64,000 nucleotides of DNA from assembly GCA_015065165.1 (NCBI GenBank), contig SVQU01000006.1, forward strand, positions 10,081 through 74,080, read 5' to 3'. The notes beneath the pieces were generated by a model. The model had not been told where the DNA came from. It searched no databases and saw only the letters and a program-made list of their open reading frames with translations. This DNA is from Oscillospiraceae bacterium (lineage in GTDB: Bacteria; Bacillota; Clostridia; Oscillospirales; CAG-382). Shown here in pieces: positions 1 to 64,000 of the stretch; position 1 is the first letter of the stretch, and the number at the start of each line of letters is the position of its first letter. Position numbers and translations under genes: made by a program.

Positions 1-90
1 AACTGTTTCTAACCCGACTCTCAGCACCACGGGTTCTCTGTATAGGCATTTTTTGCCGTTATATCCGCATCAACGGTTTGATATTTATTT
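1..90 (-). promoter_or_regulatory. Probable 5' part (stem I) of a T-box riboswitch leader running off the window start
   Basis: Minus strand reads ...gttGATGCGGA...taCAGAGAacccgtGGTGCTGAGAgtcgggtta..., matching the GA motif, AG box and GNUG-loop order of T-box stem I; lies just downstream of a consensus promoter. Confidence 0.6.
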
Positions 91-96
91 ATTGTG

Positions 97-125
97 ATTA
101 TAACACTATATTTTAAAGTTGTCAA
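97..125 (-). promoter_or_regulatory. Sigma-A promoter TTGACA-17-TATAAT with extended -10
   Basis: Perfect consensus on the minus strand (tgtcaa 120-125, attata 97-102). Confidence 0.8.
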
Positions 126-134
126 GAGAAAATT

Positions 135-160
135 AAAGCCTCTGCCGAAGCAGAGGCTTT
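135..160 (-). terminator. Intrinsic terminator after groEL
   Basis: aaagcctctgc-cgaa-gcagaggcttt hairpin. Confidence 0.75.
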
Positions 161-207
161 TATAATTAAATTCTTGCGTTTTTAATCGAGAGCGTATCAG
201 CGCTGAA

Positions 208-2206
<1,999 letters not shown>

Positions 2207-2249
2207 TTATGAACAATTCAATTCCAAATTAAGAACAAATTGTAAATAG

Positions 2250-2276
2250 TTAGCAATCTTAAATGCAGAGTGCTAA
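2250..2276 (-). promoter_or_regulatory. CIRCE element (HrcA operator)
   Basis: TTAGCACTC-N9-GATTGCTAA on the minus strand (one mismatch to consensus) upstream of groES. Confidence 0.92.
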
Positions 2277-2410
2277 CATTTATCTTTTTAAATCACCATA
2301 ATAGTTCTCTCTTGGACGGTTTTAGTGCTAAATCGCCATATCTTTATAACAAAGCACTTTTTATATTATATAACAAATTTCCAATAATTTCAAGTGATTT
2401 ACAAAAAGGT

Positions 2411-3538
2411 TTAGTTCTTTCTCGGTTTGAAATACTGATACAGGTTACATTTTATCATACCGTTATAAAGAACACGTTTTTTATCGCTTCTTCTTCCGAA
2501 ATATCTTTCGAACATTTCGTCGGAAGTTATTATATATTTCTGCCAAAAGGGTATTTTTTCCTCAAACTGTTTACCCATTGCTTTATAAAGATCTCTTGCT
2601 TCGGAAAGCTCGCCAAGTCTTTCCCCATAGGGTGGGTTGGTAATTATCGTACCGCGGGCATCAATAACAGGCGAAACGAAATTACGGGCATCTGCCACAG
2701 AAAAAGAAACCGCCTTCTCTACCCCTGCTTTTTTTGCATTATCTCGGGCGAGATTTACCATTTCGCTATCGATATCCGAGCCAAAAATTTGTGTTAAGGG
2801 TTCGGTTATCTTACTCTTTGCTACTTCCCTTTCTGTTCTCCACATATCTTTGGGTAGGAAAGAAAAATCCTCTGCGGCAAACCCTCTGTTAATACCGGGG
2901 GCTATATTGCAAGCCATTTGGGCGGCTTCGATTGCTATTGTACCGCTACCGCACAAAGGGTCGCATATAATAACGTTATCTCTCATTCTTGAAAGCTTTA
3001 CCATTGCCGCCGCCAAGGTTTCACGCATCGGTGCAACACCTGCAAGGGCGCGGTAGCCACGTTTATGCAATCCCACACCTGTGGTATCTATCATTAGGGT
3101 AACATTATCGTTAAGAATAAAAAATTCGATTTGATATTTAACGCCGATTTCAGGAAAAATCTTTATATTATATTTTTCGGAAAGAGAGTTTACAACCGCT
3201 TTTTTTATAATCTTTTGGCAATCGGGGATTGAAAAGAGCTTTGAACGAATGGAATGACCCTTTACGGGAAAAGCATCATTTTTTCCGATATAATCCGACC
3301 AAGGCAAAGCTTTTGTGCCCTCGAATAGTGAATCGAAGCTATACGCCCTGAATTCACCGATTTTAATAAGCACTCTTTCTGCCGTACGCAAATTGATATT
3401 ACAAACGGCAACGGCTTCGGGAGGTGCTTCGAAGGTAACTCTGCCGTCGATTGTATTTATTCTTTTATATCCAAGAGAATCTATCTCTTCACCGAGCAGA
3501 CCTTCAAGCCCGAAAAGGCAGGTAGCAACTAATTGCAT
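2411..3538 (-). CDS. THUMP-domain SAM-dependent RNA methyltransferase (RlmL/YpsC-like)
   Basis: LHKRGYR, APMRETLAAA, DPLCGSGTI, NPPYGER motifs. Confidence 0.92.
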   Translation of the reverse strand: MQLVATCLFGLEGLLGEEIDSLGYKRINTIDGRVTFEAPPEAVAVCNINLRTAERVLIKIGEFRAYSFDSLFEGTKALPWSDYIGKNDAFPVKGHSIRSKLFSIPDCQKIIKKAVVNSLSEKYNIKIFPEIGVKYQIEFFILNDNVTLMIDTTGVGLHKRGYRALAGVAPMRETLAAAMVKLSRMRDNVIICDPLCGSGTIAIEAAQMACNIAPGINRGFAAEDFSFLPKDMWRTEREVAKSKITEPLTQIFGSDIDSEMVNLARDNAKKAGVEKAVSFSVADARNFVSPVIDARGTIITNPPYGERLGELSEARDLYKAMGKQFEEKIPFWQKYIITSDEMFERYFGRRSDKKRVLYNGMIKCNLYQYFKPRKN

Positions 3539-3652
3539 TACGTTTCTCGCTTTCTATAACAAATCCAAAATATAATAACACATATTTAATCTAATATCAA
3601 CCGTTTTAAACAAAAAACCGTCGCATTTAAAAAATGCAACGGTTTTAAATTA

Positions 3653-5704
3653 TTAATTGTACGTACCAAAATACTTACGTTTTATCAAGAGACAGTCGTT
3701 AGAGTCGATCTCGTTATTTCTGTTAACATCACCTAGGTTAGATTGGGTGGAATCAAAATTATAGGATGCGAAATAGAAACGTTTTAACAGCATATAGTCC
3801 AATGCGTCTACCTGACCGTTGGTATCAACATCGCCGTATTCATACTGAAGAACAGGAATCACCTCGGATTCCAAAACGACCTTACAGGTTACACAGCTTT
3901 TTGTCTGCAAGCCTGTTGCTGTCATTGTAGGTTCTTTTGTAACAACCCAGTTACCCTTGATATGTATACCTCTGTTAATAACCTGACCACATTCGCACTG
4001 TAACCAATGGAGTGCATCATTATGAAGCCAATTTCCGTTTGCTACGTGAGAGTGAGGTTCGGTTGTATCTCCTCCTCCACTGCTGCTTTCGTCGCCCGTA
4101 TATACACCAACCAAGAATTCTGAACAGAATACGAAGTTACCGCCTGAATTAAGCAATGACATTTTTACATATCTGGCTTTAACCGGTGTGGCGGCTACTA
4201 ACTTAAAATAAGATATATTATCGTAGGGTTTTAATTCCGGAGCGCCAATAAACTCGAAATTAACACCATCCACCGACGTATAGAGCTTTATATCCGTAGG
4301 GATACCTATACCATACATCTGGTAGTTATGGAAGTGCGCCATAAAGTGAGTAAGGTCGGTTCTTACCTCGCCCAAGTCGATAGTAGAACTCATACGACCT
4401 TCGCTATCTAAAAGAGAATTATGGTATGCGTGCCATTCGGTACCGTCAAGAGCTGTACCAAACTTTCCGTCGGTCAATTCCTTACCGTCGACCTCCTGAT
4501 ATGCCATACCGTTGCCATCCACATAGGATTCACATCCGGTATAGGATTTACCGTAGGAAACCCAATCTACATCCTCGGGAAGTTCGAAATCCTTTGCCAG
4601 ACCGTAGTCTAAATCATCTACTTTAAGCGTGCCCTTGGCATATTTATAGGTTAGATCATATACCGAGCGATACGCAGGATTTTGTGAATAGCAGGCGTTA
4701 TAGAACACCGCAGGCTTACCGTCCTGATAATAGAACTTAACCGAATTCATGGCACCGCTGTTTATGCCGCCCTCGAGATAGGTTAAATATCTGTAATAAT
4801 ACTCGGAGTTAGTAACGTTGCTACTAACCTCAATCTGCATACTCATGCCATATTTGTTGCACAACGTAGCGCAATCGTTAACGCGTTCATAATCGGGAGT
4901 AGACATCCAGAAAAGGTTGGGCTGTAAGCAAGCCAAATCGAAGCCATAGTTTTGCCATTTAGAATAGCCTTCTGCCTGATAATAAGGGATCCATATAAAT
5001 TTAAGTCCGAGAGAATGGAGATAGTTGGAAGCATAAGTGAGCATCGCGCTGTCATAGGAAGAATAAATAGTTTCCTCGAGCCAATAGAAGCCAACCATAT
5101 CGAGGTTTTCATATCCTGCTTCATTAAAAAGACGAATTTGTTCGTCTATTATCCATTTTATGGCATATTCTCTATCGCTTTTTCTGGATAAATTAAGGCT
5201 TCTACCACCCAATGTACCGAAGCTTCTTTGGGTGTAGGAGGGATAAAGAATAGAGAAGAACACACCTGCTTTTTTATCGGTGTTGCCTAAAGCTTGCTTG
5301 GCATTACCCATTGCGGTATCCAAAGCGTCTACGTTTTTGCCCTCATAGAATGTATCGTTAACGTAATCGATCCAGTCGGTTGCATAAGTAGGATTATTTG
5401 TACCGCCGTGTACAGTCGCGCCCGAGGGAGCAGTTGTATTACAAGGCAAGAACAGATAGCTATCGAAGAAGAAGTCTTTAATATTGCCGTTGATATCGTG
5501 ATATGCAACGTAGGGCATAAGGTCGGCAACCTCTTGACGTCCATATCCTTCAACCTCGGGACGGTAGGTATATGTTAAGCACACGTTTTCATAACCGTCG
5601 ATAACCGAAGGAGACGGCATAGCTGCACCGACTTTATAGGAAAATAACGACGCGGTAGATAACAGCATTATCACAACCAAAACTACTGACAAAATCTTTT
5701 TCAT
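3653..5704 (-). CDS. Secreted DUF4855-like (putative glycoside hydrolase) protein with discoidin/F5-8-like module and C-terminal dockerin
   Basis: Signal peptide; FFDSYLFL, GFYWLEE, WIPYY, QPN motifs; LTDGK...IDLGE module; two GDVDxNGxVDxxD-type dockerin repeats at the C-terminus. Confidence 0.75.
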   Translation of the reverse strand: MKKILSVVLVVIMLLSTASLFSYKVGAAMPSPSVIDGYENVCLTYTYRPEVEGYGRQEVADLMPYVAYHDINGNIKDFFFDSYLFLPCNTTAPSGATVHGGTNNPTYATDWIDYVNDTFYEGKNVDALDTAMGNAKQALGNTDKKAGVFFSILYPSYTQRSFGTLGGRSLNLSRKSDREYAIKWIIDEQIRLFNEAGYENLDMVGFYWLEETIYSSYDSAMLTYASNYLHSLGLKFIWIPYYQAEGYSKWQNYGFDLACLQPNLFWMSTPDYERVNDCATLCNKYGMSMQIEVSSNVTNSEYYYRYLTYLEGGINSGAMNSVKFYYQDGKPAVFYNACYSQNPAYRSVYDLTYKYAKGTLKVDDLDYGLAKDFELPEDVDWVSYGKSYTGCESYVDGNGMAYQEVDGKELTDGKFGTALDGTEWHAYHNSLLDSEGRMSSTIDLGEVRTDLTHFMAHFHNYQMYGIGIPTDIKLYTSVDGVNFEFIGAPELKPYDNISYFKLVAATPVKARYVKMSLLNSGGNFVFCSEFLVGVYTGDESSSGGGDTTEPHSHVANGNWLHNDALHWLQCECGQVINRGIHIKGNWVVTKEPTMTATGLQTKSCVTCKVVLESEVIPVLQYEYGDVDTNGQVDALDYMLLKRFYFASYNFDSTQSNLGDVNRNNEIDSNDCLLIKRKYFGTYN

Positions 5705-5809
5705 TTTATACCTCTTTAGATCAAAATTGTTGGCTTAAAATATATACATCTATCCCTATTTTTAGATATACGAAAGATATTTGCTGAAATAAGGGTATTA
5801 CAGAGAAAT

Positions 5810-6385
5810 CTATTGAAGAACTAAAAATTTCTCTATATAACCCGAAGCTATACCTAAAACAGCCGAAATTAAAATAAGATAGATGGGATTAACTTTTTTA
5901 AATGCAAGATAGACAACAAGTGCAAAAATCAACACCGATGCAAAAAATATAAAGCTTAACGCATCAAGGGAAAATCCGTTTGGCAAAAACACGTCTGCTC
6001 CGAGAGAAATAATCGCCGAAGCGATAAGACCTACAACAACAGGACGCAAACCCTTAAGGCAGTTTTTTACAACAAAGCTTTCTTTATATTTTGTATAAAA
6101 TTTGGCAACCAGAAGTATTATTGCAAAGGATGGCAAAACCACGCCCAACGTTGCAACAACAGCACCGAAAAAGCCTGCGGTTTCTATACCGATATAGGTT
6201 GCCATATTAATCGCAACAGGACCGGGTGTGGATTCTGCAACGGCGATAAAGTTAAGAAGCTCGGTTTCGCTCATCCAATTGTTAAGCAGAACCTCTTGCT
6301 GCATTAAAGGAAGCATTGCATAACCGCCGCCGAATGTGAAGGCACCTATTTTTAAGAAGGTGAGGAACAGTTTTAAATATATCAT
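5810..6385 (-). CDS. Short-chain chromate transporter (CHR family)
   Basis: FGGGYAM, ESTPGP motifs; hydrophobic. Confidence 0.92.
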   Translation of the reverse strand: MIYLKLFLTFLKIGAFTFGGGYAMLPLMQQEVLLNNWMSETELLNFIAVAESTPGPVAINMATYIGIETAGFFGAVVATLGVVLPSFAIILLVAKFYTKYKESFVVKNCLKGLRPVVVGLIASAIISLGADVFLPNGFSLDALSFIFFASVLIFALVVYLAFKKVNPIYLILISAVLGIASGYIEKFLVLQ

Positions 6386-6942
6386 TTCTTTCCTCCCCTG
6401 CCCTTAGCAATAAGCCCTGAAGCCAAGCCAATAAGCGCACCTCCGATTATTACGTAAAGAACATTTACCGAGGTAAGCAACACCAAGGCAAAAGCCACAA
6501 CCGCAAGAAGAAGCGAGAATAAATTTTTCGGACATTGCTTCGCCATACCCCACAGTGCCTTTACTATTAACGCAAGAACGCCTGCGCGGATACCGTTGAA
6601 TGCGAATTTAACAACCTCGATATGAATAACCGCCGCAAGGATTTTTGACAAAGCGGATATTATTATAAAAGAGGGTAAAACAGTGCCGAATGTAGCGGCA
6701 AACGCACCCCAAAAGCCCGCAACTCGAGTACCCACAAAGGTGGCGGTATTAATTGCGATAGGTCCGGGGGTGGATTCGGCAATAGCGACGATATCAAGCA
6801 TAACGGATTCGTCAATCCATTTGCGTTTTTCTGCAACTTCACGCTGTATTAAAGGCAGCATCGCATAGCCACCGCCGATTGTAAACGCTCCTATTTTAAA
6901 GAAAACGCCAAATAACTTTAAACAAATTTTAAATTTATGCAT
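6382..6942 (-). CDS. Short-chain chromate transporter (CHR family), partner subunit
   Basis: IGGGYAM, ESTPGP; overlaps its paralogue; start set at ATG 6942. Confidence 0.9.
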   Translation of the reverse strand: MHKFKICLKLFGVFFKIGAFTIGGGYAMLPLIQREVAEKRKWIDESVMLDIVAIAESTPGPIAINTATFVGTRVAGFWGAFAATFGTVLPSFIIISALSKILAAVIHIEVVKFAFNGIRAGVLALIVKALWGMAKQCPKNLFSLLLAVVAFALVLLTSVNVLYVIIGGALIGLASGLIAKGRGGKK

Positions 6943-7083
6943 AGCACTACTCAAACTCAACTAACAGTAACTTCTAAATTCGATATATCAAATGGCAAAA
7001 TGCAAATATACGATTCATTTTATCACATCTATTAAAAAAATGCAATAAAAAAAGCGACGAAAACGTCGCTTTTTTGTTAAATA

Positions 7084-8871
7084 TTAACCCAAATCGGGAG
7101 TATCGGTGAACTCGATTTCTGCCTTTTCGCAGCCGTGTACTTCAAATACAAGGATTTCGTTATTACCCTCTTTGAGGATAGGCGCAGGAATATAAAGAGT
7201 TTTCTGAGGACCTGCATCTGTGAAGTATCTGCCCACGTTGAAGCCGTTAACCTTTACAAAGCCCTTATGGAAATTATCAAGGCGGAGGAAGGTATCGCAG
7301 GGAGTGCCCTCGATATTTAGGTTACCGCGAAGGAAGGTGGGATTATTACCGCCCAATTCAACTTCTTTAGCAAATTTAAGACCTGCCAAATCGTCCATAG
7401 TGAGAGGATACATTGTCCAGCCGAACATCTGCTGTTGTCCGATACGAGCTCCGCGGATGATACCCTTTTCGTTATCCCACATTTGAACGCCATAGTTAAC
7501 ACGGCCCATATTTTCAACAAGAATATCGATTTTGCAAACATCGCCGCGTTTATTGGAAATAGTAATCTTATCGTTTCTTCTGCTACGCTCTTTAACGCCC
7601 GCATATTCGCCGTTGATGAATACAACTGCTCTATCGCGGAGAGGTTCAATAAACAATTCTCCTTCTACGGGATAATCAATAGAGGTTGAATAAAGAGTAT
7701 AGCCGAAATCCACACCTAATTCTTCCATAGATTTTGTAAAAGAAGATTTAATAGGATAGGATATATTATCAAGGTTGTTCATCAACCTTGCAGATTCTGT
7801 AAGCTGAATCTTGCCATAGGCCTTTTTGGGAGTGTCGCAAACAGTGAGCTCGGGAAGCTTACCGAAGTGCTTTTCGGCAACAGCGCGAACCTCGAAGAAA
7901 CGCTTGGTAAGGTCGCCTGCTTCGGTTAATGCCGCGTCGTAATCGTAGCTGGTAACGGTAGGTGCATAAACGTCGATGGGTTTTCCGTGCTCGTCAACCT
8001 CTGCCTCGATATTAGCGCCGTTATTGAAGCCAAAGTTTGTGCCGCCGCAGAACATATAAAAGTTTACACTACCGCCCGCTGAAAGCATATCATCCACAAG
8101 CTGTGCCACGTCATCGGGTTCACGACGATGGTGAATGTCGTACCAATGGTCGAACCAGCCTTCCCAGAATTCGGCACACATTGTGGGATTTCCGGGATAA
8201 TAATTTTTCATAAACTCGAAATAATTAAGGCCGTTAGAACCAAAATTACCCGTTGCGAGAAGTCCCTTTCTTGTACCGCCACCGAAGAAGAAATCACTGG
8301 GACCATCAGAAGTGAACAAAGGAACGTCTATGCCGCTTTTTTTGTAGTAATCAGCAAGAAAATCGATATATTCGTGGTCGTTACCGAAAGAGCCGTATTC
8401 GTTTTCAACCTGAACCATAATAACGTTACCGCCGTTGGTGATAAGGCGAGGACGGAGAATTTCGAAAACCTTATCGAGATAGCGGGTTTCTTTTTCGAGG
8501 AACTTTTCATCCATACAGCGGATACGCATATCGCGGTGTGTAAGGAGCCACGAAGGAAGTCCGCCGTAATCCCATTCCGCGCAGATATAAGGACCGGGTC
8601 TGATAATACAAAGCAAGCCTAATTCATTTGCGATATCAATGAATTTGCCAAGGTCGAGCATACCTGTGAAATCAAACTGACCTTCCTTACGCTCGTGAAG
8701 ATTCCAACAAATGTAGGTTTCAACGGTATTGAATCCGCATTGTTTTAATTTTTCCATTCTGTCGCGCCAATATTCGGGAACAACGCGAAAATAATGGATA
8801 GAGCCGGAGAGAATCTGTATAGGTTCTCCGTTTAGATAAAATTTTTCGTTTCCGTAGCTGAAAGTGCCCAT
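7084..8871 (-). CDS. Beta-galactosidase, glycoside hydrolase family 35
   Basis: SGSIHYFR, RPGPYICAEW, QVENEYG, EFWEGWF, GGTNFG, TSYDYDA. Confidence 0.96.
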   Translation of the reverse strand: MGTFSYGNEKFYLNGEPIQILSGSIHYFRVVPEYWRDRMEKLKQCGFNTVETYICWNLHERKEGQFDFTGMLDLGKFIDIANELGLLCIIRPGPYICAEWDYGGLPSWLLTHRDMRIRCMDEKFLEKETRYLDKVFEILRPRLITNGGNVIMVQVENEYGSFGNDHEYIDFLADYYKKSGIDVPLFTSDGPSDFFFGGGTRKGLLATGNFGSNGLNYFEFMKNYYPGNPTMCAEFWEGWFDHWYDIHHRREPDDVAQLVDDMLSAGGSVNFYMFCGGTNFGFNNGANIEAEVDEHGKPIDVYAPTVTSYDYDAALTEAGDLTKRFFEVRAVAEKHFGKLPELTVCDTPKKAYGKIQLTESARLMNNLDNISYPIKSSFTKSMEELGVDFGYTLYSTSIDYPVEGELFIEPLRDRAVVFINGEYAGVKERSRRNDKITISNKRGDVCKIDILVENMGRVNYGVQMWDNEKGIIRGARIGQQQMFGWTMYPLTMDDLAGLKFAKEVELGGNNPTFLRGNLNIEGTPCDTFLRLDNFHKGFVKVNGFNVGRYFTDAGPQKTLYIPAPILKEGNNEILVFEVHGCEKAEIEFTDTPDLG

Positions 8872-8886
8872 AAACGACCTCCGATT

Positions 8887-9459
8887 TTAATTATTTATGA
8901 TATGATTACTTTTTTCGTTTATATTATAGTGTTCTATATAACGTTCCTCGGCAGGAATCCAAACCGACAGATATTTTTCAAGTGCGTCCTTACCGTTGCG
9001 CTTTAAAATTCTTTCTTGTTGGATGATTTTATCCACATTGAAAAACAACTTTAAGGTTGCATAATCACCCAATTTAGGGTTATGTGAATATGCTCCCTCG
9101 ACGATATAGCAATTGGATTTTGGATATTTATTTCTATGAGATATGCAACCCTTTGAGCAATCGAATATGCCGATTTCGAAGCCTTTGCGGGACTTTATTC
9201 CACACACTGCTTCTTTATAAAAACGTTCTATATCGAAATTACCGTCAAATTGAGAAATAGCAAGATTTCCCTTTTCGTCCCTTGGGCGGCAGAAATCGTC
9301 GGTATGGATAACCGAAACGCCCGTTATTTGGGATATTTCCTTAGCAAAGGTAGTTTTTCCCGATGCGGAACGACCGTCGATTGCTATTACTATCGGGTTT
9401 GCCTCTGTAGCATTCTCAATTAAATCCAACACAAGGGAAACCGCGTCTTTATATGTCAT
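8887..9459 (-). CDS. Uridine-kinase-like P-loop protein
   Basis: IAIDGRSASGKTT, HTDDF, IVEGAYS. Confidence 0.8.
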   Translation of the reverse strand: MTYKDAVSLVLDLIENATEANPIVIAIDGRSASGKTTFAKEISQITGVSVIHTDDFCRPRDEKGNLAISQFDGNFDIERFYKEAVCGIKSRKGFEIGIFDCSKGCISHRNKYPKSNCYIVEGAYSHNPKLGDYATLKLFFNVDKIIQQERILKRNGKDALEKYLSVWIPAEERYIEHYNINEKSNHIINN

Positions 9460-10313
9460 TTTAAATTACCTTTTTCGGCAACTATACGTTTTATATTCTC
9501 CAAAACGCTATAGGGGATTTGCATATTTCCCTGCCCTATGCCGATTTCTATATGGGGCTTCATTTTTGCGTGATAATCTGTACCGCCGCAAATCTCCAGA
9601 CCTAAATCAACGGCAAGATTTTGGAAATAATCCTGCATTTCGGGAGTATATTCGTTATAATAACCCTCTATACCGCAAAGACCGCAACCCTTTAATTGAA
9701 GAAGAAAATCTCTTAATTTAGTATCATCAAGCCTTATAAGGTGAGGATGCGCCACAAAGCTTACACCGCCAAGGTCATTTATAAGCTTTACTGCATCGGC
9801 GGCTGTAAGATACTGTGTGCCGTCATAAGCAGGTCTGCCGTTGGCGAGATATTTATCAAAGCCTTCTTTGACGCTTTGGGTATATCCCTTTTCGGCGAGT
9901 ATTCTTGCGAAATGCGCTCTGCCGATTATACCCGAAGGGGCAATAGCCAGTGCCTCCTCCATAGTAACGTCAAAGCCAAGCTCGCGAAGTTTGTTGCAGG
10001 TATTTACGGTACGCTGATAGCGAACCGAATTGATTTGTTCTAAAGCGTCTTTAATCAACTGACTTTTATGGTCGATATAAAAACCGAGGATGTGTGTTTC
10101 GGTTTCGGATTGAACCGAAAACTCTATTGCAGGGACAACCTCTACGCCAAAGCGTTTTCCCGCCTCCATAGCCTCGTCAATACCCGCGATAGTATCGTGG
10201 TCAGACAGGGCGATTGCCGTTAATCCCCTCTCGGCGGCATGGGCGACAAGCTCGGAGGGTGTCATCGAGCCGTCGGAACAGTTTGAATGGGTGTGAAGGT
10301 CGATTAGCTTCAT
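9456..10313 (-). CDS. PHP-domain metallophosphoesterase
   Basis: DLHTHS, SDHDT, HILG, AHP, GGTDYH. Confidence 0.93.
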   Translation of the reverse strand: MKLIDLHTHSNCSDGSMTPSELVAHAAERGLTAIALSDHDTIAGIDEAMEAGKRFGVEVVPAIEFSVQSETETHILGFYIDHKSQLIKDALEQINSVRYQRTVNTCNKLRELGFDVTMEEALAIAPSGIIGRAHFARILAEKGYTQSVKEGFDKYLANGRPAYDGTQYLTAADAVKLINDLGGVSFVAHPHLIRLDDTKLRDFLLQLKGCGLCGIEGYYNEYTPEMQDYFQNLAVDLGLEICGGTDYHAKMKPHIEIGIGQGNMQIPYSVLENIKRIVAEKGNLK

Positions 10314-10519
10314 TATTCCTCGTCCTTTCTGACGTAAATACCCTTAAGACGCATAAAGTGGTTTGTCAAGCGTATTTCTTTTTCTTCATCGCAGGAATCG
10401 AAATAATGGCTATAACCCACTGTGTCCTTATAAACCGCGCGAGTTTCTGTGCGGTCGGACCACCGAATTATAACCTTATCACCCGAATCTAAAACAACTT
10501 CACCAACAAGATAGCTCAT
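10313..10519 (-). CDS. Small hypothetical protein, translationally coupled to the PHP gene
   Basis: Fills the operon gap; TAATG stop/start overlap. Confidence 0.55.
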   Translation of the reverse strand: MSYLVGEVVLDSGDKVIIRWSDRTETRAVYKDTVGYSHYFDSCDEEKEIRLTNHFMRLKGIYVRKDEE

Positions 10520-10542
10520 TAAATATCACCGTATTTTTCAAA

Positions 10543-11994
10543 TTAAATGTTAATCTTCGCCCATTTTCCACTTGAAAAGCGCCACGCGGAGAAAGCCAGG
10601 CGGAGATATTGGTCAATAAGTAGGCTTATCCAGGCGCCATAGATACCTATACCTGTAATGAAAGGTATAATTCCGTTAGGGTTGCACAACAAAAATGCAA
10701 CCAGCGGGCGGAATATGCCGATGGAAATCGCAGAGGTAACGGCAACGAATTTTGTATCCCCAGCACCGCGCAGTGCGCCGTTATAAATCACCTGAGAAAT
10801 CTGACCGGGCGAAACGATTGCAATAATATAAGTTAAATTTCTGCCCACGTCCATAACGTAGGAATAATTAACGTCATCGGGGTTTGCAAACAGCTCTAAA
10901 ACAAAGCCGCCGCAGAAAGTGAACAACAGCATTAGGACTGCGGAAACCAAAAGTCCCACACGCTGACCCGCCTTTGCGTACAACGCCGCAAGGTCCTCGC
11001 GCTGTTTGCCGAGATTTTGACCTATCAGCGCACTTGCGGCAACACTTAAGCCATCGCCGCCCGCAAAGGAAAGAGTGATAATGCTCATACAGATAGTATG
11101 GGTAGCAAATTCGGCTGTGCCAAGGTTTGCAACAATAATCGAATAGAGTAAGAATCCGACACGCATAAATATCTGCTCGGTACCTGCCCCAAGAGCAACC
11201 TTGCCGATAGTTTTGAGCAAAGGAAGCTTCCATTTGAGCATACCAACAAAGCTGAAACTTAAGAACTTTCCTTTTGCAAAAAGTGAGCTTAAGCTCATTA
11301 CAAAGGATGCAATATTACCGATAAGCGTTGCGATCGCCGCGCCCTTAACGCCAAGCTCGGGAAAAATCGTTACGCCTCCGAGAACAACGCCGTTTATAAG
11401 CAAGGCGTTGAAAACAACGTTAGTTACGTTTGCAACCACGTTGGTTCGCATTGATATTTTTGTATTACCGCTACCCCTTTGAGCGCCGTTGATTATCATA
11501 CCGAAGGAGGTAAAGATAAGACCGACCATTGTTATTTGGAAATAAACGGTAGCGTCGGCAAGAGTTTCGTCGTTTGCGCCGGACAGCTTAATAAGGAAAT
11601 CTGCATTTAAAACCGCAAAACCGCAAAGAACAACCGCAAGCACGGCAACAAGACCGAGAGATTGCATTAAACAAGCGTTTGCGCCTTCTTTATCCTCCTG
11701 CCCCTTTCGGCGTGATACTATGGCTGTAACCGCAATATTAAGGGCAAAAAACACCGAATAGAAAATCATACGAGGCTGAGTTGTAAGACCAACGGCAGAA
11801 ACCGCCGCAGTGCCGCAGCTCGAAACCATCATAGTATCCACCATATTAACGAGGCTCATAAGCATTGACTCTATCATCGCGGGCCAAGCCATCTTTAAAA
11901 AGCCTTTGTACAGCGACGAGGTGTTAGGAATTTCACCCTTTATATTAAGTTTTCGAGACATACCCTCAGAGGAATAAATTTTTTGTAAAAACAT
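10543..11994 (-). CDS. MATE family efflux transporter
   Basis: VDTMMV, RGSGNTK, LGVKGAAIAT, LRGAGDT; many TM segments. Confidence 0.93.
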   Translation of the reverse strand: MFLQKIYSSEGMSRKLNIKGEIPNTSSLYKGFLKMAWPAMIESMLMSLVNMVDTMMVSSCGTAAVSAVGLTTQPRMIFYSVFFALNIAVTAIVSRRKGQEDKEGANACLMQSLGLVAVLAVVLCGFAVLNADFLIKLSGANDETLADATVYFQITMVGLIFTSFGMIINGAQRGSGNTKISMRTNVVANVTNVVFNALLINGVVLGGVTIFPELGVKGAAIATLIGNIASFVMSLSSLFAKGKFLSFSFVGMLKWKLPLLKTIGKVALGAGTEQIFMRVGFLLYSIIVANLGTAEFATHTICMSIITLSFAGGDGLSVAASALIGQNLGKQREDLAALYAKAGQRVGLLVSAVLMLLFTFCGGFVLELFANPDDVNYSYVMDVGRNLTYIIAIVSPGQISQVIYNGALRGAGDTKFVAVTSAISIGIFRPLVAFLLCNPNGIIPFITGIGIYGAWISLLIDQYLRLAFSAWRFSSGKWAKINI

Positions 11995-12005
11995 AAAAAT
12001 CGGTA

Positions 12006-13490
12006 TTAATTATGGAAAAGTTTTTTAGATTGATATTGAGGCTCGCAGGTTAGGTTGATACCTAAACGCTTAAGCAGTTTTTCATCAACGTGCGAAAGAA
12101 TTACCGTAGAATGCATTTCGCTGCCCGCAAGCTTTTTAAGCTGGTCCAATGCAAGGCGTGCGTTAGGGTCTGTGCTTGCACAAACCGAAAGAGCGATAAG
12201 AATTTCATCGGTATGTAATCTGGGGTTTTGGTTACCCAAATGCTGTATTTTAAGCTCTTGGATAGGCTCGAATACCTCAGGGGATATAAGATAAATACTT
12301 TCATCAATACCCGCAAGCTTCTTTAGCGCATTCAACAGCATCGCACTGGAAGCGCCCAAAAGCGCGCCTGTTTTACCTGTGATTATAGTTCCGTCGGGTA
12401 ATTCTATTGCCGCCGCAGGCTCGTTGGTTTCCTTCGACCTATTCTGCGCCGCCGCAACAACCGCGCGGTCATCAACACTTATATCACACTGATTCATAAG
12501 AATTTCAAGCTTACGAACCGCCTCGTCCTCGCCCATTCCCTTACGTTGCTGACACAAAGCCTCGTAATAACGGCGGATAATTTCCTGCTTTGCGGCATCA
12601 CGGCACACTTCGTCATCGCAAATGGCGTTGCCTGCCATATTTACGCCCATATCGGTGGGCGATTTATAAGGAGATTCACCGTAAATACTGTTGAACATAG
12701 CGTTCAGCACAGGGAAAATTTCCACGTCGCGGTTATAGTTGACGGTTTGAACGCCATACGCCGCCAAGTGGTAAGGATCGATACAGTTAGAATCGTCCAA
12801 ATCGGCAGTAGCTGCCTCGTAAGCAATATTAACGGGGTGATTAAGAGGCAAATTCCAGATAGGAAAGGTTTCGAACTTTGCATAACCCGCTTTTATACCA
12901 CGTTTATGGTCATGATAAAGCTGAGAAAGGCAGGTTGCCATTTTGCCGCTACCGGGACCGGGGGCGGTTATAACAGCCAGTTTACGCTGGGTTTGGATAT
13001 ATTCGTTCTTACCAAAGCCCAAATCGCTTACTATATGCTTTACGTTAGAGGGATACCCCTCGATATTATAGTGCTTATACGTGGTAATACCAAGCTTTTT
13101 AAGCCTTTTCTTAAAGGCAACGACAGAGGGTTGGTTATTATATTGAGTGAGAACAACGCTTCCCACAAACAAACCGCAGGAACGGAAAGCGTCGATAAGA
13201 CGCAAAACGTCCTGATCATAGGTTATACCCAAATCGCCGCGAACCTTGTTCTTTTCGATATCCTTACTGTTAATGACGATAACTATTTCTGCCTCATCCT
13301 TAAGTGCAGTAAGCATTTCGATTTTGATGCTCGGTTTGAACCCGGGAAGAACGCGTGAGGCGTGATAATCGTCAAACAATTTTCCGCCGAATTCAAGATA
13401 GAGCTTACCACCAAATTGATGGATACGCTCACGGATATGACGGGTTTGTAATTCCACGTATTTTTCACAATCAAAGCCTTGTTTTCTCAT
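12006..13490 (-). CDS. DUF1846 (UPF0371) family protein
   Basis: KLYLEFGGKLFDDYHASRVLPGF, APGPGSGKMATC; start refined to ATG 13490 just after the HAD stop. Confidence 0.9.
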   Translation of the reverse strand: MRKQGFDCEKYVELQTRHIRERIHQFGGKLYLEFGGKLFDDYHASRVLPGFKPSIKIEMLTALKDEAEIVIVINSKDIEKNKVRGDLGITYDQDVLRLIDAFRSCGLFVGSVVLTQYNNQPSVVAFKKRLKKLGITTYKHYNIEGYPSNVKHIVSDLGFGKNEYIQTQRKLAVITAPGPGSGKMATCLSQLYHDHKRGIKAGYAKFETFPIWNLPLNHPVNIAYEAATADLDDSNCIDPYHLAAYGVQTVNYNRDVEIFPVLNAMFNSIYGESPYKSPTDMGVNMAGNAICDDEVCRDAAKQEIIRRYYEALCQQRKGMGEDEAVRKLEILMNQCDISVDDRAVVAAAQNRSKETNEPAAAIELPDGTIITGKTGALLGASSAMLLNALKKLAGIDESIYLISPEVFEPIQELKIQHLGNQNPRLHTDEILIALSVCASTDPNARLALDQLKKLAGSEMHSTVILSHVDEKLLKRLGINLTCEPQYQSKKLFHN

Positions 13491-13492
13491 AA

Positions 13493-14152
13493 CTACACCC
13501 CTGTGGTGGATAAATCCTTTATAATGTATTCCGCAAGTGCCGGAAAGGAGTTTAATATCTTTCTGCCCGAACTGTTCAAAGCCCTTTCGCTTTGATGTCC
13601 CACAGAAAGCAACACGCAATTCGCGCCTACTGCTTCGGCAACCTCGCTATCGTGGACCATATCGCCTACGAACAAGCATTTTTGCGGAGAAATATTGTTT
13701 GTTTTAACGTAATTCAAGGTACGCTCTACCTTACTGCCCACGTGGCAATCATCAGAGCCGAGAACCGCCGTGAAATGTCGGGATATGCCCAGTTTTTCCA
13801 GATAAGGTCTTATCAAAGCGTTTTTGTTGGAAGAAAATATGTATTGCTTAACGCCCATTTGGGAAAGCCTTTGAAGCGTTTCCTTTGCACCGTTATTTAA
13901 CGGAGATTCGCCGAGGTGAAAATCGTAAAAACGATTAAACTCAACGGATAAATCATTTATATTTTCTTTAGAAACATCCATAACCTTTTCGTAAAACTTA
14001 ATTATGGGAATATCTATATAATCACGGTATTGCTCGAAGGTTATTGATGGCAGATTTCTTGTTGCCAACATATCTAAAACAGCAAGATAGGACGCGTATG
14101 CATCGTCAAGCAACGTGCCGTTCCAATCCCAAAAAACGTGCGTTAAATTCAT
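13493..14152 (-). CDS. HAD family hydrolase (phosphoglycolate-phosphatase-like)
   Basis: WDWNGTLLD motif I, VGDMVHD motif IV. Confidence 0.9.
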   Translation of the reverse strand: MNLTHVFWDWNGTLLDDAYASYLAVLDMLATRNLPSITFEQYRDYIDIPIIKFYEKVMDVSKENINDLSVEFNRFYDFHLGESPLNNGAKETLQRLSQMGVKQYIFSSNKNALIRPYLEKLGISRHFTAVLGSDDCHVGSKVERTLNYVKTNNISPQKCLFVGDMVHDSEVAEAVGANCVLLSVGHQSERALNSSGRKILNSFPALAEYIIKDLSTTGV

Positions 14153-14306
14153 ATCAATCTCCTATTCGAGCATTTTAACATATTTTACATATTTTTTCAA
14201 CACTTTTATGCATTCAAAACACACAATTTTTTAACAAATTTTACCCGAAAGCTCTGAAAAGTTAAAACGTCCTGCAAAAAGCAGGACGTTTCGTTATTAC
14301 GTTTCT

Positions 14307-14594
14307 TTATTCTTTTTTCAGTGCGCGGTCCAACCAAATTGTACCGATATCAAACGCATCGAAGAAACTGCTCTTTTCGCACTGCTTAACTACTTTTTCG
14401 TTGAAAGAAATTTCGTCGTCGGTGTTTTGAATCTGAACCAAAACCTTTGTTGCAACCTCAAGATCGCCGATTTTCTTAGTATCCAGAATATTCATAAACA
14501 AAATGAATTTATCATCGGGATTACCATAGAAAACGAAGCGGCCCTGACGAACAAGAGGCTTGCCTTTATACATCAGTGTCTTTATTTCACCCAT
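14307..14594 (-). CDS. Hypothetical protein downstream of the IreB gene
   Basis: Clean ORF with RBS, operonic. Confidence 0.7.
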   Translation of the reverse strand: MGEIKTLMYKGKPLVRQGRFVFYGNPDDKFILFMNILDTKKIGDLEVATKVLVQIQNTDDEISFNEKVVKQCEKSSFFDAFDIGTIWLDRALKKE

Positions 14595-14600
14595 GGGAAA

Positions 14601-14897
14601 TCAACCTTTCTGTTTGCTGTCGACGTGGATGAAATCCTCTACGAGAATACGCAGAAGCTCATCGCGGTCGATTTTGGAAATTATTGCGCGAGAGTTGTTG
14701 TAGTTTGTGATATACGTAGGATCTTCGGAAATGATATAACCAACAATTTGGTTTATGGGGTTATATCCTTTCTCAACAAGGGAATCGTACACCGTTTGAA
14801 GCTGTACGCGCAATGACTCCTTATTTTGTTCTTTAACCGAGAACATTATAGTTTTTTGCTTTTTATCCACCGGTTTCTTTTTATCCTGCATTTTCAA
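14601..14897 (-). CDS. IreB/ReoM (UPF0297) regulatory phosphoprotein
   Basis: EKGYNPINQIVGYIISEDPTYIT...IDRDELL. Confidence 0.92.
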   Translation of the reverse strand: MKMQDKKKPVDKKQKTIMFSVKEQNKESLRVQLQTVYDSLVEKGYNPINQIVGYIISEDPTYITNYNNSRAIISKIDRDELLRILVEDFIHVDSKQKG

Positions 14898-14986
14898 CCC
14901 TCCTTAATAGTCTTAACAAAAGTTGTTCTTTTATTATACACCAAACTTTTGTTCTTTGCAAGAGTTTTTTAACATTTTAAAGCATT

Positions 14987-17371
14987 TTAAGAGCGAAGCA
15001 CTATTCCCTGCTCTTTTTCGAGCTTTTTCAATATTTTATTTACGCCTGCATCGGCATCTTCATCGGTCATAGTTTTATCCGCAAGACGGAACACCAATCT
15101 TACCGCAACGCTCTTTTTGCCTTCTTCAACGCCCTTACCGCTGTATACATCGAAAACAGAAGCGCTTTCGAGAGATTTGTTTGCATAAGAACGAATATCT
15201 GCCAAAAGCTTTGCCGCTTCGTGATTTTTATCGCAGATAAGCGCGATATCACGCTCCATAGCGGGATATACGGGAAGCGGGATATAGCTTCTTTCGGTTT
15301 TAACCGAACCCAAAAGTGCTTCGGTATAAACCATTGCCGCACACACACCGCGAGGTAAATCAAAGTTTTCGCAAACGAGAGGATGGATTTCGCCGATTCT
15401 GCCCACAACGGTTTCACCAACAAAAATATCGGCGCAACGACCGGGGTGGAAGGAAGGATCATCCGAAACAGCAACGTAGTTTCTTGCACAAATATTCAAT
15501 CTGATAAACAATGCTTCTGCATCGGCTTTGATATCATAAAATCCGCCGCAATCGGGGGTGAAGGCAAAGCAAAGTGTTTTTGTTTCATCCGAAAGGTCGC
15601 CGTTACGACGGTAGATTGTCATAATTTCGGACATACGGCATTTTTCAACCTTACGGTTTACGTTGCGAGACAATACCTCCAACATAGAGGGCAACGGATG
15701 AGTACGCATTACCGAGGTATCCTCACCGAGAGGATTGATAAGGCGGATATAATCGCGAAGGTCGCTATCCTCGGGGAGGTTAATTTTATCAACTGCGTTA
15801 GGCGAAACGAAGGAATAGGTACAGCATTCGCAATAGCCCAAGCCCGCCATTGCATCGTTAATGCGGTAACGGAACGCCTCGTGGGGTGTTCTGCCGCCCA
15901 AATCCGCTGCGCCACGGAACATTGTAGGTTCGATATTATCAAAACCGTACAAACGAACAACCTCTTCGGCAATATCGGCGGTATTGATGATATCGCTTCT
16001 GTAAGGAGGTACGGAAAGACCGCCCTTACCGTCGGCGATAAGTTCTACCGACGCAAGAATTTTATCCATTTCCTCGTTGGAAATATCAGTACCCAAAAGT
16101 GCATTAATCTTTTCGGGGTTATAAGCAACGGTACGTTGGGAAATATCGGCATAATTAACGTCGATAATACCCTCCACAATTTCACCGCATCCCAAAAGGG
16201 TAACCAATTCTGCCGCGCGGTCTACTGCGGGAAGAGTATTGCACGCGGGCAAGCCCTTTTCAAATTTTGCCGAGCTATCTGTACGCAAGCCGACAGATTT
16301 TGAGGTCTTACGGATATTTTCTCTGGCGAAGTTTGCGCTTTCAAACACAACGGTGGTTGTATTTTCGGTGATTTCGCTGTTTTCACCGCCCATTACGCCA
16401 GCCAAAGCAACTGCACGGCTACCGTCGGCAATAACGAGCATATCCGAAGTTAAGTTACGTTCAACACCGTCCAACGTAACGATGGTTTCGCCCTCGTTAG
16501 CGTTACGAACGTTGATTTCACGGCTCTTGATATATTCATAGTCAAAAGCGTGCATAGGTTGACCGTATTCCAACATAACGAAGTTGGTGATGTCAACGAT
16601 ATTATTGATAGGTCTTACACCTGCGGCGCGAAGCTTTGCTCTGAGCCAAAGGGGCGAAGGGCCGATTTTAACGTTTTTAACAACCCTTGCGGTATAGCGG
16701 GGGCAAAGCTCTTTGTTATGAATATTTACACTGATATAATCGCTTGCCTTTTTATCTGACGCAATTTCAGTAACCTTGGGTTGAGGAATATTTACCTTTG
16801 TACCAAAGGTTGCCGCAACTTCGCGGGCGATACCTATATAAGAAAGGCAGTCGGGGCGGTTAAAAGTAAGTTCAAATTCAACAACAGTGTCGTTAATCTT
16901 GCATACTTCTTTAATATCGTCGCCCAGATTACATTCTTCCTGAAGGACAAAGATACCATCTTCGATTGCATAAGGAAAGTCATTTACGGAAAGACCGAGC
17001 TCGCCGAGAGAGCAAAGCATACCCTGAGAGGGAACTCCGCGGAGTTTACCGTTTTTAATAGTCTTTCCTCCGGGGAGCTTTGCGCCGTCAAGACAAACGG
17101 GAACAACATCCCCTGCCTTTATGTTCTGAGCACCGGTAACTATTTGCAATTTTTCTTCTTTGCCAACATCAACCTGACAAATTATAAGGTGGTCGGAATC
17201 GGGATGAGGTTCGGTTGACATAATTTTACCAACCACAACCTTTTCTATATCAGAACCGGTGATGCTATAGCCTTCTACCTTTGTACCTGTCATAGTCATG
17301 GCTTCGCAGAACTCTTTTATATCATCAGGCACGTTTACATAATCTTTTAACCAATTAAGTGATACTTCCAT
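14987..17371 (-). CDS. pheT: Phenylalanine-tRNA ligase beta subunit
   Basis: tRNA-binding domain, NRPDCLS, RPINNIVDITN, YGQPMHAFD, FDX-ACB tail. Confidence 0.98.
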   Translation of the reverse strand: MEVSLNWLKDYVNVPDDIKEFCEAMTMTGTKVEGYSITGSDIEKVVVGKIMSTEPHPDSDHLIICQVDVGKEEKLQIVTGAQNIKAGDVVPVCLDGAKLPGGKTIKNGKLRGVPSQGMLCSLGELGLSVNDFPYAIEDGIFVLQEECNLGDDIKEVCKINDTVVEFELTFNRPDCLSYIGIAREVAATFGTKVNIPQPKVTEIASDKKASDYISVNIHNKELCPRYTARVVKNVKIGPSPLWLRAKLRAAGVRPINNIVDITNFVMLEYGQPMHAFDYEYIKSREINVRNANEGETIVTLDGVERNLTSDMLVIADGSRAVALAGVMGGENSEITENTTTVVFESANFARENIRKTSKSVGLRTDSSAKFEKGLPACNTLPAVDRAAELVTLLGCGEIVEGIIDVNYADISQRTVAYNPEKINALLGTDISNEEMDKILASVELIADGKGGLSVPPYRSDIINTADIAEEVVRLYGFDNIEPTMFRGAADLGGRTPHEAFRYRINDAMAGLGYCECCTYSFVSPNAVDKINLPEDSDLRDYIRLINPLGEDTSVMRTHPLPSMLEVLSRNVNRKVEKCRMSEIMTIYRRNGDLSDETKTLCFAFTPDCGGFYDIKADAEALFIRLNICARNYVAVSDDPSFHPGRCADIFVGETVVGRIGEIHPLVCENFDLPRGVCAAMVYTEALLGSVKTERSYIPLPVYPAMERDIALICDKNHEAAKLLADIRSYANKSLESASVFDVYSGKGVEEGKKSVAVRLVFRLADKTMTDEDADAGVNKILKKLEKEQGIVLRS

Positions 17372-17392
17372 TTTATTTCTCCTTCCTGATGA

Positions 17393-18406
17393 TTAAAACT
17401 GTTTAAGGAAACGGGCATCGTTTTCATACATAAGACGGAGGTCATCGATACCCGACATAACCATTGCTACACGTTCTACGCCCATACCGAAGGCGAAGCC
17501 TGTGTAAACGTCGGGGTCTATACCGCCTGCGCGCAATACCTCGGGATGAACCATACCCGAACCGAGAATTTCCATCCATCCTTCGCCTTTACACAAACGG
17601 CAGCCCTTGCCGCCGCAAACAAAGCAGGAAACGTCAACCTCGGCAGAGGGCTCGGTAAAGGGGAAATTGTGGGGGCGGAAGCGTGTTTTTGTTTCGGGGC
17701 CGAACATTGTTTTCGCAAACTGAGAAAGAATACCCTTGAGGTCGCCCATTGTAATGCCTTTATCTACAACAAGGCCTTCCAACTGGTGGAACATAGGCGA
17801 GTGGGATGCATCTGCAACGTCGCTTCTGTAAACTCTGCCGGGAGAGATTATACGTATGGGAGGTGTGGCATTTCTCATAGCGCGAATCTGCACGGGAGAG
17901 GTTTGGGTACGAAGCAAAGTGTTTTCGGTGATATAAAAGGTATCCTGAAAATCACGGGAGGGGTGGTCGGCAGGCGCGTTAAGTGCATCGAAGTTGTTAT
18001 AAACCGTTTCAACCTCGGGACCTTCGGCAACCGAGAAGCCCATATCTATAAAGATTTCTGTCATACGCTCCATAGCGCGAGTTATAGGGTGGATATGTCC
18101 CGCTTTGGGGGCGATGGCATCGTAAGTAACGTCGAGCTTTTCTGCCGCCAAACTGTTGGCGAGAGCGATTTTCTTAAGCTCTGCGCCGCGTTTTTCAAGG
18201 GCGGATTCGATGCAATTTCTAACCTCGTTGGCAACTGCACCGATAACGGGGCGTTCCTCGGCAGAAAGACTGCCCATACCACGTAAAATCGCGGTAAGCT
18301 CGCCTTTTTTACCCAAATATTTTATTCTTATTTCTTCCAAAGAAGTATCTGCCGCTTGGATTTCCGCAATTGCGGCAGACCTAATTTGTTCCAACTGCTG
18401 TTTCAT
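17393..18406 (-). CDS. pheS: Phenylalanine-tRNA ligase alpha subunit
   Basis: HPSRD, LRTQTSPVQ, FPFTEPS, GFAFGMGVER. Confidence 0.99.
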   Translation of the reverse strand: MKQQLEQIRSAAIAEIQAADTSLEEIRIKYLGKKGELTAILRGMGSLSAEERPVIGAVANEVRNCIESALEKRGAELKKIALANSLAAEKLDVTYDAIAPKAGHIHPITRAMERMTEIFIDMGFSVAEGPEVETVYNNFDALNAPADHPSRDFQDTFYITENTLLRTQTSPVQIRAMRNATPPIRIISPGRVYRSDVADASHSPMFHQLEGLVVDKGITMGDLKGILSQFAKTMFGPETKTRFRPHNFPFTEPSAEVDVSCFVCGGKGCRLCKGEGWMEILGSGMVHPEVLRAGGIDPDVYTGFAFGMGVERVAMVMSGIDDLRLMYENDARFLKQF

Positions 18407-18426
18407 TTATATTTGCCTTTCTTGGA

Positions 18427-19527
18427 TTATTCTAAGTAGTCTTTGAGCTTTTTGGATCTGCTGGGATGACGAAGCTTGCGCAACGCCTTTGCCTCGATCT
18501 GACGGATACGTTCACGGGTGATGTCAAACACCTTACCAACCTCTTCCAAGGTGCGGGGGCGTCCGTCCTCGAGACCGTAACGCAATTTCAAAACCGCTTC
18601 TTCACGGGGAGTAAGGGTGTGAAGAACCTCTAACAAATGCTCACGAAGCATTTGATAAGATGCGGCATCAGCAGGCGCGGGGGTGTTATCGTCGGCAATA
18701 AAATCGCCAAGGTGAGAATCCTCCTCTTCGCCTATAGGCATTTCCAGAGAAACGGGTTCTTGGGCGATTTTGAGAATATCACGAACCTTATCAACAGGCA
18801 TATCCATCGCCTTTGCGATTTCTTCATCAAGAGGGTCTCTTCCCTTTTCCTGAAGCAACTGTCTGGATACGCGGAGAACCTTATTGATAGTTTCAACCAT
18901 ATGAACGGGAATTCTTATTGTTCTTGCCTGATCGGCAATAGCGCGTGTAATCGCCTGACGAATCCACCAGGTTGCATAAGTAGAAAATTTAAAGCCTTTG
19001 CCGTAATCGAACTTTTCGGCAGCCTTCATCAAACCGAGGTTGCCCTCTTGAATAAGGTCGAGGAAGAACATACCTCTGTTTACGTATCTTTTTGCAATAC
19101 TTACAACAAGACGAAGGTTTGCTTCTACAAGCTGTTGCTTTGCATAAAGGTCGCCATGGGACATTCTGTTTGCGAGTTCGAGCTCTTTTTCTGCGGAAAG
19201 CAAGGGTACCTTACCGATTTCTTTAAGGTACATTCTAACGGGGTCATCGATTGAAACGCCCTCTTGTGTAAGAAGATTATCAACATCCTCGGGGCTTTCC
19301 TCAAATTCTTCCTCTATTTCGTCTTCGGGGATATCGAAAACGTCAGGTTCGGATTCAACGGCAACTTCTATACCGTTTCTTTCCAGTGCATCGCAGGTTT
19401 TTTCGAATTGTTCCAACGACAAATCGGTATCCGCCAAAGCGGTGAGTATGTCGACAACCTTAATGCTGCCCGACGCTTTAGCTTCTTCAATTTGTTTCTC
19501 GGTGAAAGCAGACAAATCCTTATCCAT
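18427..19527 (-). CDS. rpoD: RNA polymerase primary sigma factor
   Basis: [51 protein letters not shown]. Confidence 0.99.
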
Positions 19528-21331
19528 TATTGTCCTCCTGTGTGTTTATATCTTTTTTCTTTTTTACTTTTCCTAAATATTCGTTAAGCGCGGACAGCGG
19601 GTCGGATTCGATTTTTTTATCAAACTCGTTACGCTCGCGCAGTTCCTTGAGGGCTTGTATATGTGAATTTAAAGCCGTTAAGGTTATATCTCCAAGCTGT
19701 AATCTCGAAGCACGGCAATTTTCCAAAGCGCCGATTTCACGGGAAGAAAGAACACCGTCCTTTGACAAAACAACCTCCCGCCCTGCGGCGAAATCGTCCT
19801 TAAACAGATTGAAAATCTTTTTGTTCAAAGCGGTGGCAAAATCATCCTCGGTAAGCTGTTTTACCGCCTCGGGACCGAAATCGCTTCTAACCAAAAGCAA
19901 GCCGAGAATTGCCTCCTCGTGGGATGCTTCCGAGGAAAAACGAAGCTTATCGGCGTTGACGTTCCCGCCGAAGCCGCTTTGCTCGCGCAGGGCATTACGC
20001 CCCTGCTCTTTTACCGCTTTACGTTCCTGACGGTTAAATTGCCGTTCGGCTTCGGTACGAACCGATTCCGCCGTTAAGCCAAGCTTTTCCGCGGCGCGGG
20101 ATGAATAGACCTCGCGCTCGGGGCGGGATGCAAGGGTTGCTATAAACGAAGTGATTTCCGAAACGGCACGAAGCTTGTCCTCGGCAACGGTAATATCATG
20201 TCTTGAAATAATTTCATCAATACGGTAATCAATTTGTCCCGAAGAACCCGTAAGCTTTGCGCGGAACGCCGCCGCGCCGAATTTTTTTATAAATTCGTCG
20301 GGGTCCTTAGCCTCTGTACCCAAATTGATTATTTTTGTATCTACACCAACTTGATTTAGCAGGTCGATACCCTTTAAAGTAGCACGTCTTCCCGCTTTAT
20401 CAATATCGTAGGCAAGATAAACCGTGCGGCAATATCTTGCGATTGTACGGGCATGCTCGGGGGTTATGGCTGTACCCAGAGTGGCAATAGCGTTATCGAA
20501 CCCTGCCTGGTGCATCGCTATGGCATCGGGTGCGCCTTCACACAACACGAAGGTTGCGGTTTCGGTATTTTTCGCAAAATTAAGACCGAAAAGTATACGG
20601 CTTTTTTTGAATATAGGAGTATCCGAAGTGTTTATATACTTACGTTCCTCCTCGTTATCGCTTAATCGTCTGCCACTGAAAGCCACAACCTCGCCGTTGG
20701 CATCGAAAACAGGAAACATTACGCGGTGTCTGAACAAATCGTAAAGTCTGCCGTTTTTACTTTCCCCACCGAGGAAAGCGGTTTTAATTTCCAAAGGCGT
20801 AAAGCCTTTTGACATCAGATATTCGCACAGCGGTGCTTTGCCAAAGGGAGCGTTGGGGGCATATCCTATGCCGAAACGTTTTATTGTGGTGGAAGTAAAC
20901 TGACGCTTTTCCAAATAAGAACGGGCAAAGGCGCCCTCTTGAGAAAGCAGGGATTTATAGAAGAAACGCGCCGCTTCGCGGTTGATTTCAAGCATCCTTT
21001 CCCGCCTTACGGTGGGTTCTTTGGATTTGTTTTCGTAGGTTTCTTCTATTTTAATACCTGCGCGCTTTGCCAAAAATTCGATAGCTTCGCGGTATTCTAA
21101 ATTTTCGGTTTGCATAACGAAGGTAACAACGTCGCCCCCTGCGCCGCAACCGAAGCAATAATAGCTTGAGGTAGCAGGAAACACCGTGAATGATGGGGTG
21201 CGTTCGCTATGAAAAGGACAGCGGCCAACAAGGTTCCCCCCTGCGCGTTTTAAGGTTACGGTTCTGCCGATAACCTCGTCTATACTGTTACGAAGCTTGA
21301 TTTCTTCTAAAAATTCTCGGGTATACGCCAC
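19520..21331 (-). CDS. dnaG: DNA primase
   Basis: CPFH...CFGC zinc finger, KYINT, Toprim DxDxAG, KDPDE. Confidence 0.98.
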
Positions 21332-21376
21332 GGTAATTCCTCCTTTCGTTATTGTGTGTCATAATTTGTTGAAATT

Positions 21377-22384
21377 TTATTTATATTGCCAAACCTTTGG
21401 CACAAAAAGCTCGTTAAAGCAGCCCAGGGCATATCTATCGGTCATACCTGCAATAAAATCCGCCGCCGCGACACCGATACCGTCCCTCTCGGCATTTTTC
21501 AAATATTCCTTTGGGATGGCTTCGGGATGGGCGGAAAAATGCTCGTAAAGAAAGGTTATCATATTAAGAACCTTTCCGTCCTCGCTTTTGGCAATCTTGT
21601 TCATATAAACTCTGTCAAACATAAAATCTCGCAGTTCGTCCATAGCCTTTGCGTAAGGCTCTACAAGACCTATACCGTTTTCAACCCCGTGATTTACCGT
21701 TGCGGTAACAAGAGAGGTTATACGTTGGCTATGATTATCACCCAAAAGCTCGCTGATATGCTTTGGTATTTCCTTCACATCAAGGATACCTGCGCGGGAG
21801 GCATCGTCGATATCGTGGTTTATGTATGCAATTCTATCGGCGATTTTAATAATACGCCCCTCCAAAGTAGAAGCGGGCACCTCGCCGGTATGGCACAAAA
21901 TGGCATCGCGAACCTCGAAGGTAAGATTTAAGCCCTCGCCCTCTTTTTCGAGATAATCCACCACGCGAAGGCTTTGCTCGTTATGGCGGAAGCCTCCGGG
22001 AAGAAGATAGTTAAGTGCCCTCTCGCCCGAATGGCCAAAGGGTGTATGCCCCAAATCGTGGCCCAATGCCGATGCCTCGGTAAGGTCCTCGTTAAGCCTT
22101 AAAGCGCGGGCAATCGAACGGGCAATTTGTGCAACCTCTAAAGTATGAGTCAATCGAGTGCGGTAATGGTCCCCCTCGGGAGCGAGGAACACCTGCATTT
22201 TATGCATAAGACGGCGGAAGCTTTTTGAATGGATTATGCGATCTCTATCCCTTTGGAATTCGGTACGCACATTACATTCCTCAACAGGCTTTAGCCTGCC
22301 CTTTGTATCCTTTACGTGAAATGCCTGTTCACAAAGGAAAGCATCCTCAAACGCCAACGTTCCGTTTTTAATCATTACAACCAC
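21377..22384 (-). CDS. dgt: Deoxyguanosinetriphosphate triphosphohydrolase-like HD protein
   Basis: RDRDRIIHS, RTRLTHTLEV, HDLGHTPFGHSGE. Confidence 0.93.
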   Translation of the reverse strand: MVVMIKNGTLAFEDAFLCEQAFHVKDTKGRLKPVEECNVRTEFQRDRDRIIHSKSFRRLMHKMQVFLAPEGDHYRTRLTHTLEVAQIARSIARALRLNEDLTEASALGHDLGHTPFGHSGERALNYLLPGGFRHNEQSLRVVDYLEKEGEGLNLTFEVRDAILCHTGEVPASTLEGRIIKIADRIAYINHDIDDASRAGILDVKEIPKHISELLGDNHSQRITSLVTATVNHGVENGIGLVEPYAKAMDELRDFMFDRVYMNKIAKSEDGKVLNMITFLYEHFSAHPEAIPKEYLKNAERDGIGVAAADFIAGMTDRYALGCFNELFVPKVWQYK

Positions 22385-22505
22385 TCCAAAGCATTAAATT
22401 TCGCTTTTACAAACATATATACGCATAAAAAAACCGATTTTCTTTTTTTATTTCGAAAATTTTTATATTTTTTGTTAAATTTATTATTTGTTTTGGTTAA
22501 TTGGG

Positions 22506-22534
22506 TTGTCTTTACGGAAATTTAGTGATATAAT
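22506..22534 (+). promoter_or_regulatory. Sigma-A promoter TTGTCT-17-TATAAT
   Basis: Spacing 17 with extended -10; upstream of the 22569 operon. Confidence 0.65.
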
Positions 22535-22568
22535 GTAACTTGTATTATTATGAAATTAGGGAGGCAAT

Positions 22569-23438
22569 ATGTTTGGATATATCCGCCCCGTAAAGGGCGA
22601 GCTGTACGTTAAGGACAGTGAATTTTATTCGGCGATTTATTGCGGTCTTTGCAGGCACGGCGGAAAAAACATATCCCACCTTACCCGTTGGCTTTTAAAT
22701 TACGATTTCGTTTTATTGGCGTTGCTCAGAATGTCATTATCCGAAGAATCTGTATGCGTTGAGAAAAAGCGTTGTCCCTACAAGATAAAAAAATGCAAAT
22801 GCGCTCGTGCCGACGAAAGCTATTCTTTTGTTTGTTCGGCTTTCGGGTTGCTTACTTATCACAAGATTCTTGACGATATACGGGACGAAAAGGGATTTAA
22901 GCGAGCTTTAAAGAAAACTGTTTTACCTGTTTTTTCAAGAATTGCACGAAAATGCGATAGCTTTGTCGGTTTGAAGGAGATAATAGAACGCGGCATGTCC
23001 AAAACGTCGGAGGCGGAAAAGGAAAACTGCCCTTCTCCCGACAGGGCGGCGGACGGGTTTGCCGTTATGATGCGAGAAATTGCCGCCTATGGTGTTTCGG
23101 AGGAAAAGAAAGCCGTTGCAGAAAACTGCGGTTATCATATTGGGCGTTTCATTTATCTTGCAGATGCATTTGACGACCTTGAGCAGGACGAAAAAAGTGG
23201 AAACTACAACCCTTTTATCCTGCATTACGGCAGTGCAAAGGATGCGCTTTTGAAAAACGAAGAAATTAAAACAACGTTGTATGACAGTTTGAACGTATTT
23301 TCCAACTGTTATGCCCTTATTGCAAAAACACCCTTAAACGGTATTGACAGATTGATTTTCAACATAACCGAATTAGGCGGCAGAGATGCCGTGAGACGCA
23401 TTTGCGAAAGGAAGACCAAAAATGAACAATCCTTATGA
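22569..23438 (+). CDS. DUF5685-like protein
   Basis: MFGY start, [18 protein letters not shown]. Confidence 0.8.
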
Positions 23439-24042
23439 AGTTCTCGGCGTTTCGGAAAACGCCACCGACGAAGAAATTAAAAAGGCTTATCGAAATTTAG
23501 CCAAGCAATATCACCCCGACAACTACGTTGACAACCCTCTTAAGGACCTTGCCGCAGAAAAGATGAAAGCTATTAACGAGGCTTATGACACCATTCAGAA
23601 GATGAGGGCGCAGGGCGGAAGCGGTAACAGCGGCAGAACGAATTACAATAACAACCAAAACCGCAACAACTATTACGGCGACAGCGGTTATGCAAGAGTG
23701 CGCCGTTTGATAAACGAAGGCAGAATCGGCGAAGCCGAAACCCTTTTGATGGGCATTAGCGACAGAAATGCGGAATGGCACTTTTTGATGAGCCTTATAT
23801 ATTACCGCAAGGGTTGGCTTCAGGATGCAAGAAACGAGATTAACATTGCTTGTCAGATGGACCCTTACAACAACGAATACCGGATGTTCCAGCAAAGAAT
23901 GAGCAGCGGCGCGTTTTCCAGCCCTTATGCAGGTATGAACACAAATACCGCAGGCTGTACGGGATGCGACGTTTGTCAAGGATTGATTTGCCTTAATTGC
24001 TGTTGTGAATGTATGGGCGGCGACTGTATACGCTGTTGCTGA
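23422..24042 (+). CDS. J-domain protein with TPR-like region and Cys-rich tail
   Basis: HPD motif, INEAY; C-terminal [14 protein letters not shown]. Confidence 0.88.
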
Positions 24043-24043
24043 T

Positions 24044-24559
24044 ATGAAAAACGCAAGAAAAGTTGCCCTTTCGGGGGTTTTTACCGCCCTTTGCTTTGTA
24101 TTTCTCTACGTGGGCTCGATTTTTCAGACGATGGATTTGAGTGCTGCGGCAATTGGAAGCATTATTGTTTTGGTGGCGATGATTGAGCTTGGAAAGAAAT
24201 GGGCATTGGGTATATACGTATCGGCGGCAATACTTTCGGTTTTATTATTGCCCTACAAATCACCTGCCGCGGTATTTGCTTTATTTGCGGGTTATTACCC
24301 TATTTTAAAAGCACCCCTTAACAGAATTAAGCCTATCGTATTTTCTTATTTAGCAAGACTTTCCTGCTTTAACATTGCTTTTTTGGCTTTGTTTTTTGTG
24401 TTTACAAAGCTTTTGAACATTCAAGAAGATTATTTAAATTTAGAGATTTTGATTTTCGTTTTGGGAAACGTTACCTTTTTGGTTTACGATTTTGCCTTGG
24501 AGCGTATTGCCGCAACCTATTTTACAAGGCTTAAACCAAAGCTTTTCGGCAAAGGATAG
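24044..24559 (+). CDS. Integral membrane protein
   Basis: About 6 hydrophobic segments; ATG immediately after the J-protein stop. Confidence 0.75.
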   Translation: MKNARKVALSGVFTALCFVFLYVGSIFQTMDLSAAAIGSIIVLVAMIELGKKWALGIYVSAAILSVLLLPYKSPAAVFALFAGYYPILKAPLNRIKPIVFSYLARLSCFNIAFLALFFVFTKLLNIQEDYLNLEILIFVLGNVTFLVYDFALERIAATYFTRLKPKLFGKG

Positions 24560-24588
24560 TTGACAAAATATAATACCCGTGATATAAT
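24560..24588 (+). promoter_or_regulatory. Sigma-A promoter TTGACA-17-TATAAT for the yloC operon
   Basis: Perfect consensus with TG extension. Confidence 0.85.
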
Positions 24589-24615
24589 TATATGATATTT
24601 TTTCGGAGGACAGCC

Positions 24616-25494
24616 ATGATAAAGAGCATGACAGGCTATGGCAGACACCGCGAGGTGATTGACGGCCGTGATATACTTTGCGAAGTCAAATCGGTTAACA
24701 GCCGATATCTTGACACAAACATTAAGCTTGGACGCGCATATAACGCCCTTGAGGACAAGGTTAAGCAATATGCCGCAACCCGTGTTTCCCGCGGGAAGAT
24801 GGATATTTACATTTCCATCGACCGTATTGCGGGGGACGACAACGGTCTTTCTGTAAACGAGAAGTTTTTGGAAAGCTACGTTTCGCTTTTGAGAGATATT
24901 AAAGAAAGATATGCCTTGGGCGGAGACGTTACCATTCAGACCGTTGCGGGAAGAAGCGAGGTATTTCAGCTTACCCGTCCCGACGAGGATATGGAGGCAA
25001 CTGCAGTTGCGCTGGCGCAGGTTATGGAAAAGGCCTTTGACGGCTTTACCGCCATGCGCGAAACCGAAGGCGCAAAGCTTGAAGCCGACCTTTTGGGACA
25101 TTTAGAGGTTCTTGAGGGTTTACGTGAAAAAATCGCGGAAAGAGCACCTATTTCGGTTTCGGAAAACAACGAAAAAATGAAAGCCCGTATACGCGAATTG
25201 CTTGACGGAGTGGCTTACGACGAAGCAAGACTGCTTACCGAATGTGCTATTTTTGCGGACAAGGCCGACATAAGCGAGGAAATCGCGAGATTGGGCTCGC
25301 ATTTTGAGCAGTTCAGGAAGATTTTAAAGGAAAACGTACCCGTTGGCAGAAAGCTTGATTTTCTTGTTCAGGAAATGAACCGCGAGGTTAACACCATCGG
25401 TTCGAAATGTAACGACGGCGAAACTGCAAAAATCGTTATCGATGCAAAGAGCTACGTAGAAAAAATCCGCGAGCAGATTCAGAACATTGAATAA
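24616..25494 (+). CDS. YicC/YloC family endoribonuclease
   Basis: MIKSMTGYG, GRKLDFLVQEMNREVNTIGSK, REQIQNIE; RBS ggagg. Confidence 0.95.
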   Translation: MIKSMTGYGRHREVIDGRDILCEVKSVNSRYLDTNIKLGRAYNALEDKVKQYAATRVSRGKMDIYISIDRIAGDDNGLSVNEKFLESYVSLLRDIKERYALGGDVTIQTVAGRSEVFQLTRPDEDMEATAVALAQVMEKAFDGFTAMRETEGAKLEADLLGHLEVLEGLREKIAERAPISVSENNEKMKARIRELLDGVAYDEARLLTECAIFADKADISEEIARLGSHFEQFRKILKENVPVGRKLDFLVQEMNREVNTIGSKCNDGETAKIVIDAKSYVEKIREQIQNIE

Positions 25495-25505
25495 GGAGCT
25501 ACGAG

Positions 25506-25742
25506 ATGAAATTGATTGATGCAGGCTTCGGCAATTTCGTTAACAGCGAAAGGTTGATTTCTATCGTGTCCCCCGATTCGTTACCTGTGAGAAGATTGAT
25601 TCAGGATGCGAAAAACGCGGGCAGACTTATTGATATCAGCTGCGGCAAAAAGACAAAATCGGTTTTGATTACAGACAGCGACCATATTATCTGTTCTGCG
25701 GAAGAACCAGACGTTATTATTAAAACTATCGAAAATAATTAA
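25506..25742 (+). CDS. remA: RemA (DUF370) family regulator
   Basis: GFGNFV...SPDSLPVRR...ITDSDHII. Confidence 0.88.
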   Translation: MKLIDAGFGNFVNSERLISIVSPDSLPVRRLIQDAKNAGRLIDISCGKKTKSVLITDSDHIICSAEEPDVIIKTIENN

Positions 25743-25768
25743 ACTATTATAAAAGAGGTATTTGTATT

Positions 25769-26029
25769 ATGATGCTTTATCCCACCGTTGCGGACCTTAC
25801 AAACGACAAGGTTAACCGTTACAAATTAGTTATCGCTACCGCTAAATGCGCACGTCATATTATTGACAAGGTTAACAGCGAGCAGGAATTGGCAGAACGT
25901 ATGCGCGTTGACAACGACCGCTTCTCCAAGGACAGCAAAAACGACAATCCCCTTCTTACCGAAAAGCCCGTTTCTATCGCTGTTCAGAAGCTTTACGACG
26001 GCGATTATACCATTGTTGACAACAAATAA
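25769..26029 (+). CDS. rpoZ: RNA polymerase omega subunit
   Basis: MLYP, NRYKLVIATAKCAR, KPVSIA; conserved position. Confidence 0.85.
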   Translation: MMLYPTVADLTNDKVNRYKLVIATAKCARHIIDKVNSEQELAERMRVDNDRFSKDSKNDNPLLTEKPVSIAVQKLYDGDYTIVDNK

Positions 26030-26032
26030 AAA

Positions 26033-28504
26033 ATGAACAAAGCGTATGCCTTCGTACACATAATTGATATTGCCTACGGTATTGACAGGCAATATACTTA
26101 TGCGGTTCCTTATGATTTGCGAAATGAAATAAAGGTTGGTTCTGTTGCGGTTGTACCCTTTGGGAACGGAAACAAAAGAATGAGTGCGGTAGTTGTCGGG
26201 TTTTCGGACAATTGTGATTATCCGAGAATTAAAAGTATCGACAGCGTTATGCACTATCCTTTTGACGTGCCTGAGGATTTGGTTCGCGCATGCAGTTTTA
26301 TGAAGGAACGCTTTTTTTGCACTTTCGGCAGTGCCTTTCGCGCGGTTATCCCTCCGGGGGTGAATCTTTCAAGCGAAATTGTTTATTCGATTAATCCCGA
26401 AAAGGACCAAAGCCGCTTGAATGACGCCGCGGTTATTATGCTTCGCAGGATTTCGGAAAAGGAAATTGCCACCGAGCGTGAAATTATCATGGAGTTTGGC
26501 GACGAGGGCAAGGTTTTGTTGGATTCTCTTTGCAAATGCGATGCATTGATTAAAAACAGCCGTGTTGTTGAAAAGATGAACGAAAAAAATCTTTTCACAT
26601 ACAGTCTTACCGTAAACAACGAGGAAGCGCTTGCTTTGGCAGAATGCGGAGAGGGTTTAACAGAAAAGCAAAGGGGCTTAATTTCCCTGCTTTTGAATTA
26701 CCCTGCCGCTACTATGCGAGAGATTGAAGAAATAGGCTCTTATTCGTCGGCAATAGTAAACGCTCTTATAAAAAAGGGCATTGTGGAAAAGCGAGAGACA
26801 TCGTTTTTCAGAGAGGCTTATTCCTTTGAGGATATTCCGCCCGAAAAGGAATTTGTGCTTTCGGATGCACAGAAAAATGCCGTAGACGGTTTAAGCGAGC
26901 TTGCATTGAGCAACGAACCGAAAGCCGCTTTGCTTTTTGGTGTTACGGGCAGCGGAAAAACCAGAGTTATCACCGAGGTTGCCAAAAAGGTTATTGAGGA
27001 CGGACGGCAGGTTATTGTGCTTTTGCCCGAGATTGGCTTGGCTTCGCAAGCGGTTAAGGCTTATGCCGCCGCCTTTGGAAAAAGGCTTGCGGTTATACAT
27101 TCCATGCTTTCGGTTGGAGAGCGCACCGACACCTATCGCAGGATTCTTGCGGGGGACATCGACATAGTTATCGGCACACGAAGCGCGGTTTTTGCACCTT
27201 TTATTAAATTAGGTATGATTGCCATTGACGAAGAACAGGCGCACACCTATAAAAGCGAAATGCAACCCAAATACAATGCGGTTGATATGGCAAGGTTCAG
27301 ATGTAATGAATCAAAGGCGCTTATGCTTTTGGCTTCTGCCACACCTTCAATCGAAAGCTTTTACAAGGCCGAAAAAGGCATTTACAAGCTATTTAAACTT
27401 GATAACCGTTTTGGCGGTGCAGTTTTGCCCAAGGTTATTATCGAAGACCTGCGCGAGGATGCTTCACTTTCAAGCGGAAAGCTTATCGGCAAGCGTTTAA
27501 GCACGGAATTGAAGAATTCCAAGGAGAACGGCAGACAGGCTTTACTGTTTGTAAACCGCAGAGGATATAACTCGCACATTTCCTGCAAGGAATGCGGTTT
27601 TGTTTTTACCTGCCCGAATTGCTCGGTTTCGCTTACCCACCACGCTTATGAGGGCAGTTTTAAAAGCGCAAGAAGAATGAGCTGTCATTATTGCGGTTAC
27701 ACCGCACAGTTACCCGCCATTTGCCCCGCTTGCGGCGGAAGTAAAATTGGATATTCGGGATATGGGACACAAAAGCTTCAGGACGAATTAGAGCAGGATT
27801 TCCCTGATTTCAAAATCACCCGAATGGATTCGGACACCACCGGCGGTAAATTTTCCCACGATAAGATTATCGAAGGCTTTGCAAAGGGCGAAAGCGACGT
27901 TTTGATCGGCACACAGATGATTTCCAAGGGGCTGGACTTCCCCGGAGTTAACGTTGCGGGCGCTGTTTCTATTGACAGCAGTTTATATATGGACGATTTT
28001 AGAGCAAGTGAAAGAACCTTTTCGTTGATTACACAGCTTGTGGGCAGAGCCGGACGCTCGGGGGAAGAATCGAAAGCGATTTTGCAAACCTACAACCCCG
28101 AAAACGAAACCTTGCTTTTAGCGGCAACACAGGATTACGAAAGATTTTACGAAAGCGAAATTTTGCTTAGAAAAGCGGTGGTATTTCCCCCGTTTTGCTC
28201 TATGGCAGTTTTCGGTATTTCATCGGCAAACGAAAATGAATGTGAGAGCTTTGCATATAAGTTCGACACCGAATTACTTTCGCTTTACGACAAAAAATAT
28301 AAAGACAGAATTAACGTTATAAAATTCGGTCCGTTCAGAAGCGGAATTTATAAGGTTATGGGTAAATTCAGGCAGAGAATTATCATAAAATATAAGGACA
28401 ATTCCCTTGCGCGTGAATTTTTCAAAGAATTACTAACAACGGGTTTGGATATGGCGCCCAAGGGTGTTAAGCTCGATTTGGACGTAAACCCCAGCATTAT
28501 CTAA
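26033..28504 (+). CDS. priA: Primosomal protein N'
   Basis: GVTGSGKT, DEEQ, NRRGY, four CxxC, KGLDFP, GRAGR. Confidence 0.97.
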   Translation: MNKAYAFVHIIDIAYGIDRQYTYAVPYDLRNEIKVGSVAVVPFGNGNKRMSAVVVGFSDNCDYPRIKSIDSVMHYPFDVPEDLVRACSFMKERFFCTFGSAFRAVIPPGVNLSSEIVYSINPEKDQSRLNDAAVIMLRRISEKEIATEREIIMEFGDEGKVLLDSLCKCDALIKNSRVVEKMNEKNLFTYSLTVNNEEALALAECGEGLTEKQRGLISLLLNYPAATMREIEEIGSYSSAIVNALIKKGIVEKRETSFFREAYSFEDIPPEKEFVLSDAQKNAVDGLSELALSNEPKAALLFGVTGSGKTRVITEVAKKVIEDGRQVIVLLPEIGLASQAVKAYAAAFGKRLAVIHSMLSVGERTDTYRRILAGDIDIVIGTRSAVFAPFIKLGMIAIDEEQAHTYKSEMQPKYNAVDMARFRCNESKALMLLASATPSIESFYKAEKGIYKLFKLDNRFGGAVLPKVIIEDLREDASLSSGKLIGKRLSTELKNSKENGRQALLFVNRRGYNSHISCKECGFVFTCPNCSVSLTHHAYEGSFKSARRMSCHYCGYTAQLPAICPACGGSKIGYSGYGTQKLQDELEQDFPDFKITRMDSDTTGGKFSHDKIIEGFAKGESDVLIGTQMISKGLDFPGVNVAGAVSIDSSLYMDDFRASERTFSLITQLVGRAGRSGEESKAILQTYNPENETLLLAATQDYERFYESEILLRKAVVFPPFCSMAVFGISSANENECESFAYKFDTELLSLYDKKYKDRINVIKFGPFRSGIYKVMGKFRQRIIIKYKDNSLAREFFKELLTTGLDMAPKGVKLDLDVNPSII

Positions 28505-28532
28505 CCCAAACAATATCTAAGGAGATTTAACT

Positions 28533-29003
28533 ATGGCAATTCTTAATATTTTAAAAGAGGGCGACGAAGCATTACGTAAAAAATGCAGAGAGGTTGAGGA
28601 AATTACCCCTCGCATATTACGGTTACTTGACGATATGCACGATACCCTCGAAAAGGCGCAGGGTGTTGGTCTTGCCGCACCTCAGGTTGGTGTTTTAAGA
28701 AGAATTGTTATCGTTGAAATCGACGACAAGAAATATGAAATGATTAACCCCGTTATTATCGACAAAAAGGGCAAGCAGGAGGAAATAGAGGCTTGTCTTT
28801 CCGTACCTAACAAATACGGCAGCGTGGTTCGTCCCACCTGGGCAAAGGTTCGCGCTATGAACAGAAACGGCGAGATTTACGAGGTTGAGGGCGAAGGTCT
28901 TATGGCAAGATGCTTCTGCCACGAGCTTGACCATCTTGACGGTATTCTTTATATTGACAAGGCAAAAGAAATGTACGACCCCGAGGATATTGAGGAAGCA
29001 TAA
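28533..29003 (+). CDS. def: Peptide deformylase
   Basis: GVGLAAPQ, EACLS, HELDH. Confidence 0.97.
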   Translation: MAILNILKEGDEALRKKCREVEEITPRILRLLDDMHDTLEKAQGVGLAAPQVGVLRRIVIVEIDDKKYEMINPVIIDKKGKQEEIEACLSVPNKYGSVVRPTWAKVRAMNRNGEIYEVEGEGLMARCFCHELDHLDGILYIDKAKEMYDPEDIEEA

Positions 29004-29933
29004 ATGAGAATTGTTTTTATGGGCACGCCCGATTTTGCGGTTTCTTCTTTGGAAGCGCTTTACGAATCGGGACACGAAATTGCATTGGTTGTAAGCCAAC
29101 CCGACAGACCTAAGGGACGCGGTTATAATCTTACCCCTTCTGCGGTGAAACAATATGCTTTGGAAAAAGGCACCGAGGTTATTACCCCCGCTTCGCTTAA
29201 GGACGAGGATGTTATTGCCAAGCTGAAAAGCGTTAACGCAGATTTATTTGTTGTTACGGCTTACGGCAGAATACTTTCGAAAGAAATTTTGGATATACCA
29301 AGGCTTGGCTGTGTTAACGTGCACGCTTCCCTTCTTCCCAAATGGAGAGGCGCTGCCCCCATTAACCGTGCGATTATGTGCGGAGACAAGGTTGGCGGTG
29401 TTACCATTATGTATATGGACGTGGGACTTGACACCGGCGATATTATTATAAAAAAGGCTATTGATATAAAAGACGATTGGACTGCCGAGGAATATCACGA
29501 TGCTCTTGCAGAATGCGGAAAAGAGGCATTGAAGGAATTTATCGAATGCGCCGAAAAGGGCGACATCCCCCGCCAAAAGCAGGATGACGATTTGGCAACC
29601 TACGCCGCGAAAATCGGAAACGAGGATGCATATCTTACCTTTGATGAGGATGCAATTGACGTCAGAAACAGAATTCGCGGTCTTTCACCCTTCCCCGGTT
29701 CCTTCTTCTTCCTTAACGGAAAGAGGTTTAAGGTTAGAAACGCGGTTCTTTCCGACGGAAACGGAGAAGTCGGCACAGTAATTTCCACTGACAAGGGCGG
29801 AATTGAGATTGCTTGTAAAAGCGGAAGTGTTATTATTACAAAATTATGTCCCGAAGGCAAAGGCGTTTGTGATGCCGAAAGCTATTTAAGGGGCAACAAA
29901 ATTGCGATCGGAACGAAGGTAAATGAGCGATAA
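29004..29933 (+). CDS. fmt: Methionyl-tRNA formyltransferase
   Basis: FMGTPDFA, NVHASLLPKWRGAAP. Confidence 0.98.
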   Translation: MRIVFMGTPDFAVSSLEALYESGHEIALVVSQPDRPKGRGYNLTPSAVKQYALEKGTEVITPASLKDEDVIAKLKSVNADLFVVTAYGRILSKEILDIPRLGCVNVHASLLPKWRGAAPINRAIMCGDKVGGVTIMYMDVGLDTGDIIIKKAIDIKDDWTAEEYHDALAECGKEALKEFIECAEKGDIPRQKQDDDLATYAAKIGNEDAYLTFDEDAIDVRNRIRGLSPFPGSFFFLNGKRFKVRNAVLSDGNGEVGTVISTDKGGIEIACKSGSVIITKLCPEGKGVCDAESYLRGNKIAIGTKVNER

Positions 29934-31152
29934 AGCAAGGCTTGCGGCGTATAACGTCGTTAAAAGAATTTTCGACGGTGCATATTCCAACCTGGTGCTT
30001 TCCCACCAGGGTTTAAGCGGTTTGGACAGAGCTTTTGCCGAAAACATTGTTTTGGGCACTCTTGAAAGAAAGGTTACTTTAGAGTACGTTCTTTCAAAAT
30101 TTATAAACCGCCAATGCAGCTCGGAGGTTTCCGCCCTTTTAATTACGGGCATTTACCAGATCTTATATATGGACAGAGTTCCCGACAGCGCCGCTTGTGA
30201 TGAAACGGTTAATCTAGCAAAAGAGCTTTTCGGACAAAAGGTTGCAGGATTTGCAAACGGTGTTTTAAGGAATATTTGTCGAAAAAAGGCAGCGGTTTTA
30301 AAGGGTATTGACCGTAGCGAGGGATATATCAAATATTCTGCCGACAAGGATTTATACAACCTTTTAAAGGGGTATTACCCCGAGAATATCGAAAAGATTT
30401 TTAATGCATTTTTTGGCAAGCCAGCCGCGTTTTTAAGGGTGAATACTCTTAAATCAAATGCAGAAGCGGTTGCCGAAAAGATAAATGGCAAGGTTATGGA
30501 TTCAACCTGTGTTCAGGTGGAGGACATTTCCGAAGCTGTAAAATTGATTTCCCAAGGTGAATTTTATATTCAGGGCAAGGCTTCTCAAGAGGCGGTCAAG
30601 CTTTTGGACGCAAAGCCCGACGAGATTATTATTGACGTTTGCGCCTGTCCCGGCGGAAAAAGTCTTGGCGCGGCAATTGATATGGAAAACAAGGGTAGGA
30701 TTTATTCGCTGGACTTACACGATAAAAAACTGCCTTTAATTGAAAAAAGCGCATCACTTTTGGGTATTGACATTATCGAAACCCGCAAAAACGATGCGCG
30801 CAAGGCTATTGACGAATTTATAGGAATTGCCCACAAGGTTATTTGCGACGTACCCTGCAGCGGTACGGGTGTTATGGGGTCAAAACCCGAAATTAAATAC
30901 AAATCTCCCGAAGCTTTTAAAGGTCTTTATCCTACTCAGAGGGCGATTATACAAGAAGCTTCTCGATATTTAAAGGTTGGCGGTGTTATGGTTTACTCTA
31001 CTTGTTCCATCAACAAAGCCGAAAATGAAGACATCGTTGCAGACTTTTTGAAAAACAACTGGGGATTTAAGCTAACTTATGAAAAAACCTGCCTGCCCTT
31101 TGAAGCGGAATGCGAAGGGTTTTATATGGCGAAAATTATCAGGGAGTTATAA
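29923..31152 (+). CDS. rsmB: 16S rRNA m5C967 methyltransferase
   Basis: NusB-like N-terminus, CACPGGK, DVPCSGTG, YSTCS. Confidence 0.92.
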   Translation: MSDKARLAAYNVVKRIFDGAYSNLVLSHQGLSGLDRAFAENIVLGTLERKVTLEYVLSKFINRQCSSEVSALLITGIYQILYMDRVPDSAACDETVNLAKELFGQKVAGFANGVLRNICRKKAAVLKGIDRSEGYIKYSADKDLYNLLKGYYPENIEKIFNAFFGKPAAFLRVNTLKSNAEAVAEKINGKVMDSTCVQVEDISEAVKLISQGEFYIQGKASQEAVKLLDAKPDEIIIDVCACPGGKSLGAAIDMENKGRIYSLDLHDKKLPLIEKSASLLGIDIIETRKNDARKAIDEFIGIAHKVICDVPCSGTGVMGSKPEIKYKSPEAFKGLYPTQRAIIQEASRYLKVGGVMVYSTCSINKAENEDIVADFLKNNWGFKLTYEKTCLPFEAECEGFYMAKIIREL

Positions 31153-32184
31153 ATGAGCAAGGCAGATTTGCTTTCTATGTTCCCCGACGAGCTTGGCGAG
31201 CTATGTGTTTCGTTGGGACAGCCTAAATACAGAGGTAAACAGATTTTCGAGGCGTTATATAAAGGCGCGCGGGGATTCGATGGGTTCACTTCCCTGCCAA
31301 AAGCTTTTAGAGAAAGGCTTTCAGAGGAAGCGTTTATACCAAACGCAGAGATTGCCAGAAAGCTGGTTTCTAAAATTGACGGTACTGTTAAATATTTATA
31401 CCGACTTTACGACGGAGAAACTGTAGAAAGCGTGTTTATGAGATATAAGCACGGCAATACCATGTGCATTTCTACCCAGGTGGGATGCAGAATGGGTTGT
31501 GCCTTTTGCGCCTCTACCAAGGCAGGACTTGTCAGGTCCCTTGCACCGTCGGAAATGCTTTTGCAGATTCTTGAAGCAGAACGGGATTTGAACGAGCGTG
31601 TTTCGAATATCGTGCTTATGGGAATGGGCGAGCCTTTAGATAATTACGACAACGTGATTAAATTTTTGAAATTGGTTAATTACGAAAGCGGACTTAACAT
31701 CGGTTTAAGGCACATTTCCCTTTCAACCTGCGGTCTTGTGGATAAGATTGACAGACTTGCCGACGAAGGACTGCCGGTTACGCTTTCTATCTCCTTACAC
31801 GCCCCAAACGATGAAAAGCGCAAAGAAACCATGCCTATTGCCAACAAATACAGCATTTCACAGTTATTAGATGCTTGTAAACGCTTTATTGACAAAACAG
31901 GGCGCAGAATTTCTTTTGAATACGCTTTGATTTCGGGGGTTAACGATTTACCCGCGGATGCACATCAGTTGGGAAAATTACTTGGCGGTATGCTATGCCA
32001 CGTGAATTTGATTCCCGTTAACCCTATTAAGGAAAGAAGCTTTCAAAGCAGCGAAAAAAATGCCATTAAGGCATTTACCGATATACTTGAAACATATAAA
32101 ATTAACGTAACGGTTCGCCGTAAGCTGGGTGCTGACATCAACGCCTCTTGCGGACAGTTACGTGCGGAAGAAAATAAAATTTAG
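31153..32184 (+). CDS. rlmN: 23S rRNA/tRNA m2A radical SAM methyltransferase
   Basis: CRMGCAFC, MGMGEP, ASCGQL. Confidence 0.97.
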   Translation: MSKADLLSMFPDELGELCVSLGQPKYRGKQIFEALYKGARGFDGFTSLPKAFRERLSEEAFIPNAEIARKLVSKIDGTVKYLYRLYDGETVESVFMRYKHGNTMCISTQVGCRMGCAFCASTKAGLVRSLAPSEMLLQILEAERDLNERVSNIVLMGMGEPLDNYDNVIKFLKLVNYESGLNIGLRHISLSTCGLVDKIDRLADEGLPVTLSISLHAPNDEKRKETMPIANKYSISQLLDACKRFIDKTGRRISFEYALISGVNDLPADAHQLGKLLGGMLCHVNLIPVNPIKERSFQSSEKNAIKAFTDILETYKINVTVRRKLGADINASCGQLRAEENKI

Positions 32185-32215
32185 TTGAAATTAAGAAGAA
32201 AAGGAGGACACGGCT

Positions 32216-32968
32216 TTGAAATACGGCGGAAGAACCGACGTTGGTATTAAGCGAAAAAACAATCAGGATAGTTATGCCGTTTTCTCCAAATCGGGATATT
32301 TTTGTGCAATAGTTTGCGACGGTATGGGCGGCGCCAACGGCGGTAACATTGCAAGCGGTCTTGCTGTTAAAACCTTTGCTTCTTGTATTAAAAGAGGATT
32401 TTCCCTTATGAATCCCGACGATTTTGATGAATTTGAAATTAAGCGTCTTTTGAAATCGGCGGTTAACGAAACCAATTACACCGTTTATGAAAAATCTCTT
32501 TCCTCGCCCGAGCTTGAGGGAATGGGAACGACCTTGGTTGCCGTGATCGGTTGTTTATGCGGCACCTTTGCGGTAAACATTGGCGACAGCAGGCTTTATC
32601 GTCAGCTGGACGGCATTTTACAGCAGGTTTCCACCGACCATTCCTTTGTTCAATATCTTATCGACAAAGGAGATTTAAAGCCTGAGGATGCGGCAAACCA
32701 CCCCAACAAGAACATTATTTTACGCGCTATCGGCGTTAATGAAATGGTGGAGGGGGATTATTTCAGAATTGACAATTATGACAGACTGTTGCTTTGTACA
32801 GACGGTCTTACCAACCACGTAAATGACAAACGGATTGAAAAAATTCTTTCCGGAGAACATACAGTTAAACCGACCACCCTTAAAATGAGGGCCGATGCGC
32901 TTATCAGTGAAGCCAACGACGGCGGCGGTTTTGATAACATCACCGCGGTTATTGTAGGCGGAGAATGA
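32216..32968 (+). CDS. PP2C-type Ser/Thr phosphatase (Stp1/PrpC)
   Basis: NQD, CDGMGG, GTT, GDSR, CTDGL, DNIT. Confidence 0.95.
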   Translation: MKYGGRTDVGIKRKNNQDSYAVFSKSGYFCAIVCDGMGGANGGNIASGLAVKTFASCIKRGFSLMNPDDFDEFEIKRLLKSAVNETNYTVYEKSLSSPELEGMGTTLVAVIGCLCGTFAVNIGDSRLYRQLDGILQQVSTDHSFVQYLIDKGDLKPEDAANHPNKNIILRAIGVNEMVEGDYFRIDNYDRLLLCTDGLTNHVNDKRIEKILSGEHTVKPTTLKMRADALISEANDGGGFDNITAVIVGGE

Positions 32969-33006
32969 TTTGAGTTCGGCTATTCAAACGAAAGGAATGT
33001 TTTAGG

Positions 33007-35349
33007 ATGAATAAATACGAAGGCTTTGTAGGAAAAGTCCTTGACGGAAGATACAAGATATTGGAGCTTGTGGGTTTAGGCGGAATGGCTTGCGTTTTAA
33101 AGGCGCAGGACCTTGTTATGAACCGCATTGTTGCAATAAAGATACTTAACGACGAATATAACGGTAACGAAACTGCGGAAGCAAGATTTATTGACGAATC
33201 GAAGGCGGTTGCCATGCTTTCCAACAAAAATATCGTTAGCGTTTATGACGTTGCGATTTATCCCGACATTAAGTATATCGTTATGGAATATCTTGACGGT
33301 ATTACTTTAAGGGAATATTTAGACAACAAGGGCAATATCGATTGGAAAGAAGCCTGTTTTTACATTTTGCAGATTCTACGCGCTCTTGAGCATGCCCACA
33401 GCAAGGGAATTATTCACCGCGACATAAAGCCTCAAAACGTTATGTTGATGAAAAACGGTGATATTAAGGTTACCGACTTCGGCATTGCAAAATTGCCCGA
33501 TTCGGTTGCCGAGGAAAAGGACGAAAAGGCTGTCGGTACGGTTTATTATATCTCGCCCGAGCAGGCATGCGGAAAGGATACCGATTATTATTCCGACCTT
33601 TATTCCGTTGGTATTATGCTTTACGAAGCAGTTACGGGTACACTTCCCTTCACTGCCGAAACGCCTATGGAAATCGCGATGATGCAGGTTAACGATACGC
33701 CTGTTCATCCCCGTGATATTGTTATTGATATCCCCGTTGGTGTTGCGCAGATTATTTTGAAGGCTATGGAAAAATCTCCTGAGGAACGCTTCCAATCGGC
33801 GCACACAATGGCAAAGGCTATCGAATGGGTTTTGAGATATCCCGACGTTATTTTTGCTATGACGCCTGCGGGCGAAGAAGAAAACCCCGTTAGCAACAGC
33901 AGTGTGGTTTCTATCGATATGATTTCCACCGCAGAGCTTGAACCCTTTGAAAGTGAAGACCTTGCGGAATCCTTGGGCAAGCCTAAGGACCCTATCCCCA
34001 CCAAAAAGGAAATTACGGGCAAGAAAAAAGCCAATACAAACAAAAAGAAGAAAAAGAAAAAGCAAAAGAGAAGCACCTCGATGTTCCCGATTATTTTCGG
34101 TATTGTTTCGGCTTTTTTGATTATTTTGGTGTTGGTTGTCTTTACCTACATTATGAACCTTCCCGGCGAGGGTTCGTTGATTGACAGATTTGTTAACCAT
34201 TTCTTCTCACCTGCGAGCAGCAGCAGTAGCGAAGCAGTTTTCCCCAATTTGGTTGGTGAAAGCTATACCGTTGACCTTAAGACCAATCTTTTGAACGGTA
34301 AAGGCTACGGCGCGAAATTTGTTATTGACGAAAAGATTGTTGAATACGTAAGCAACGAGGATTACGAAAACAACGTTATTGTGGAAACCGAGCCAAAATA
34401 TGGTGATATCGGTAAAATCGGCGCAGACGGCAAGCTTCATTTTACACAGGTGCTGGTTAACCGTCTTGACCAGGTTGAGTTGCCTTACCTTGGCGGTTTT
34501 TCCAAGAGCGAGGCGAAAACCGCGCTTTTATCACTTGGTTTCCCCAGTGAAAATATTGTTTTCGTGGAAAGCGGTGATTGCGACAACCCGTTCTATGAAA
34601 ACGAACAGGTTATAGGCACAGAGCCCAAGCAAGGCACGAAGGTTAAGGTTAGCGAAACCGTTAACATTATCGTTTTCAACCGTGCCGCAACCGAAACCAC
34701 CGACTCGATGCCCAACCTTATCGGCAGAACAAAGGAAGATGCTTTGAAATTTGCCGAGGTTTATGCTAAATTCAAGGTTGTTTTTGAAGAACAGCCTATG
34801 GCAGACGGAAACTTTACAGTTATTCAGCAAAGCATTCCCGAGGGCGAAAAACACCCCTTGGGTACTGAGGTTATCGTTACCATAAGCGTTCCCCCTGCCC
34901 TTATGCCCGACTTTATGAATATGACCGCAACCGAGGTTGCCACAACAATTAACACGGGCAACGGAAGCAAGCCGTTGAATATTTCGGCTTCGGGGTTGTA
35001 TTTTAGTATGGACGTATCGATGAAGAGCATTATTGAAAGCGAAATTTCCAGCGCATCCAATACAAACGACGTTGTTTCGCTTTTGATAATTTACGGCGCA
35101 AACCAGTTGATAACCTATGATGAAAACTGCCACGTATATTACCAGAGCGTTGAACCGCAAACCGAAATTTCTACCGACGGAGTTCAGCCTGTAGACCTTG
35201 TATTTATTAAGTTTATCGGCGAAGAATTAAACCCTCCCGAGGGCGAAGTTCCCGAGGGTGAAACACCCGAAGGCGAAGCACCCGAAGGTGAAGTTCCCGA
35301 GGGTGAAACCCCTGACGCAGAAACACCCGTTGACGGAGGCGCGGCTTGA
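33007..35349 (+). CDS. pknB: PASTA-domain Ser/Thr protein kinase (Stk1/PrkC)
   Basis: HRDIKPQN, DFG, YISPEQ, one TM, PASTA-like repeats. Confidence 0.93.
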   Translation: MNKYEGFVGKVLDGRYKILELVGLGGMACVLKAQDLVMNRIVAIKILNDEYNGNETAEARFIDESKAVAMLSNKNIVSVYDVAIYPDIKYIVMEYLDGITLREYLDNKGNIDWKEACFYILQILRALEHAHSKGIIHRDIKPQNVMLMKNGDIKVTDFGIAKLPDSVAEEKDEKAVGTVYYISPEQACGKDTDYYSDLYSVGIMLYEAVTGTLPFTAETPMEIAMMQVNDTPVHPRDIVIDIPVGVAQIILKAMEKSPEERFQSAHTMAKAIEWVLRYPDVIFAMTPAGEEENPVSNSSVVSIDMISTAELEPFESEDLAESLGKPKDPIPTKKEITGKKKANTNKKKKKKKQKRSTSMFPIIFGIVSAFLIILVLVVFTYIMNLPGEGSLIDRFVNHFFSPASSSSSEAVFPNLVGESYTVDLKTNLLNGKGYGAKFVIDEKIVEYVSNEDYENNVIVETEPKYGDIGKIGADGKLHFTQVLVNRLDQVELPYLGGFSKSEAKTALLSLGFPSENIVFVESGDCDNPFYENEQVIGTEPKQGTKVKVSETVNIIVFNRAATETTDSMPNLIGRTKEDALKFAEVYAKFKVVFEEQPMADGNFTVIQQSIPEGEKHPLGTEVIVTISVPPALMPDFMNMTATEVATTINTGNGSKPLNISASGLYFSMDVSMKSIIESEISSASNTNDVVSLLIIYGANQLITYDENCHVYYQSVEPQTEISTDGVQPVDLVFIKFIGEELNPPEGEVPEGETPEGEAPEGEVPEGETPDAETPVDGGAA
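35236..35328 (+). repeat. In-frame 15-bp tandem repeat encoding (PEGEx)n at the kinase C-terminus
   Basis: cccgagggcgaagtt/cccgagggtgaaaca/cccgaaggcgaagca..., about 6 units. Confidence 0.85.
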
Positions 35350-36233
35350 GCATTATTGAAAAGGAAGGGCTTGTGCTCTCTGCCTCGAACGGATTTTATA
35401 GTTTGGAATGCGACGGAAGCAAATATATTTGCCGTTGCGGAACCAAGATTCGCAAAACCGACGGACGGATTCTTGCGGGCGACAGAGTTATTTTTAGAGA
35501 TAACGGCGACGGAAAGGGTTTTATCGTTTCGTTAGTGCCCCGCAGGAATTCACTTGTTCGCCCACCTGTTGCCAACATTGATTTATTGGCGATGGTGGTT
35601 GCACCCAAGGACCCGATGCCTTATTTATACAACATCGATTTATTAACGGTTATTGCCACAAAATACAACATTGAATGTGCGGTTATTATCACAAAGAGCG
35701 ACCTTGAGGATTGCTCGGAGATTCGCAGAATTTATGAAAAAACCCCGTTTAAGGTTGTGGAAACAAGCTCGAGGATGGGTTTGGGGGCAGATAACGTTAA
35801 GGAATTGCTTAAGGGCAAGGTTTGTGTTTTGTGCGGTGCTTCGGGGGTTGGTAAATCCACCTTGATTAACACTGTTTTTCCTCACCTTGACCTTGAAACG
35901 GGCGAGCTTTCGGAAAAAATTTCCCGCGGTAAGAACACAACTAGAGTTACAGAGCTGTTCCCTTTAGGTGATAACACTTATCTTGCGGACACCCCCGGTT
36001 TCAGCGCAGTAAACACCGAGCTTTATTGTGCAATTGAACACGGCGAGCTTTATACCCTATTTCCCGAATTTGCGGAATATACCGCCGATTGCAGGTATAC
36101 GGATTGCACCCACACCAAGGAAACCGAATGCGGTGTGGCGAAAGCTGTTGAAAAGGGTTTGATTTCGTCGGAACGGCAGGAAAGCTATAAAAAGCTTTAT
36201 ACCGAATTGAAAAATATAAACAGATATAAATAA
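35346..36233 (+). CDS. rsgA: Ribosome small subunit-dependent GTPase A
   Basis: RPPVANID, GASGVGKST, DTPG, CxxxxCxH...C. Confidence 0.96.
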   Translation: MSIIEKEGLVLSASNGFYSLECDGSKYICRCGTKIRKTDGRILAGDRVIFRDNGDGKGFIVSLVPRRNSLVRPPVANIDLLAMVVAPKDPMPYLYNIDLLTVIATKYNIECAVIITKSDLEDCSEIRRIYEKTPFKVVETSSRMGLGADNVKELLKGKVCVLCGASGVGKSTLINTVFPHLDLETGELSEKISRGKNTTRVTELFPLGDNTYLADTPGFSAVNTELYCAIEHGELYTLFPEFAEYTADCRYTDCTHTKETECGVAKAVEKGLISSERQESYKKLYTELKNINRYK

Positions 36234-36246
36234 TTAGGAGGACTAT

Positions 36247-36942
36247 ATGTTTATAGGCTTTTATTCATTAGCCAACAGCATTACTTTGTTCGGCTTGGCT
36301 TTATCTCTTACATCTTGTTTTCTTGCGGCAGGCGGTAATTTTAAGTTTGCCGTATACCTTATGTTTTTAGCGTGTATTTGCGATATGTGCGACGGTACGA
36401 TTGCAAGAAACAGCAAGGAACGCACAAAGCCCGAAAGTTTTTACGGTATTCAGCTTGACAGCCTTTGCGACATTGTAAGCTTTGGCGTTACACCCTGTTT
36501 TGTGGCTTATTCCTTTGGTTTTAAAGGCGTTTTGGACGTTATCATTTATTTGATTTTCGTTATTTGCGGTGTTACAAGATTGGCTTATTTCAACACGCTT
36601 GCCAACTTCAAGCCTCAAAACGGTAAAAAGACCTTTAAGGGCGTGCCGATTCCTATGTCGGTGTTTGTGGTAACCTTTTTGTTTATGCTTACAACCTTTA
36701 TTCCCGCAAGTGTTTGCGTTTGGTTGTTCAGGCTTGGTTATCTCGCCGTTGCGATTTCTTTCGTACTTAACGTAACCGTTAATAAGCCCGACAAGAAAAA
36801 GGCTTTGATTTTGATTGCTATTGAAATTATTATGCTGCTTGTTTTGGTTATTGCGCCTGCTTGCAAGACTCCCGAGAATGCAGTGGTAACCGATGCGGAA
36901 ACCGAGGTTAGCGAAACGGTTTCGGACGGCGAAAGCGAATAA
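36247..36942 (+). CDS. CDP-alcohol phosphatidyltransferase (PssA-like)
   Basis: DxxDGxxAR...GxxLDSLCD motif. Confidence 0.9.
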   Translation: MFIGFYSLANSITLFGLALSLTSCFLAAGGNFKFAVYLMFLACICDMCDGTIARNSKERTKPESFYGIQLDSLCDIVSFGVTPCFVAYSFGFKGVLDVIIYLIFVICGVTRLAYFNTLANFKPQNGKKTFKGVPIPMSVFVVTFLFMLTTFIPASVCVWLFRLGYLAVAISFVLNVTVNKPDKKKALILIAIEIIMLLVLVIAPACKTPENAVVTDAETEVSETVSDGESE

Positions 36943-36949
36943 GGACGAT

Positions 36950-36980
36950 AAAAACCACGATGAAATTCATCGTGGTTTTT
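36950..36980. terminator. Bidirectional intrinsic terminator
   Basis: aaaaaccacgatgaa-a-ttcatcgtggttttt. Confidence 0.75.
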
Positions 36981-36988
36981 CTTATACA

Positions 36989-37057
36989 CGGTGCGTCGGG
37001 GACGCCGCACCCTACGAAAATAGAATTGCGGTGCGTCGGGGACGCCGCACCCTACGA
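36989..37057 (-). repeat. Two identical 29-bp GTAG-type REP-like palindromes in direct orientation (40-bp period)
   Basis: cggtgcgtcggggacgccgcaccctacga at 36989 and 37029; minus strand GTAG + GC-rich hairpin. Confidence 0.8.
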
Positions 37058-37074
37058 TAGTATGATACAGACGA

Positions 37075-37109
37075 ACAAAACACCGAGGGTTTAACCCTCG
37101 GTGTTTTGT
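37075..37109. terminator. Intrinsic terminator
   Basis: acaaaacaccgagggtt-t-aaccctcggtgttttgt. Confidence 0.7.
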
Positions 37110-37190
37110 GTTTTGTTCGTTGTGAAAAGACTGAAAAATGCAATACGTATTGTCTTTGTTTTTAATGGTTATCAGACAAGTCTTGTAAAT

Positions 37191-37895
37191 TTATTCTTCA
37201 ACAGTGAAAAGGTCGAAGTAAGCACGCTTCATAAGTGCGCTGTCAACAGCATCGATTTCGAGGTTGTTGTTAAGGTCGCCCTTGTTGCAATACATATCTG
37301 CTTCGTTATAGGTGCCGAAGTAAGCGCGCTTAACGGTGATATAGTCCATTGTGTCGAAAACGTTGTCGAAGTTAACATCGCAGGGGACTTCTTCGATAGT
37401 AGCATCAATGCTACCTACTTCTGCAAGGTGAGGATTAAGAATAAAATCGTATTCTGCAAATGCCGCTTTTGCTTCGTCAATTGTATAAAAATCGGTGGTT
37501 ATGATGGTGTAAATTTGATTTTTGGGACCGTTTCTGAGCCATACTTTAAGCAAATCTTCAGATAAGGTATCTTCGAAGCAGGTGATTCTGAGAATTTCAA
37601 CGCCGTAGAAATCCTTAGCTTCGCCGATTTTATATGCGGAGATATCAAGTTTTTCTTCTGTTTCAAATCTAATCATATAAGGAACACATCTGTTGCCGTC
37701 GAGATAGCGGTCGGGAACTAACCAGCCATCTTTGAGGCGATATTCAAGAGTATATCCGTTTTCCTTGGCGGTTTCTTCGTTGAGCATTAATTCAAAACCC
37801 TCTTCATCAACAACCATTTGCATTTTAGCATTTGCCGTGATACAGCAAGCCGTAAGCATAATAAGCGCGCATAATAAAGCAATAATCTTTTTCAT
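37191..37895 (-). CDS. Secreted protein with C-terminal dockerin
   Basis: Signal peptide; DVNFDNVFDTMDY and GDLNNNLEIDAVD repeats. Confidence 0.8.
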   Translation of the reverse strand: MKKIIALLCALIMLTACCITANAKMQMVVDEEGFELMLNEETAKENGYTLEYRLKDGWLVPDRYLDGNRCVPYMIRFETEEKLDISAYKIGEAKDFYGVEILRITCFEDTLSEDLLKVWLRNGPKNQIYTIITTDFYTIDEAKAAFAEYDFILNPHLAEVGSIDATIEEVPCDVNFDNVFDTMDYITVKRAYFGTYNEADMYCNKGDLNNNLEIDAVDSALMKRAYFDLFTVEE

Positions 37896-38011
37896 AATTA
37901 AATTCCTTTCTTAATTTGAATTTTTGTTTGGGTGATGCGCTTTTATGATTTTCTGCGGGTAAACGCAGTAATCATTTAAAAATGTGTTTTGGGTTTTATT
38001 TCCCTGTTCAC

Positions 38012-38045
38012 TATAAATATGTCGTTACAATTGGCATTGTCTATT
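38012..38045 (-). promoter_or_regulatory. Putative ECF-sigma promoter copy 1 (AATAGACA-N13-CGACATAT)
   Basis: Motif repeated in front of all three genes of the locus. Confidence 0.65.
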
Positions 38046-38079
38046 CGTATTGGGAATTTTTTTAATTTTTTTAATTTTT

Positions 38080-38955
38080 TTAATCTTCAAGCACTTTTAA
38101 ATTATCAATAATTAAAATTAAATCATCATAATTTCCAGCTTGTATAGAATAATAATCCCCGTTATAATAACTAAGTGCACGATAACTGTCATTTCTTTGA
38201 TAAACGTGATATTTTACTCCGTTCACCTCATAAAAATCGTCGTGTTGCGCCCATTTATCCTCATTTGGGGCATTTCTCTCTATACCTATTTGTATGTCTT
38301 TGTCGTTGGTTAATATAAAGATATGATCTGTTCCACGTTCACTTTTATCTGATGATATCATATCTATGGTAACATTTTCGGGGAATTTTGTAGGGTATAG
38401 AATATCCCAGTTTTTTTCTTCTCTTATTTCTTCTAAAGAAGAATAATATTTAACTTCACTAGCATGATAAAAGGTAAAGCCCTCGATATCTTTTCTTGCG
38501 CCGTCTTCCTGCGAGATTATTTTGCGAATTTCTTCGGAGATATTCACCCCATAGGCGCTTGCAACGCCAACGGTTGTTGCGGATAAAATTAAAAATACCG
38601 CGGCAATTATGGCAATGTGCTTTAGCGAGAAGCGTCTTTGCTTTTGGGTGTGTTTGGGTTGGGTTTGGTGGGGATTGATAACTTCGACGTGATCTTTAAG
38701 AGTTTTATCAACAAGAGAAGCAAAGTCGAGTGTGGTTTTGAGAGTTTCGGTTTCGTAATTCTCTTTAGCGGTGAGAAGCTCTGAACAACAGGTTATAAGC
38801 TCCATATCGCCGCTGCCATGGCAGAGCAATTCGGTTTCGTAAGCCAAAAGCTGTTCTAACGCGGTGGTGCTTAGAGATTGGAGAGTTAGAACGTTTTTGG
38901 TTAACTGCTCTCTAAGTTCTTGGGCGGTCAGATTATCATAATTGATTTTATCCAC
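38080..38955 (-). CDS. Probable transmembrane anti-sigma factor
   Basis: Single central TM, extracellular domain, directly downstream of an ECF sigma. Confidence 0.7.
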   Translation of the reverse strand: MDKINYDNLTAQELREQLTKNVLTLQSLSTTALEQLLAYETELLCHGSGDMELITCCSELLTAKENYETETLKTTLDFASLVDKTLKDHVEVINPHQTQPKHTQKQRRFSLKHIAIIAAVFLILSATTVGVASAYGVNISEEIRKIISQEDGARKDIEGFTFYHASEVKYYSSLEEIREEKNWDILYPTKFPENVTIDMISSDKSERGTDHIFILTNDKDIQIGIERNAPNEDKWAQHDDFYEVNGVKYHVYQRNDSYRALSYYNGDYYSIQAGNYDDLILIIDNLKVLED

Positions 38956-38972
38956 TTTTTTACCTCCTTCGT

Positions 38973-39006
38973 TATAAATATGTTATAAAAGGTCAACCTG
39001 TCTATT
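38973..39006 (-). promoter_or_regulatory. Putative ECF-sigma promoter copy 2 (degenerate -10)
   Basis: AATAGACA-N13-TAACATAT. Confidence 0.5.
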
Positions 39007-39012
39007 TTGATT

Positions 39013-39567
39013 TTAAAAATCACAGGAATTAATTGCGTTTTTTATTTTATTCTTTAGAGTTATGCTTATTGTTCTAACGGTGCTGGCGCTTATATTTAGT
39101 TTTTCGGCGACCTGTTTTGAGGTTAGTTTTTCTATATAAATAAGGTTATAAATTTCTCGTTCGTGGGGTGTTAGGATATTTAACAGTTTTTCTATACTGT
39201 TATTTTCCAGCCAGACTTTAAAAATAACTTCCTCATAGCCCATTTCTTCACAAGGCGAATCCGAAACCTCTTGTTCGGCGGTATTATTGGTTTTGGTGGC
39301 AATTTTTCTTGCCATATTTATCGCCGCGTTACGGGCGGCAACCACAACCCAAGCGTTTGGGTTTTCGTGGGTTTCCAAAACAGCGATTTTTTGGCAGGCG
39401 ATAAGACAAACGTCGCCAAAACAATCGTCGCCGTGTTGATAATAATTATCCTGCAGGACAGATTTTATCTGCGCTTTTATGATAAATTCGTTTTTTATAA
39501 TTAGGTTTTTGACAAATTCCGCCTGTTGGGGGGTGAGTTTAATTGAATTATCATCAACTTTTTTCAA
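39013..39567 (-). CDS. ECF-type sigma-70 factor
   Basis: Region 2 (NAWVVVAARNAAIN) and region 4 HTH (LTPHEREIY...KQVAEKLNISASTVR). Confidence 0.85.
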   Translation of the reverse strand: MKKVDDNSIKLTPQQAEFVKNLIIKNEFIIKAQIKSVLQDNYYQHGDDCFGDVCLIACQKIAVLETHENPNAWVVVAARNAAINMARKIATKTNNTAEQEVSDSPCEEMGYEEVIFKVWLENNSIEKLLNILTPHEREIYNLIYIEKLTSKQVAEKLNISASTVRTISITLKNKIKNAINSCDF

Positions 39568-39629
39568 GGTTTCGCCTCCTTTCTATGGGTTTATAGGTGG
39601 GGTTTGGTATAAATTGAAACTTTTTACAT

Positions 39630-39663
39630 ATTATATATGTCGTTAAAACGTGTATTGTCTATT
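39630..39663 (-). promoter_or_regulatory. Putative ECF-sigma promoter copy 3 (autoregulatory)
   Basis: AATAGACA-N13-CGACATAT. Confidence 0.65.
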
Positions 39664-39860
39664 GGGGGTTGAAAATTTTTGCGATTTTTTTATTTTTTGG
39701 TTTATTTTTTAATTTTCGTTAGAAAATCCCTCGGTTGGTTTTGCGGTACGTCAGGGATGCAATCACACCCCAAAAATCTGCGATTTTCGGGGACCACGTT
39801 TGTCGCAGACGGAAATAAAAAACCCAAGTTATGCAAAAATAACTTGGGTTTAATTATTAT

Positions 39861-40967
39861 TTATTCGTAATCAACAAACATCAAGGGGTTTACGGGAACG
39901 TTATCGATACGAACCTCGAAATGGAGGTGGGGACCGAAGGAATAGCCTGTGTTACCGATAAGGCCGATTTCTTCGCCTGCTTCAACGATATCGCCGGGTT
40001 CTACCAAGCATTGGTTAAGGTGGGCATACAGGGTTGTTATACCGTCGCCGTGGTCGATAATAACACAATTGCCATAGCCGTTGCGAGAATCCTTGGCGTT
40101 GATAACAACACCTGCGCTGGCGGCAACAACAGCATCTTTAAAGCATCCGCCGTTTCTGCAGATATCAAGGCCGTTATGGTTTGTGCCCCAACGATAGCCG
40201 AAATAGGAGGAAATAACCAAGCCGTCCTCGGGATTATAAGGTCTGACAAAGTTTGCAAGAGATGCGGTTGTCATACCGTCTGCACTTGTGCCGACACGGA
40301 CAATTTCTTCTACCGCTTGGGTGGTAACCTCCAAGCAAAGGGGGTTACGGCTTATTTCAACACCGTTAAGAGAAGTGATTTCGTAGGTTTGGATACCCTC
40401 GCCGTTAAAGCCTTCTTGAACCACCTTGGTGGTACCGTCCTTCATAGAATCGGTATAAACGGTTTTTGTTTCGTAATCGAGAACTACGTTTTCGCTATAA
40501 GTAGAAACAGAAGTAACCGAAAGGTTAACAGGAAGCTGTTCGCCCGAATAGTTAAAAACGCTTTCACCCATAAGGGATGCGATATCTTCGACATAGGTTT
40601 CGGATGAATAATCACCGAAAATAATTTCAACACTATTGTTGAAGCTGTTATTTAAAGAAGCATCGATACCAAAGGAAGCAACACGGTTTGCCAAAGAGGC
40701 GGCAACAACGTTGTTTGCTTGTTCGGAAGTGTGGGTGGCGGCAACAAAATAGCCGTCAACATAAATACCGTATCCTGCGAAAATTTCGGGTGATGTTTCC
40801 ACTTCGTCTGCGATGCTTTCGGTTGATGATATTTCTTGAATTTCGGGTTCGGCAGTATTACCTGCAAAAGCGAAAACACAAGAAAGAGCAACAACAAAAG
40901 CGAGAACAGACAAAACTGTTATTTTATTTTTAAGTATCTTTTGTAAATTGACTGATATGTTCGCCAA
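39861..40967 (-). CDS. G5 + M23 peptidoglycan endopeptidase
   Basis: HNGLD, YAHL, GPHLHFE; G5-like VQEGFNG; TTG start after ggagg. Confidence 0.9.
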   Translation of the reverse strand: MANISVNLQKILKNKITVLSVLAFVVALSCVFAFAGNTAEPEIQEISSTESIADEVETSPEIFAGYGIYVDGYFVAATHTSEQANNVVAASLANRVASFGIDASLNNSFNNSVEIIFGDYSSETYVEDIASLMGESVFNYSGEQLPVNLSVTSVSTYSENVVLDYETKTVYTDSMKDGTTKVVQEGFNGEGIQTYEITSLNGVEISRNPLCLEVTTQAVEEIVRVGTSADGMTTASLANFVRPYNPEDGLVISSYFGYRWGTNHNGLDICRNGGCFKDAVVAASAGVVINAKDSRNGYGNCVIIDHGDGITTLYAHLNQCLVEPGDIVEAGEEIGLIGNTGYSFGPHLHFEVRIDNVPVNPLMFVDYE

Positions 40968-41123
40968 AAGCGCAACCTCCGCCATATAATTCTTAGGTAT
41001 TATACAGGATAAATATGAACAGATTGTTAACACAAATTAAACTTTTTTCGGTAGAGTTTTGGCGCAGACGCATATATTAGGTAAAATCAAGGGGTTTTAT
41101 AAGATTTAATTTAACAAAAACTA

Positions 41124-41152
41124 TTGAAAATAAAAATAAAGAGATGTATAAT
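41124..41152 (+). promoter_or_regulatory. Sigma-A promoter TTGAAA-17-TATAAT for ilvE
   Basis: Consensus spacing. Confidence 0.7.
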
Positions 41153-41191
41153 GTCAGTTGTAATAAATTGTTTTGAAAGGCTTTTTTAGTT

Positions 41192-42256
41192 ATGGAAATC
41201 AAACGTACACTTACTACCGAACCCAAGGCTAAACCCACAGGCGCTTTAGGTTTCGGCAAAATATTTACCGACCATATGTTTATTATGGACTACTCTACCG
41301 AAATGGGTTGGCACGATGCAAGAATCGTTCCCTTTGGTGAAATTTCTCTTTCCCCTGCGAGCATGGTTTTCCACTATGGTCAGGAAATGTTCGAGGGTAT
41401 GAAGGCTTACAAGACTAAGGACGGCAGAATACTTTTGTTCCGTCCTGAGAAGAATATTGAAAGAATGAACAACACCAACGTGAGAATGTGTATTCCCCAG
41501 GTTGATATGAAGGACGTTCTTACCGCTATTGAGGAGCTTGTTTTGGTTGACCAGGATTGGATTCCCACCGAGCCCGGCACTTCTCTTTACATCCGTCCCT
41601 TTATTATCGCTACCGACCCCTTCCTTGGTGTTCATCCTTCCCACACTTATAAGTTTATGATAATCCTCTCCCCCGTTGGTGCATATTATGCGGGCGGTTT
41701 GGCTCCCGTTAAGATTTGCGTTGAGGATGAATACGTTCGCGCAGTTAAGGGCGGTACAGGTTATGCTAAGGTTGGCGGTAACTATGCGGCTTCCTTGAAG
41801 GGTCAGGAAAAGGCAGAAGAAAAGGGTTATGCTCAGGTTCTTTGGCTTGACGGTATCGAGCACAAATACATCGACGAGGTTGGCGCCATGAACGTATTTT
41901 TCGTTATCGGCGACAAGGTTGTTACTCCTAAGCTCGAAGGCAACATTCTTCCCGGTGTTACCAGAGATTCTGTTATTAACTATCTTACCGCAAAGGGTTA
42001 TTCTGTTGAAGAACGCAGAATTTCCATTGACGAGGTATATGAAGCAGGTATGAACGGCGAGCTTAAGGAAATGTTCGGTACAGGTACTGCGGCTGTTATC
42101 TCCCCTGTTGGTCTTCTTGACTGGCACGGCAAGATTTTGAACATTAACAACGGCGAAATCGGTGAAATCGCGCAGATGCTTTATGATGATATCACCGGTA
42201 TTCAGTTTGGCGAAAAGAAAGATGATTTTGGATGGAGCCACGAAATAAAGAGATAA
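41192..42256 (+). CDS. ilvE: Branched-chain amino acid aminotransferase
   Basis: HYGQEMFEGMKAY, LYIRPF, KVGGNYA, LPGVTR, GTAAVI. Confidence 0.97.
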   Translation: MEIKRTLTTEPKAKPTGALGFGKIFTDHMFIMDYSTEMGWHDARIVPFGEISLSPASMVFHYGQEMFEGMKAYKTKDGRILLFRPEKNIERMNNTNVRMCIPQVDMKDVLTAIEELVLVDQDWIPTEPGTSLYIRPFIIATDPFLGVHPSHTYKFMIILSPVGAYYAGGLAPVKICVEDEYVRAVKGGTGYAKVGGNYAASLKGQEKAEEKGYAQVLWLDGIEHKYIDEVGAMNVFFVIGDKVVTPKLEGNILPGVTRDSVINYLTAKGYSVEERRISIDEVYEAGMNGELKEMFGTGTAAVISPVGLLDWHGKILNINNGEIGEIAQMLYDDITGIQFGEKKDDFGWSHEIKR

Positions 42257-43479
42257 TTTCGGAAGAAATTATCGGACCAGACAACTTAATTTCACAAGAA
42301 AACGAAAATGCCGCGGCGGATGAACAAACCGCGGCTTTTTGTGATGAAGAAAACCAAGAAACAGAAAATAAAGCTTCGTTTAAGGATTTCTTCCAAGAAT
42401 TCTTTACACGGAAATTCAAAATTGTGTGCATTGCATTTTTGTGCGCCTTGGCGGTATATATTCTTTCGAGATTTATCCCCGCTTTTGCAGAATTTTGGAC
42501 AAGATATCCCGCCCAAGGAATTCGATTTATTATGGCGAAGCTTACGGGATGGATTCCCTTTTCGGTGGCGGAATGTTTAATTCTTTCTCTGCCCGTTATT
42601 TGCGCGGCGTATATAACTGCATCGATGATTGCCACAAAAAGGGATGAAAGCAACTATACCTTTTACAAGTGGATTCGTCCTATGGTTTCGTTGGTATTAA
42701 TTATCTTTACCTTGTTTCTTTCGATGTTCGGTCCCGCTTACGGTAGGCTTAGGCTTTCGGAAAACCTTGGGATTGAGCAAAAGGACGTTTCGGCAAACGA
42801 GCTTGTGGAAACTGCAACCATTATTTCACAAAAGGTTAGCGCAGAGCTTGAAAGCATCAATTTTGATTACAGCGGGGCTTCGGTTTTGCCCTATGATTAT
42901 TGGGAATTAAGGGAAAAGATAAACGACGCATTTGACGAATATGCATCGGGGGTTGATTACGTTTCGCATTTTGATTCCAACCCCAAGCCTATTGCGGTTT
43001 CTGAGGTTATGACTTACACCCACATTTCGGGCGTATACACCTTTATGACAGGTGAAGCAAACATCAACACCAATTATCCCAACTTCCTTATGCCCTTTAC
43101 TATGGCCCACGAAATGGCACATCAAAGAGGCATTGCAAGAGAGGACGAGGCAAATTTCGTTGCGTTTTTGGTTTGTACCGGCAGTGATGACGCTTACATT
43201 CGATACAGTGGTTATGCGAATATGCTTAATTATATGTTAACGGCTATTGCCAACGCAGACGTTGCGCTTTATGCAGACTTTGCGGTTAACGTTTTGCCCC
43301 ATGATATTGCAAGAGAGTTTGTGGCATATTCCAGATTCTTCGACAAATACCGCGAAAGCGTTGCCAGTGATATCACAGGTGCGGTAAACAACACCTTTTT
43401 ACAATCGCAAGGTCAAAAGGAAGGCACAAAAAGTTATGGTCTTGTTGTTGATTTGGCGGTTGCTTATTACAAGCAGTAG
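42232..43479 (+). CDS. DUF3810 family membrane-anchored putative metallopeptidase
   Basis: TM segments; TGEANIN, HEMAHQRG, EDEANF. Confidence 0.85.
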   Translation: MEPRNKEIISEEIIGPDNLISQENENAAADEQTAAFCDEENQETENKASFKDFFQEFFTRKFKIVCIAFLCALAVYILSRFIPAFAEFWTRYPAQGIRFIMAKLTGWIPFSVAECLILSLPVICAAYITASMIATKRDESNYTFYKWIRPMVSLVLIIFTLFLSMFGPAYGRLRLSENLGIEQKDVSANELVETATIISQKVSAELESINFDYSGASVLPYDYWELREKINDAFDEYASGVDYVSHFDSNPKPIAVSEVMTYTHISGVYTFMTGEANINTNYPNFLMPFTMAHEMAHQRGIAREDEANFVAFLVCTGSDDAYIRYSGYANMLNYMLTAIANADVALYADFAVNVLPHDIAREFVAYSRFFDKYRESVASDITGAVNNTFLQSQGQKEGTKSYGLVVDLAVAYYKQ

Positions 43480-43527
43480 TTAAATTTTCTTTTCATACAG
43501 CAAAAAACACCGCCGCAGCGGTGTTTT

Positions 43528-45696
43528 TTATTGCAATTTTGCATCTATAAAAGCGATTTTTCCGTTTTCGTCAAGCTTTAGCTTGGAATCGAACTTCTTG
43601 CCTGTTTTACCTGTAAAGCCTTTTATAACTGCGGTTTCTCCGTCTTTTAAAAGCTTTGTAACTTGATTTTCGGTAAGCTTCTTCCCTGCCACTGTCATAG
43701 ACATTATAAATTTACAGCCCTCTTTTGATGCAGAGCAGATATATCCCTTTTCCTCTACGATATTAACGGGTTTTCCGCAAAGGGGGCATTTCACACCGTC
43801 TAAAACCGTGCCGTAATTACATTGGGTTAGGGCAACTTTAGAATTAATAACACGAACCCAATTTGCCACCGTGGTCTCGAAATCACGGCGGAATGCGGAG
43901 GCATCCTCGGTTCCCCTTGCTATATCCGCAAGACGGCGTTCCCATTTTGCGGTGAGCTCGGCGGATTTAATTTGCTCTAAGGGAAGTTTTTTTATAAGGT
44001 CTATTCCCTTTTCGGTTGCGCGCAGAGTTTTCTTTTCGCGGACGATATATTCTCGCTGTATCAGAGTTTGAATTATCGCGGCACGTGTTGCCTCGGTACC
44101 GATACCGCCGGTTTTAGGGTCGGACATAAGCTTTTTCAGTTCGGCGTCGTCCAAATCCTTACCTGCGGAAAGCATTGCGGCAAGAATGGTTTTATCTGTA
44201 TAGCGTTTGGGCGGCTCTGTCATTTTATCACAAAGCTTATAATCGCCCTTTAGAACCTCGCCAACCTCCATATCGGGGAGGATTTCGGTTTTGGAGGCAT
44301 CCCCTACAATCATCCAGCCTGCATCGGCAATTATAGAACCGTTGGCTTTAAAGGTTTCGCCGTTTACGTCGATTGTAACCTTGGTTTGCTCTAAGGTGGC
44401 GGGACCGTAAAGCATTTTTATTACCGAACGGCAGATAAGGTCATAAACCTTTTTATGCTCGTCGGGCAAGCCCTTTGGAATATTACCCGTGGGAATTATT
44501 GCAAAGTGGGATTCCACTTTTTTATTATCAAAATAATGTTTTTTATCGAAGGTACGCGGTCTGCCGTTGATTAGATTTTGATAAATAGAAACCGTGGCGA
44601 GTTTATTCAGAACGTTATTTACCGTGGGTTCCATATCCTCGGTGAGATATTGGGAATTGGTACGGGGATAGGTTGTAAAACCGTCGTCATAAAGCTTTTG
44701 GACGATTTCAAGGGTTTTATCAAGGGTAAATCCAAATTTGGAGTTAGCGTCCATTTGCAAAGCCGAAAGACTATAAAGTAAGGGCGGTTCTTTTTTTACC
44801 TTTTTCTTCTTTATATCCGAAACCACACCGTCGTGTCCGTTGATTTTCTCGAACAGTTCTTCTGCCTTGGATTTTTCAAGGATTTTCTCTTGGCTGTGCT
44901 TTGCCTTAAAGGATTCGCCCTTTTGGTTAGTGAATTCGGCTTCTATTGCCCAATAGGGGCTTTTTTTAAATTCGGTTACGGCAATTTCCCTATCTACAAG
45001 CATAGCAAGGGTTGGGGTTTGTACTCTGCCGATGCTCATTACACCTGCGCCGGGGTTTTTAAGAGTCATCGCAACAGTTAGGTTTGCGCCAACAACCCAA
45101 TCGGCTATACCGCGCATTCTGCCCGCGGATTCGGTATTTTTCATTTCTTCGCCGTTCTTTATATTTTTAGTGAAGCCTTCTATTATCCCCTCTTTGGTTT
45201 GAGAGGTAAAGCAAGCGCGTTTAACGGGCTTATCAACACCCGAAAGCTCATAGATATATGCAAAGATAACCTCGCCCTCGCGGTCAAAGTCGGTGGCGTT
45301 AATTATCATATCGCTTTTTTGGAAAAGGTCCTTAACTATATTAAACTGCTTTGCAACCTTGGAATCCCAGCTTGAATTATTGCTTGTACGAAGCATAATT
45401 TCATATTCGTTAGGGATATAGGGCAAGGGCATTGCGCGCCAATTTTTATAGGAAGGAACGTAATCGGCGGCTTGCTTTAGCGAGCATAAATGTCCGAACC
45501 CCCAGGTTATATAGCAATCGTGGCCTTTGTATTGGATTTTTAAATATCCGTCTTTATTTTGCTGTGATTTAACAGCCTTTTCGTTTGCTTTAAGGGAGGA
45601 AAACTCAACGGTTTTGCCGTTTGACAGATATATTTTATCCAACGCGGCGGCAATTTTATTGCCCACGTCGGGCTTTTCGGCAAGTATTGTAACCAT
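43528..45696 (-). CDS. topB: DNA topoisomerase III (type IA)
   Basis: AEKP, ATDFDREGE, GRVQTPTL, TYPRT, HFAIIPT, GIGTEATRA. Confidence 0.93.
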   Translation of the reverse strand: MVTILAEKPDVGNKIAAALDKIYLSNGKTVEFSSLKANEKAVKSQQNKDGYLKIQYKGHDCYITWGFGHLCSLKQAADYVPSYKNWRAMPLPYIPNEYEIMLRTSNNSSWDSKVAKQFNIVKDLFQKSDMIINATDFDREGEVIFAYIYELSGVDKPVKRACFTSQTKEGIIEGFTKNIKNGEEMKNTESAGRMRGIADWVVGANLTVAMTLKNPGAGVMSIGRVQTPTLAMLVDREIAVTEFKKSPYWAIEAEFTNQKGESFKAKHSQEKILEKSKAEELFEKINGHDGVVSDIKKKKVKKEPPLLYSLSALQMDANSKFGFTLDKTLEIVQKLYDDGFTTYPRTNSQYLTEDMEPTVNNVLNKLATVSIYQNLINGRPRTFDKKHYFDNKKVESHFAIIPTGNIPKGLPDEHKKVYDLICRSVIKMLYGPATLEQTKVTIDVNGETFKANGSIIADAGWMIVGDASKTEILPDMEVGEVLKGDYKLCDKMTEPPKRYTDKTILAAMLSAGKDLDDAELKKLMSDPKTGGIGTEATRAAIIQTLIQREYIVREKKTLRATEKGIDLIKKLPLEQIKSAELTAKWERRLADIARGTEDASAFRRDFETTVANWVRVINSKVALTQCNYGTVLDGVKCPLCGKPVNIVEEKGYICSASKEGCKFIMSMTVAGKKLTENQVTKLLKDGETAVIKGFTGKTGKKFDSKLKLDENGKIAFIDAKLQ

Positions 45697-45784
45697 ATAT
45701 TTCTCCTCTCTTTTTTCGTCATCCTTATGATTTTAACTTAGCTTTAATAAATTGTCAAGTTTTTATATAGTTAGTTTTATTTCC

Positions 45785-45813
45785 TTGACATTTGGAATAA
45801 AGTTTAGTATAAT
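45785..45813 (+). promoter_or_regulatory. Sigma-A promoter TTGACA-17-TATAAT
   Basis: Perfect consensus; upstream of the small ORF and the host tRNA 5' half. Confidence 0.85.
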
Positions 45814-45858
45814 TGCGGTTGTGGTGTTTTGGTAATCAATTTAGAGGATTTAGATTTC

Positions 45859-46125
45859 ATGAAGATATTTAAAACCATGTTTTTCGTTAGTCTTGTTGTT
45901 CTTATCATTCTTCTTATTTTTGTTGCAACTGCAGTTGTTTCTGCTGTTTCTCTTGAAAACAGTAATACAGAAAGTGTCGCTATAATCGGCGGTGCCGACG
46001 GCCCTACCGCAATTTTGATTACCAGTACGCTTATTTTTGATCATCCGACGTTTAGATTGCTCATCTTGGTTGCGATTGTGTTTATCGTTTCTTCAGTTGG
46101 ATGGTTGGTAAGTCGAAAGAAGTAA
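45859..46125 (+). CDS. Small membrane protein with the OadB-type IIGGADGPTAI motif
   Basis: Two TM segments flanking AIIGGADGPTAI; RBS gagga. Confidence 0.7.
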   Translation: MKIFKTMFFVSLVVLIILLIFVATAVVSAVSLENSNTESVAIIGGADGPTAILITSTLIFDHPTFRLLILVAIVFIVSSVGWLVSRKK

Positions 46126-46147
46126 TTTTAGACGGTCAATATTATTT

Positions 46148-46189
46148 CGAGGTGTGGCGCAATGGTAGCGCGCTTGCTTTGGGAGCAAG
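46148..46189 (+). pseudogene. 5' half of host tRNA-Pro(UGG), ending at the left attachment core
   Basis: CGAGGTG TG GCGC AATGGTA GCGC G CTTGC TTTGGGA GCAAG, with no T-arm following. Confidence 0.92.
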
Positions 46190-46289
46190 TGATATTCCCC
46201 TACTTCACCAATTGCACAAAAGCCGAAACCCCTTGATTTCACTTGATTTTTTGTTGTTTTATTTTTTGTGTTTTTATCAAAAATGTGAT

Positions 46290-46315
46290 TTTGACCACAA
46301 TTTTGACCACAATTG
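46290..46315 (+). repeat. Tandem TTTGACCACAAT repeat, left (probable integrase arm site)
   Basis: tttgaccacaattttgaccacaattg, identical to 54774-54799. Confidence 0.75.
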
Positions 46316-46371
46316 ATTTACTTATTTATAAGCAATTTTCTACCATTATATATTATAATTTAATAATATTT

Positions 46372-46447
46372 CGGGGTGTAGCGCAGTTGGGAGCGCGCGA
46401 CATTTGGGATGTTGAGGCCGCAGGTTCGAACCCTGTCACTCCGACCA
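46372..46447 (+). tRNA. Complete island-borne tRNA-Pro(UGG) with encoded CCA
   Basis: Acceptor CGGGGTG/CACTCCG, D stem GCGC, anticodon stem CGACA/TGTTG with loop TTTGGGA, T loop TTCGAAC, ACCA end. Confidence 0.95.
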
Positions 46448-46471
46448 GAATAGCGGTTTTGACCGCATACG

Positions 46472-46504
46472 AAAGCCGCAAAGTAGGGATACTTTGCGGC
46501 TTTT
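46472..46504 (+). terminator. Terminator after the island tRNA
   Basis: aaagccgcaaagta-ggga-tactttgcggcttt(t). Confidence 0.75.
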
Positions 46505-46594
46505 CAAGTCTTGGAGGTTTATATGTGCATCTCGAAATATATATTTAGCAAAATCGGATTTATCATCAAGAAAAAAACTATTCGGAGGAAAATC

Positions 46595-47710
46595 GTGAAA
46601 AAACATAACTGGGTACAAAATATAAATTACAAAAAATTTATTGCACCATTTGAAATTAGTTCTGGTAATCAATATCTTTCCGAACTAAAGACTCTATTAG
46701 ACCTTTTTGTGGACGAACTAATAAATTGCAAAGCAGAAGAAACCATAGTTTCTGTTGCAAAACTTTACAGAGACAAAATTATTAATTCAATAGAACTGTA
46801 TTATCAAGGAAATATTATAGATGCCCAAAGCACTATAAATGAACTAATTGATGATTTTAGCGATGACTCCATTGCAATTTCGCATATTAATGACAGCATC
46901 GCCTTCCCTTCCCCGCGAAAGGGGGTTAAATCTGAGGTTCAATTCTTTAGAGCAAGACTTACCGAAAATGTAACAGATTTCCCTGCAAAAGATATGTTGC
47001 ACATTCCATTTTCCAAACGCGATATTGTAAAGGGTGAACGTTTTAGTATACCTGGATTACCTTGTTTATATTTGGCTAATTCAACATATACATGTTGGAT
47101 TGAAATGGGTTGTCCTGCAGATCATAAATTTAATGTATCGCCTGTTGTGTTAGACAATACTCAAAGAATTTTCAATCTAACTGTATCTATACGCGACCTA
47201 ATGGATTATACAACTATCGAAAACTCTGAAAACGACAACCATGAAGAGAGCATCATCGCCTTAATCAAGCTTTTAATGTTGTCGATGGGAACATCTTTCA
47301 ACGTAGCTTCAGGTAGTGATCGCAACTTCAAGGCTGAATATATACTGCCACAAATGATCATGTTAGCCTGCAAACATAGGAACCTGGATGGTGTTACATA
47401 CTATTCTAAGAAAGTTACAGATGATATTTTTGCACATGTTGTAGGTGTAAATTTAGTTTTGTTTGCATCTTATAACGGTGAAAAAGAACTTTCTAATATT
47501 TGCGAACATATTGAAATTAGCGATTCTTTTAATTATTCAATGTTTAAACAATTAATGCCGAGTTTGCTTTGCAAATCATACGATCTGCGTATATTAGATT
47601 CTCCATATATAACTAATATCGGTTCGTTCGACCGACAGTTCCCTTATCGAGAAACACAATTTTTCGCTTTTGATCAGTATTTATTTGCAAACTGGAACCG
47701 CGGGCACTAA
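46595..47710 (+). CDS. RES-domain protein
   Basis: FFRAR...ERFSIPGLPCLYLA...CWIEM...YILPQ...DGVTYYS (R/E/S layout); GTG start after ggagg. Confidence 0.75.
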   Translation: MKKHNWVQNINYKKFIAPFEISSGNQYLSELKTLLDLFVDELINCKAEETIVSVAKLYRDKIINSIELYYQGNIIDAQSTINELIDDFSDDSIAISHINDSIAFPSPRKGVKSEVQFFRARLTENVTDFPAKDMLHIPFSKRDIVKGERFSIPGLPCLYLANSTYTCWIEMGCPADHKFNVSPVVLDNTQRIFNLTVSIRDLMDYTTIENSENDNHEESIIALIKLLMLSMGTSFNVASGSDRNFKAEYILPQMIMLACKHRNLDGVTYYSKKVTDDIFAHVVGVNLVLFASYNGEKELSNICEHIEISDSFNYSMFKQLMPSLLCKSYDLRILDSPYITNIGSFDRQFPYRETQFFAFDQYLFANWNRGH

Positions 47711-47727
47711 AAAGGATTGAGAATAGA

Positions 47728-49014
47728 ATGAAAAAAGAAATCAAAAAATGTATTAAATACTATTTAAGAAATATCGATTCCGAGGCATTTCGGGAATACG
47801 TTAAAAAGTCCGAAGAAAATGGTACGAGAGTGCATCAAGAGTATATAAAAGAGAAAAAACCTCAATGGGCAAATCGCACTGATTATTTTGAGGAAAGCAC
47901 TATTGCTCGGATTATCATTGGAGATGTTTTATCTAATGATGGGGTTGTTAAACTTTTAAAGAAACTTTATGCACTACCCAAAAATAAATTTAAAGTAAAA
48001 AACTATTACAAAAAGCCACCTTTAAAAAACAAGTATGATTATATACGTCTTCAGTATACCCACTCCGGAATAGGTAGATTTGCAGAAATCGAATTTTTAG
48101 ATGATAAATATATCAAACGTATAGAAATCAGTTGGAGCCAAATCAATAATTATTTTGCTTTTATAGAGTATTCTTTTTGGTTCCATAAGTGTTTGGACGA
48201 AACACTCTACGGCAATTTCATTTCTGAAAACCTGCCTAAATTGACAAAAAAAGATTATATTACTTGGTATCACATAAAGAATGACAAAGAAGATAAATAC
48301 AAGGATAATTATATGGCGTTACAGCAAATGCACACTGAATTTTTCAATGTTGTTTGCCAACACTATATAACTACCCTGTTGTATAGTGAGCAAGGATCTA
48401 CTAATCTTCTATTAAACATTACATTTTTTGTGAGAGAGAAACCCATTGACATTTCGACCTTGTATATTAGTGATTTTGGGGAAGCGTTTTATAACCGAAA
48501 AGGGAATTACATTATAGTTAGTGATTTTCATGGCGATCGTCATTGTCTTTATTCTGGAAATAATAGGATTCCTAATTTTAATCCATGCGGATATATTTCT
48601 AAATACGGAAATGACTTTTACTATAAGTTTTTCGGAGAAAAAGAATTAAAGAATTTTGAATATGAATTTTCCAAATATACGAACGGAAGAACGAAAGCTA
48701 AATACAACAAAAAGATAATAAGACTTCTGAATAAAATTCAGAGTCTCTCTGATTACGAATATCCCAATTCTTCAAAATTTTACTCTGGTTTCAAAGAGTC
48801 TTGGGATTTCTATGTAGGTAACGAAACGGAAGATATCAAGAAATGGCATGGTAATAATCTGAAAAAAATCAAAAATATTTTCGAAAAGAACTTTGAATAC
48901 CTAAAGGTTCTTACCGAAATAAATTATACTCGGAGCAATCATTCGATATCCATTATTGCAGCTGTGATTTCTGTGGTAGCAACGATCATATCATTAGTAG
49001 CTATTTTTGTGTGA
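47728..49014 (+). CDS. Uncharacterised protein with single C-terminal TM helix
   Basis: 428-aa ORF 17 bp after the RES gene; ends ISIIAAVISVVATIISLVAIFV. Confidence 0.8.
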   Translation: MKKEIKKCIKYYLRNIDSEAFREYVKKSEENGTRVHQEYIKEKKPQWANRTDYFEESTIARIIIGDVLSNDGVVKLLKKLYALPKNKFKVKNYYKKPPLKNKYDYIRLQYTHSGIGRFAEIEFLDDKYIKRIEISWSQINNYFAFIEYSFWFHKCLDETLYGNFISENLPKLTKKDYITWYHIKNDKEDKYKDNYMALQQMHTEFFNVVCQHYITTLLYSEQGSTNLLLNITFFVREKPIDISTLYISDFGEAFYNRKGNYIIVSDFHGDRHCLYSGNNRIPNFNPCGYISKYGNDFYYKFFGEKELKNFEYEFSKYTNGRTKAKYNKKIIRLLNKIQSLSDYEYPNSSKFYSGFKESWDFYVGNETEDIKKWHGNNLKKIKNIFEKNFEYLKVLTEINYTRSNHSISIIAAVISVVATIISLVAIFV

Positions 49015-49064
49015 TTTTCAAAATCCTTTTCTTTGTTTACTCCGAACTAACCATTGAGGGCGCC

Positions 49065-49600
49065 TTAATCGGCGCCCTCTTTTAGTTTTGCTTTTTCTTC
49101 CTCTATTTCCGCTTTCTTGATTTTTATCATTTCGTCGAGCTTTTGTTCACATTCTTCAAGCGAATGTGTGTAGACGTTACAAGCAACTCTTTTGCCTTGT
49201 GCGTTGGTGGGCGTGTATCTACCTTCCCACAAGTTTTCTCCGATTCTATAGATTCCACCAGTTCCGCTTCTTCTTATTTTACCTTTATATGGCTTAAACT
49301 CCACTTTCACGGGAGCTTTAGAATCTTCTATTGCCGTTATTTCAATTTCACTTTCTTCTATTATGGTGTCACTTCTGCACATATGTGCATCAATTTTCAT
49401 CGCTGCATTATTAAGCATTTCGTTTGTAATGTGGCTATATATATCCAACGTTGTTGACGATGACTTATGTCCTATAATTCGGGAGAGTGTTTTTATATCC
49501 ATACCGTGTTCGAGAGCCATCGTAGCGAAGGTATGACGCAAATCGTGGAATCGTATTCTCTTGCAATCTGATCTTTCCAATATCTGCTGACATTTTCTAT
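49065..49600 (-). pseudogene. 5'-truncated tyrosine integrase
   Basis: RFHDLRHTFAT, IIGH, DIYSH catalytic motifs present; N-terminal part missing. Confidence 0.88.
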
Positions 49601-49627
49601 ATAAATGATACCAAACAAATACTTCCA

Positions 49628-49933
49628 ATGAATGATAATAGATATAGCATTAGTTTTAAAGAAAAAGAACATTTTACTAAACTAATCTTTGGGGTTCCCA
49701 TCAAAGATGTTTGCGAAGGAAAAATTGTTTCCCCAACCATAAGAAAATTTAACAAATCATTCGTTTTTAAAGGAAGTAATGCAATTGTTGTTATTAGTAA
49801 TAACAAATATACCTTCATGCACGACAACATAAGCATCGAATTTGCATTAAATGATGTTTTTAAAAAATTATCTAACAACACTATGCTTCAACAACAGCAA
49901 ATCTCTTGCTGTAGTAAGCGACTTGGATTCTGA
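49628..49933 (+). pseudogene. AT-rich gene fragment between the integrase and RHS remnants
   Basis: Open frame without a clear RBS; abrupt compositional junctions at both ends. Confidence 0.35.
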
Positions 49934-52900
49934 AGCTTATGCCTGCCAAACTATTAACGTGAAGAAAGAAGATTCTACACGCCAAACCTTTACCCTTTCC
50001 GGTTGGGCAAAAGGCGAAGGCATCATTGATCGTGAACGCGAAGCGTGTGAAAAGCCCTCGTTCTGTTTGCGTGCATGTATCAACTACAAATCCGGCGAAT
50101 GTGAAGAACATATTGCAGAATTTTCGCCTTGCACTGATGGTTGGCAGTTTGCTTCGGTTGAATTCGCAAAGGAAAAATTCTGCGCTGTCGAGTCGATAAA
50201 GGTTTATTGCGACTATAGCAACAACGTCGGTACTGCATACTTTGACAATATTCAGCTTGTTTGCAACTCTATCGAAACCGAACTTTTTGCAGACGACTTT
50301 ACAACCATCAGCGAAGACTACTCCGCAGACGAAGATACCGCAGAAGATACTTTCAATCCGGGCTTTAGCACCGAAGCAGAAGAAACTGATAGTGCGCCCG
50401 AATTCGAAGAAGCAAGAGATCCTCACGGTAATCCCTTCACCGAAACCAATTTTGTAGATGGCGAATTCGGTACAATCTATCGCTCGTTTAAATACTACAA
50501 CGATATGGATCATATCGGCAACGACCTCACTTGCGAAACCGACCCCAGAGGTAACGAAACCAAATATGATGTAAATACAAATACTTCCAAAAACAACGCT
50601 GTTATCGACCGTTGCGGTAATAAAACCGAATACGAATATGACAGATTCGGTGAAGTATCTAAGGTAACCAGCTTTGAAAAAATCGGCGTAGATGACGAAG
50701 GTAATCCCATCTATCATCCCCTCGCAGACGTTTCCTATGCGTATTGCGAATTCGGTCAATTAGGAATGATCTCCCGTGGCGACGGCATGAAATATAACAT
50801 CGATTATGACGAATTCAATCAACTTCAGGCGATCGGTATCAAGGGTAAGCCCGAAAAGCTTGTAAAATATGATTACAAGACCGGTTCCGGCAGACTTAAA
50901 TCCGTAACCTATGCAAACGGTAACGTTATGTATGCTACCTACAACAGCATTGGTCAGATGATAAGCGAAACCTGGAAAGATACTGAAGACGGCAACATTA
51001 TTGCATATTATAAATATGTTTATGACGGCAGCGGTAATATCGTAAGAAGCCTTGACATAGTTTCGGGAATTGAGTATACTTATACCTACGAGGAAGGCAG
51101 AATTGTTCGTGCTACCGAAACTGTTGTTATCTATGACAGCAACTGTATCGCGGTTTCCAGAGGAGATACAAACACCATATTCTACAGCTATAATAACGAA
51201 GGTCAGCTTGTTAAAAAGCGTGTCGTTACTTCTGATGGTGCTGAACGTATCACCTACTATGAGCACAACGATGACAACACAATCGTTAAGTTCTCCGCAG
51301 GCGGTTTGAATGCCACTGCTCACAGCAAAACTGACGGTTTCGGCAGAAAGATTTTCGACGAAGTGCAGACCGGCAGAGGCTTTGTTTCCAGACAGTTTAG
51401 TTACCACGCAGGTGCTGTAACCGACGCTCACAAAGATTCGGACAAAGTTAAGTCCTCGCCTACCACACAGCTTGTAAGCCGTATTGAGCTTTCCGACGGC
51501 AGATCCCTTTCCTATGAATACGATGCTGAAGAACGCATCACCTCTGTTGTTGAGTCTTATGCTGTTGACGGTCAGCCTGTTACCAATACCATTCTTTACA
51601 CTTACGATGCACTTGGTCAGCTTCTTACCGAAACGGTTAACGGTGTTGTAGTGAATGAAATGACCTATGACAATTACGGCAACATTCTTACCAAAAACGG
51701 CAAGATTTACACCTATGGCGATTCTGTTTGGAAGGATAAGCTTACCGCAATCGATGGTCAGGCTATTACCTATGATGCACAGGGCAACCCTGTTTCTTAT
51801 CTCGGCCATGATTTGACGTGGGAGAAAGGCAGACAGCTTAAATACTTTGATGGTGTTTCTTACACCTACAATGCAAACGCCATTCGTACTTCTAAAACCG
51901 TCAATGGTGCAAAGCACACCTATATCTTAGACGGCACCAAGATTCTTCGTGAACATTGGATGGAATGCGCCACACCGCACACTATTACTCCTTTGTATGA
52001 TAACGAAGACTCTGTTTGCGGTATCGACTACGGTAATCATACCTTCTATTTCTTGAAGAACCTTCAGGGCGACGTTATTGCCATCGCAGACATCGAGGGC
52101 AATGTTGTTGGTCGTTACTCCTACGATGCTTGGGGCGTACCTACCATTACTCAAGATAGCTCCTTCACAGTATGGGAAAAAGGCGTTGAGTTATATTCGT
52201 TCAATATTGCAGAAGTTAACCCCTTCCGTTACCGTGGTTATTACTATGATAACGAAATTGGTTTGTACTATCTCCAAAGTAGGTATTACAACCCTGTAAC
52301 TGGTAGGTTTGTGAATGCGGACATTCCTGAAATAATCGTCTTACATGGTAGATATTCTTTAAATGTAAACATGTATGCATATTGCAATAACGATCCAGTT
52401 ATTGGCAACGATCCTATGGGAATGCTTGATGCAGCTGGCGCCGCAAGTTGGCTGAATGCAACTGATGTATTCAACATGTATGCACAAGACCTGTATACAG
52501 CTTATGCAGCAACTTTAACTAAAATTGGATTATATATAACAGCGTTTCTTACTCCTAAAGTAAGCGCAGCTTTTTGGTGGCAACCTTGGCTTATTGCAGG
52601 CATAGTGGTCGCAGCTGTTGCAATAGTAATTGCTTCTGTTGCAATTATATATAATGCTAAAGTAAAGGAAAGAGAAAGAGAAAGACAAAAGTACCTAACG
52701 TCTGATAAAACGCTTTCTGATGTCAAGTTAAAACTGCAGTCCGGCAAGCATTATCACTTAGCCTATATTAGCAAGCAAGGCGAGTTATATAAAACCGGAA
52801 ATAAAATGACCTTTGTTCAAGCTTTAATTGCATTAGGTATAACTGGTGCTGTTAACAGCATTACACGTAGGTACAAATACGACAAAACCAAATCTTCCAC

Positions 52901-53099
52901 TGCCCAACGAACTCTCGAACATAAAGGTAATAGACAATGGGGCATATACGCTGATACTCAATCGGCTGCAAAAGCATTAGCTGTTGTTTTGGGTTCGTCA
53001 GAAAAACCCAAAGTGCATGGTTCGGGATATTATGGCCACTATCATGATTTTACACACACTTTCCATATATGGTATGGTGGTAAAATCATATATAAATAA
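49851..53099 (+). CDS. RHS/YD-repeat polymorphic toxin (WapA-like), probably N-terminally truncated
   Basis: YD repeats, NPFRYRGYYYD, RYYNP..GRF, NMYAYC..DP...DPMG core end, then TM segment and His-rich tip; no signal peptide or RBS. Confidence 0.88.
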   Translation: MMFLKNYLTTLCFNNSKSLAVVSDLDSEAYACQTINVKKEDSTRQTFTLSGWAKGEGIIDREREACEKPSFCLRACINYKSGECEEHIAEFSPCTDGWQFASVEFAKEKFCAVESIKVYCDYSNNVGTAYFDNIQLVCNSIETELFADDFTTISEDYSADEDTAEDTFNPGFSTEAEETDSAPEFEEARDPHGNPFTETNFVDGEFGTIYRSFKYYNDMDHIGNDLTCETDPRGNETKYDVNTNTSKNNAVIDRCGNKTEYEYDRFGEVSKVTSFEKIGVDDEGNPIYHPLADVSYAYCEFGQLGMISRGDGMKYNIDYDEFNQLQAIGIKGKPEKLVKYDYKTGSGRLKSVTYANGNVMYATYNSIGQMISETWKDTEDGNIIAYYKYVYDGSGNIVRSLDIVSGIEYTYTYEEGRIVRATETVVIYDSNCIAVSRGDTNTIFYSYNNEGQLVKKRVVTSDGAERITYYEHNDDNTIVKFSAGGLNATAHSKTDGFGRKIFDEVQTGRGFVSRQFSYHAGAVTDAHKDSDKVKSSPTTQLVSRIELSDGRSLSYEYDAEERITSVVESYAVDGQPVTNTILYTYDALGQLLTETVNGVVVNEMTYDNYGNILTKNGKIYTYGDSVWKDKLTAIDGQAITYDAQGNPVSYLGHDLTWEKGRQLKYFDGVSYTYNANAIRTSKTVNGAKHTYILDGTKILREHWMECATPHTITPLYDNEDSVCGIDYGNHTFYFLKNLQGDVIAIADIEGNVVGRYSYDAWGVPTITQDSSFTVWEKGVELYSFNIAEVNPFRYRGYYYDNEIGLYYLQSRYYNPVTGRFVNADIPEIIVLHGRYSLNVNMYAYCNNDPVIGNDPMGMLDAAGAASWLNATDVFNMYAQDLYTAYAATLTKIGLYITAFLTPKVSAAFWWQPWLIAGIVVAAVAIVIASVAIIYNAKVKERERERQKYLTSDKTLSDVKLKLQSGKHYHLAYISKQGELYKTGNKMTFVQALIALGITGAVNSITRRYKYDKTKSSTAQRTLEHKGNRQWGIYADTQSAAKALAVVLGSSEKPKVHGSGYYGHYHDFTHTFHIWYGGKIIYK

Positions 53100-53120
53100 T
53101 CTCAAATGAGGATAATTCAT

Positions 53121-53522
53121 ATGCAATGTTATGAAATGCTTTTACCATATTTTAGATATTATAGAGATGAAGAAACATCTGATAACTTTTCGTGGTGGTT
53201 CTGTGTTTTAGATGAAAATATATACGAAACCAATGATATATACAAAGAATTTGGTTACACTTCAATATGCGACATTTGCGATTCGGGCAAATTCATCGAA
53301 TTATACAAAGTAGATATTATTGAAACCAAAAAAGTATTTTTAAAGCAGTATCATCCAAAAAGTCAAATTTTGAACATTGAACATGACGGAGAATTCGATA
53401 TTGCCTTTAACTCATTTATAGAAACCAGTTCCAGTTTAGATACATGGCAGGAATATGAAAAAGCTGTATTAGAATCAGCTCTATTGAAATGGAGTTCAGA
53501 TAATAATATCATAATTTATTAA
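53121..53522 (+). CDS. Putative cognate immunity protein
   Basis: Small acidic ORF directly after the RHS stop; RBS gagga. Confidence 0.6.
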   Translation: MQCYEMLLPYFRYYRDEETSDNFSWWFCVLDENIYETNDIYKEFGYTSICDICDSGKFIELYKVDIIETKKVFLKQYHPKSQILNIEHDGEFDIAFNSFIETSSSLDTWQEYEKAVLESALLKWSSDNNIIIY

Positions 53523-53702
53523 ATTAATCTATGACACTAATAAGTTTTTAGTTTTGGTATGGGAATGATATTATGGTCATTTCGAACATTGTATATTAAC
53601 GAATAATAACTCATTATTTTGACATAATATTTGCAATTTTCATTCCAATGTGATATAGTGTTTTCATAGTAGAACACACTATATCACATTCGGGGGATTT
53701 CT

Positions 53703-54089
53703 ATGAAAATCAAAACTATTGCTTTGTTACTTGTTGCGGTATTATGCTTTTCTTTAACTGCGTGCGGCGAAAGTGAAGCTAAACGTCCAATTGATTACCC
53801 AAACAGCAAATGGTCTTGCGATGTTGCCAGTATCACTTTTTCGGTATCGGATGATGGAAAAATCATCGATGCAACTATGGTAGATAAAGACGACAACACG
53901 TTGCCGATTTCAATTGTTTTTTCTGATACCGATGAAAACAAGGTAACCATAACCAATGCTGATGAAACCGAAACATATCTTTCCGGCACTTTTACATCCA
54001 GCAAAGACAAGTTCGTGATAACAGTAACCGATATTTACAATACGAATCTTAGTATTTCTTCCAGAAGTTTGATATTCAAACGTTCATAA
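53703..54089 (+). CDS. Lipoprotein
   Basis: Signal with lipobox LTAC. Confidence 0.8.
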   Translation: MKIKTIALLLVAVLCFSLTACGESEAKRPIDYPNSKWSCDVASITFSVSDDGKIIDATMVDKDDNTLPISIVFSDTDENKVTITNADETETYLSGTFTSSKDKFVITVTDIYNTNLSISSRSLIFKRS

Positions 54090-54240
54090 CTCAAAAAAGA
54101 ACCATCTGTTCAATCTCGAACAGATGGTTCTTATTATTTTTACCGCATAGTTTTAATATTTGAATGATACTTATTATACTCTTGAAATTTCACAAATAAA
54201 TGTTATAATATTATAAATCGACGACAATACTGAGGTTCTT

Positions 54241-54729
54241 ATGAAAGTTTCTGAATTAAGGCTTAATGATATAAAAGAAGTTAACGGTTCTATTAAATCA
54301 TTAAAAACCAAAGAAATTATCAATAAAATAACGCTGAGTTTTGATATTTCTTCAAGAAAGAAACTTGCCAAGTTATTTATTTGCAATATTGTTACACCAG
54401 ATGTGCAAAATTTGTGTATCGAACAATTATCTATAGAACAATCCGGGAACGAACTATTAACCAGAGGTCAATCTTCTTATGTCGATACCAAAACAGGATT
54501 TGTTTTATTTCCTCAAAGAACTTCCCCGCCCCACTTCGAAGCAACATTTCAAGCTAAAACGGCATCAACTACAGATACACAACGCTGTTACGATATAGAA
54601 ATGAATTTCGGCGATTTTTCATTCGACTTTTCAACCTCAGAAAAAATCGAACATGCCGATAAAATAATCTATAAAAATGTAAACTTGCTGATTCACCCTA
54701 GCGACAATATAGTAAAGGTTTTGGAATAA
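54241..54729 (+). CDS. Hypothetical protein
   Basis: RBS gaggt; TTGAAA-16-TATAAT promoter at 54182-54209. Confidence 0.65.
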   Translation: MKVSELRLNDIKEVNGSIKSLKTKEIINKITLSFDISSRKKLAKLFICNIVTPDVQNLCIEQLSIEQSGNELLTRGQSSYVDTKTGFVLFPQRTSPPHFEATFQAKTASTTDTQRCYDIEMNFGDFSFDFSTSEKIEHADKIIYKNVNLLIHPSDNIVKVLE

Positions 54730-54773
54730 GTTTCTTAACCATGTGTATCCATTATATGTAATTTTGATTTTTG

Positions 54774-54799
54774 TTTGACCACAATTTTGACCACAATTG
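54774..54799 (+). repeat. Tandem TTTGACCACAAT repeat, right (probable integrase arm site)
   Basis: Identical to 46290-46315. Confidence 0.75.
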
Positions 54800-54916
54800 T
54801 AACCCGAACAGAAAAAACAAACGGAATATATGTTTCAAAAATGCGAATTTTTGGCTGGAAAACATAACGAAAAGAGCCAAAATAATGCTTTTTTACCCAA
54901 AAAATGTTCTCGGAGC

Positions 54917-54963
54917 GCTTTGGGAGCAAGATGCTGCAGGTTCGAGTCCTGTCACTTCGACCA
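54917..54963 (+). pseudogene. 3' half of host tRNA-Pro(UGG), starting at the right attachment core
   Basis: GCTTTGGGAGCAAG ATGCT GCAGG TTCGAGT CCTGT CACTTCG ACCA; pairs with the 46148 half; terminator follows (54964-54998). Confidence 0.92.
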
Positions 54964-55024
54964 AAAAGGCTCAGGAAGTATTGTTTCCGGAGCCTTTTCT
55001 ATGTTTGACTTTCATACCTACCTA

Positions 55025-55053
55025 TTGCTAAATAGCCGCTGTTGTGATATAAT
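55025..55053 (+). promoter_or_regulatory. Sigma-A promoter TTGCTA-17-TATAAT at the head of the membrane-gene array
   Basis: Consensus spacing with extended -10. Confidence 0.65.
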
Positions 55054-55069
55054 TAAATGAGGTGATTAT

Positions 55070-55465
55070 ATGAACAAAACACATAAAATTATGATATTCA
55101 TCAAATTTGTTTTATTGGAATGTTTAATGTACGTATGCGCATTATTAAGTATAATATGTTATGCTGGTGGTTTTTATATTGATATATTAAATACTATAAT
55201 CGCAATAATCCTTGCACATGTAGGATATAAATTCACAACCGGGATTATTGATATCACATTTGTGTATATCAATTTATTGTTATCGGTTTATATAGGTTCA
55301 AAATATCAAACATTACTGTACTATAATAACATAAGCTCCGATCCACTAACATTAGTTGCTGGTGATACATTTATGCGCATTGCATTTATTACCACATTTG
55401 TATTTGTTATTTTGTTTATGATGATTAGAATTGTAAAGGTAATTAAAGCAAATAAATGTGTATGA
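55070..55465 (+). CDS. Small multi-pass membrane protein
   Basis: About 4 hydrophobic segments; RBS gaggtga. Confidence 0.7.
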   Translation: MNKTHKIMIFIKFVLLECLMYVCALLSIICYAGGFYIDILNTIIAIILAHVGYKFTTGIIDITFVYINLLLSVYIGSKYQTLLYYNNISSDPLTLVAGDTFMRIAFITTFVFVILFMMIRIVKVIKANKCV

Positions 55466-55586
55466 ATTTGATTATTCATCTAATTTTGTTTACACAAACA
55501 AGACAAGGCTAAACCTCATATCAACTACTTTAATAATTGATATCTTGTTGTTATTAGCGATTAACTATCTTGAACTCGTAAATAGT

Positions 55587-55652
55587 TTTCATAGCGATAT
55601 GCCTCACAGACAATGCGTTCTTGAAAAAGTTTATTCGTACTTGCAACTTTAA
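55587..55652 (+). pseudogene. Orphan gene 3' tail, copy 1 (FHSDMPHRQCVLEKVYSYLQL*)
   Basis: Homologous to 57647-57712 at the protein level. Confidence 0.55.
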
Positions 55653-55686
55653 ATTCCTTTATTACAACAGGAGAATGTAACATCAT

Positions 55687-56538
55687 ATGAAAATTTTCAA
55701 CATTTTGAAAACTGACAAAAAATATATAAAGTCGATATATGGTTTACTAATATTCCAATTGTATATCGCCATACTATATTGGATAGACGATAATCCAAGC
55801 AATAGCTATATATATATAATAGTGCATCCAATATTCTCGGCTATTTATGGTTGTACGTCTTTTCTTTCTTCCAAAAAAGTAATAGTTCCAAACTTGATTT
55901 TGGTAGTATGTACCATTCCTTTTTGTTATATTATCGAGTTGCTCTTTGATGATAGGATGCCGTTTTTATCTATATTAGGTCCTATCGTTTCTTTAATATT
56001 TTCATTGTTAATGAAGCTCGCGGTATATATTTCAAACAAATCAACCCAATCTCCTCAACCAATACAATCCCAAAAGACGGCGCAATTATATCAAGCACCG
56101 CAAATAACACAATCGAACAAACCAACGCAATCCGCAAAACGTGCTAAATATCTATTTCTATGTGTATATGCAGTCGCTGTGCTTGTAAGCTACGTTATTT
56201 ACATTTTTGGCGATGATGTGGGTTCTATAACACGCATTGTATCTATAATACGCGTTGTATATTGGGCTCTTTACGTGGTATCAATCTTTCCTTTACTCGC
56301 TGTTGGATACGGTATTTTTGCGTATTTACAAACCAAACGGGTTTGGTTGCCCAATTTGTGCCTATTTGTACTGTTTTTAACCTTGACGATTATTTTAGAA
56401 ATGACCAATACCTACTATGATATGCCAAATGGGTTCTGGATGTCTGTTTTACTGTTTATTATATCCACCGTATCTTCGTTAATTACAAAGGTTGTGGTTA
56501 AACGTAAAATGCGCAGTGAAGAACAGAGCGATGAATAG
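55687..56538 (+). CDS. Membrane protein with an internally duplicated multi-TM domain
   Basis: AIYGCTSFLSSKKVIVPNL and AVGYGIFAYLQTKRVWLPNL halves joined by a Q/T/S/P-rich linker. Confidence 0.75.
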   Translation: MKIFNILKTDKKYIKSIYGLLIFQLYIAILYWIDDNPSNSYIYIIVHPIFSAIYGCTSFLSSKKVIVPNLILVVCTIPFCYIIELLFDDRMPFLSILGPIVSLIFSLLMKLAVYISNKSTQSPQPIQSQKTAQLYQAPQITQSNKPTQSAKRAKYLFLCVYAVAVLVSYVIYIFGDDVGSITRIVSIIRVVYWALYVVSIFPLLAVGYGIFAYLQTKRVWLPNLCLFVLFLTLTIILEMTNTYYDMPNGFWMSVLLFIISTVSSLITKVVVKRKMRSEEQSDE

Positions 56539-56568
56539 GATTTATAATAGAATTTTTTATGTTATATC

Positions 56569-56630
56569 TTTCTGTTGTATAGACTTTTAAGTTAGGTACT
56601 TCTTTGAGGTATCAAATTGACAGAGGGCTA
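56569..56630. repeat. 62-bp intergenic direct repeat, copy 1
   Basis: 60/62 identical to 58251-58312. Confidence 0.9.
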
Positions 56631-56743
56631 TCTACTTTTATCAATACCTTAAAAAATACCGCACAACGAATACTTGATTTTGTAAAAGCTTTGATATGGG
56701 ACAGCATGATCAAAGCCTTTGCGCTCTGTGGTTGAGGAAATAT

Positions 56744-57238
56744 ATGTACAATCAATATGAAAATGTGTTACATGGCGTTTTGCGATATGAGCAAACACAA
56801 AATTCTATAATTATAATTTCGTCTATACTGATCTTTGCATTAGTTTTCTTTGTGGCGTTCAAATATACTCCCAAAGCAACTACTAACAAATTAATTATGT
56901 ATATCGTAATTGCAATTTTAGTTTTATCTTTTATCGGCTATATTATCTATTATTGGGTTTACACATCTAACATAGAAAAGGATATAGAAGATAAAAATTA
57001 TGTTGTTTATTCGGGAACATTTACGCATGATAACTTTCAAAAAGATTCCTTTTATCATAACATTTATATATTCGACGATGATGGACATAAATATAGACTA
57101 AATTATCCCGATTACGGAAATCAATATAAAACTTATCGAGAATTTGAAATATTACCATTCGATACCTTTAACGGAACAATAGTTTATACCAAAAATAGTA
57201 GAATCGTTTTAGAATGGTCGATAAGTAATGATGAATAA
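56744..57238 (+). CDS. Two-TM membrane protein with soluble C-terminal domain
   Basis: RBS gagg before ATG 56744. Confidence 0.7.
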   Translation: MYNQYENVLHGVLRYEQTQNSIIIISSILIFALVFFVAFKYTPKATTNKLIMYIVIAILVLSFIGYIIYYWVYTSNIEKDIEDKNYVVYSGTFTHDNFQKDSFYHNIYIFDDDGHKYRLNYPDYGNQYKTYREFEILPFDTFNGTIVYTKNSRIVLEWSISNDE

Positions 57239-57343
57239 CACATCTTCATAATTGATAGAACCACTAATATTATTCATAGAGCAAATTATTGTAACAATGC
57301 CACACTAATTCTTGTTTAGCTTGAACATCAAAAGGAGACGAAT

Positions 57344-57620
57344 ATGACCAAAACACAGAAAACGGTTATAAATATCATAACAATACTATTGCTTAACGTT
57401 GCTTTTTGGATATGTAACGATTATCCGCGCCATCTTTTGGAATTTGGCGAGGTAACGTCGGGCTTGTCGATTTTTCTTAATCTGTTGTATTTCGCCTTTT
57501 TCTATTACTTTGTGATTTTGGCGTTTAAACGCAACGAAACCCTGTTTTCCAACCGCTTTTGAGACGAAAAAACGGCAATAAAGTTTCTTCCCCTTTTACT
57601 TATTATCCAGCTTGTTTTTG
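57344..57620 (+). pseudogene. Membrane-protein pseudogene with premature TGA
   Basis: Good RBS; hydrophobic frame continues past TGA 57560-57562 (DEKTAIKFLPLLLIIQLVF). Confidence 0.55.
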
Positions 57621-57646
57621 ATGGCGGAAATGAATATTGGGATCTT

Positions 57647-57712
57647 TTTCATTCAAAAATGCCTCACAGAGAATGTGTTCTTTCAAAAGTAATGGAATGT
57701 CTATTAATTTAA
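57647..57712 (+). pseudogene. Orphan gene 3' tail, copy 2 (FHSKMPHRECVLSKVMECLLI*)
   Basis: Homologous to 55587-55652. Confidence 0.55.
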
Positions 57713-57739
57713 TATAGTATTTTTACGGAGTACTAACTT

Positions 57740-58192
57740 ATGAGAAAAAACATAGAAATAATAAACAAAAAATACAAAATGTTCTATATAATCTTTACTT
57801 TCATAAATGGTTTAGCATTTGCTGGTATTGCAAGCGGTGGCGACCTAGGAATGATGCCCATTTTAGTTCTTTTCTGGATTTTTTCCTTTTTGATTGCTAT
57901 TTTTCATGGGTATATAACTTATGCTAAAATTCATTCGTTTTTTATACCACATTTGTGTTTTTACATTTCTTGGGTTGTTTCACTATTGCCACTTATGTTT
58001 TTGCTTCCGAAAGAGGATATTGATGACTTAATTGATATTTTCCAGATAGCGTCTATTTTCTTGTTGATTTCTTGCATCGGAGCGTTGATAGCTAAAATAG
58101 TGATGATAATTAAAAGAACTAATATATCAAAAGTTAGTGAAATCATTTCTAAGGTTGAAGAAACAACATCAAGCGACACCGATTCAGATTAA
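57740..58192 (+). CDS. Multi-TM membrane protein, likely paralogue of the 55687 domain
   Basis: AIFHGYITYAKIHSFFIPHLC motif; RBS ggag. Confidence 0.7.
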   Translation: MRKNIEIINKKYKMFYIIFTFINGLAFAGIASGGDLGMMPILVLFWIFSFLIAIFHGYITYAKIHSFFIPHLCFYISWVVSLLPLMFLLPKEDIDDLIDIFQIASIFLLISCIGALIAKIVMIIKRTNISKVSEIISKVEETTSSDTDSD

Positions 58193-58250
58193 ATAGATAG
58201 TTAGCAATGTAATCAATTCTAAAATAAATGTTTGTTAGCTTATAGTCTAT

Positions 58251-58312
58251 TTTCTGTTGTATAAACTTTTAAGTTAGGTACTTATTTGAGGTATCAAATT
58301 GACAGAGGGCTA
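58251..58312. repeat. 62-bp intergenic direct repeat, copy 2, running into a hairpin (58307-58338)
   Basis: See copy 1; gggctactg...cagtagccc stem. Confidence 0.9.
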
Positions 58313-58379
58313 CTGACACCTAATGGGCGCAGTAGCCCCTTGTTGAAAAGAAATTGAATATTAAAGCAGATAATAACGG

Positions 58380-58613
58380 TTACTTGTAAAAGAACCGTTT
58401 TTTCTGTATGCATAGACGTAAAACATTTGAGTTATCTTGACAATTTGGGCATTTTCGAAGCCATACATCGCAACCGTTTGCCATGTATTTATGTCCGCAA
58501 TCGAGGCATTCCATTTCAAAAAATTTCTGGTTATTGTGAGTTTCGGACATTCCTCTGTATCCGAGATTCTTTTGATTATTTTTGTTTATATATCCTTCGT
58601 CTGTTGTTTTCAT
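58380..58613 (-). CDS. Small zinc-ribbon-like protein
   Basis: CxxC...CxxC; RBS aaggag. Confidence 0.7.
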   Translation of the reverse strand: MKTTDEGYINKNNQKNLGYRGMSETHNNQKFFEMECLDCGHKYMANGCDVWLRKCPNCQDNSNVLRLCIQKKRFFYK

Positions 58614-58634
58614 ATTGTTTTATCTCCTTGTTGC

Positions 58635-59237
58635 TTACATATCCATCAAAGGCAAGCGGAAAATCATAATTCGTTCTCTACTGTCGTTACCGTCAAAAAG
58701 GTCGCCACAGTCTATTTCGTCGTAAAATTCCAGCTCGTTCACCGTGGTAAGGTAACACATATACTCGCTTGATGGATAATAGAAAAACAAAAACATTTCC
58801 CTTGGGGCGGTATAATAGGATTCGATAATTCTTGCCATAACCGAACGAAGAATCTCCACGGAAAATGGGTTGAAGAAATAGCACCTATTGACATCTTGCG
58901 GAACTTCGAATTCTTCTGCACGAGTGGCTACAAAATCTGCCTTTGCTCTTGCCGTTTTTAGATTTCCTATGGCACGGGCATAAATTCGCTCGTCGTATTC
59001 AATTCCTATGGTCTTGGCTTTCGCCTGATACGAGAGGAAAAAGGAGACACGACCTTTCCCACAGCCATAGTCCAAAACCACATCGCCCTTACGAATAAAT
59101 CCACTGTTCGCCAAGCGTTCCAAAACACAGTAGGGCGTTGGCTCGTAGGGATAACGGTACATGTCAGCATTGCTGTCATCCCGACCGCTTGTTTTTATGT
59201 TTAACAGCTTGTCCCATGCATTTTCGTTATCTATCAT
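58635..59237 (-). CDS. Class I SAM-dependent methyltransferase
   Basis: YEPTPY, LDYGCGKGR, FFNPF. Confidence 0.88.
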   Translation of the reverse strand: MIDNENAWDKLLNIKTSGRDDSNADMYRYPYEPTPYCVLERLANSGFIRKGDVVLDYGCGKGRVSFFLSYQAKAKTIGIEYDERIYARAIGNLKTARAKADFVATRAEEFEVPQDVNRCYFFNPFSVEILRSVMARIIESYYTAPREMFLFFYYPSSEYMCYLTTVNELEFYDEIDCGDLFDGNDSRERIMIFRLPLMDM

Positions 59238-59989
59238 TGTTCGCCTCTGTATTTACGTAAAATCTCCATAATATCACACTCATACATGTTTCCGCCGAGA
59301 ACGTCGCCGTTTGGTGAGAACGAAACACAATGCACGTCGTGCGAGTCTTCGATATACGGATTCTTGGGAAGCTCATCCGTAAAATACTCGGCGAGATATT
59401 TCAGCGCATTACCCTCGGGGAAAATGATATTTCCCTCTCCCACCGGAATCTCCATATCGCCAAAGCTGTTAAGTATTTCTCTCGTTTTGCGGTTGTATGG
59501 GTTATCATCAGTCTTGCTTACCAACCACGCAGGTTGAAGGCGCATTGGAATACCTTTTTTCTTTGCTTCATCGGCAAAAACTTTAACCGCTTCAAGCGGA
59601 ATAGTTTCCTGATGAAAGGCATCAACAGAAAGAAGCAAATCGTTCACGCCACATTGGGCAAGACGCTCTGAAACTTCGCAAATCTGCTCGACATTCTTTG
59701 AAAAGTAACCGTTGGTTATTACCTGGCGTTTAGGAATATTCAGTTCCTTTGCAGCGTTCATAATTTCATAGACGGCATCTGCATACAAAAGCGGTTCTCC
59801 GCCGAAAGTCATCACAGTTTTGATGTTATACTCCGCCGCAATTTTTCGCACCGCATCTGCGGCAATTAGCGGATCGATTCGCTCACCGCAAGAGGTATGA
59901 TCGCCCTCGGAGCAGTGTTTACACCGACCTGTGCAGGCGTAGGTTACGACGAACTCGATTTTGTTTAGGTTTTTAAGGTATTGGTTCAT
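59234..59989 (-). CDS. Radical SAM protein
   Basis: CTGRCKHC, FGGEP, ITNG, SVDAFH. Confidence 0.9.
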   Translation of the reverse strand: MNQYLKNLNKIEFVVTYACTGRCKHCSEGDHTSCGERIDPLIAADAVRKIAAEYNIKTVMTFGGEPLLYADAVYEIMNAAKELNIPKRQVITNGYFSKNVEQICEVSERLAQCGVNDLLLSVDAFHQETIPLEAVKVFADEAKKKGIPMRLQPAWLVSKTDDNPYNRKTREILNSFGDMEIPVGEGNIIFPEGNALKYLAEYFTDELPKNPYIEDSHDVHCVSFSPNGDVLGGNMYECDIMEILRKYRGEQ

Positions 59990-59990
59990 A

Positions 59991-60362
59991 TTAGTCTTTG
60001 ATGTAAGTATCGATCGCATCCGCTACAAATTCGGCGGTTCCTTCGCCGTATTTGTCGATGTTATTCTTGAATCGCTCGTCGGCGGTGTACATCTTACCAA
60101 GCCCTGCAAGAATATCATCCGTGCAGGTGTAGTAGTTGGCGGTGATGTGAGATTGAAGTTTTTTAACAAGCGCCTGTGCTTCGGCAGAATCGGCAGTTAC
60201 GCCGCTATTTTTGAGCGTTGCAAACTCGGCAAAAATAGCCATCAAACCATCGTTTGCTTCCGCCCATTTTTCTTTTGAATAGTTATTTGTTTTCTCGGTA
60301 TATTCGGTATAGGCGTCGGTATTTCCAAAGCGTTCTTTAGTTTCATTTGAATAGTTATTCAT
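59991..60362 (-). CDS. Stand-alone TipAS antibiotic-recognition domain protein
   Basis: GLGKMYTADERF...GTAEFVADAI; no MerR HTH. Confidence 0.85.
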   Translation of the reverse strand: MNNYSNETKERFGNTDAYTEYTEKTNNYSKEKWAEANDGLMAIFAEFATLKNSGVTADSAEAQALVKKLQSHITANYYTCTDDILAGLGKMYTADERFKNNIDKYGEGTAEFVADAIDTYIKD

Positions 60363-60997
60363 TTATTTACCTCCGAAAAATATTTATAGGTCATAACAAG
60401 TCCCGAGCTAAGCAGAGCGCCACCGATGATGTCGGTTATCCAATGCACCCCCGAAAGAATTCTTGCAACAACCATAAAAGCGGCAAATGAGTTAATCACA
60501 AATGAGGCAAAACGCTTTACGATAAGGTTTCTGATTCGGGAGTTTATCTGCATTGATGCCGTTGGCATTACGCAAAGGACAAGCATTGTAGTTGACGAGG
60601 GATATGATGCTTCGAGATAACCGTCGATAATTATAGGGCGATAATTTATAACGACAAATTCGAAAAGAATATACGCCATTATTACAGCGATATAGAAACC
60701 ACCGAGAGCGAGAATATCGCGGTCTACCTTTAACAAGTTTCTTCTTTTTATCAACTGTGAAAGCCCGAGAATTGCAAAATCCAGGGCGATAAATATGGGA
60801 ACAAGACCTAACCAATCGGTTATTGTGTAAAGGCGCATATTAGTTCCCGTTAGGTTGTGGACAAAGCCGTTTAGTGTGGAAAAACCCACAGAGGTTTCCT
60901 TTGGTCCGATTGCTTTCACGTCCACAAAACGCAGGAGCAATGTCCAGACGATAAAGGATGCGAACAGGGAGAATGTGAGAATCGGTTTCTTTTTCAT
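60359..60997 (-). CDS. PAP2 family membrane phosphatase
   Basis: NYRP, SYPSS, ARILSGVHWITD. Confidence 0.85.
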   Translation of the reverse strand: MKKKPILTFSLFASFIVWTLLLRFVDVKAIGPKETSVGFSTLNGFVHNLTGTNMRLYTITDWLGLVPIFIALDFAILGLSQLIKRRNLLKVDRDILALGGFYIAVIMAYILFEFVVINYRPIIIDGYLEASYPSSTTMLVLCVMPTASMQINSRIRNLIVKRFASFVINSFAAFMVVARILSGVHWITDIIGGALLSSGLVMTYKYFSEVNK

Positions 60998-61089
60998 TTT
61001 GATACCTTCCTTTTTTGTGTTGATTACAGTCTAAAGGAAGTAATTAAATTTGCAAGAAACGGGATTTCACATCTACGATACGAATCGTA

Positions 61090-61695
61090 TCAAGGGCGTT
61101 TCGCAAGCATTATTGCTTTGATTATAAGCAATGCAAAGGCAAACACGGCGGCATAGGGTTGTAGGCTTAGGATAAACAAAAGCAATGTGAGGATGCCAAA
61201 CGTTAAAGAGATTACCGTTTTACTTTTCATCCAAAACACCCCTTGGCAATTCTGCAAAGCGAGTGTAAGAACACCCACCAAAACCATTCCCACCACAACG
61301 GTGAAATATGCGGTTTTTAAGTAGGAACCCACACCGTCCATCGTTAAAAGAGTGGCTTCGGTAATAACGCCCTCGGCTTTTGTTGCGAACAGCGGAAGAA
61401 AAAGGAACAAGGACGCGCAAATATCTAAAAGACCAAACACCAAATCACGGAAATGTAAAGTAGTGATCTTTTGATTTTCTTCCGCCAGTGTTAACACCTC
61501 ATTGGACGAAAGAAGATCATCAACCGTTACCGAGAAGAACTGTGCTATAACCTTAAGCGATTCGATATTGGGGTATCCCCTGCCCGATTCCCATTTGGAA
61601 ATTGCGGTTCGGGACACGTAAAGTTTACTTGCAAGTTCTTCCTGCGTTAACCCTTTTTGCTTTCTTAGTTCTTGAAGTTTTTCGTTAAATTCCAT
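61090..61695 (-). CDS. XRE HTH regulator with C-terminal TM segments
   Basis: LTQEELASKLYVSRTAISKWESGRGYP. Confidence 0.9.
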   Translation of the reverse strand: MEFNEKLQELRKQKGLTQEELASKLYVSRTAISKWESGRGYPNIESLKVIAQFFSVTVDDLLSSNEVLTLAEENQKITTLHFRDLVFGLLDICASLFLFLPLFATKAEGVITEATLLTMDGVGSYLKTAYFTVVVGMVLVGVLTLALQNCQGVFWMKSKTVISLTFGILTLLLFILSLQPYAAVFAFALLIIKAIMLAKRP

Positions 61696-61971
61696 AGTCA
61701 ATCCTAAAAGATTTATTACCGAATAAACGTAATAATCCTGTATTTTAATTGTTTTATAATTACATATTTCACCGATGATGGCCTTTTACGTTATTATGGG
61801 TATTATATCATATTTACGCATACTTTTCAATGTGTTTAGATTATTTGTGTTACATCACGGGGATTGTTTTAGGATATTTTGAAATTCGTCCCTTATTTTT
61901 TTGAACAACAATAAACTAAACACCGCAGAGAAATCCTTTTTGATTTTTCCGCGGTGTTTTATTTGGATTTT

Positions 61972-63294
61972 CTATGGATTGTTGAAGAATTTAACAGACA
62001 AGATAAAGCCGATAAGTGATACCGTTGTATCGGTTACGGGATAGGTAAACCAGAAATAATCAAGCCCGAAGCGAGAGAAAAGGTAGGCTAAAGGGACAAA
62101 GAGAAAAACCGTACGTATAATGGTTAGCATAGAGCTTGTAAGACTCTTCCCTACCGCTTGGAACAGCACGGGATAGGTCAGCGAGATTGCAAGGGGCACG
62201 TAGCTTAAGCCTATAATACGAAACGCGGTTATTCCCACGGATATAACCTCGGAATCCGAGGAGAAAAAGCGCAGCAACGGTTCGGGAATGATTTCGAAGC
62301 AGAGCGTGCCGATTATCATAAGTCCGCCACCGAAAAGGAGCGATGTATTAAGCGCTTTTTTGCACCTATCTATCTTTCTTGCGGCGTAATTGTAGCTGAT
62401 TACGGGGACAACGCAGGTTTGCATTGCGCCGATAGGAATGAAAAAGAAGGTCTGCCATTTATAATAGAGCCCGAGGACGGTTACCGCCGCATCCGAAAAG
62501 GTGGCAAGTATCACGTTAAGACCGAATATGTAAAGTGTATATGCCGATTGCATTAGGATATTTGGCACACCCAGACGGAAGATTCTTTTTAGGTAGTGGG
62601 GGTATTTTTGAAGTTTAGGCGAAGGGAAAAAGCCTTTTTTCATTACCACCAGTGCCGCGGCAAGCTGTCCCAGCACGGTTGCCACTGCCGCACCTGAAAT
62701 ACCCATTTGAGGAAAGCCGAACAGACCGAATATGAGAATAGGGTCTAAAATTATATTAGTTACCGCGCCGAGGATTTGGGCAACCATGGGGGTCTTCATA
62801 TCACCACGGGATTGAAGAACCTTTGTCCATATACTTTCGAGGAACAAGCCGAAGCTGAACACACAGACGATTCGCCCATAGGAGATAACGTCGGCAACAA
62901 CCTCGGGTGTGTCGGTTTGCAGTCTTGCGTACAAGGGCATAAGCGCATAGCAAACTGCCGCGAAAATTGCCCAAAGGGCAATTGCAAGGGGTGTACCCAC
63001 ACCTGCGTAGTCGTTGGCGTCTTTCTCTTTACCTACGCCAAGCTTTGCCGCCATAGCGGTGTTTATGCCCACACCTGTGCCCACCGCCAAGGCGATCATA
63101 AGAAGCTGAAGCGGATAGACGATGGAAAGGGCGGTTAAGCCGGATTGGGAAAACCTGCCCACAAACAGGCTGTCTATGATATTGTACAATGCTTGAATTA
63201 GCTGCGCCAGCATAACGGGTGGCGCCATTTTTAGAATTATTTTTGTGATATTTCCTGTACCGAAGCTATCACTTTGATGCTTTATATTTTCCAT
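61972..63294 (-). CDS. MATE family efflux transporter
   Basis: NIIDSLFVG, NIILDPILIFG, GISGAAVAT. Confidence 0.92.
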   Translation of the reverse strand: MENIKHQSDSFGTGNITKIILKMAPPVMLAQLIQALYNIIDSLFVGRFSQSGLTALSIVYPLQLLMIALAVGTGVGINTAMAAKLGVGKEKDANDYAGVGTPLAIALWAIFAAVCYALMPLYARLQTDTPEVVADVISYGRIVCVFSFGLFLESIWTKVLQSRGDMKTPMVAQILGAVTNIILDPILIFGLFGFPQMGISGAAVATVLGQLAAALVVMKKGFFPSPKLQKYPHYLKRIFRLGVPNILMQSAYTLYIFGLNVILATFSDAAVTVLGLYYKWQTFFFIPIGAMQTCVVPVISYNYAARKIDRCKKALNTSLLFGGGLMIIGTLCFEIIPEPLLRFFSSDSEVISVGITAFRIIGLSYVPLAISLTYPVLFQAVGKSLTSSMLTIIRTVFLFVPLAYLFSRFGLDYFWFTYPVTDTTVSLIGFILSVKFFNNP

Positions 63295-63391
63295 AGTAAA
63301 AAACACTATATCACACAAAGGTTAGTTTTTCAATAAAATTCAAGTGTAATGTTTTAAAAATATGTCGCGAATGTAAAAAATGTCAATTCTA

Positions 63392-63420
63392 TTGACAAGA
63401 AAAACGCAAACTAATATAAT
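63392..63420 (+). promoter_or_regulatory. Sigma-A promoter TTGACA-17-TATAAT
   Basis: Perfect consensus. Confidence 0.85.
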
Positions 63421-63460
63421 TAACGCAAGAACCGATAATTTTCGACGGAGGTAACTATTA

Positions 63461-64000
63461 ATGGCTGCTGTAAAATGCAAGAATTGCAAAAGTTTGGTGT
63501 CCTCGAACGACGAGCTATGTCCTCATTGCGGTTCAAAGGTTGAATTGGAAGTTCAGTGTCCCAAATGCGGCAATAAAGATTGCACCTTTAGAAACGAAGG
63601 ACAAATTGTATATTCTTGCGAAAAATGCAATTTTCATTTCACCGTTAAAGACGGCATAACAGAAGAATATATCCCACCCCAACCCAAAAATTTCAACCCC
63701 ATTACCGCTTTTATCAGCATGTGGAAAAACGCTTTGAATTTTAAAGGGCGCGCACGCAGAAGCGAATATTGGTACGGTATGTTATGGTTCTACCTATTGG
63801 AAATTGCTTACATCATTTTTACGATTTTCGGTGTTGTTAATGACACCTGCGCAATCATTTCTTTGGCTTTAACTGCTATTTTGTTGATTTCTATTCTCCC
63901 TATACTTGCTTTAACGGTTAGACGTTTGCACGACACAGGAAAAAGCTTTGCGTTTTTACTGTTGGGATTGATTCCTACGGTGGGCTCCATACTTATGCTG
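63461..64000 (+). CDS. Zinc-ribbon + DUF805 membrane protein (partial, runs off the window; absent from the ORF track)
   Basis: Manual translation: CKNC..CPHC..CPKC..CEKC, then FKGRARRSEYW and VRRLHDTGKS; RBS ggagg. Confidence 0.88.
   Translation, partial: MAAVKCKNCKSLVSSNDELCPHCGSKVELEVQCPKCGNKDCTFRNEGQIVYSCEKCNFHFTVKDGITEEYIPPQPKNFNPITAFISMWKNALNFKGRARRSEYWYGMLWFYLLEIAYIIFTIFGVVNDTCAIISLALTAILLISILPILALTVRRLHDTGKSFAFLLLGLIPTVGSILML

Follow-up and report, generated by a model that had tools for sequence, protein, structure and literature searches.

Structure of the split tRNA-Pro(UGG) locus

The locus lies in a 64,000-nt stretch of contig SVQU01000006.1, the whole of which was analyzed and is referred to as the window; all coordinates are positions in this window, and features are on the plus strand unless noted. 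The resident tRNA-Pro(UGG) gene is in two pieces. Its orphan 5' part (46148-46189), comprising the acceptor 5' strand, the D arm, and the whole anticodon stem-loop, is separated by an 8.7-kb island (46190-54930) from the orphan 3' part (54931-54963), which holds the variable loop, the T arm, the acceptor 3' strand, and the CCA. The terminator hairpin of the resident gene follows (54964-54998; RNAfold, -16.7 kcal/mol), in a stretch 82-87% identical to that found 3' of tRNA-Pro in three other genomes (G002, G014, and G018). On the join of 46100-46189 to 54931-55010, ARAGORN called a tRNA-Pro(tgg) cloverleaf of 75 nt that ends in CCA. The joined tRNA matches the intact genes of two genomes of the same genus (G016 and G005) at 75/75 positions, so an uninterrupted form of the resident gene exists.

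Both ends of the island carry the same 14-bp common core, GCTTTGGGAGCAAG, at 46176-46189 (attL) and 54917-54930 (attR). This core, shared by attP and the target, consists of the 7-nt anticodon loop TTTGGGA with 2 and 5 flanking bases. Neither junction rebuilds a tRNA: ARAGORN found none in the attL piece (46100-46300) or in the attR piece (54800-55010). The Rfam tRNA model gave the attL stretch 46148-46236 a score of 31.3 bits against a threshold of 29 bits, a value that depends on skipping a 33-nt insert at the T-arm position and on a weak 3' acceptor strand. The two halves of a canonical tRNA-Pro(UGG), the duplicated core, and the lack of a rebuilt gene at either junction had all been proposed in a first-pass annotation of this DNA, and each was borne out. 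Trans-joining of the archaeal split-tRNA type was considered and rejected, as the sequence 3' of the 5' half shows no complementarity to that 5' of the 3' half and the interrupting DNA is an integrase-bearing island.

The island-borne tRNA-Pro(UGG) and its putative flanking signals

A different, complete tRNA-Pro(UGG) of 76 nt (46372-46447; ARAGORN; Rfam, 61.6 bits), with C1-G72, A73, and an encoded CCA, is located 182 nt inside the left end, confirming the earlier report of a second gene; it is the only tRNA that ARAGORN detects in the whole window. It shares 58/76 positions with the split resident gene and 75/76 with the tRNA of two genomes in another genus. The 182 nt that precede it (46190-46371) form the left arm of the island, on the P' side, and do not resemble the 3' half of a tRNA. 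Within this arm, about 100 nt from the core, lies a 26-nt repeat, TTTGACCACAATTTTGACCACAATTG (46290-46315), of which a 100% identical copy and a third, degenerate copy occur in the right arm (P side; 54774-54811), 118 nt before the attR core. Flanking the core inside both ends, these repeats are putative integrase arm sites. Similarly, GACCACA-type motifs (TTGACCACA in most) are found at the corresponding position within the spacers that related elements carry.

The first-pass annotation had credited the island gene with a TATAAT and a terminator of its own. The hexamer is found by direct reading at 46354-46359, and a hairpin at 46471-46504, a likely terminator, follows the gene (RNAfold of 46448-46510, -30.3 kcal/mol). 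However, the promoter scan of 46000-46700 returned three sites against 2.5 expected by chance, and the strict terminator scan returned nothing.

Cargo genes and the integrase remnant

Next to the tRNA, the island encodes a 399-aa RES-domain protein (46511-47710; Pfam PF08808, E = 1.5e-05; PHROG 7835, of unknown function) and a 428-aa protein (47728-49014) with no family match in Pfam, NCBIfam, PADLOC, or PHROGs. Further along are a truncated tyrosine integrase on the minus strand (49065-49649), an RHS-repeat toxin gene of 1082 aa (49851-53099) with a higher G+C content than the remaining island, and three small ORFs of 138, 128, and 162 aa (53106-54729) without confident family. From its position, the first of these, with 138 aa, may be the RHS immunity gene. 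PADLOC returned no match for the RES, 428-aa, or RHS proteins or for the 138-aa and 128-aa ORFs, and only a weak Cas8b match for the 162-aa ORF (E = 3e-4). None of the island proteins scanned with Pfam, PHROGs, and NCBIfam matched a phage structural or lysis family. A search for this island elsewhere by way of its RES-domain protein reached four metagenome loci (43-61% identity), which have no tRNA, no integrase of the family described below, and no homologue of the 428-aa neighbor.

The integrase gene corresponds to about residues 318-484 of a 484-aa family from Oscillospirales, whose members combine an N-terminal arm-binding domain, a SAM_3 core-binding domain, a catalytic domain, and a C-terminal arm-binding-like extension. 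Over the last ~167 residues, which span the catalytic end and the C-terminal extension, it is 55-62% identical to its 484-aa relatives. Its Pfam match spans positions 112-170 of a 172-position profile. The gene keeps the C-terminal arm-binding-like domain as well as the His-x-x-Arg and Tyr motifs, and the N-terminal two thirds, which hold the remainder of the catalytic domain in full-length relatives, are missing. Judged from its sequence, the gene is a remnant of a family member, not an intact one, and the RHS-repeat toxin gene starts ~200 bp from its cut-off point. Because only this C-terminal fragment is left, the island looks fixed. There is no other integrase of the 484-aa family anywhere in the assembly, so the cargo would be held in place by the loss of the excision machinery. 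This corrects the earlier proposal that dependence on the tRNA stabilizes the cargo: the machinery for excision appears lost, whatever role such addiction plays.

Intact sites in relatives and the tRNA set of the host assembly

A comparison with relatives for the empty site, suggested at first pass, was answered in part. The intact, identical tRNA is present in G016 and G005, and in G005 the left flank continues directly into this intact gene. The left flank of the island is syntenic with G005 and G014, right-hand synteny with G016 restarts only near 59,258, and none of the relatives compared combines an intact site with synteny on both sides. The tRNA itself varies, with seven different tRNA-Pro(UGG) sequences among eight genomes of one genus; identical tRNA-Pro(UGG) sequences are common to different genera.

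The source assembly (97% complete, 42 contigs) contains 36 tRNAs, with CGG, GGG, and one UGG gene for proline; it lacks, for example, any tRNA-Ile. The genome-wide count recommended earlier thus identified the island gene as the only tRNA-Pro(UGG) in the assembly, where no further Pro(UGG)-like pieces occur beyond this gene and the split halves. No other tRNA of the assembly matches CCA codons, which make up 548 of the 9434 proline codons in 458 long ORFs. These data are consistent with a host that depends on the island tRNA; with only 36 tRNAs assembled, a second UGG gene could possibly be located in unassembled DNA.

Recurrence of the arrangement in Oscillospirales

Our analysis identified a recurrent layout in same-family genomes and in loci from the genome_contigs and IMG/VR collections: a 5' half, TTTGGGA, a spacer of ~150 nt with GACCACA-type motifs, a complete tRNA-Pro, and a convergent integrase. 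Halves were located with ARAGORN and short-BLAST using half-tRNA queries, and a complete tRNA-Pro was found ~150-200 nt past the loop in dozens of related elements. In genome_contigs, 80 loci were recovered, and at 56 the integrase match extends into the C-terminal extension. A convergent tRNA-Pro accompanies 30 of these 56, with at least one orphan 5' half upstream in 23 of the 30. In the search for the arrangement that the first-pass annotation called for, its 5' half, complete tRNA-Pro, and integrase were thus recovered together, next to this integrase family. Similarly, 24 of the 37 IMG/VR loci have a tRNA-Pro(UGG), and 21 of those 24 have one to four orphan 5' halves. For the 26 genome_contigs loci without tRNA-Pro, 10 have less than 1.7 kb downstream, 12 have a flank of 3-10 kb and still none, and 4 have another tRNA first (Ala-CGC twice, Thr-GGU, and Val-GAC). 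Orphan 3' halves are much rarer than 5' halves, occurring at 4/80 genome_contigs loci and 1/37 IMG/VR loci, with none in four of five same-family assemblies. Simple serial integration accounts for this scarcity only on the condition that far ends have often been lost by deletion, fall beyond 10 kb, or were left unbinned.

Four further elements have both halves at their bounds. In the finished genome CCNA10, a 61-kb tandem pair starts with two orphan 5' halves and tRNA C. Next comes a 22-kb element, whose two ends carry matching arm repeats, followed by tRNA D and a 39-kb element; the series closes with an orphan 3' half, the partner of the outermost 5' half. Where the two elements meet, the sequence consists of the P arm, the loop, a 31-nt spacer, and a full tRNA, and the expected orphan 3' half is missing. 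The IMG/VR locus L170 is a 3,078-bp element made of a tRNA and an integrase. The element in MT835887.1 has a CGG target and an AGG cargo tRNA, and the two halves in G014 are on two separate contigs. In the three fully bounded tRNA-Pro(UGG) cases (the window, L170, and CCNA10), the cargo and target anticodons are identical.

Origin of the locus and alternative explanations

We consider it very probable that the island split the resident tRNA-Pro(UGG) by integrase recombination, brought a replacement tRNA, and later became fixed. The "disrupt and replace" strategy put forward at first pass is supported by the anatomy of the island and is the regular design of its integrase family. The island would have entered through tyrosine-integrase recombination in the anticodon loop, with a crossover presumably within TTTGGGA. 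As its attP has no tRNA 3' half, neither junction rebuilds the resident gene. Instead, a foreign, complete tRNA-Pro(UGG) would have been placed just past the P' arm inside attL and in the same orientation, a position that lets it take over the chromosomal place of the old gene. Transcription may start from its own TATAAT or reach it by read-through from the old promoter. A later loss of the N-terminal two thirds of the integrase, next to the RHS toxin module, would then have left the island fixed.

The source is a 42-contig draft, and a chimeric contig or a repeat collapsed at the 14-bp core or at tRNA-like sequence could in principle place the halves 8.7 kb apart when they are not. We give this hardly any credence: a 14-bp repeat is too short for such an assembler error, matching 26-nt arm repeats occur at both ends in the expected geometry, and the bounded architecture recurs both in CCNA10, a finished genome, and in public records of independent origin. 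Furthermore, of the words sampled across the whole stretch, 96-97% are present in six sequencing runs, possibly from one campaign or including the source sample, a figure that is not junction-specific. It is also very unlikely that this was an ordinary island whose restored 3' half decayed, with the nearby tRNA as unrelated cargo such as a codon-usage helper. Most tRNA-targeting islands do restore their gene (PMC4383910), and the marginal Rfam score at attL could be taken for a decayed remainder. However, no T arm directly follows the core, and the loop, spacer, and complete tRNA-Pro are conserved across dozens of elements, which independent decay would not yield; the agreement between cargo and target anticodons, with MT835887.1 as the exception, also speaks against it.

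A less remote alternative, which we regard as possible though rather unlikely, concerns the stacks of 5' halves and spacers in relatives. These could arise from integrase-mediated unequal exchange or alternative excision between TTTGGGA loops and travel with the elements. In G145, for instance, three identical 5' halves recur exactly every 200 bp, and their spacers are nearly identical; few orphan 3' halves are seen; and the CCNA10 junction without its expected 3' half fits integration into an attL loop or an element carrying an extra unit. In contrast, the halves and spacers stacked in G069, G014, and G141 differ in type, as if from separate events, and the 5' and 3' orphans pair correctly in G014 and CCNA10. 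Under this alternative, the single integration in the window would still be real, and the serial-replacement reading of the relatives would be overstated.

Biological and practical implications

A wider form of the disrupt-and-replace reading, to which we assign roughly even chances, is that tRNA-Pro(UGG) in Oscillospirales is in effect a mobile-element gene. Integrase elements would repeatedly destroy the resident copy and install their own, each delivered tRNA serving as the next landing site and the 5' halves forming a dated record of invasions. Variable defense or toxin cargo would build up between the tRNA and the integrase, and the tRNA of a species would mirror its last invader, not its ancestry. 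Some elements of the integrase family measure no more than 3.1 kb and consist of a tRNA plus an integrase.

The mechanism has thus far been demonstrated in actinobacteriophages alone; these findings extend it to gut Firmicutes and their non-phage islands, and suggest that it can drive the turnover of a likely indispensable translation gene. Stacked orphan halves could give a readable invasion history at one locus. An attachment site that needs little beyond the anticodon loop, together with a tRNA supplied by the element, may make the integrase usable in many hosts; by analogy with phage-based vectors (PMC10865867), integration vectors built from this family would probably have to carry the tRNA. 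For annotation, tools that expect a regenerated tRNA and a 3' fragment miss islands of this design, and a tRNA called at such loci may be foreign.

Comparison with known systems

The window island shares with canonical Islander-type tRNA/tmRNA islands (PMC4383910) a tyrosine integrase, a tRNA target, and a displaced fragment at the far end. In canonical islands, attP contains the 3' part of the tRNA, and the gene is regenerated at the junction next to the integrase, whereas here neither is seen and a whole gene is supplied instead.

A closer parallel is tRNA-dependent lysogeny, shown experimentally in actinobacteriophages including Fionnbharth K4, Cluster L, Gaia, and others (Guerrero-Bustamante & Hatfull, mBio 2024; PMC10865867). 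According to that article, attB is situated within a host tRNA gene, the common core spans 8-17 bp, no tRNA is rebuilt, the element carries a cognate tRNA, and integration vectors based on these phages had to carry the tRNA. The island similarly combines a tyrosine integrase remnant, presumed to stem from the enzyme that catalyzed the recombination, and an attB within a host tRNA gene with a short core (14 bp, against about 10 bp as a guide value), no functional tRNA rebuilt, a cognate tRNA-Pro(UGG) of its own (46372-46447), and putative arm-type sites flanking the attP core. The need for the element tRNA is experimental in the phages and may apply here.

The island works like tRNA-dependent lysogeny, yet it is no prophage. 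The actinobacteriophages are temperate phages of Actinobacteria, whereas this is an 8.7-kb island without phage structural genes in a relative of Oscillospirales gut bacteria, its cargo being a RES-domain protein, an RHS toxin, and proteins of unknown function. The phage targets are Lys(TTT), Ile2(CAT), and Leu(CAA), in contrast to Pro(UGG) here and CGG in some relatives. The Fionnbharth tRNA overlaps a distant gene on the opposite strand, whereas the island tRNA abuts the P' arm and is co-oriented with the broken gene. In addition, integrases of the present family carry a second arm-binding-like domain at the C terminus and usually occur with a companion integrase. Within Firmicutes, prophage Lj965 of Lactobacillus johnsonii, cited in the same article, also integrates without rebuilding the tRNA and encodes the cognate one, but it is a prophage and not a small island.

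A literature search at the level of titles and opening lines of abstracts found no description of the design in Oscillospirales. Similarly, the portions of PMC10865867 considered here do not describe stacks of orphan 5' halves, elements in tandem, or tRNAs shared across genera for actinobacteriophages. The disrupt-and-replace strategy itself is already known from those phages (PMC10865867); what appears to be new is its use by a non-phage island, its serial stacking, and a tRNA gene that apparently moves between genera.

Split resident tRNA gene and its replacement

The resident tRNA-Pro(UGG) is divided into an orphan 5' part that retains the whole anticodon stem-loop (46148-46189) and an orphan 3' part comprising the variable loop, T arm, acceptor 3' strand and CCA (54931-54963). 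Joined by script, the two parts form a canonical 75-nt tRNA-Pro(UGG) according to ARAGORN, and the 14-nt core GCTTTGGGAGCAAG is found at both junctions, which bears out the split gene with a duplicated core proposed in the first-pass annotation. Its statement that neither junction rebuilds a tRNA also held: ARAGORN called no tRNA in the left (attL) or right (attR) junction region alone, and the Rfam tRNA model gave only a marginal match at attL (46148-46236; 31.3 bits, threshold 29), which has no T arm and skips over 33 inserted nt to reach a 3' acceptor strand that resembles a chance match (6/7 pairs). Automated annotation might report a pseudo-tRNA at these positions. The separate, intact tRNA-Pro(UGG) noticed inside the left end was recovered as the sole ARAGORN tRNA in the 64-kb window (46372-46447), with an Rfam score of 61.6 bits. 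This island tRNA runs in the same direction as the broken gene, and a strong hairpin comes directly after it; a promoter for it is weakly suggested by the sequence, and transcription may begin at the TATAAT or enter from the promoter of the disrupted gene.

A perfect 26-nt repeat, composed of two tandem copies of TTTGACCACAAT, lies in the same orientation within both ends of the island, 100 nt from attL and 118 nt from attR, with 56 nt between the left repeat and the start of the island tRNA. This layout is that of arm-type sites flanking an attP core, and the repeats are putative arm sites for the integrase.

Comparison with relatives recovered part of what the first-pass annotation had anticipated. 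An intact tRNA with 75/75 identity to the joined halves is present in two genomes of the same genus, G016 and G005, and the left flank of the window, a small OAD-beta-like ORF, abuts the tRNA directly in G005 and in the related genome G014; an empty site with both flanks in one relative was not found among the genomes compared. On the right side, gene order matches G016 again only from about 59,258 onward, so that the low-G+C segment at 54964-59200 (~4 kb, 0.28-0.33) represents additional variable DNA. Its ORFs of 131, 283, 180 and 150 aa had no confident family match, and the segment may be what is left of an earlier insertion into this tRNA.

Cargo and integrase

The cargo comprises a 399-aa protein with a RES domain, a 428-aa protein without a family match, a higher-G+C RHS toxin gene and three small ORFs; the pair formed by the RES-domain and 428-aa proteins had no match in the defence library. 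The island is not a phage. A single recombinase is present, a minus-strand open frame of 194 codons (49065-49649) that aligns to residues ~318-484 of a family of 484-aa Oscillospirales tyrosine integrases, the N-terminal two thirds being absent. No other member of this family was found in the window's own assembly, and the island is most likely immobile. The RHS-repeat toxin gene (1082 aa), located with a 138-aa downstream ORF within 49650-53522, starts ~200 bp from the truncation point and has a G+C content of 0.43-0.44, compared with 0.31-0.36 elsewhere in the island; arrival of this module may have destroyed the integrase.

Full-length relatives consist of an N-terminal arm-binding domain, a SAM_3 domain, a catalytic domain and a C-terminal extension of ~70 residues. 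This extension is a paralogue of the N-terminal domain, with which it shares 36% identity over 50 residues (E 8e-9). We know of no described architecture with an arm-binding-type domain at both integrase ends. A second tyrosine integrase of ~400 aa usually sits just upstream in tandem; the double-arm and tandem forms are seen at loci L029 (1486-2940, minus strand) and L058 (12143-13597 and 13561-14760, both minus strand). Long-form relatives also adjoin Ala(CGC), Thr(GGU) and Val(GAC) tRNAs, and shorter relatives with 40-45% identity adjoin Met(CAT)-Leu(TAA) and Arg(ACG); the loci beside these other tRNAs are L103, L106, L112 and L104; L122, L125, L132, L135 and L139; and L134 and L142.

Recurrence of the design in Oscillospirales

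The same order recurs beside this integrase family: at least one orphan tRNA-Pro 5' half, each ending in TTTGGGA; a spacer of ~150 nt that bears GACCACA-type motifs, in most cases TTGACCACA; an entire tRNA-Pro; a slot for variable cargo; and an integrase convergent with the tRNA. Full-length elements occur in cultured bacteria such as Clostridiales bacterium CCNA10 and Ruminococcus intestinalis NSJ-71. In a set of Oscillospirales genome contigs that includes cultured strains, 56 of 80 loci were kept, namely those in which the match reaches the C-terminal extension. A convergent tRNA-Pro was present in 30 of these 56 (22 UGG, 7 CGG, 1 GGG), accompanied by an orphan 5' half in 23 of the 30; among the 26 loci without one, 10 had less than 1.7 kb of downstream sequence and four had another tRNA first. 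Within IMG/VR, 37 of the 42 returned loci were examined, and 24 carried a convergent tRNA-Pro(UGG), 21 of them with one to four orphan 5' halves each. Of the arrangement for which the first-pass annotation had proposed a search (5' half, full tRNA-Pro, integrase, 3' half), the first three parts are thus found together repeatedly, and this recurrence, together with the anatomy of the island, supports its "disrupt and replace" reading. The element-adjacent tRNA fits the tRNA-Pro(UGG) 3'-half pattern in all 10 genomes checked and is the sole match in seven.

In relatives, the slot between tRNA-Pro and integrase is occupied by known anti-phage defence genes: G016 encodes PD-Lambda-1 (E 3e-146) together with a TIR-like protein (L026, 4720-6000 and 6098-7006), and the related genome G018 encodes a ThsA-like SIR2 protein (L021, 15491-16885); the elements of these relatives therefore act as small defence islands.

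Several relatives are bounded by both tRNA halves. In the finished genome of Clostridiales bacterium CCNA10, the locus starts with 5' half A, a 31-nt spacer and 5' half B, followed by a spacer that carries an arm repeat, then tRNA C and a 22-kb element encoding two integrases, one of them of the 484-aa type. Beyond this element, the arm repeat recurs ahead of a loop, a 31-nt spacer and tRNA D, and then come a 39-kb element with a 381-aa integrase, the loop and an orphan 3' half. Because the stem of this terminal half pairs with half A, the two parts of the native gene lie 61 kb apart, and the complete genes C and D both belong to elements. A minimal element of 3,078 bp in IMG/VR (L170, ~9326-12404) is flanked by the two halves of the tRNA that it split, which pair with each other to form a tRNA, and contains tRNA-Pro(UGG), a spacer with arm motifs and one integrase only. 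In GenBank MT835887.1, a 13.2-kb element (features at 2240-2542 and 15539-15620) separates tRNA-Pro(CGG) halves that join into a canonical tRNA, and carries tRNA-Pro(AGG), so the replacement anticodon is not always that of the target. Proline tRNAs with A34 are unusual in bacteria. In G014, the incoming tRNA is of the type that is the victim in the window, and the displaced 3' half, on another contig, pairs with the inner orphan 5' half.

Demand for the replaced tRNA

Dependence on the island tRNA had been proposed if no other UGG gene existed. In the window's assembly (42 contigs, 97% completeness), the island copy is the single UGG gene among 36 tRNAs, an incomplete set in which the other proline anticodons are CGG and GGG. 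Short-BLAST searches of the assembly with half-tRNA queries returned no Pro(UGG)-like pieces besides the two orphans. Under standard wobble rules, GGG and CGG tRNAs do not decode CCA. Proline codon usage in 458 long ORFs is very skewed (CCC 58.6%, CCT 29.4%, CCG 6.2%, CCA 5.8%); as CCA accounts for 548 of 9434 proline codons, demand for tRNA-Pro(UGG) is low, not zero. The targeted tRNA serves a rare codon, and its brief loss at integration may thereby be tolerable.

Apparent turnover and proposed mechanism

The island tRNA is identical to the replaced gene at 58/76 positions, compared with 75/76 for the tRNA of two genomes from another genus. Seven distinct tRNA-Pro(UGG) sequences occur among eight genomes of the window's genus, and different genera carry identical ones; judged by these identities, the tRNA gene appears to be mobile.

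On the best reading, the integrase recombines the element into tRNA-Pro by strand exchange at an inferred position in the anticodon loop, the only sequence common to all sites. The attP lacks the tRNA 3' half, and the complete tRNA beside the P' arm would restore CCA decoding. Each delivered tRNA would offer a fresh loop to the next element, which would explain the stacked 5' halves. Orphan 3' halves are far rarer than orphan 5' halves, and the inter-element junction of CCNA10, where a bare 3' half is expected, reads "P arm, loop, spacer, tRNA". The stacks probably owe something to alternative excision or unequal exchange between loops as well. What sets the system apart is that, across the whole family, a tRNA gene that is probably indispensable would be replaced in series.

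Comparison with known systems

Our literature search found no description of this tRNA-replacing system in Oscillospirales. A related strategy, "tRNA-dependent lysogeny", was described and tested in actinobacteriophages (Guerrero-Bustamante and Hatfull, mBio 2024, PMC10865867); there, the core is short, no tRNA is rebuilt, and integrants are viable only with the cognate tRNA that the phage supplies, and Lj965 of Lactobacillus johnsonii is named as a possible case outside actinobacteriophages. The sections of that article consulted describe neither stacks of orphan 5' halves nor a tRNA shared by different genera. At the sequence level, the window's island agrees with the phage system in three respects: an attachment site for a tyrosine integrase within a tRNA gene, a short core that rebuilds no tRNA, and a cognate tRNA on the element. 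The island is not a phage, and the need for the delivered tRNA, demonstrated for the phages, is putative here. The comparison supports a strategy known from actinobacteriophages, of which the window's island is a non-phage variant.
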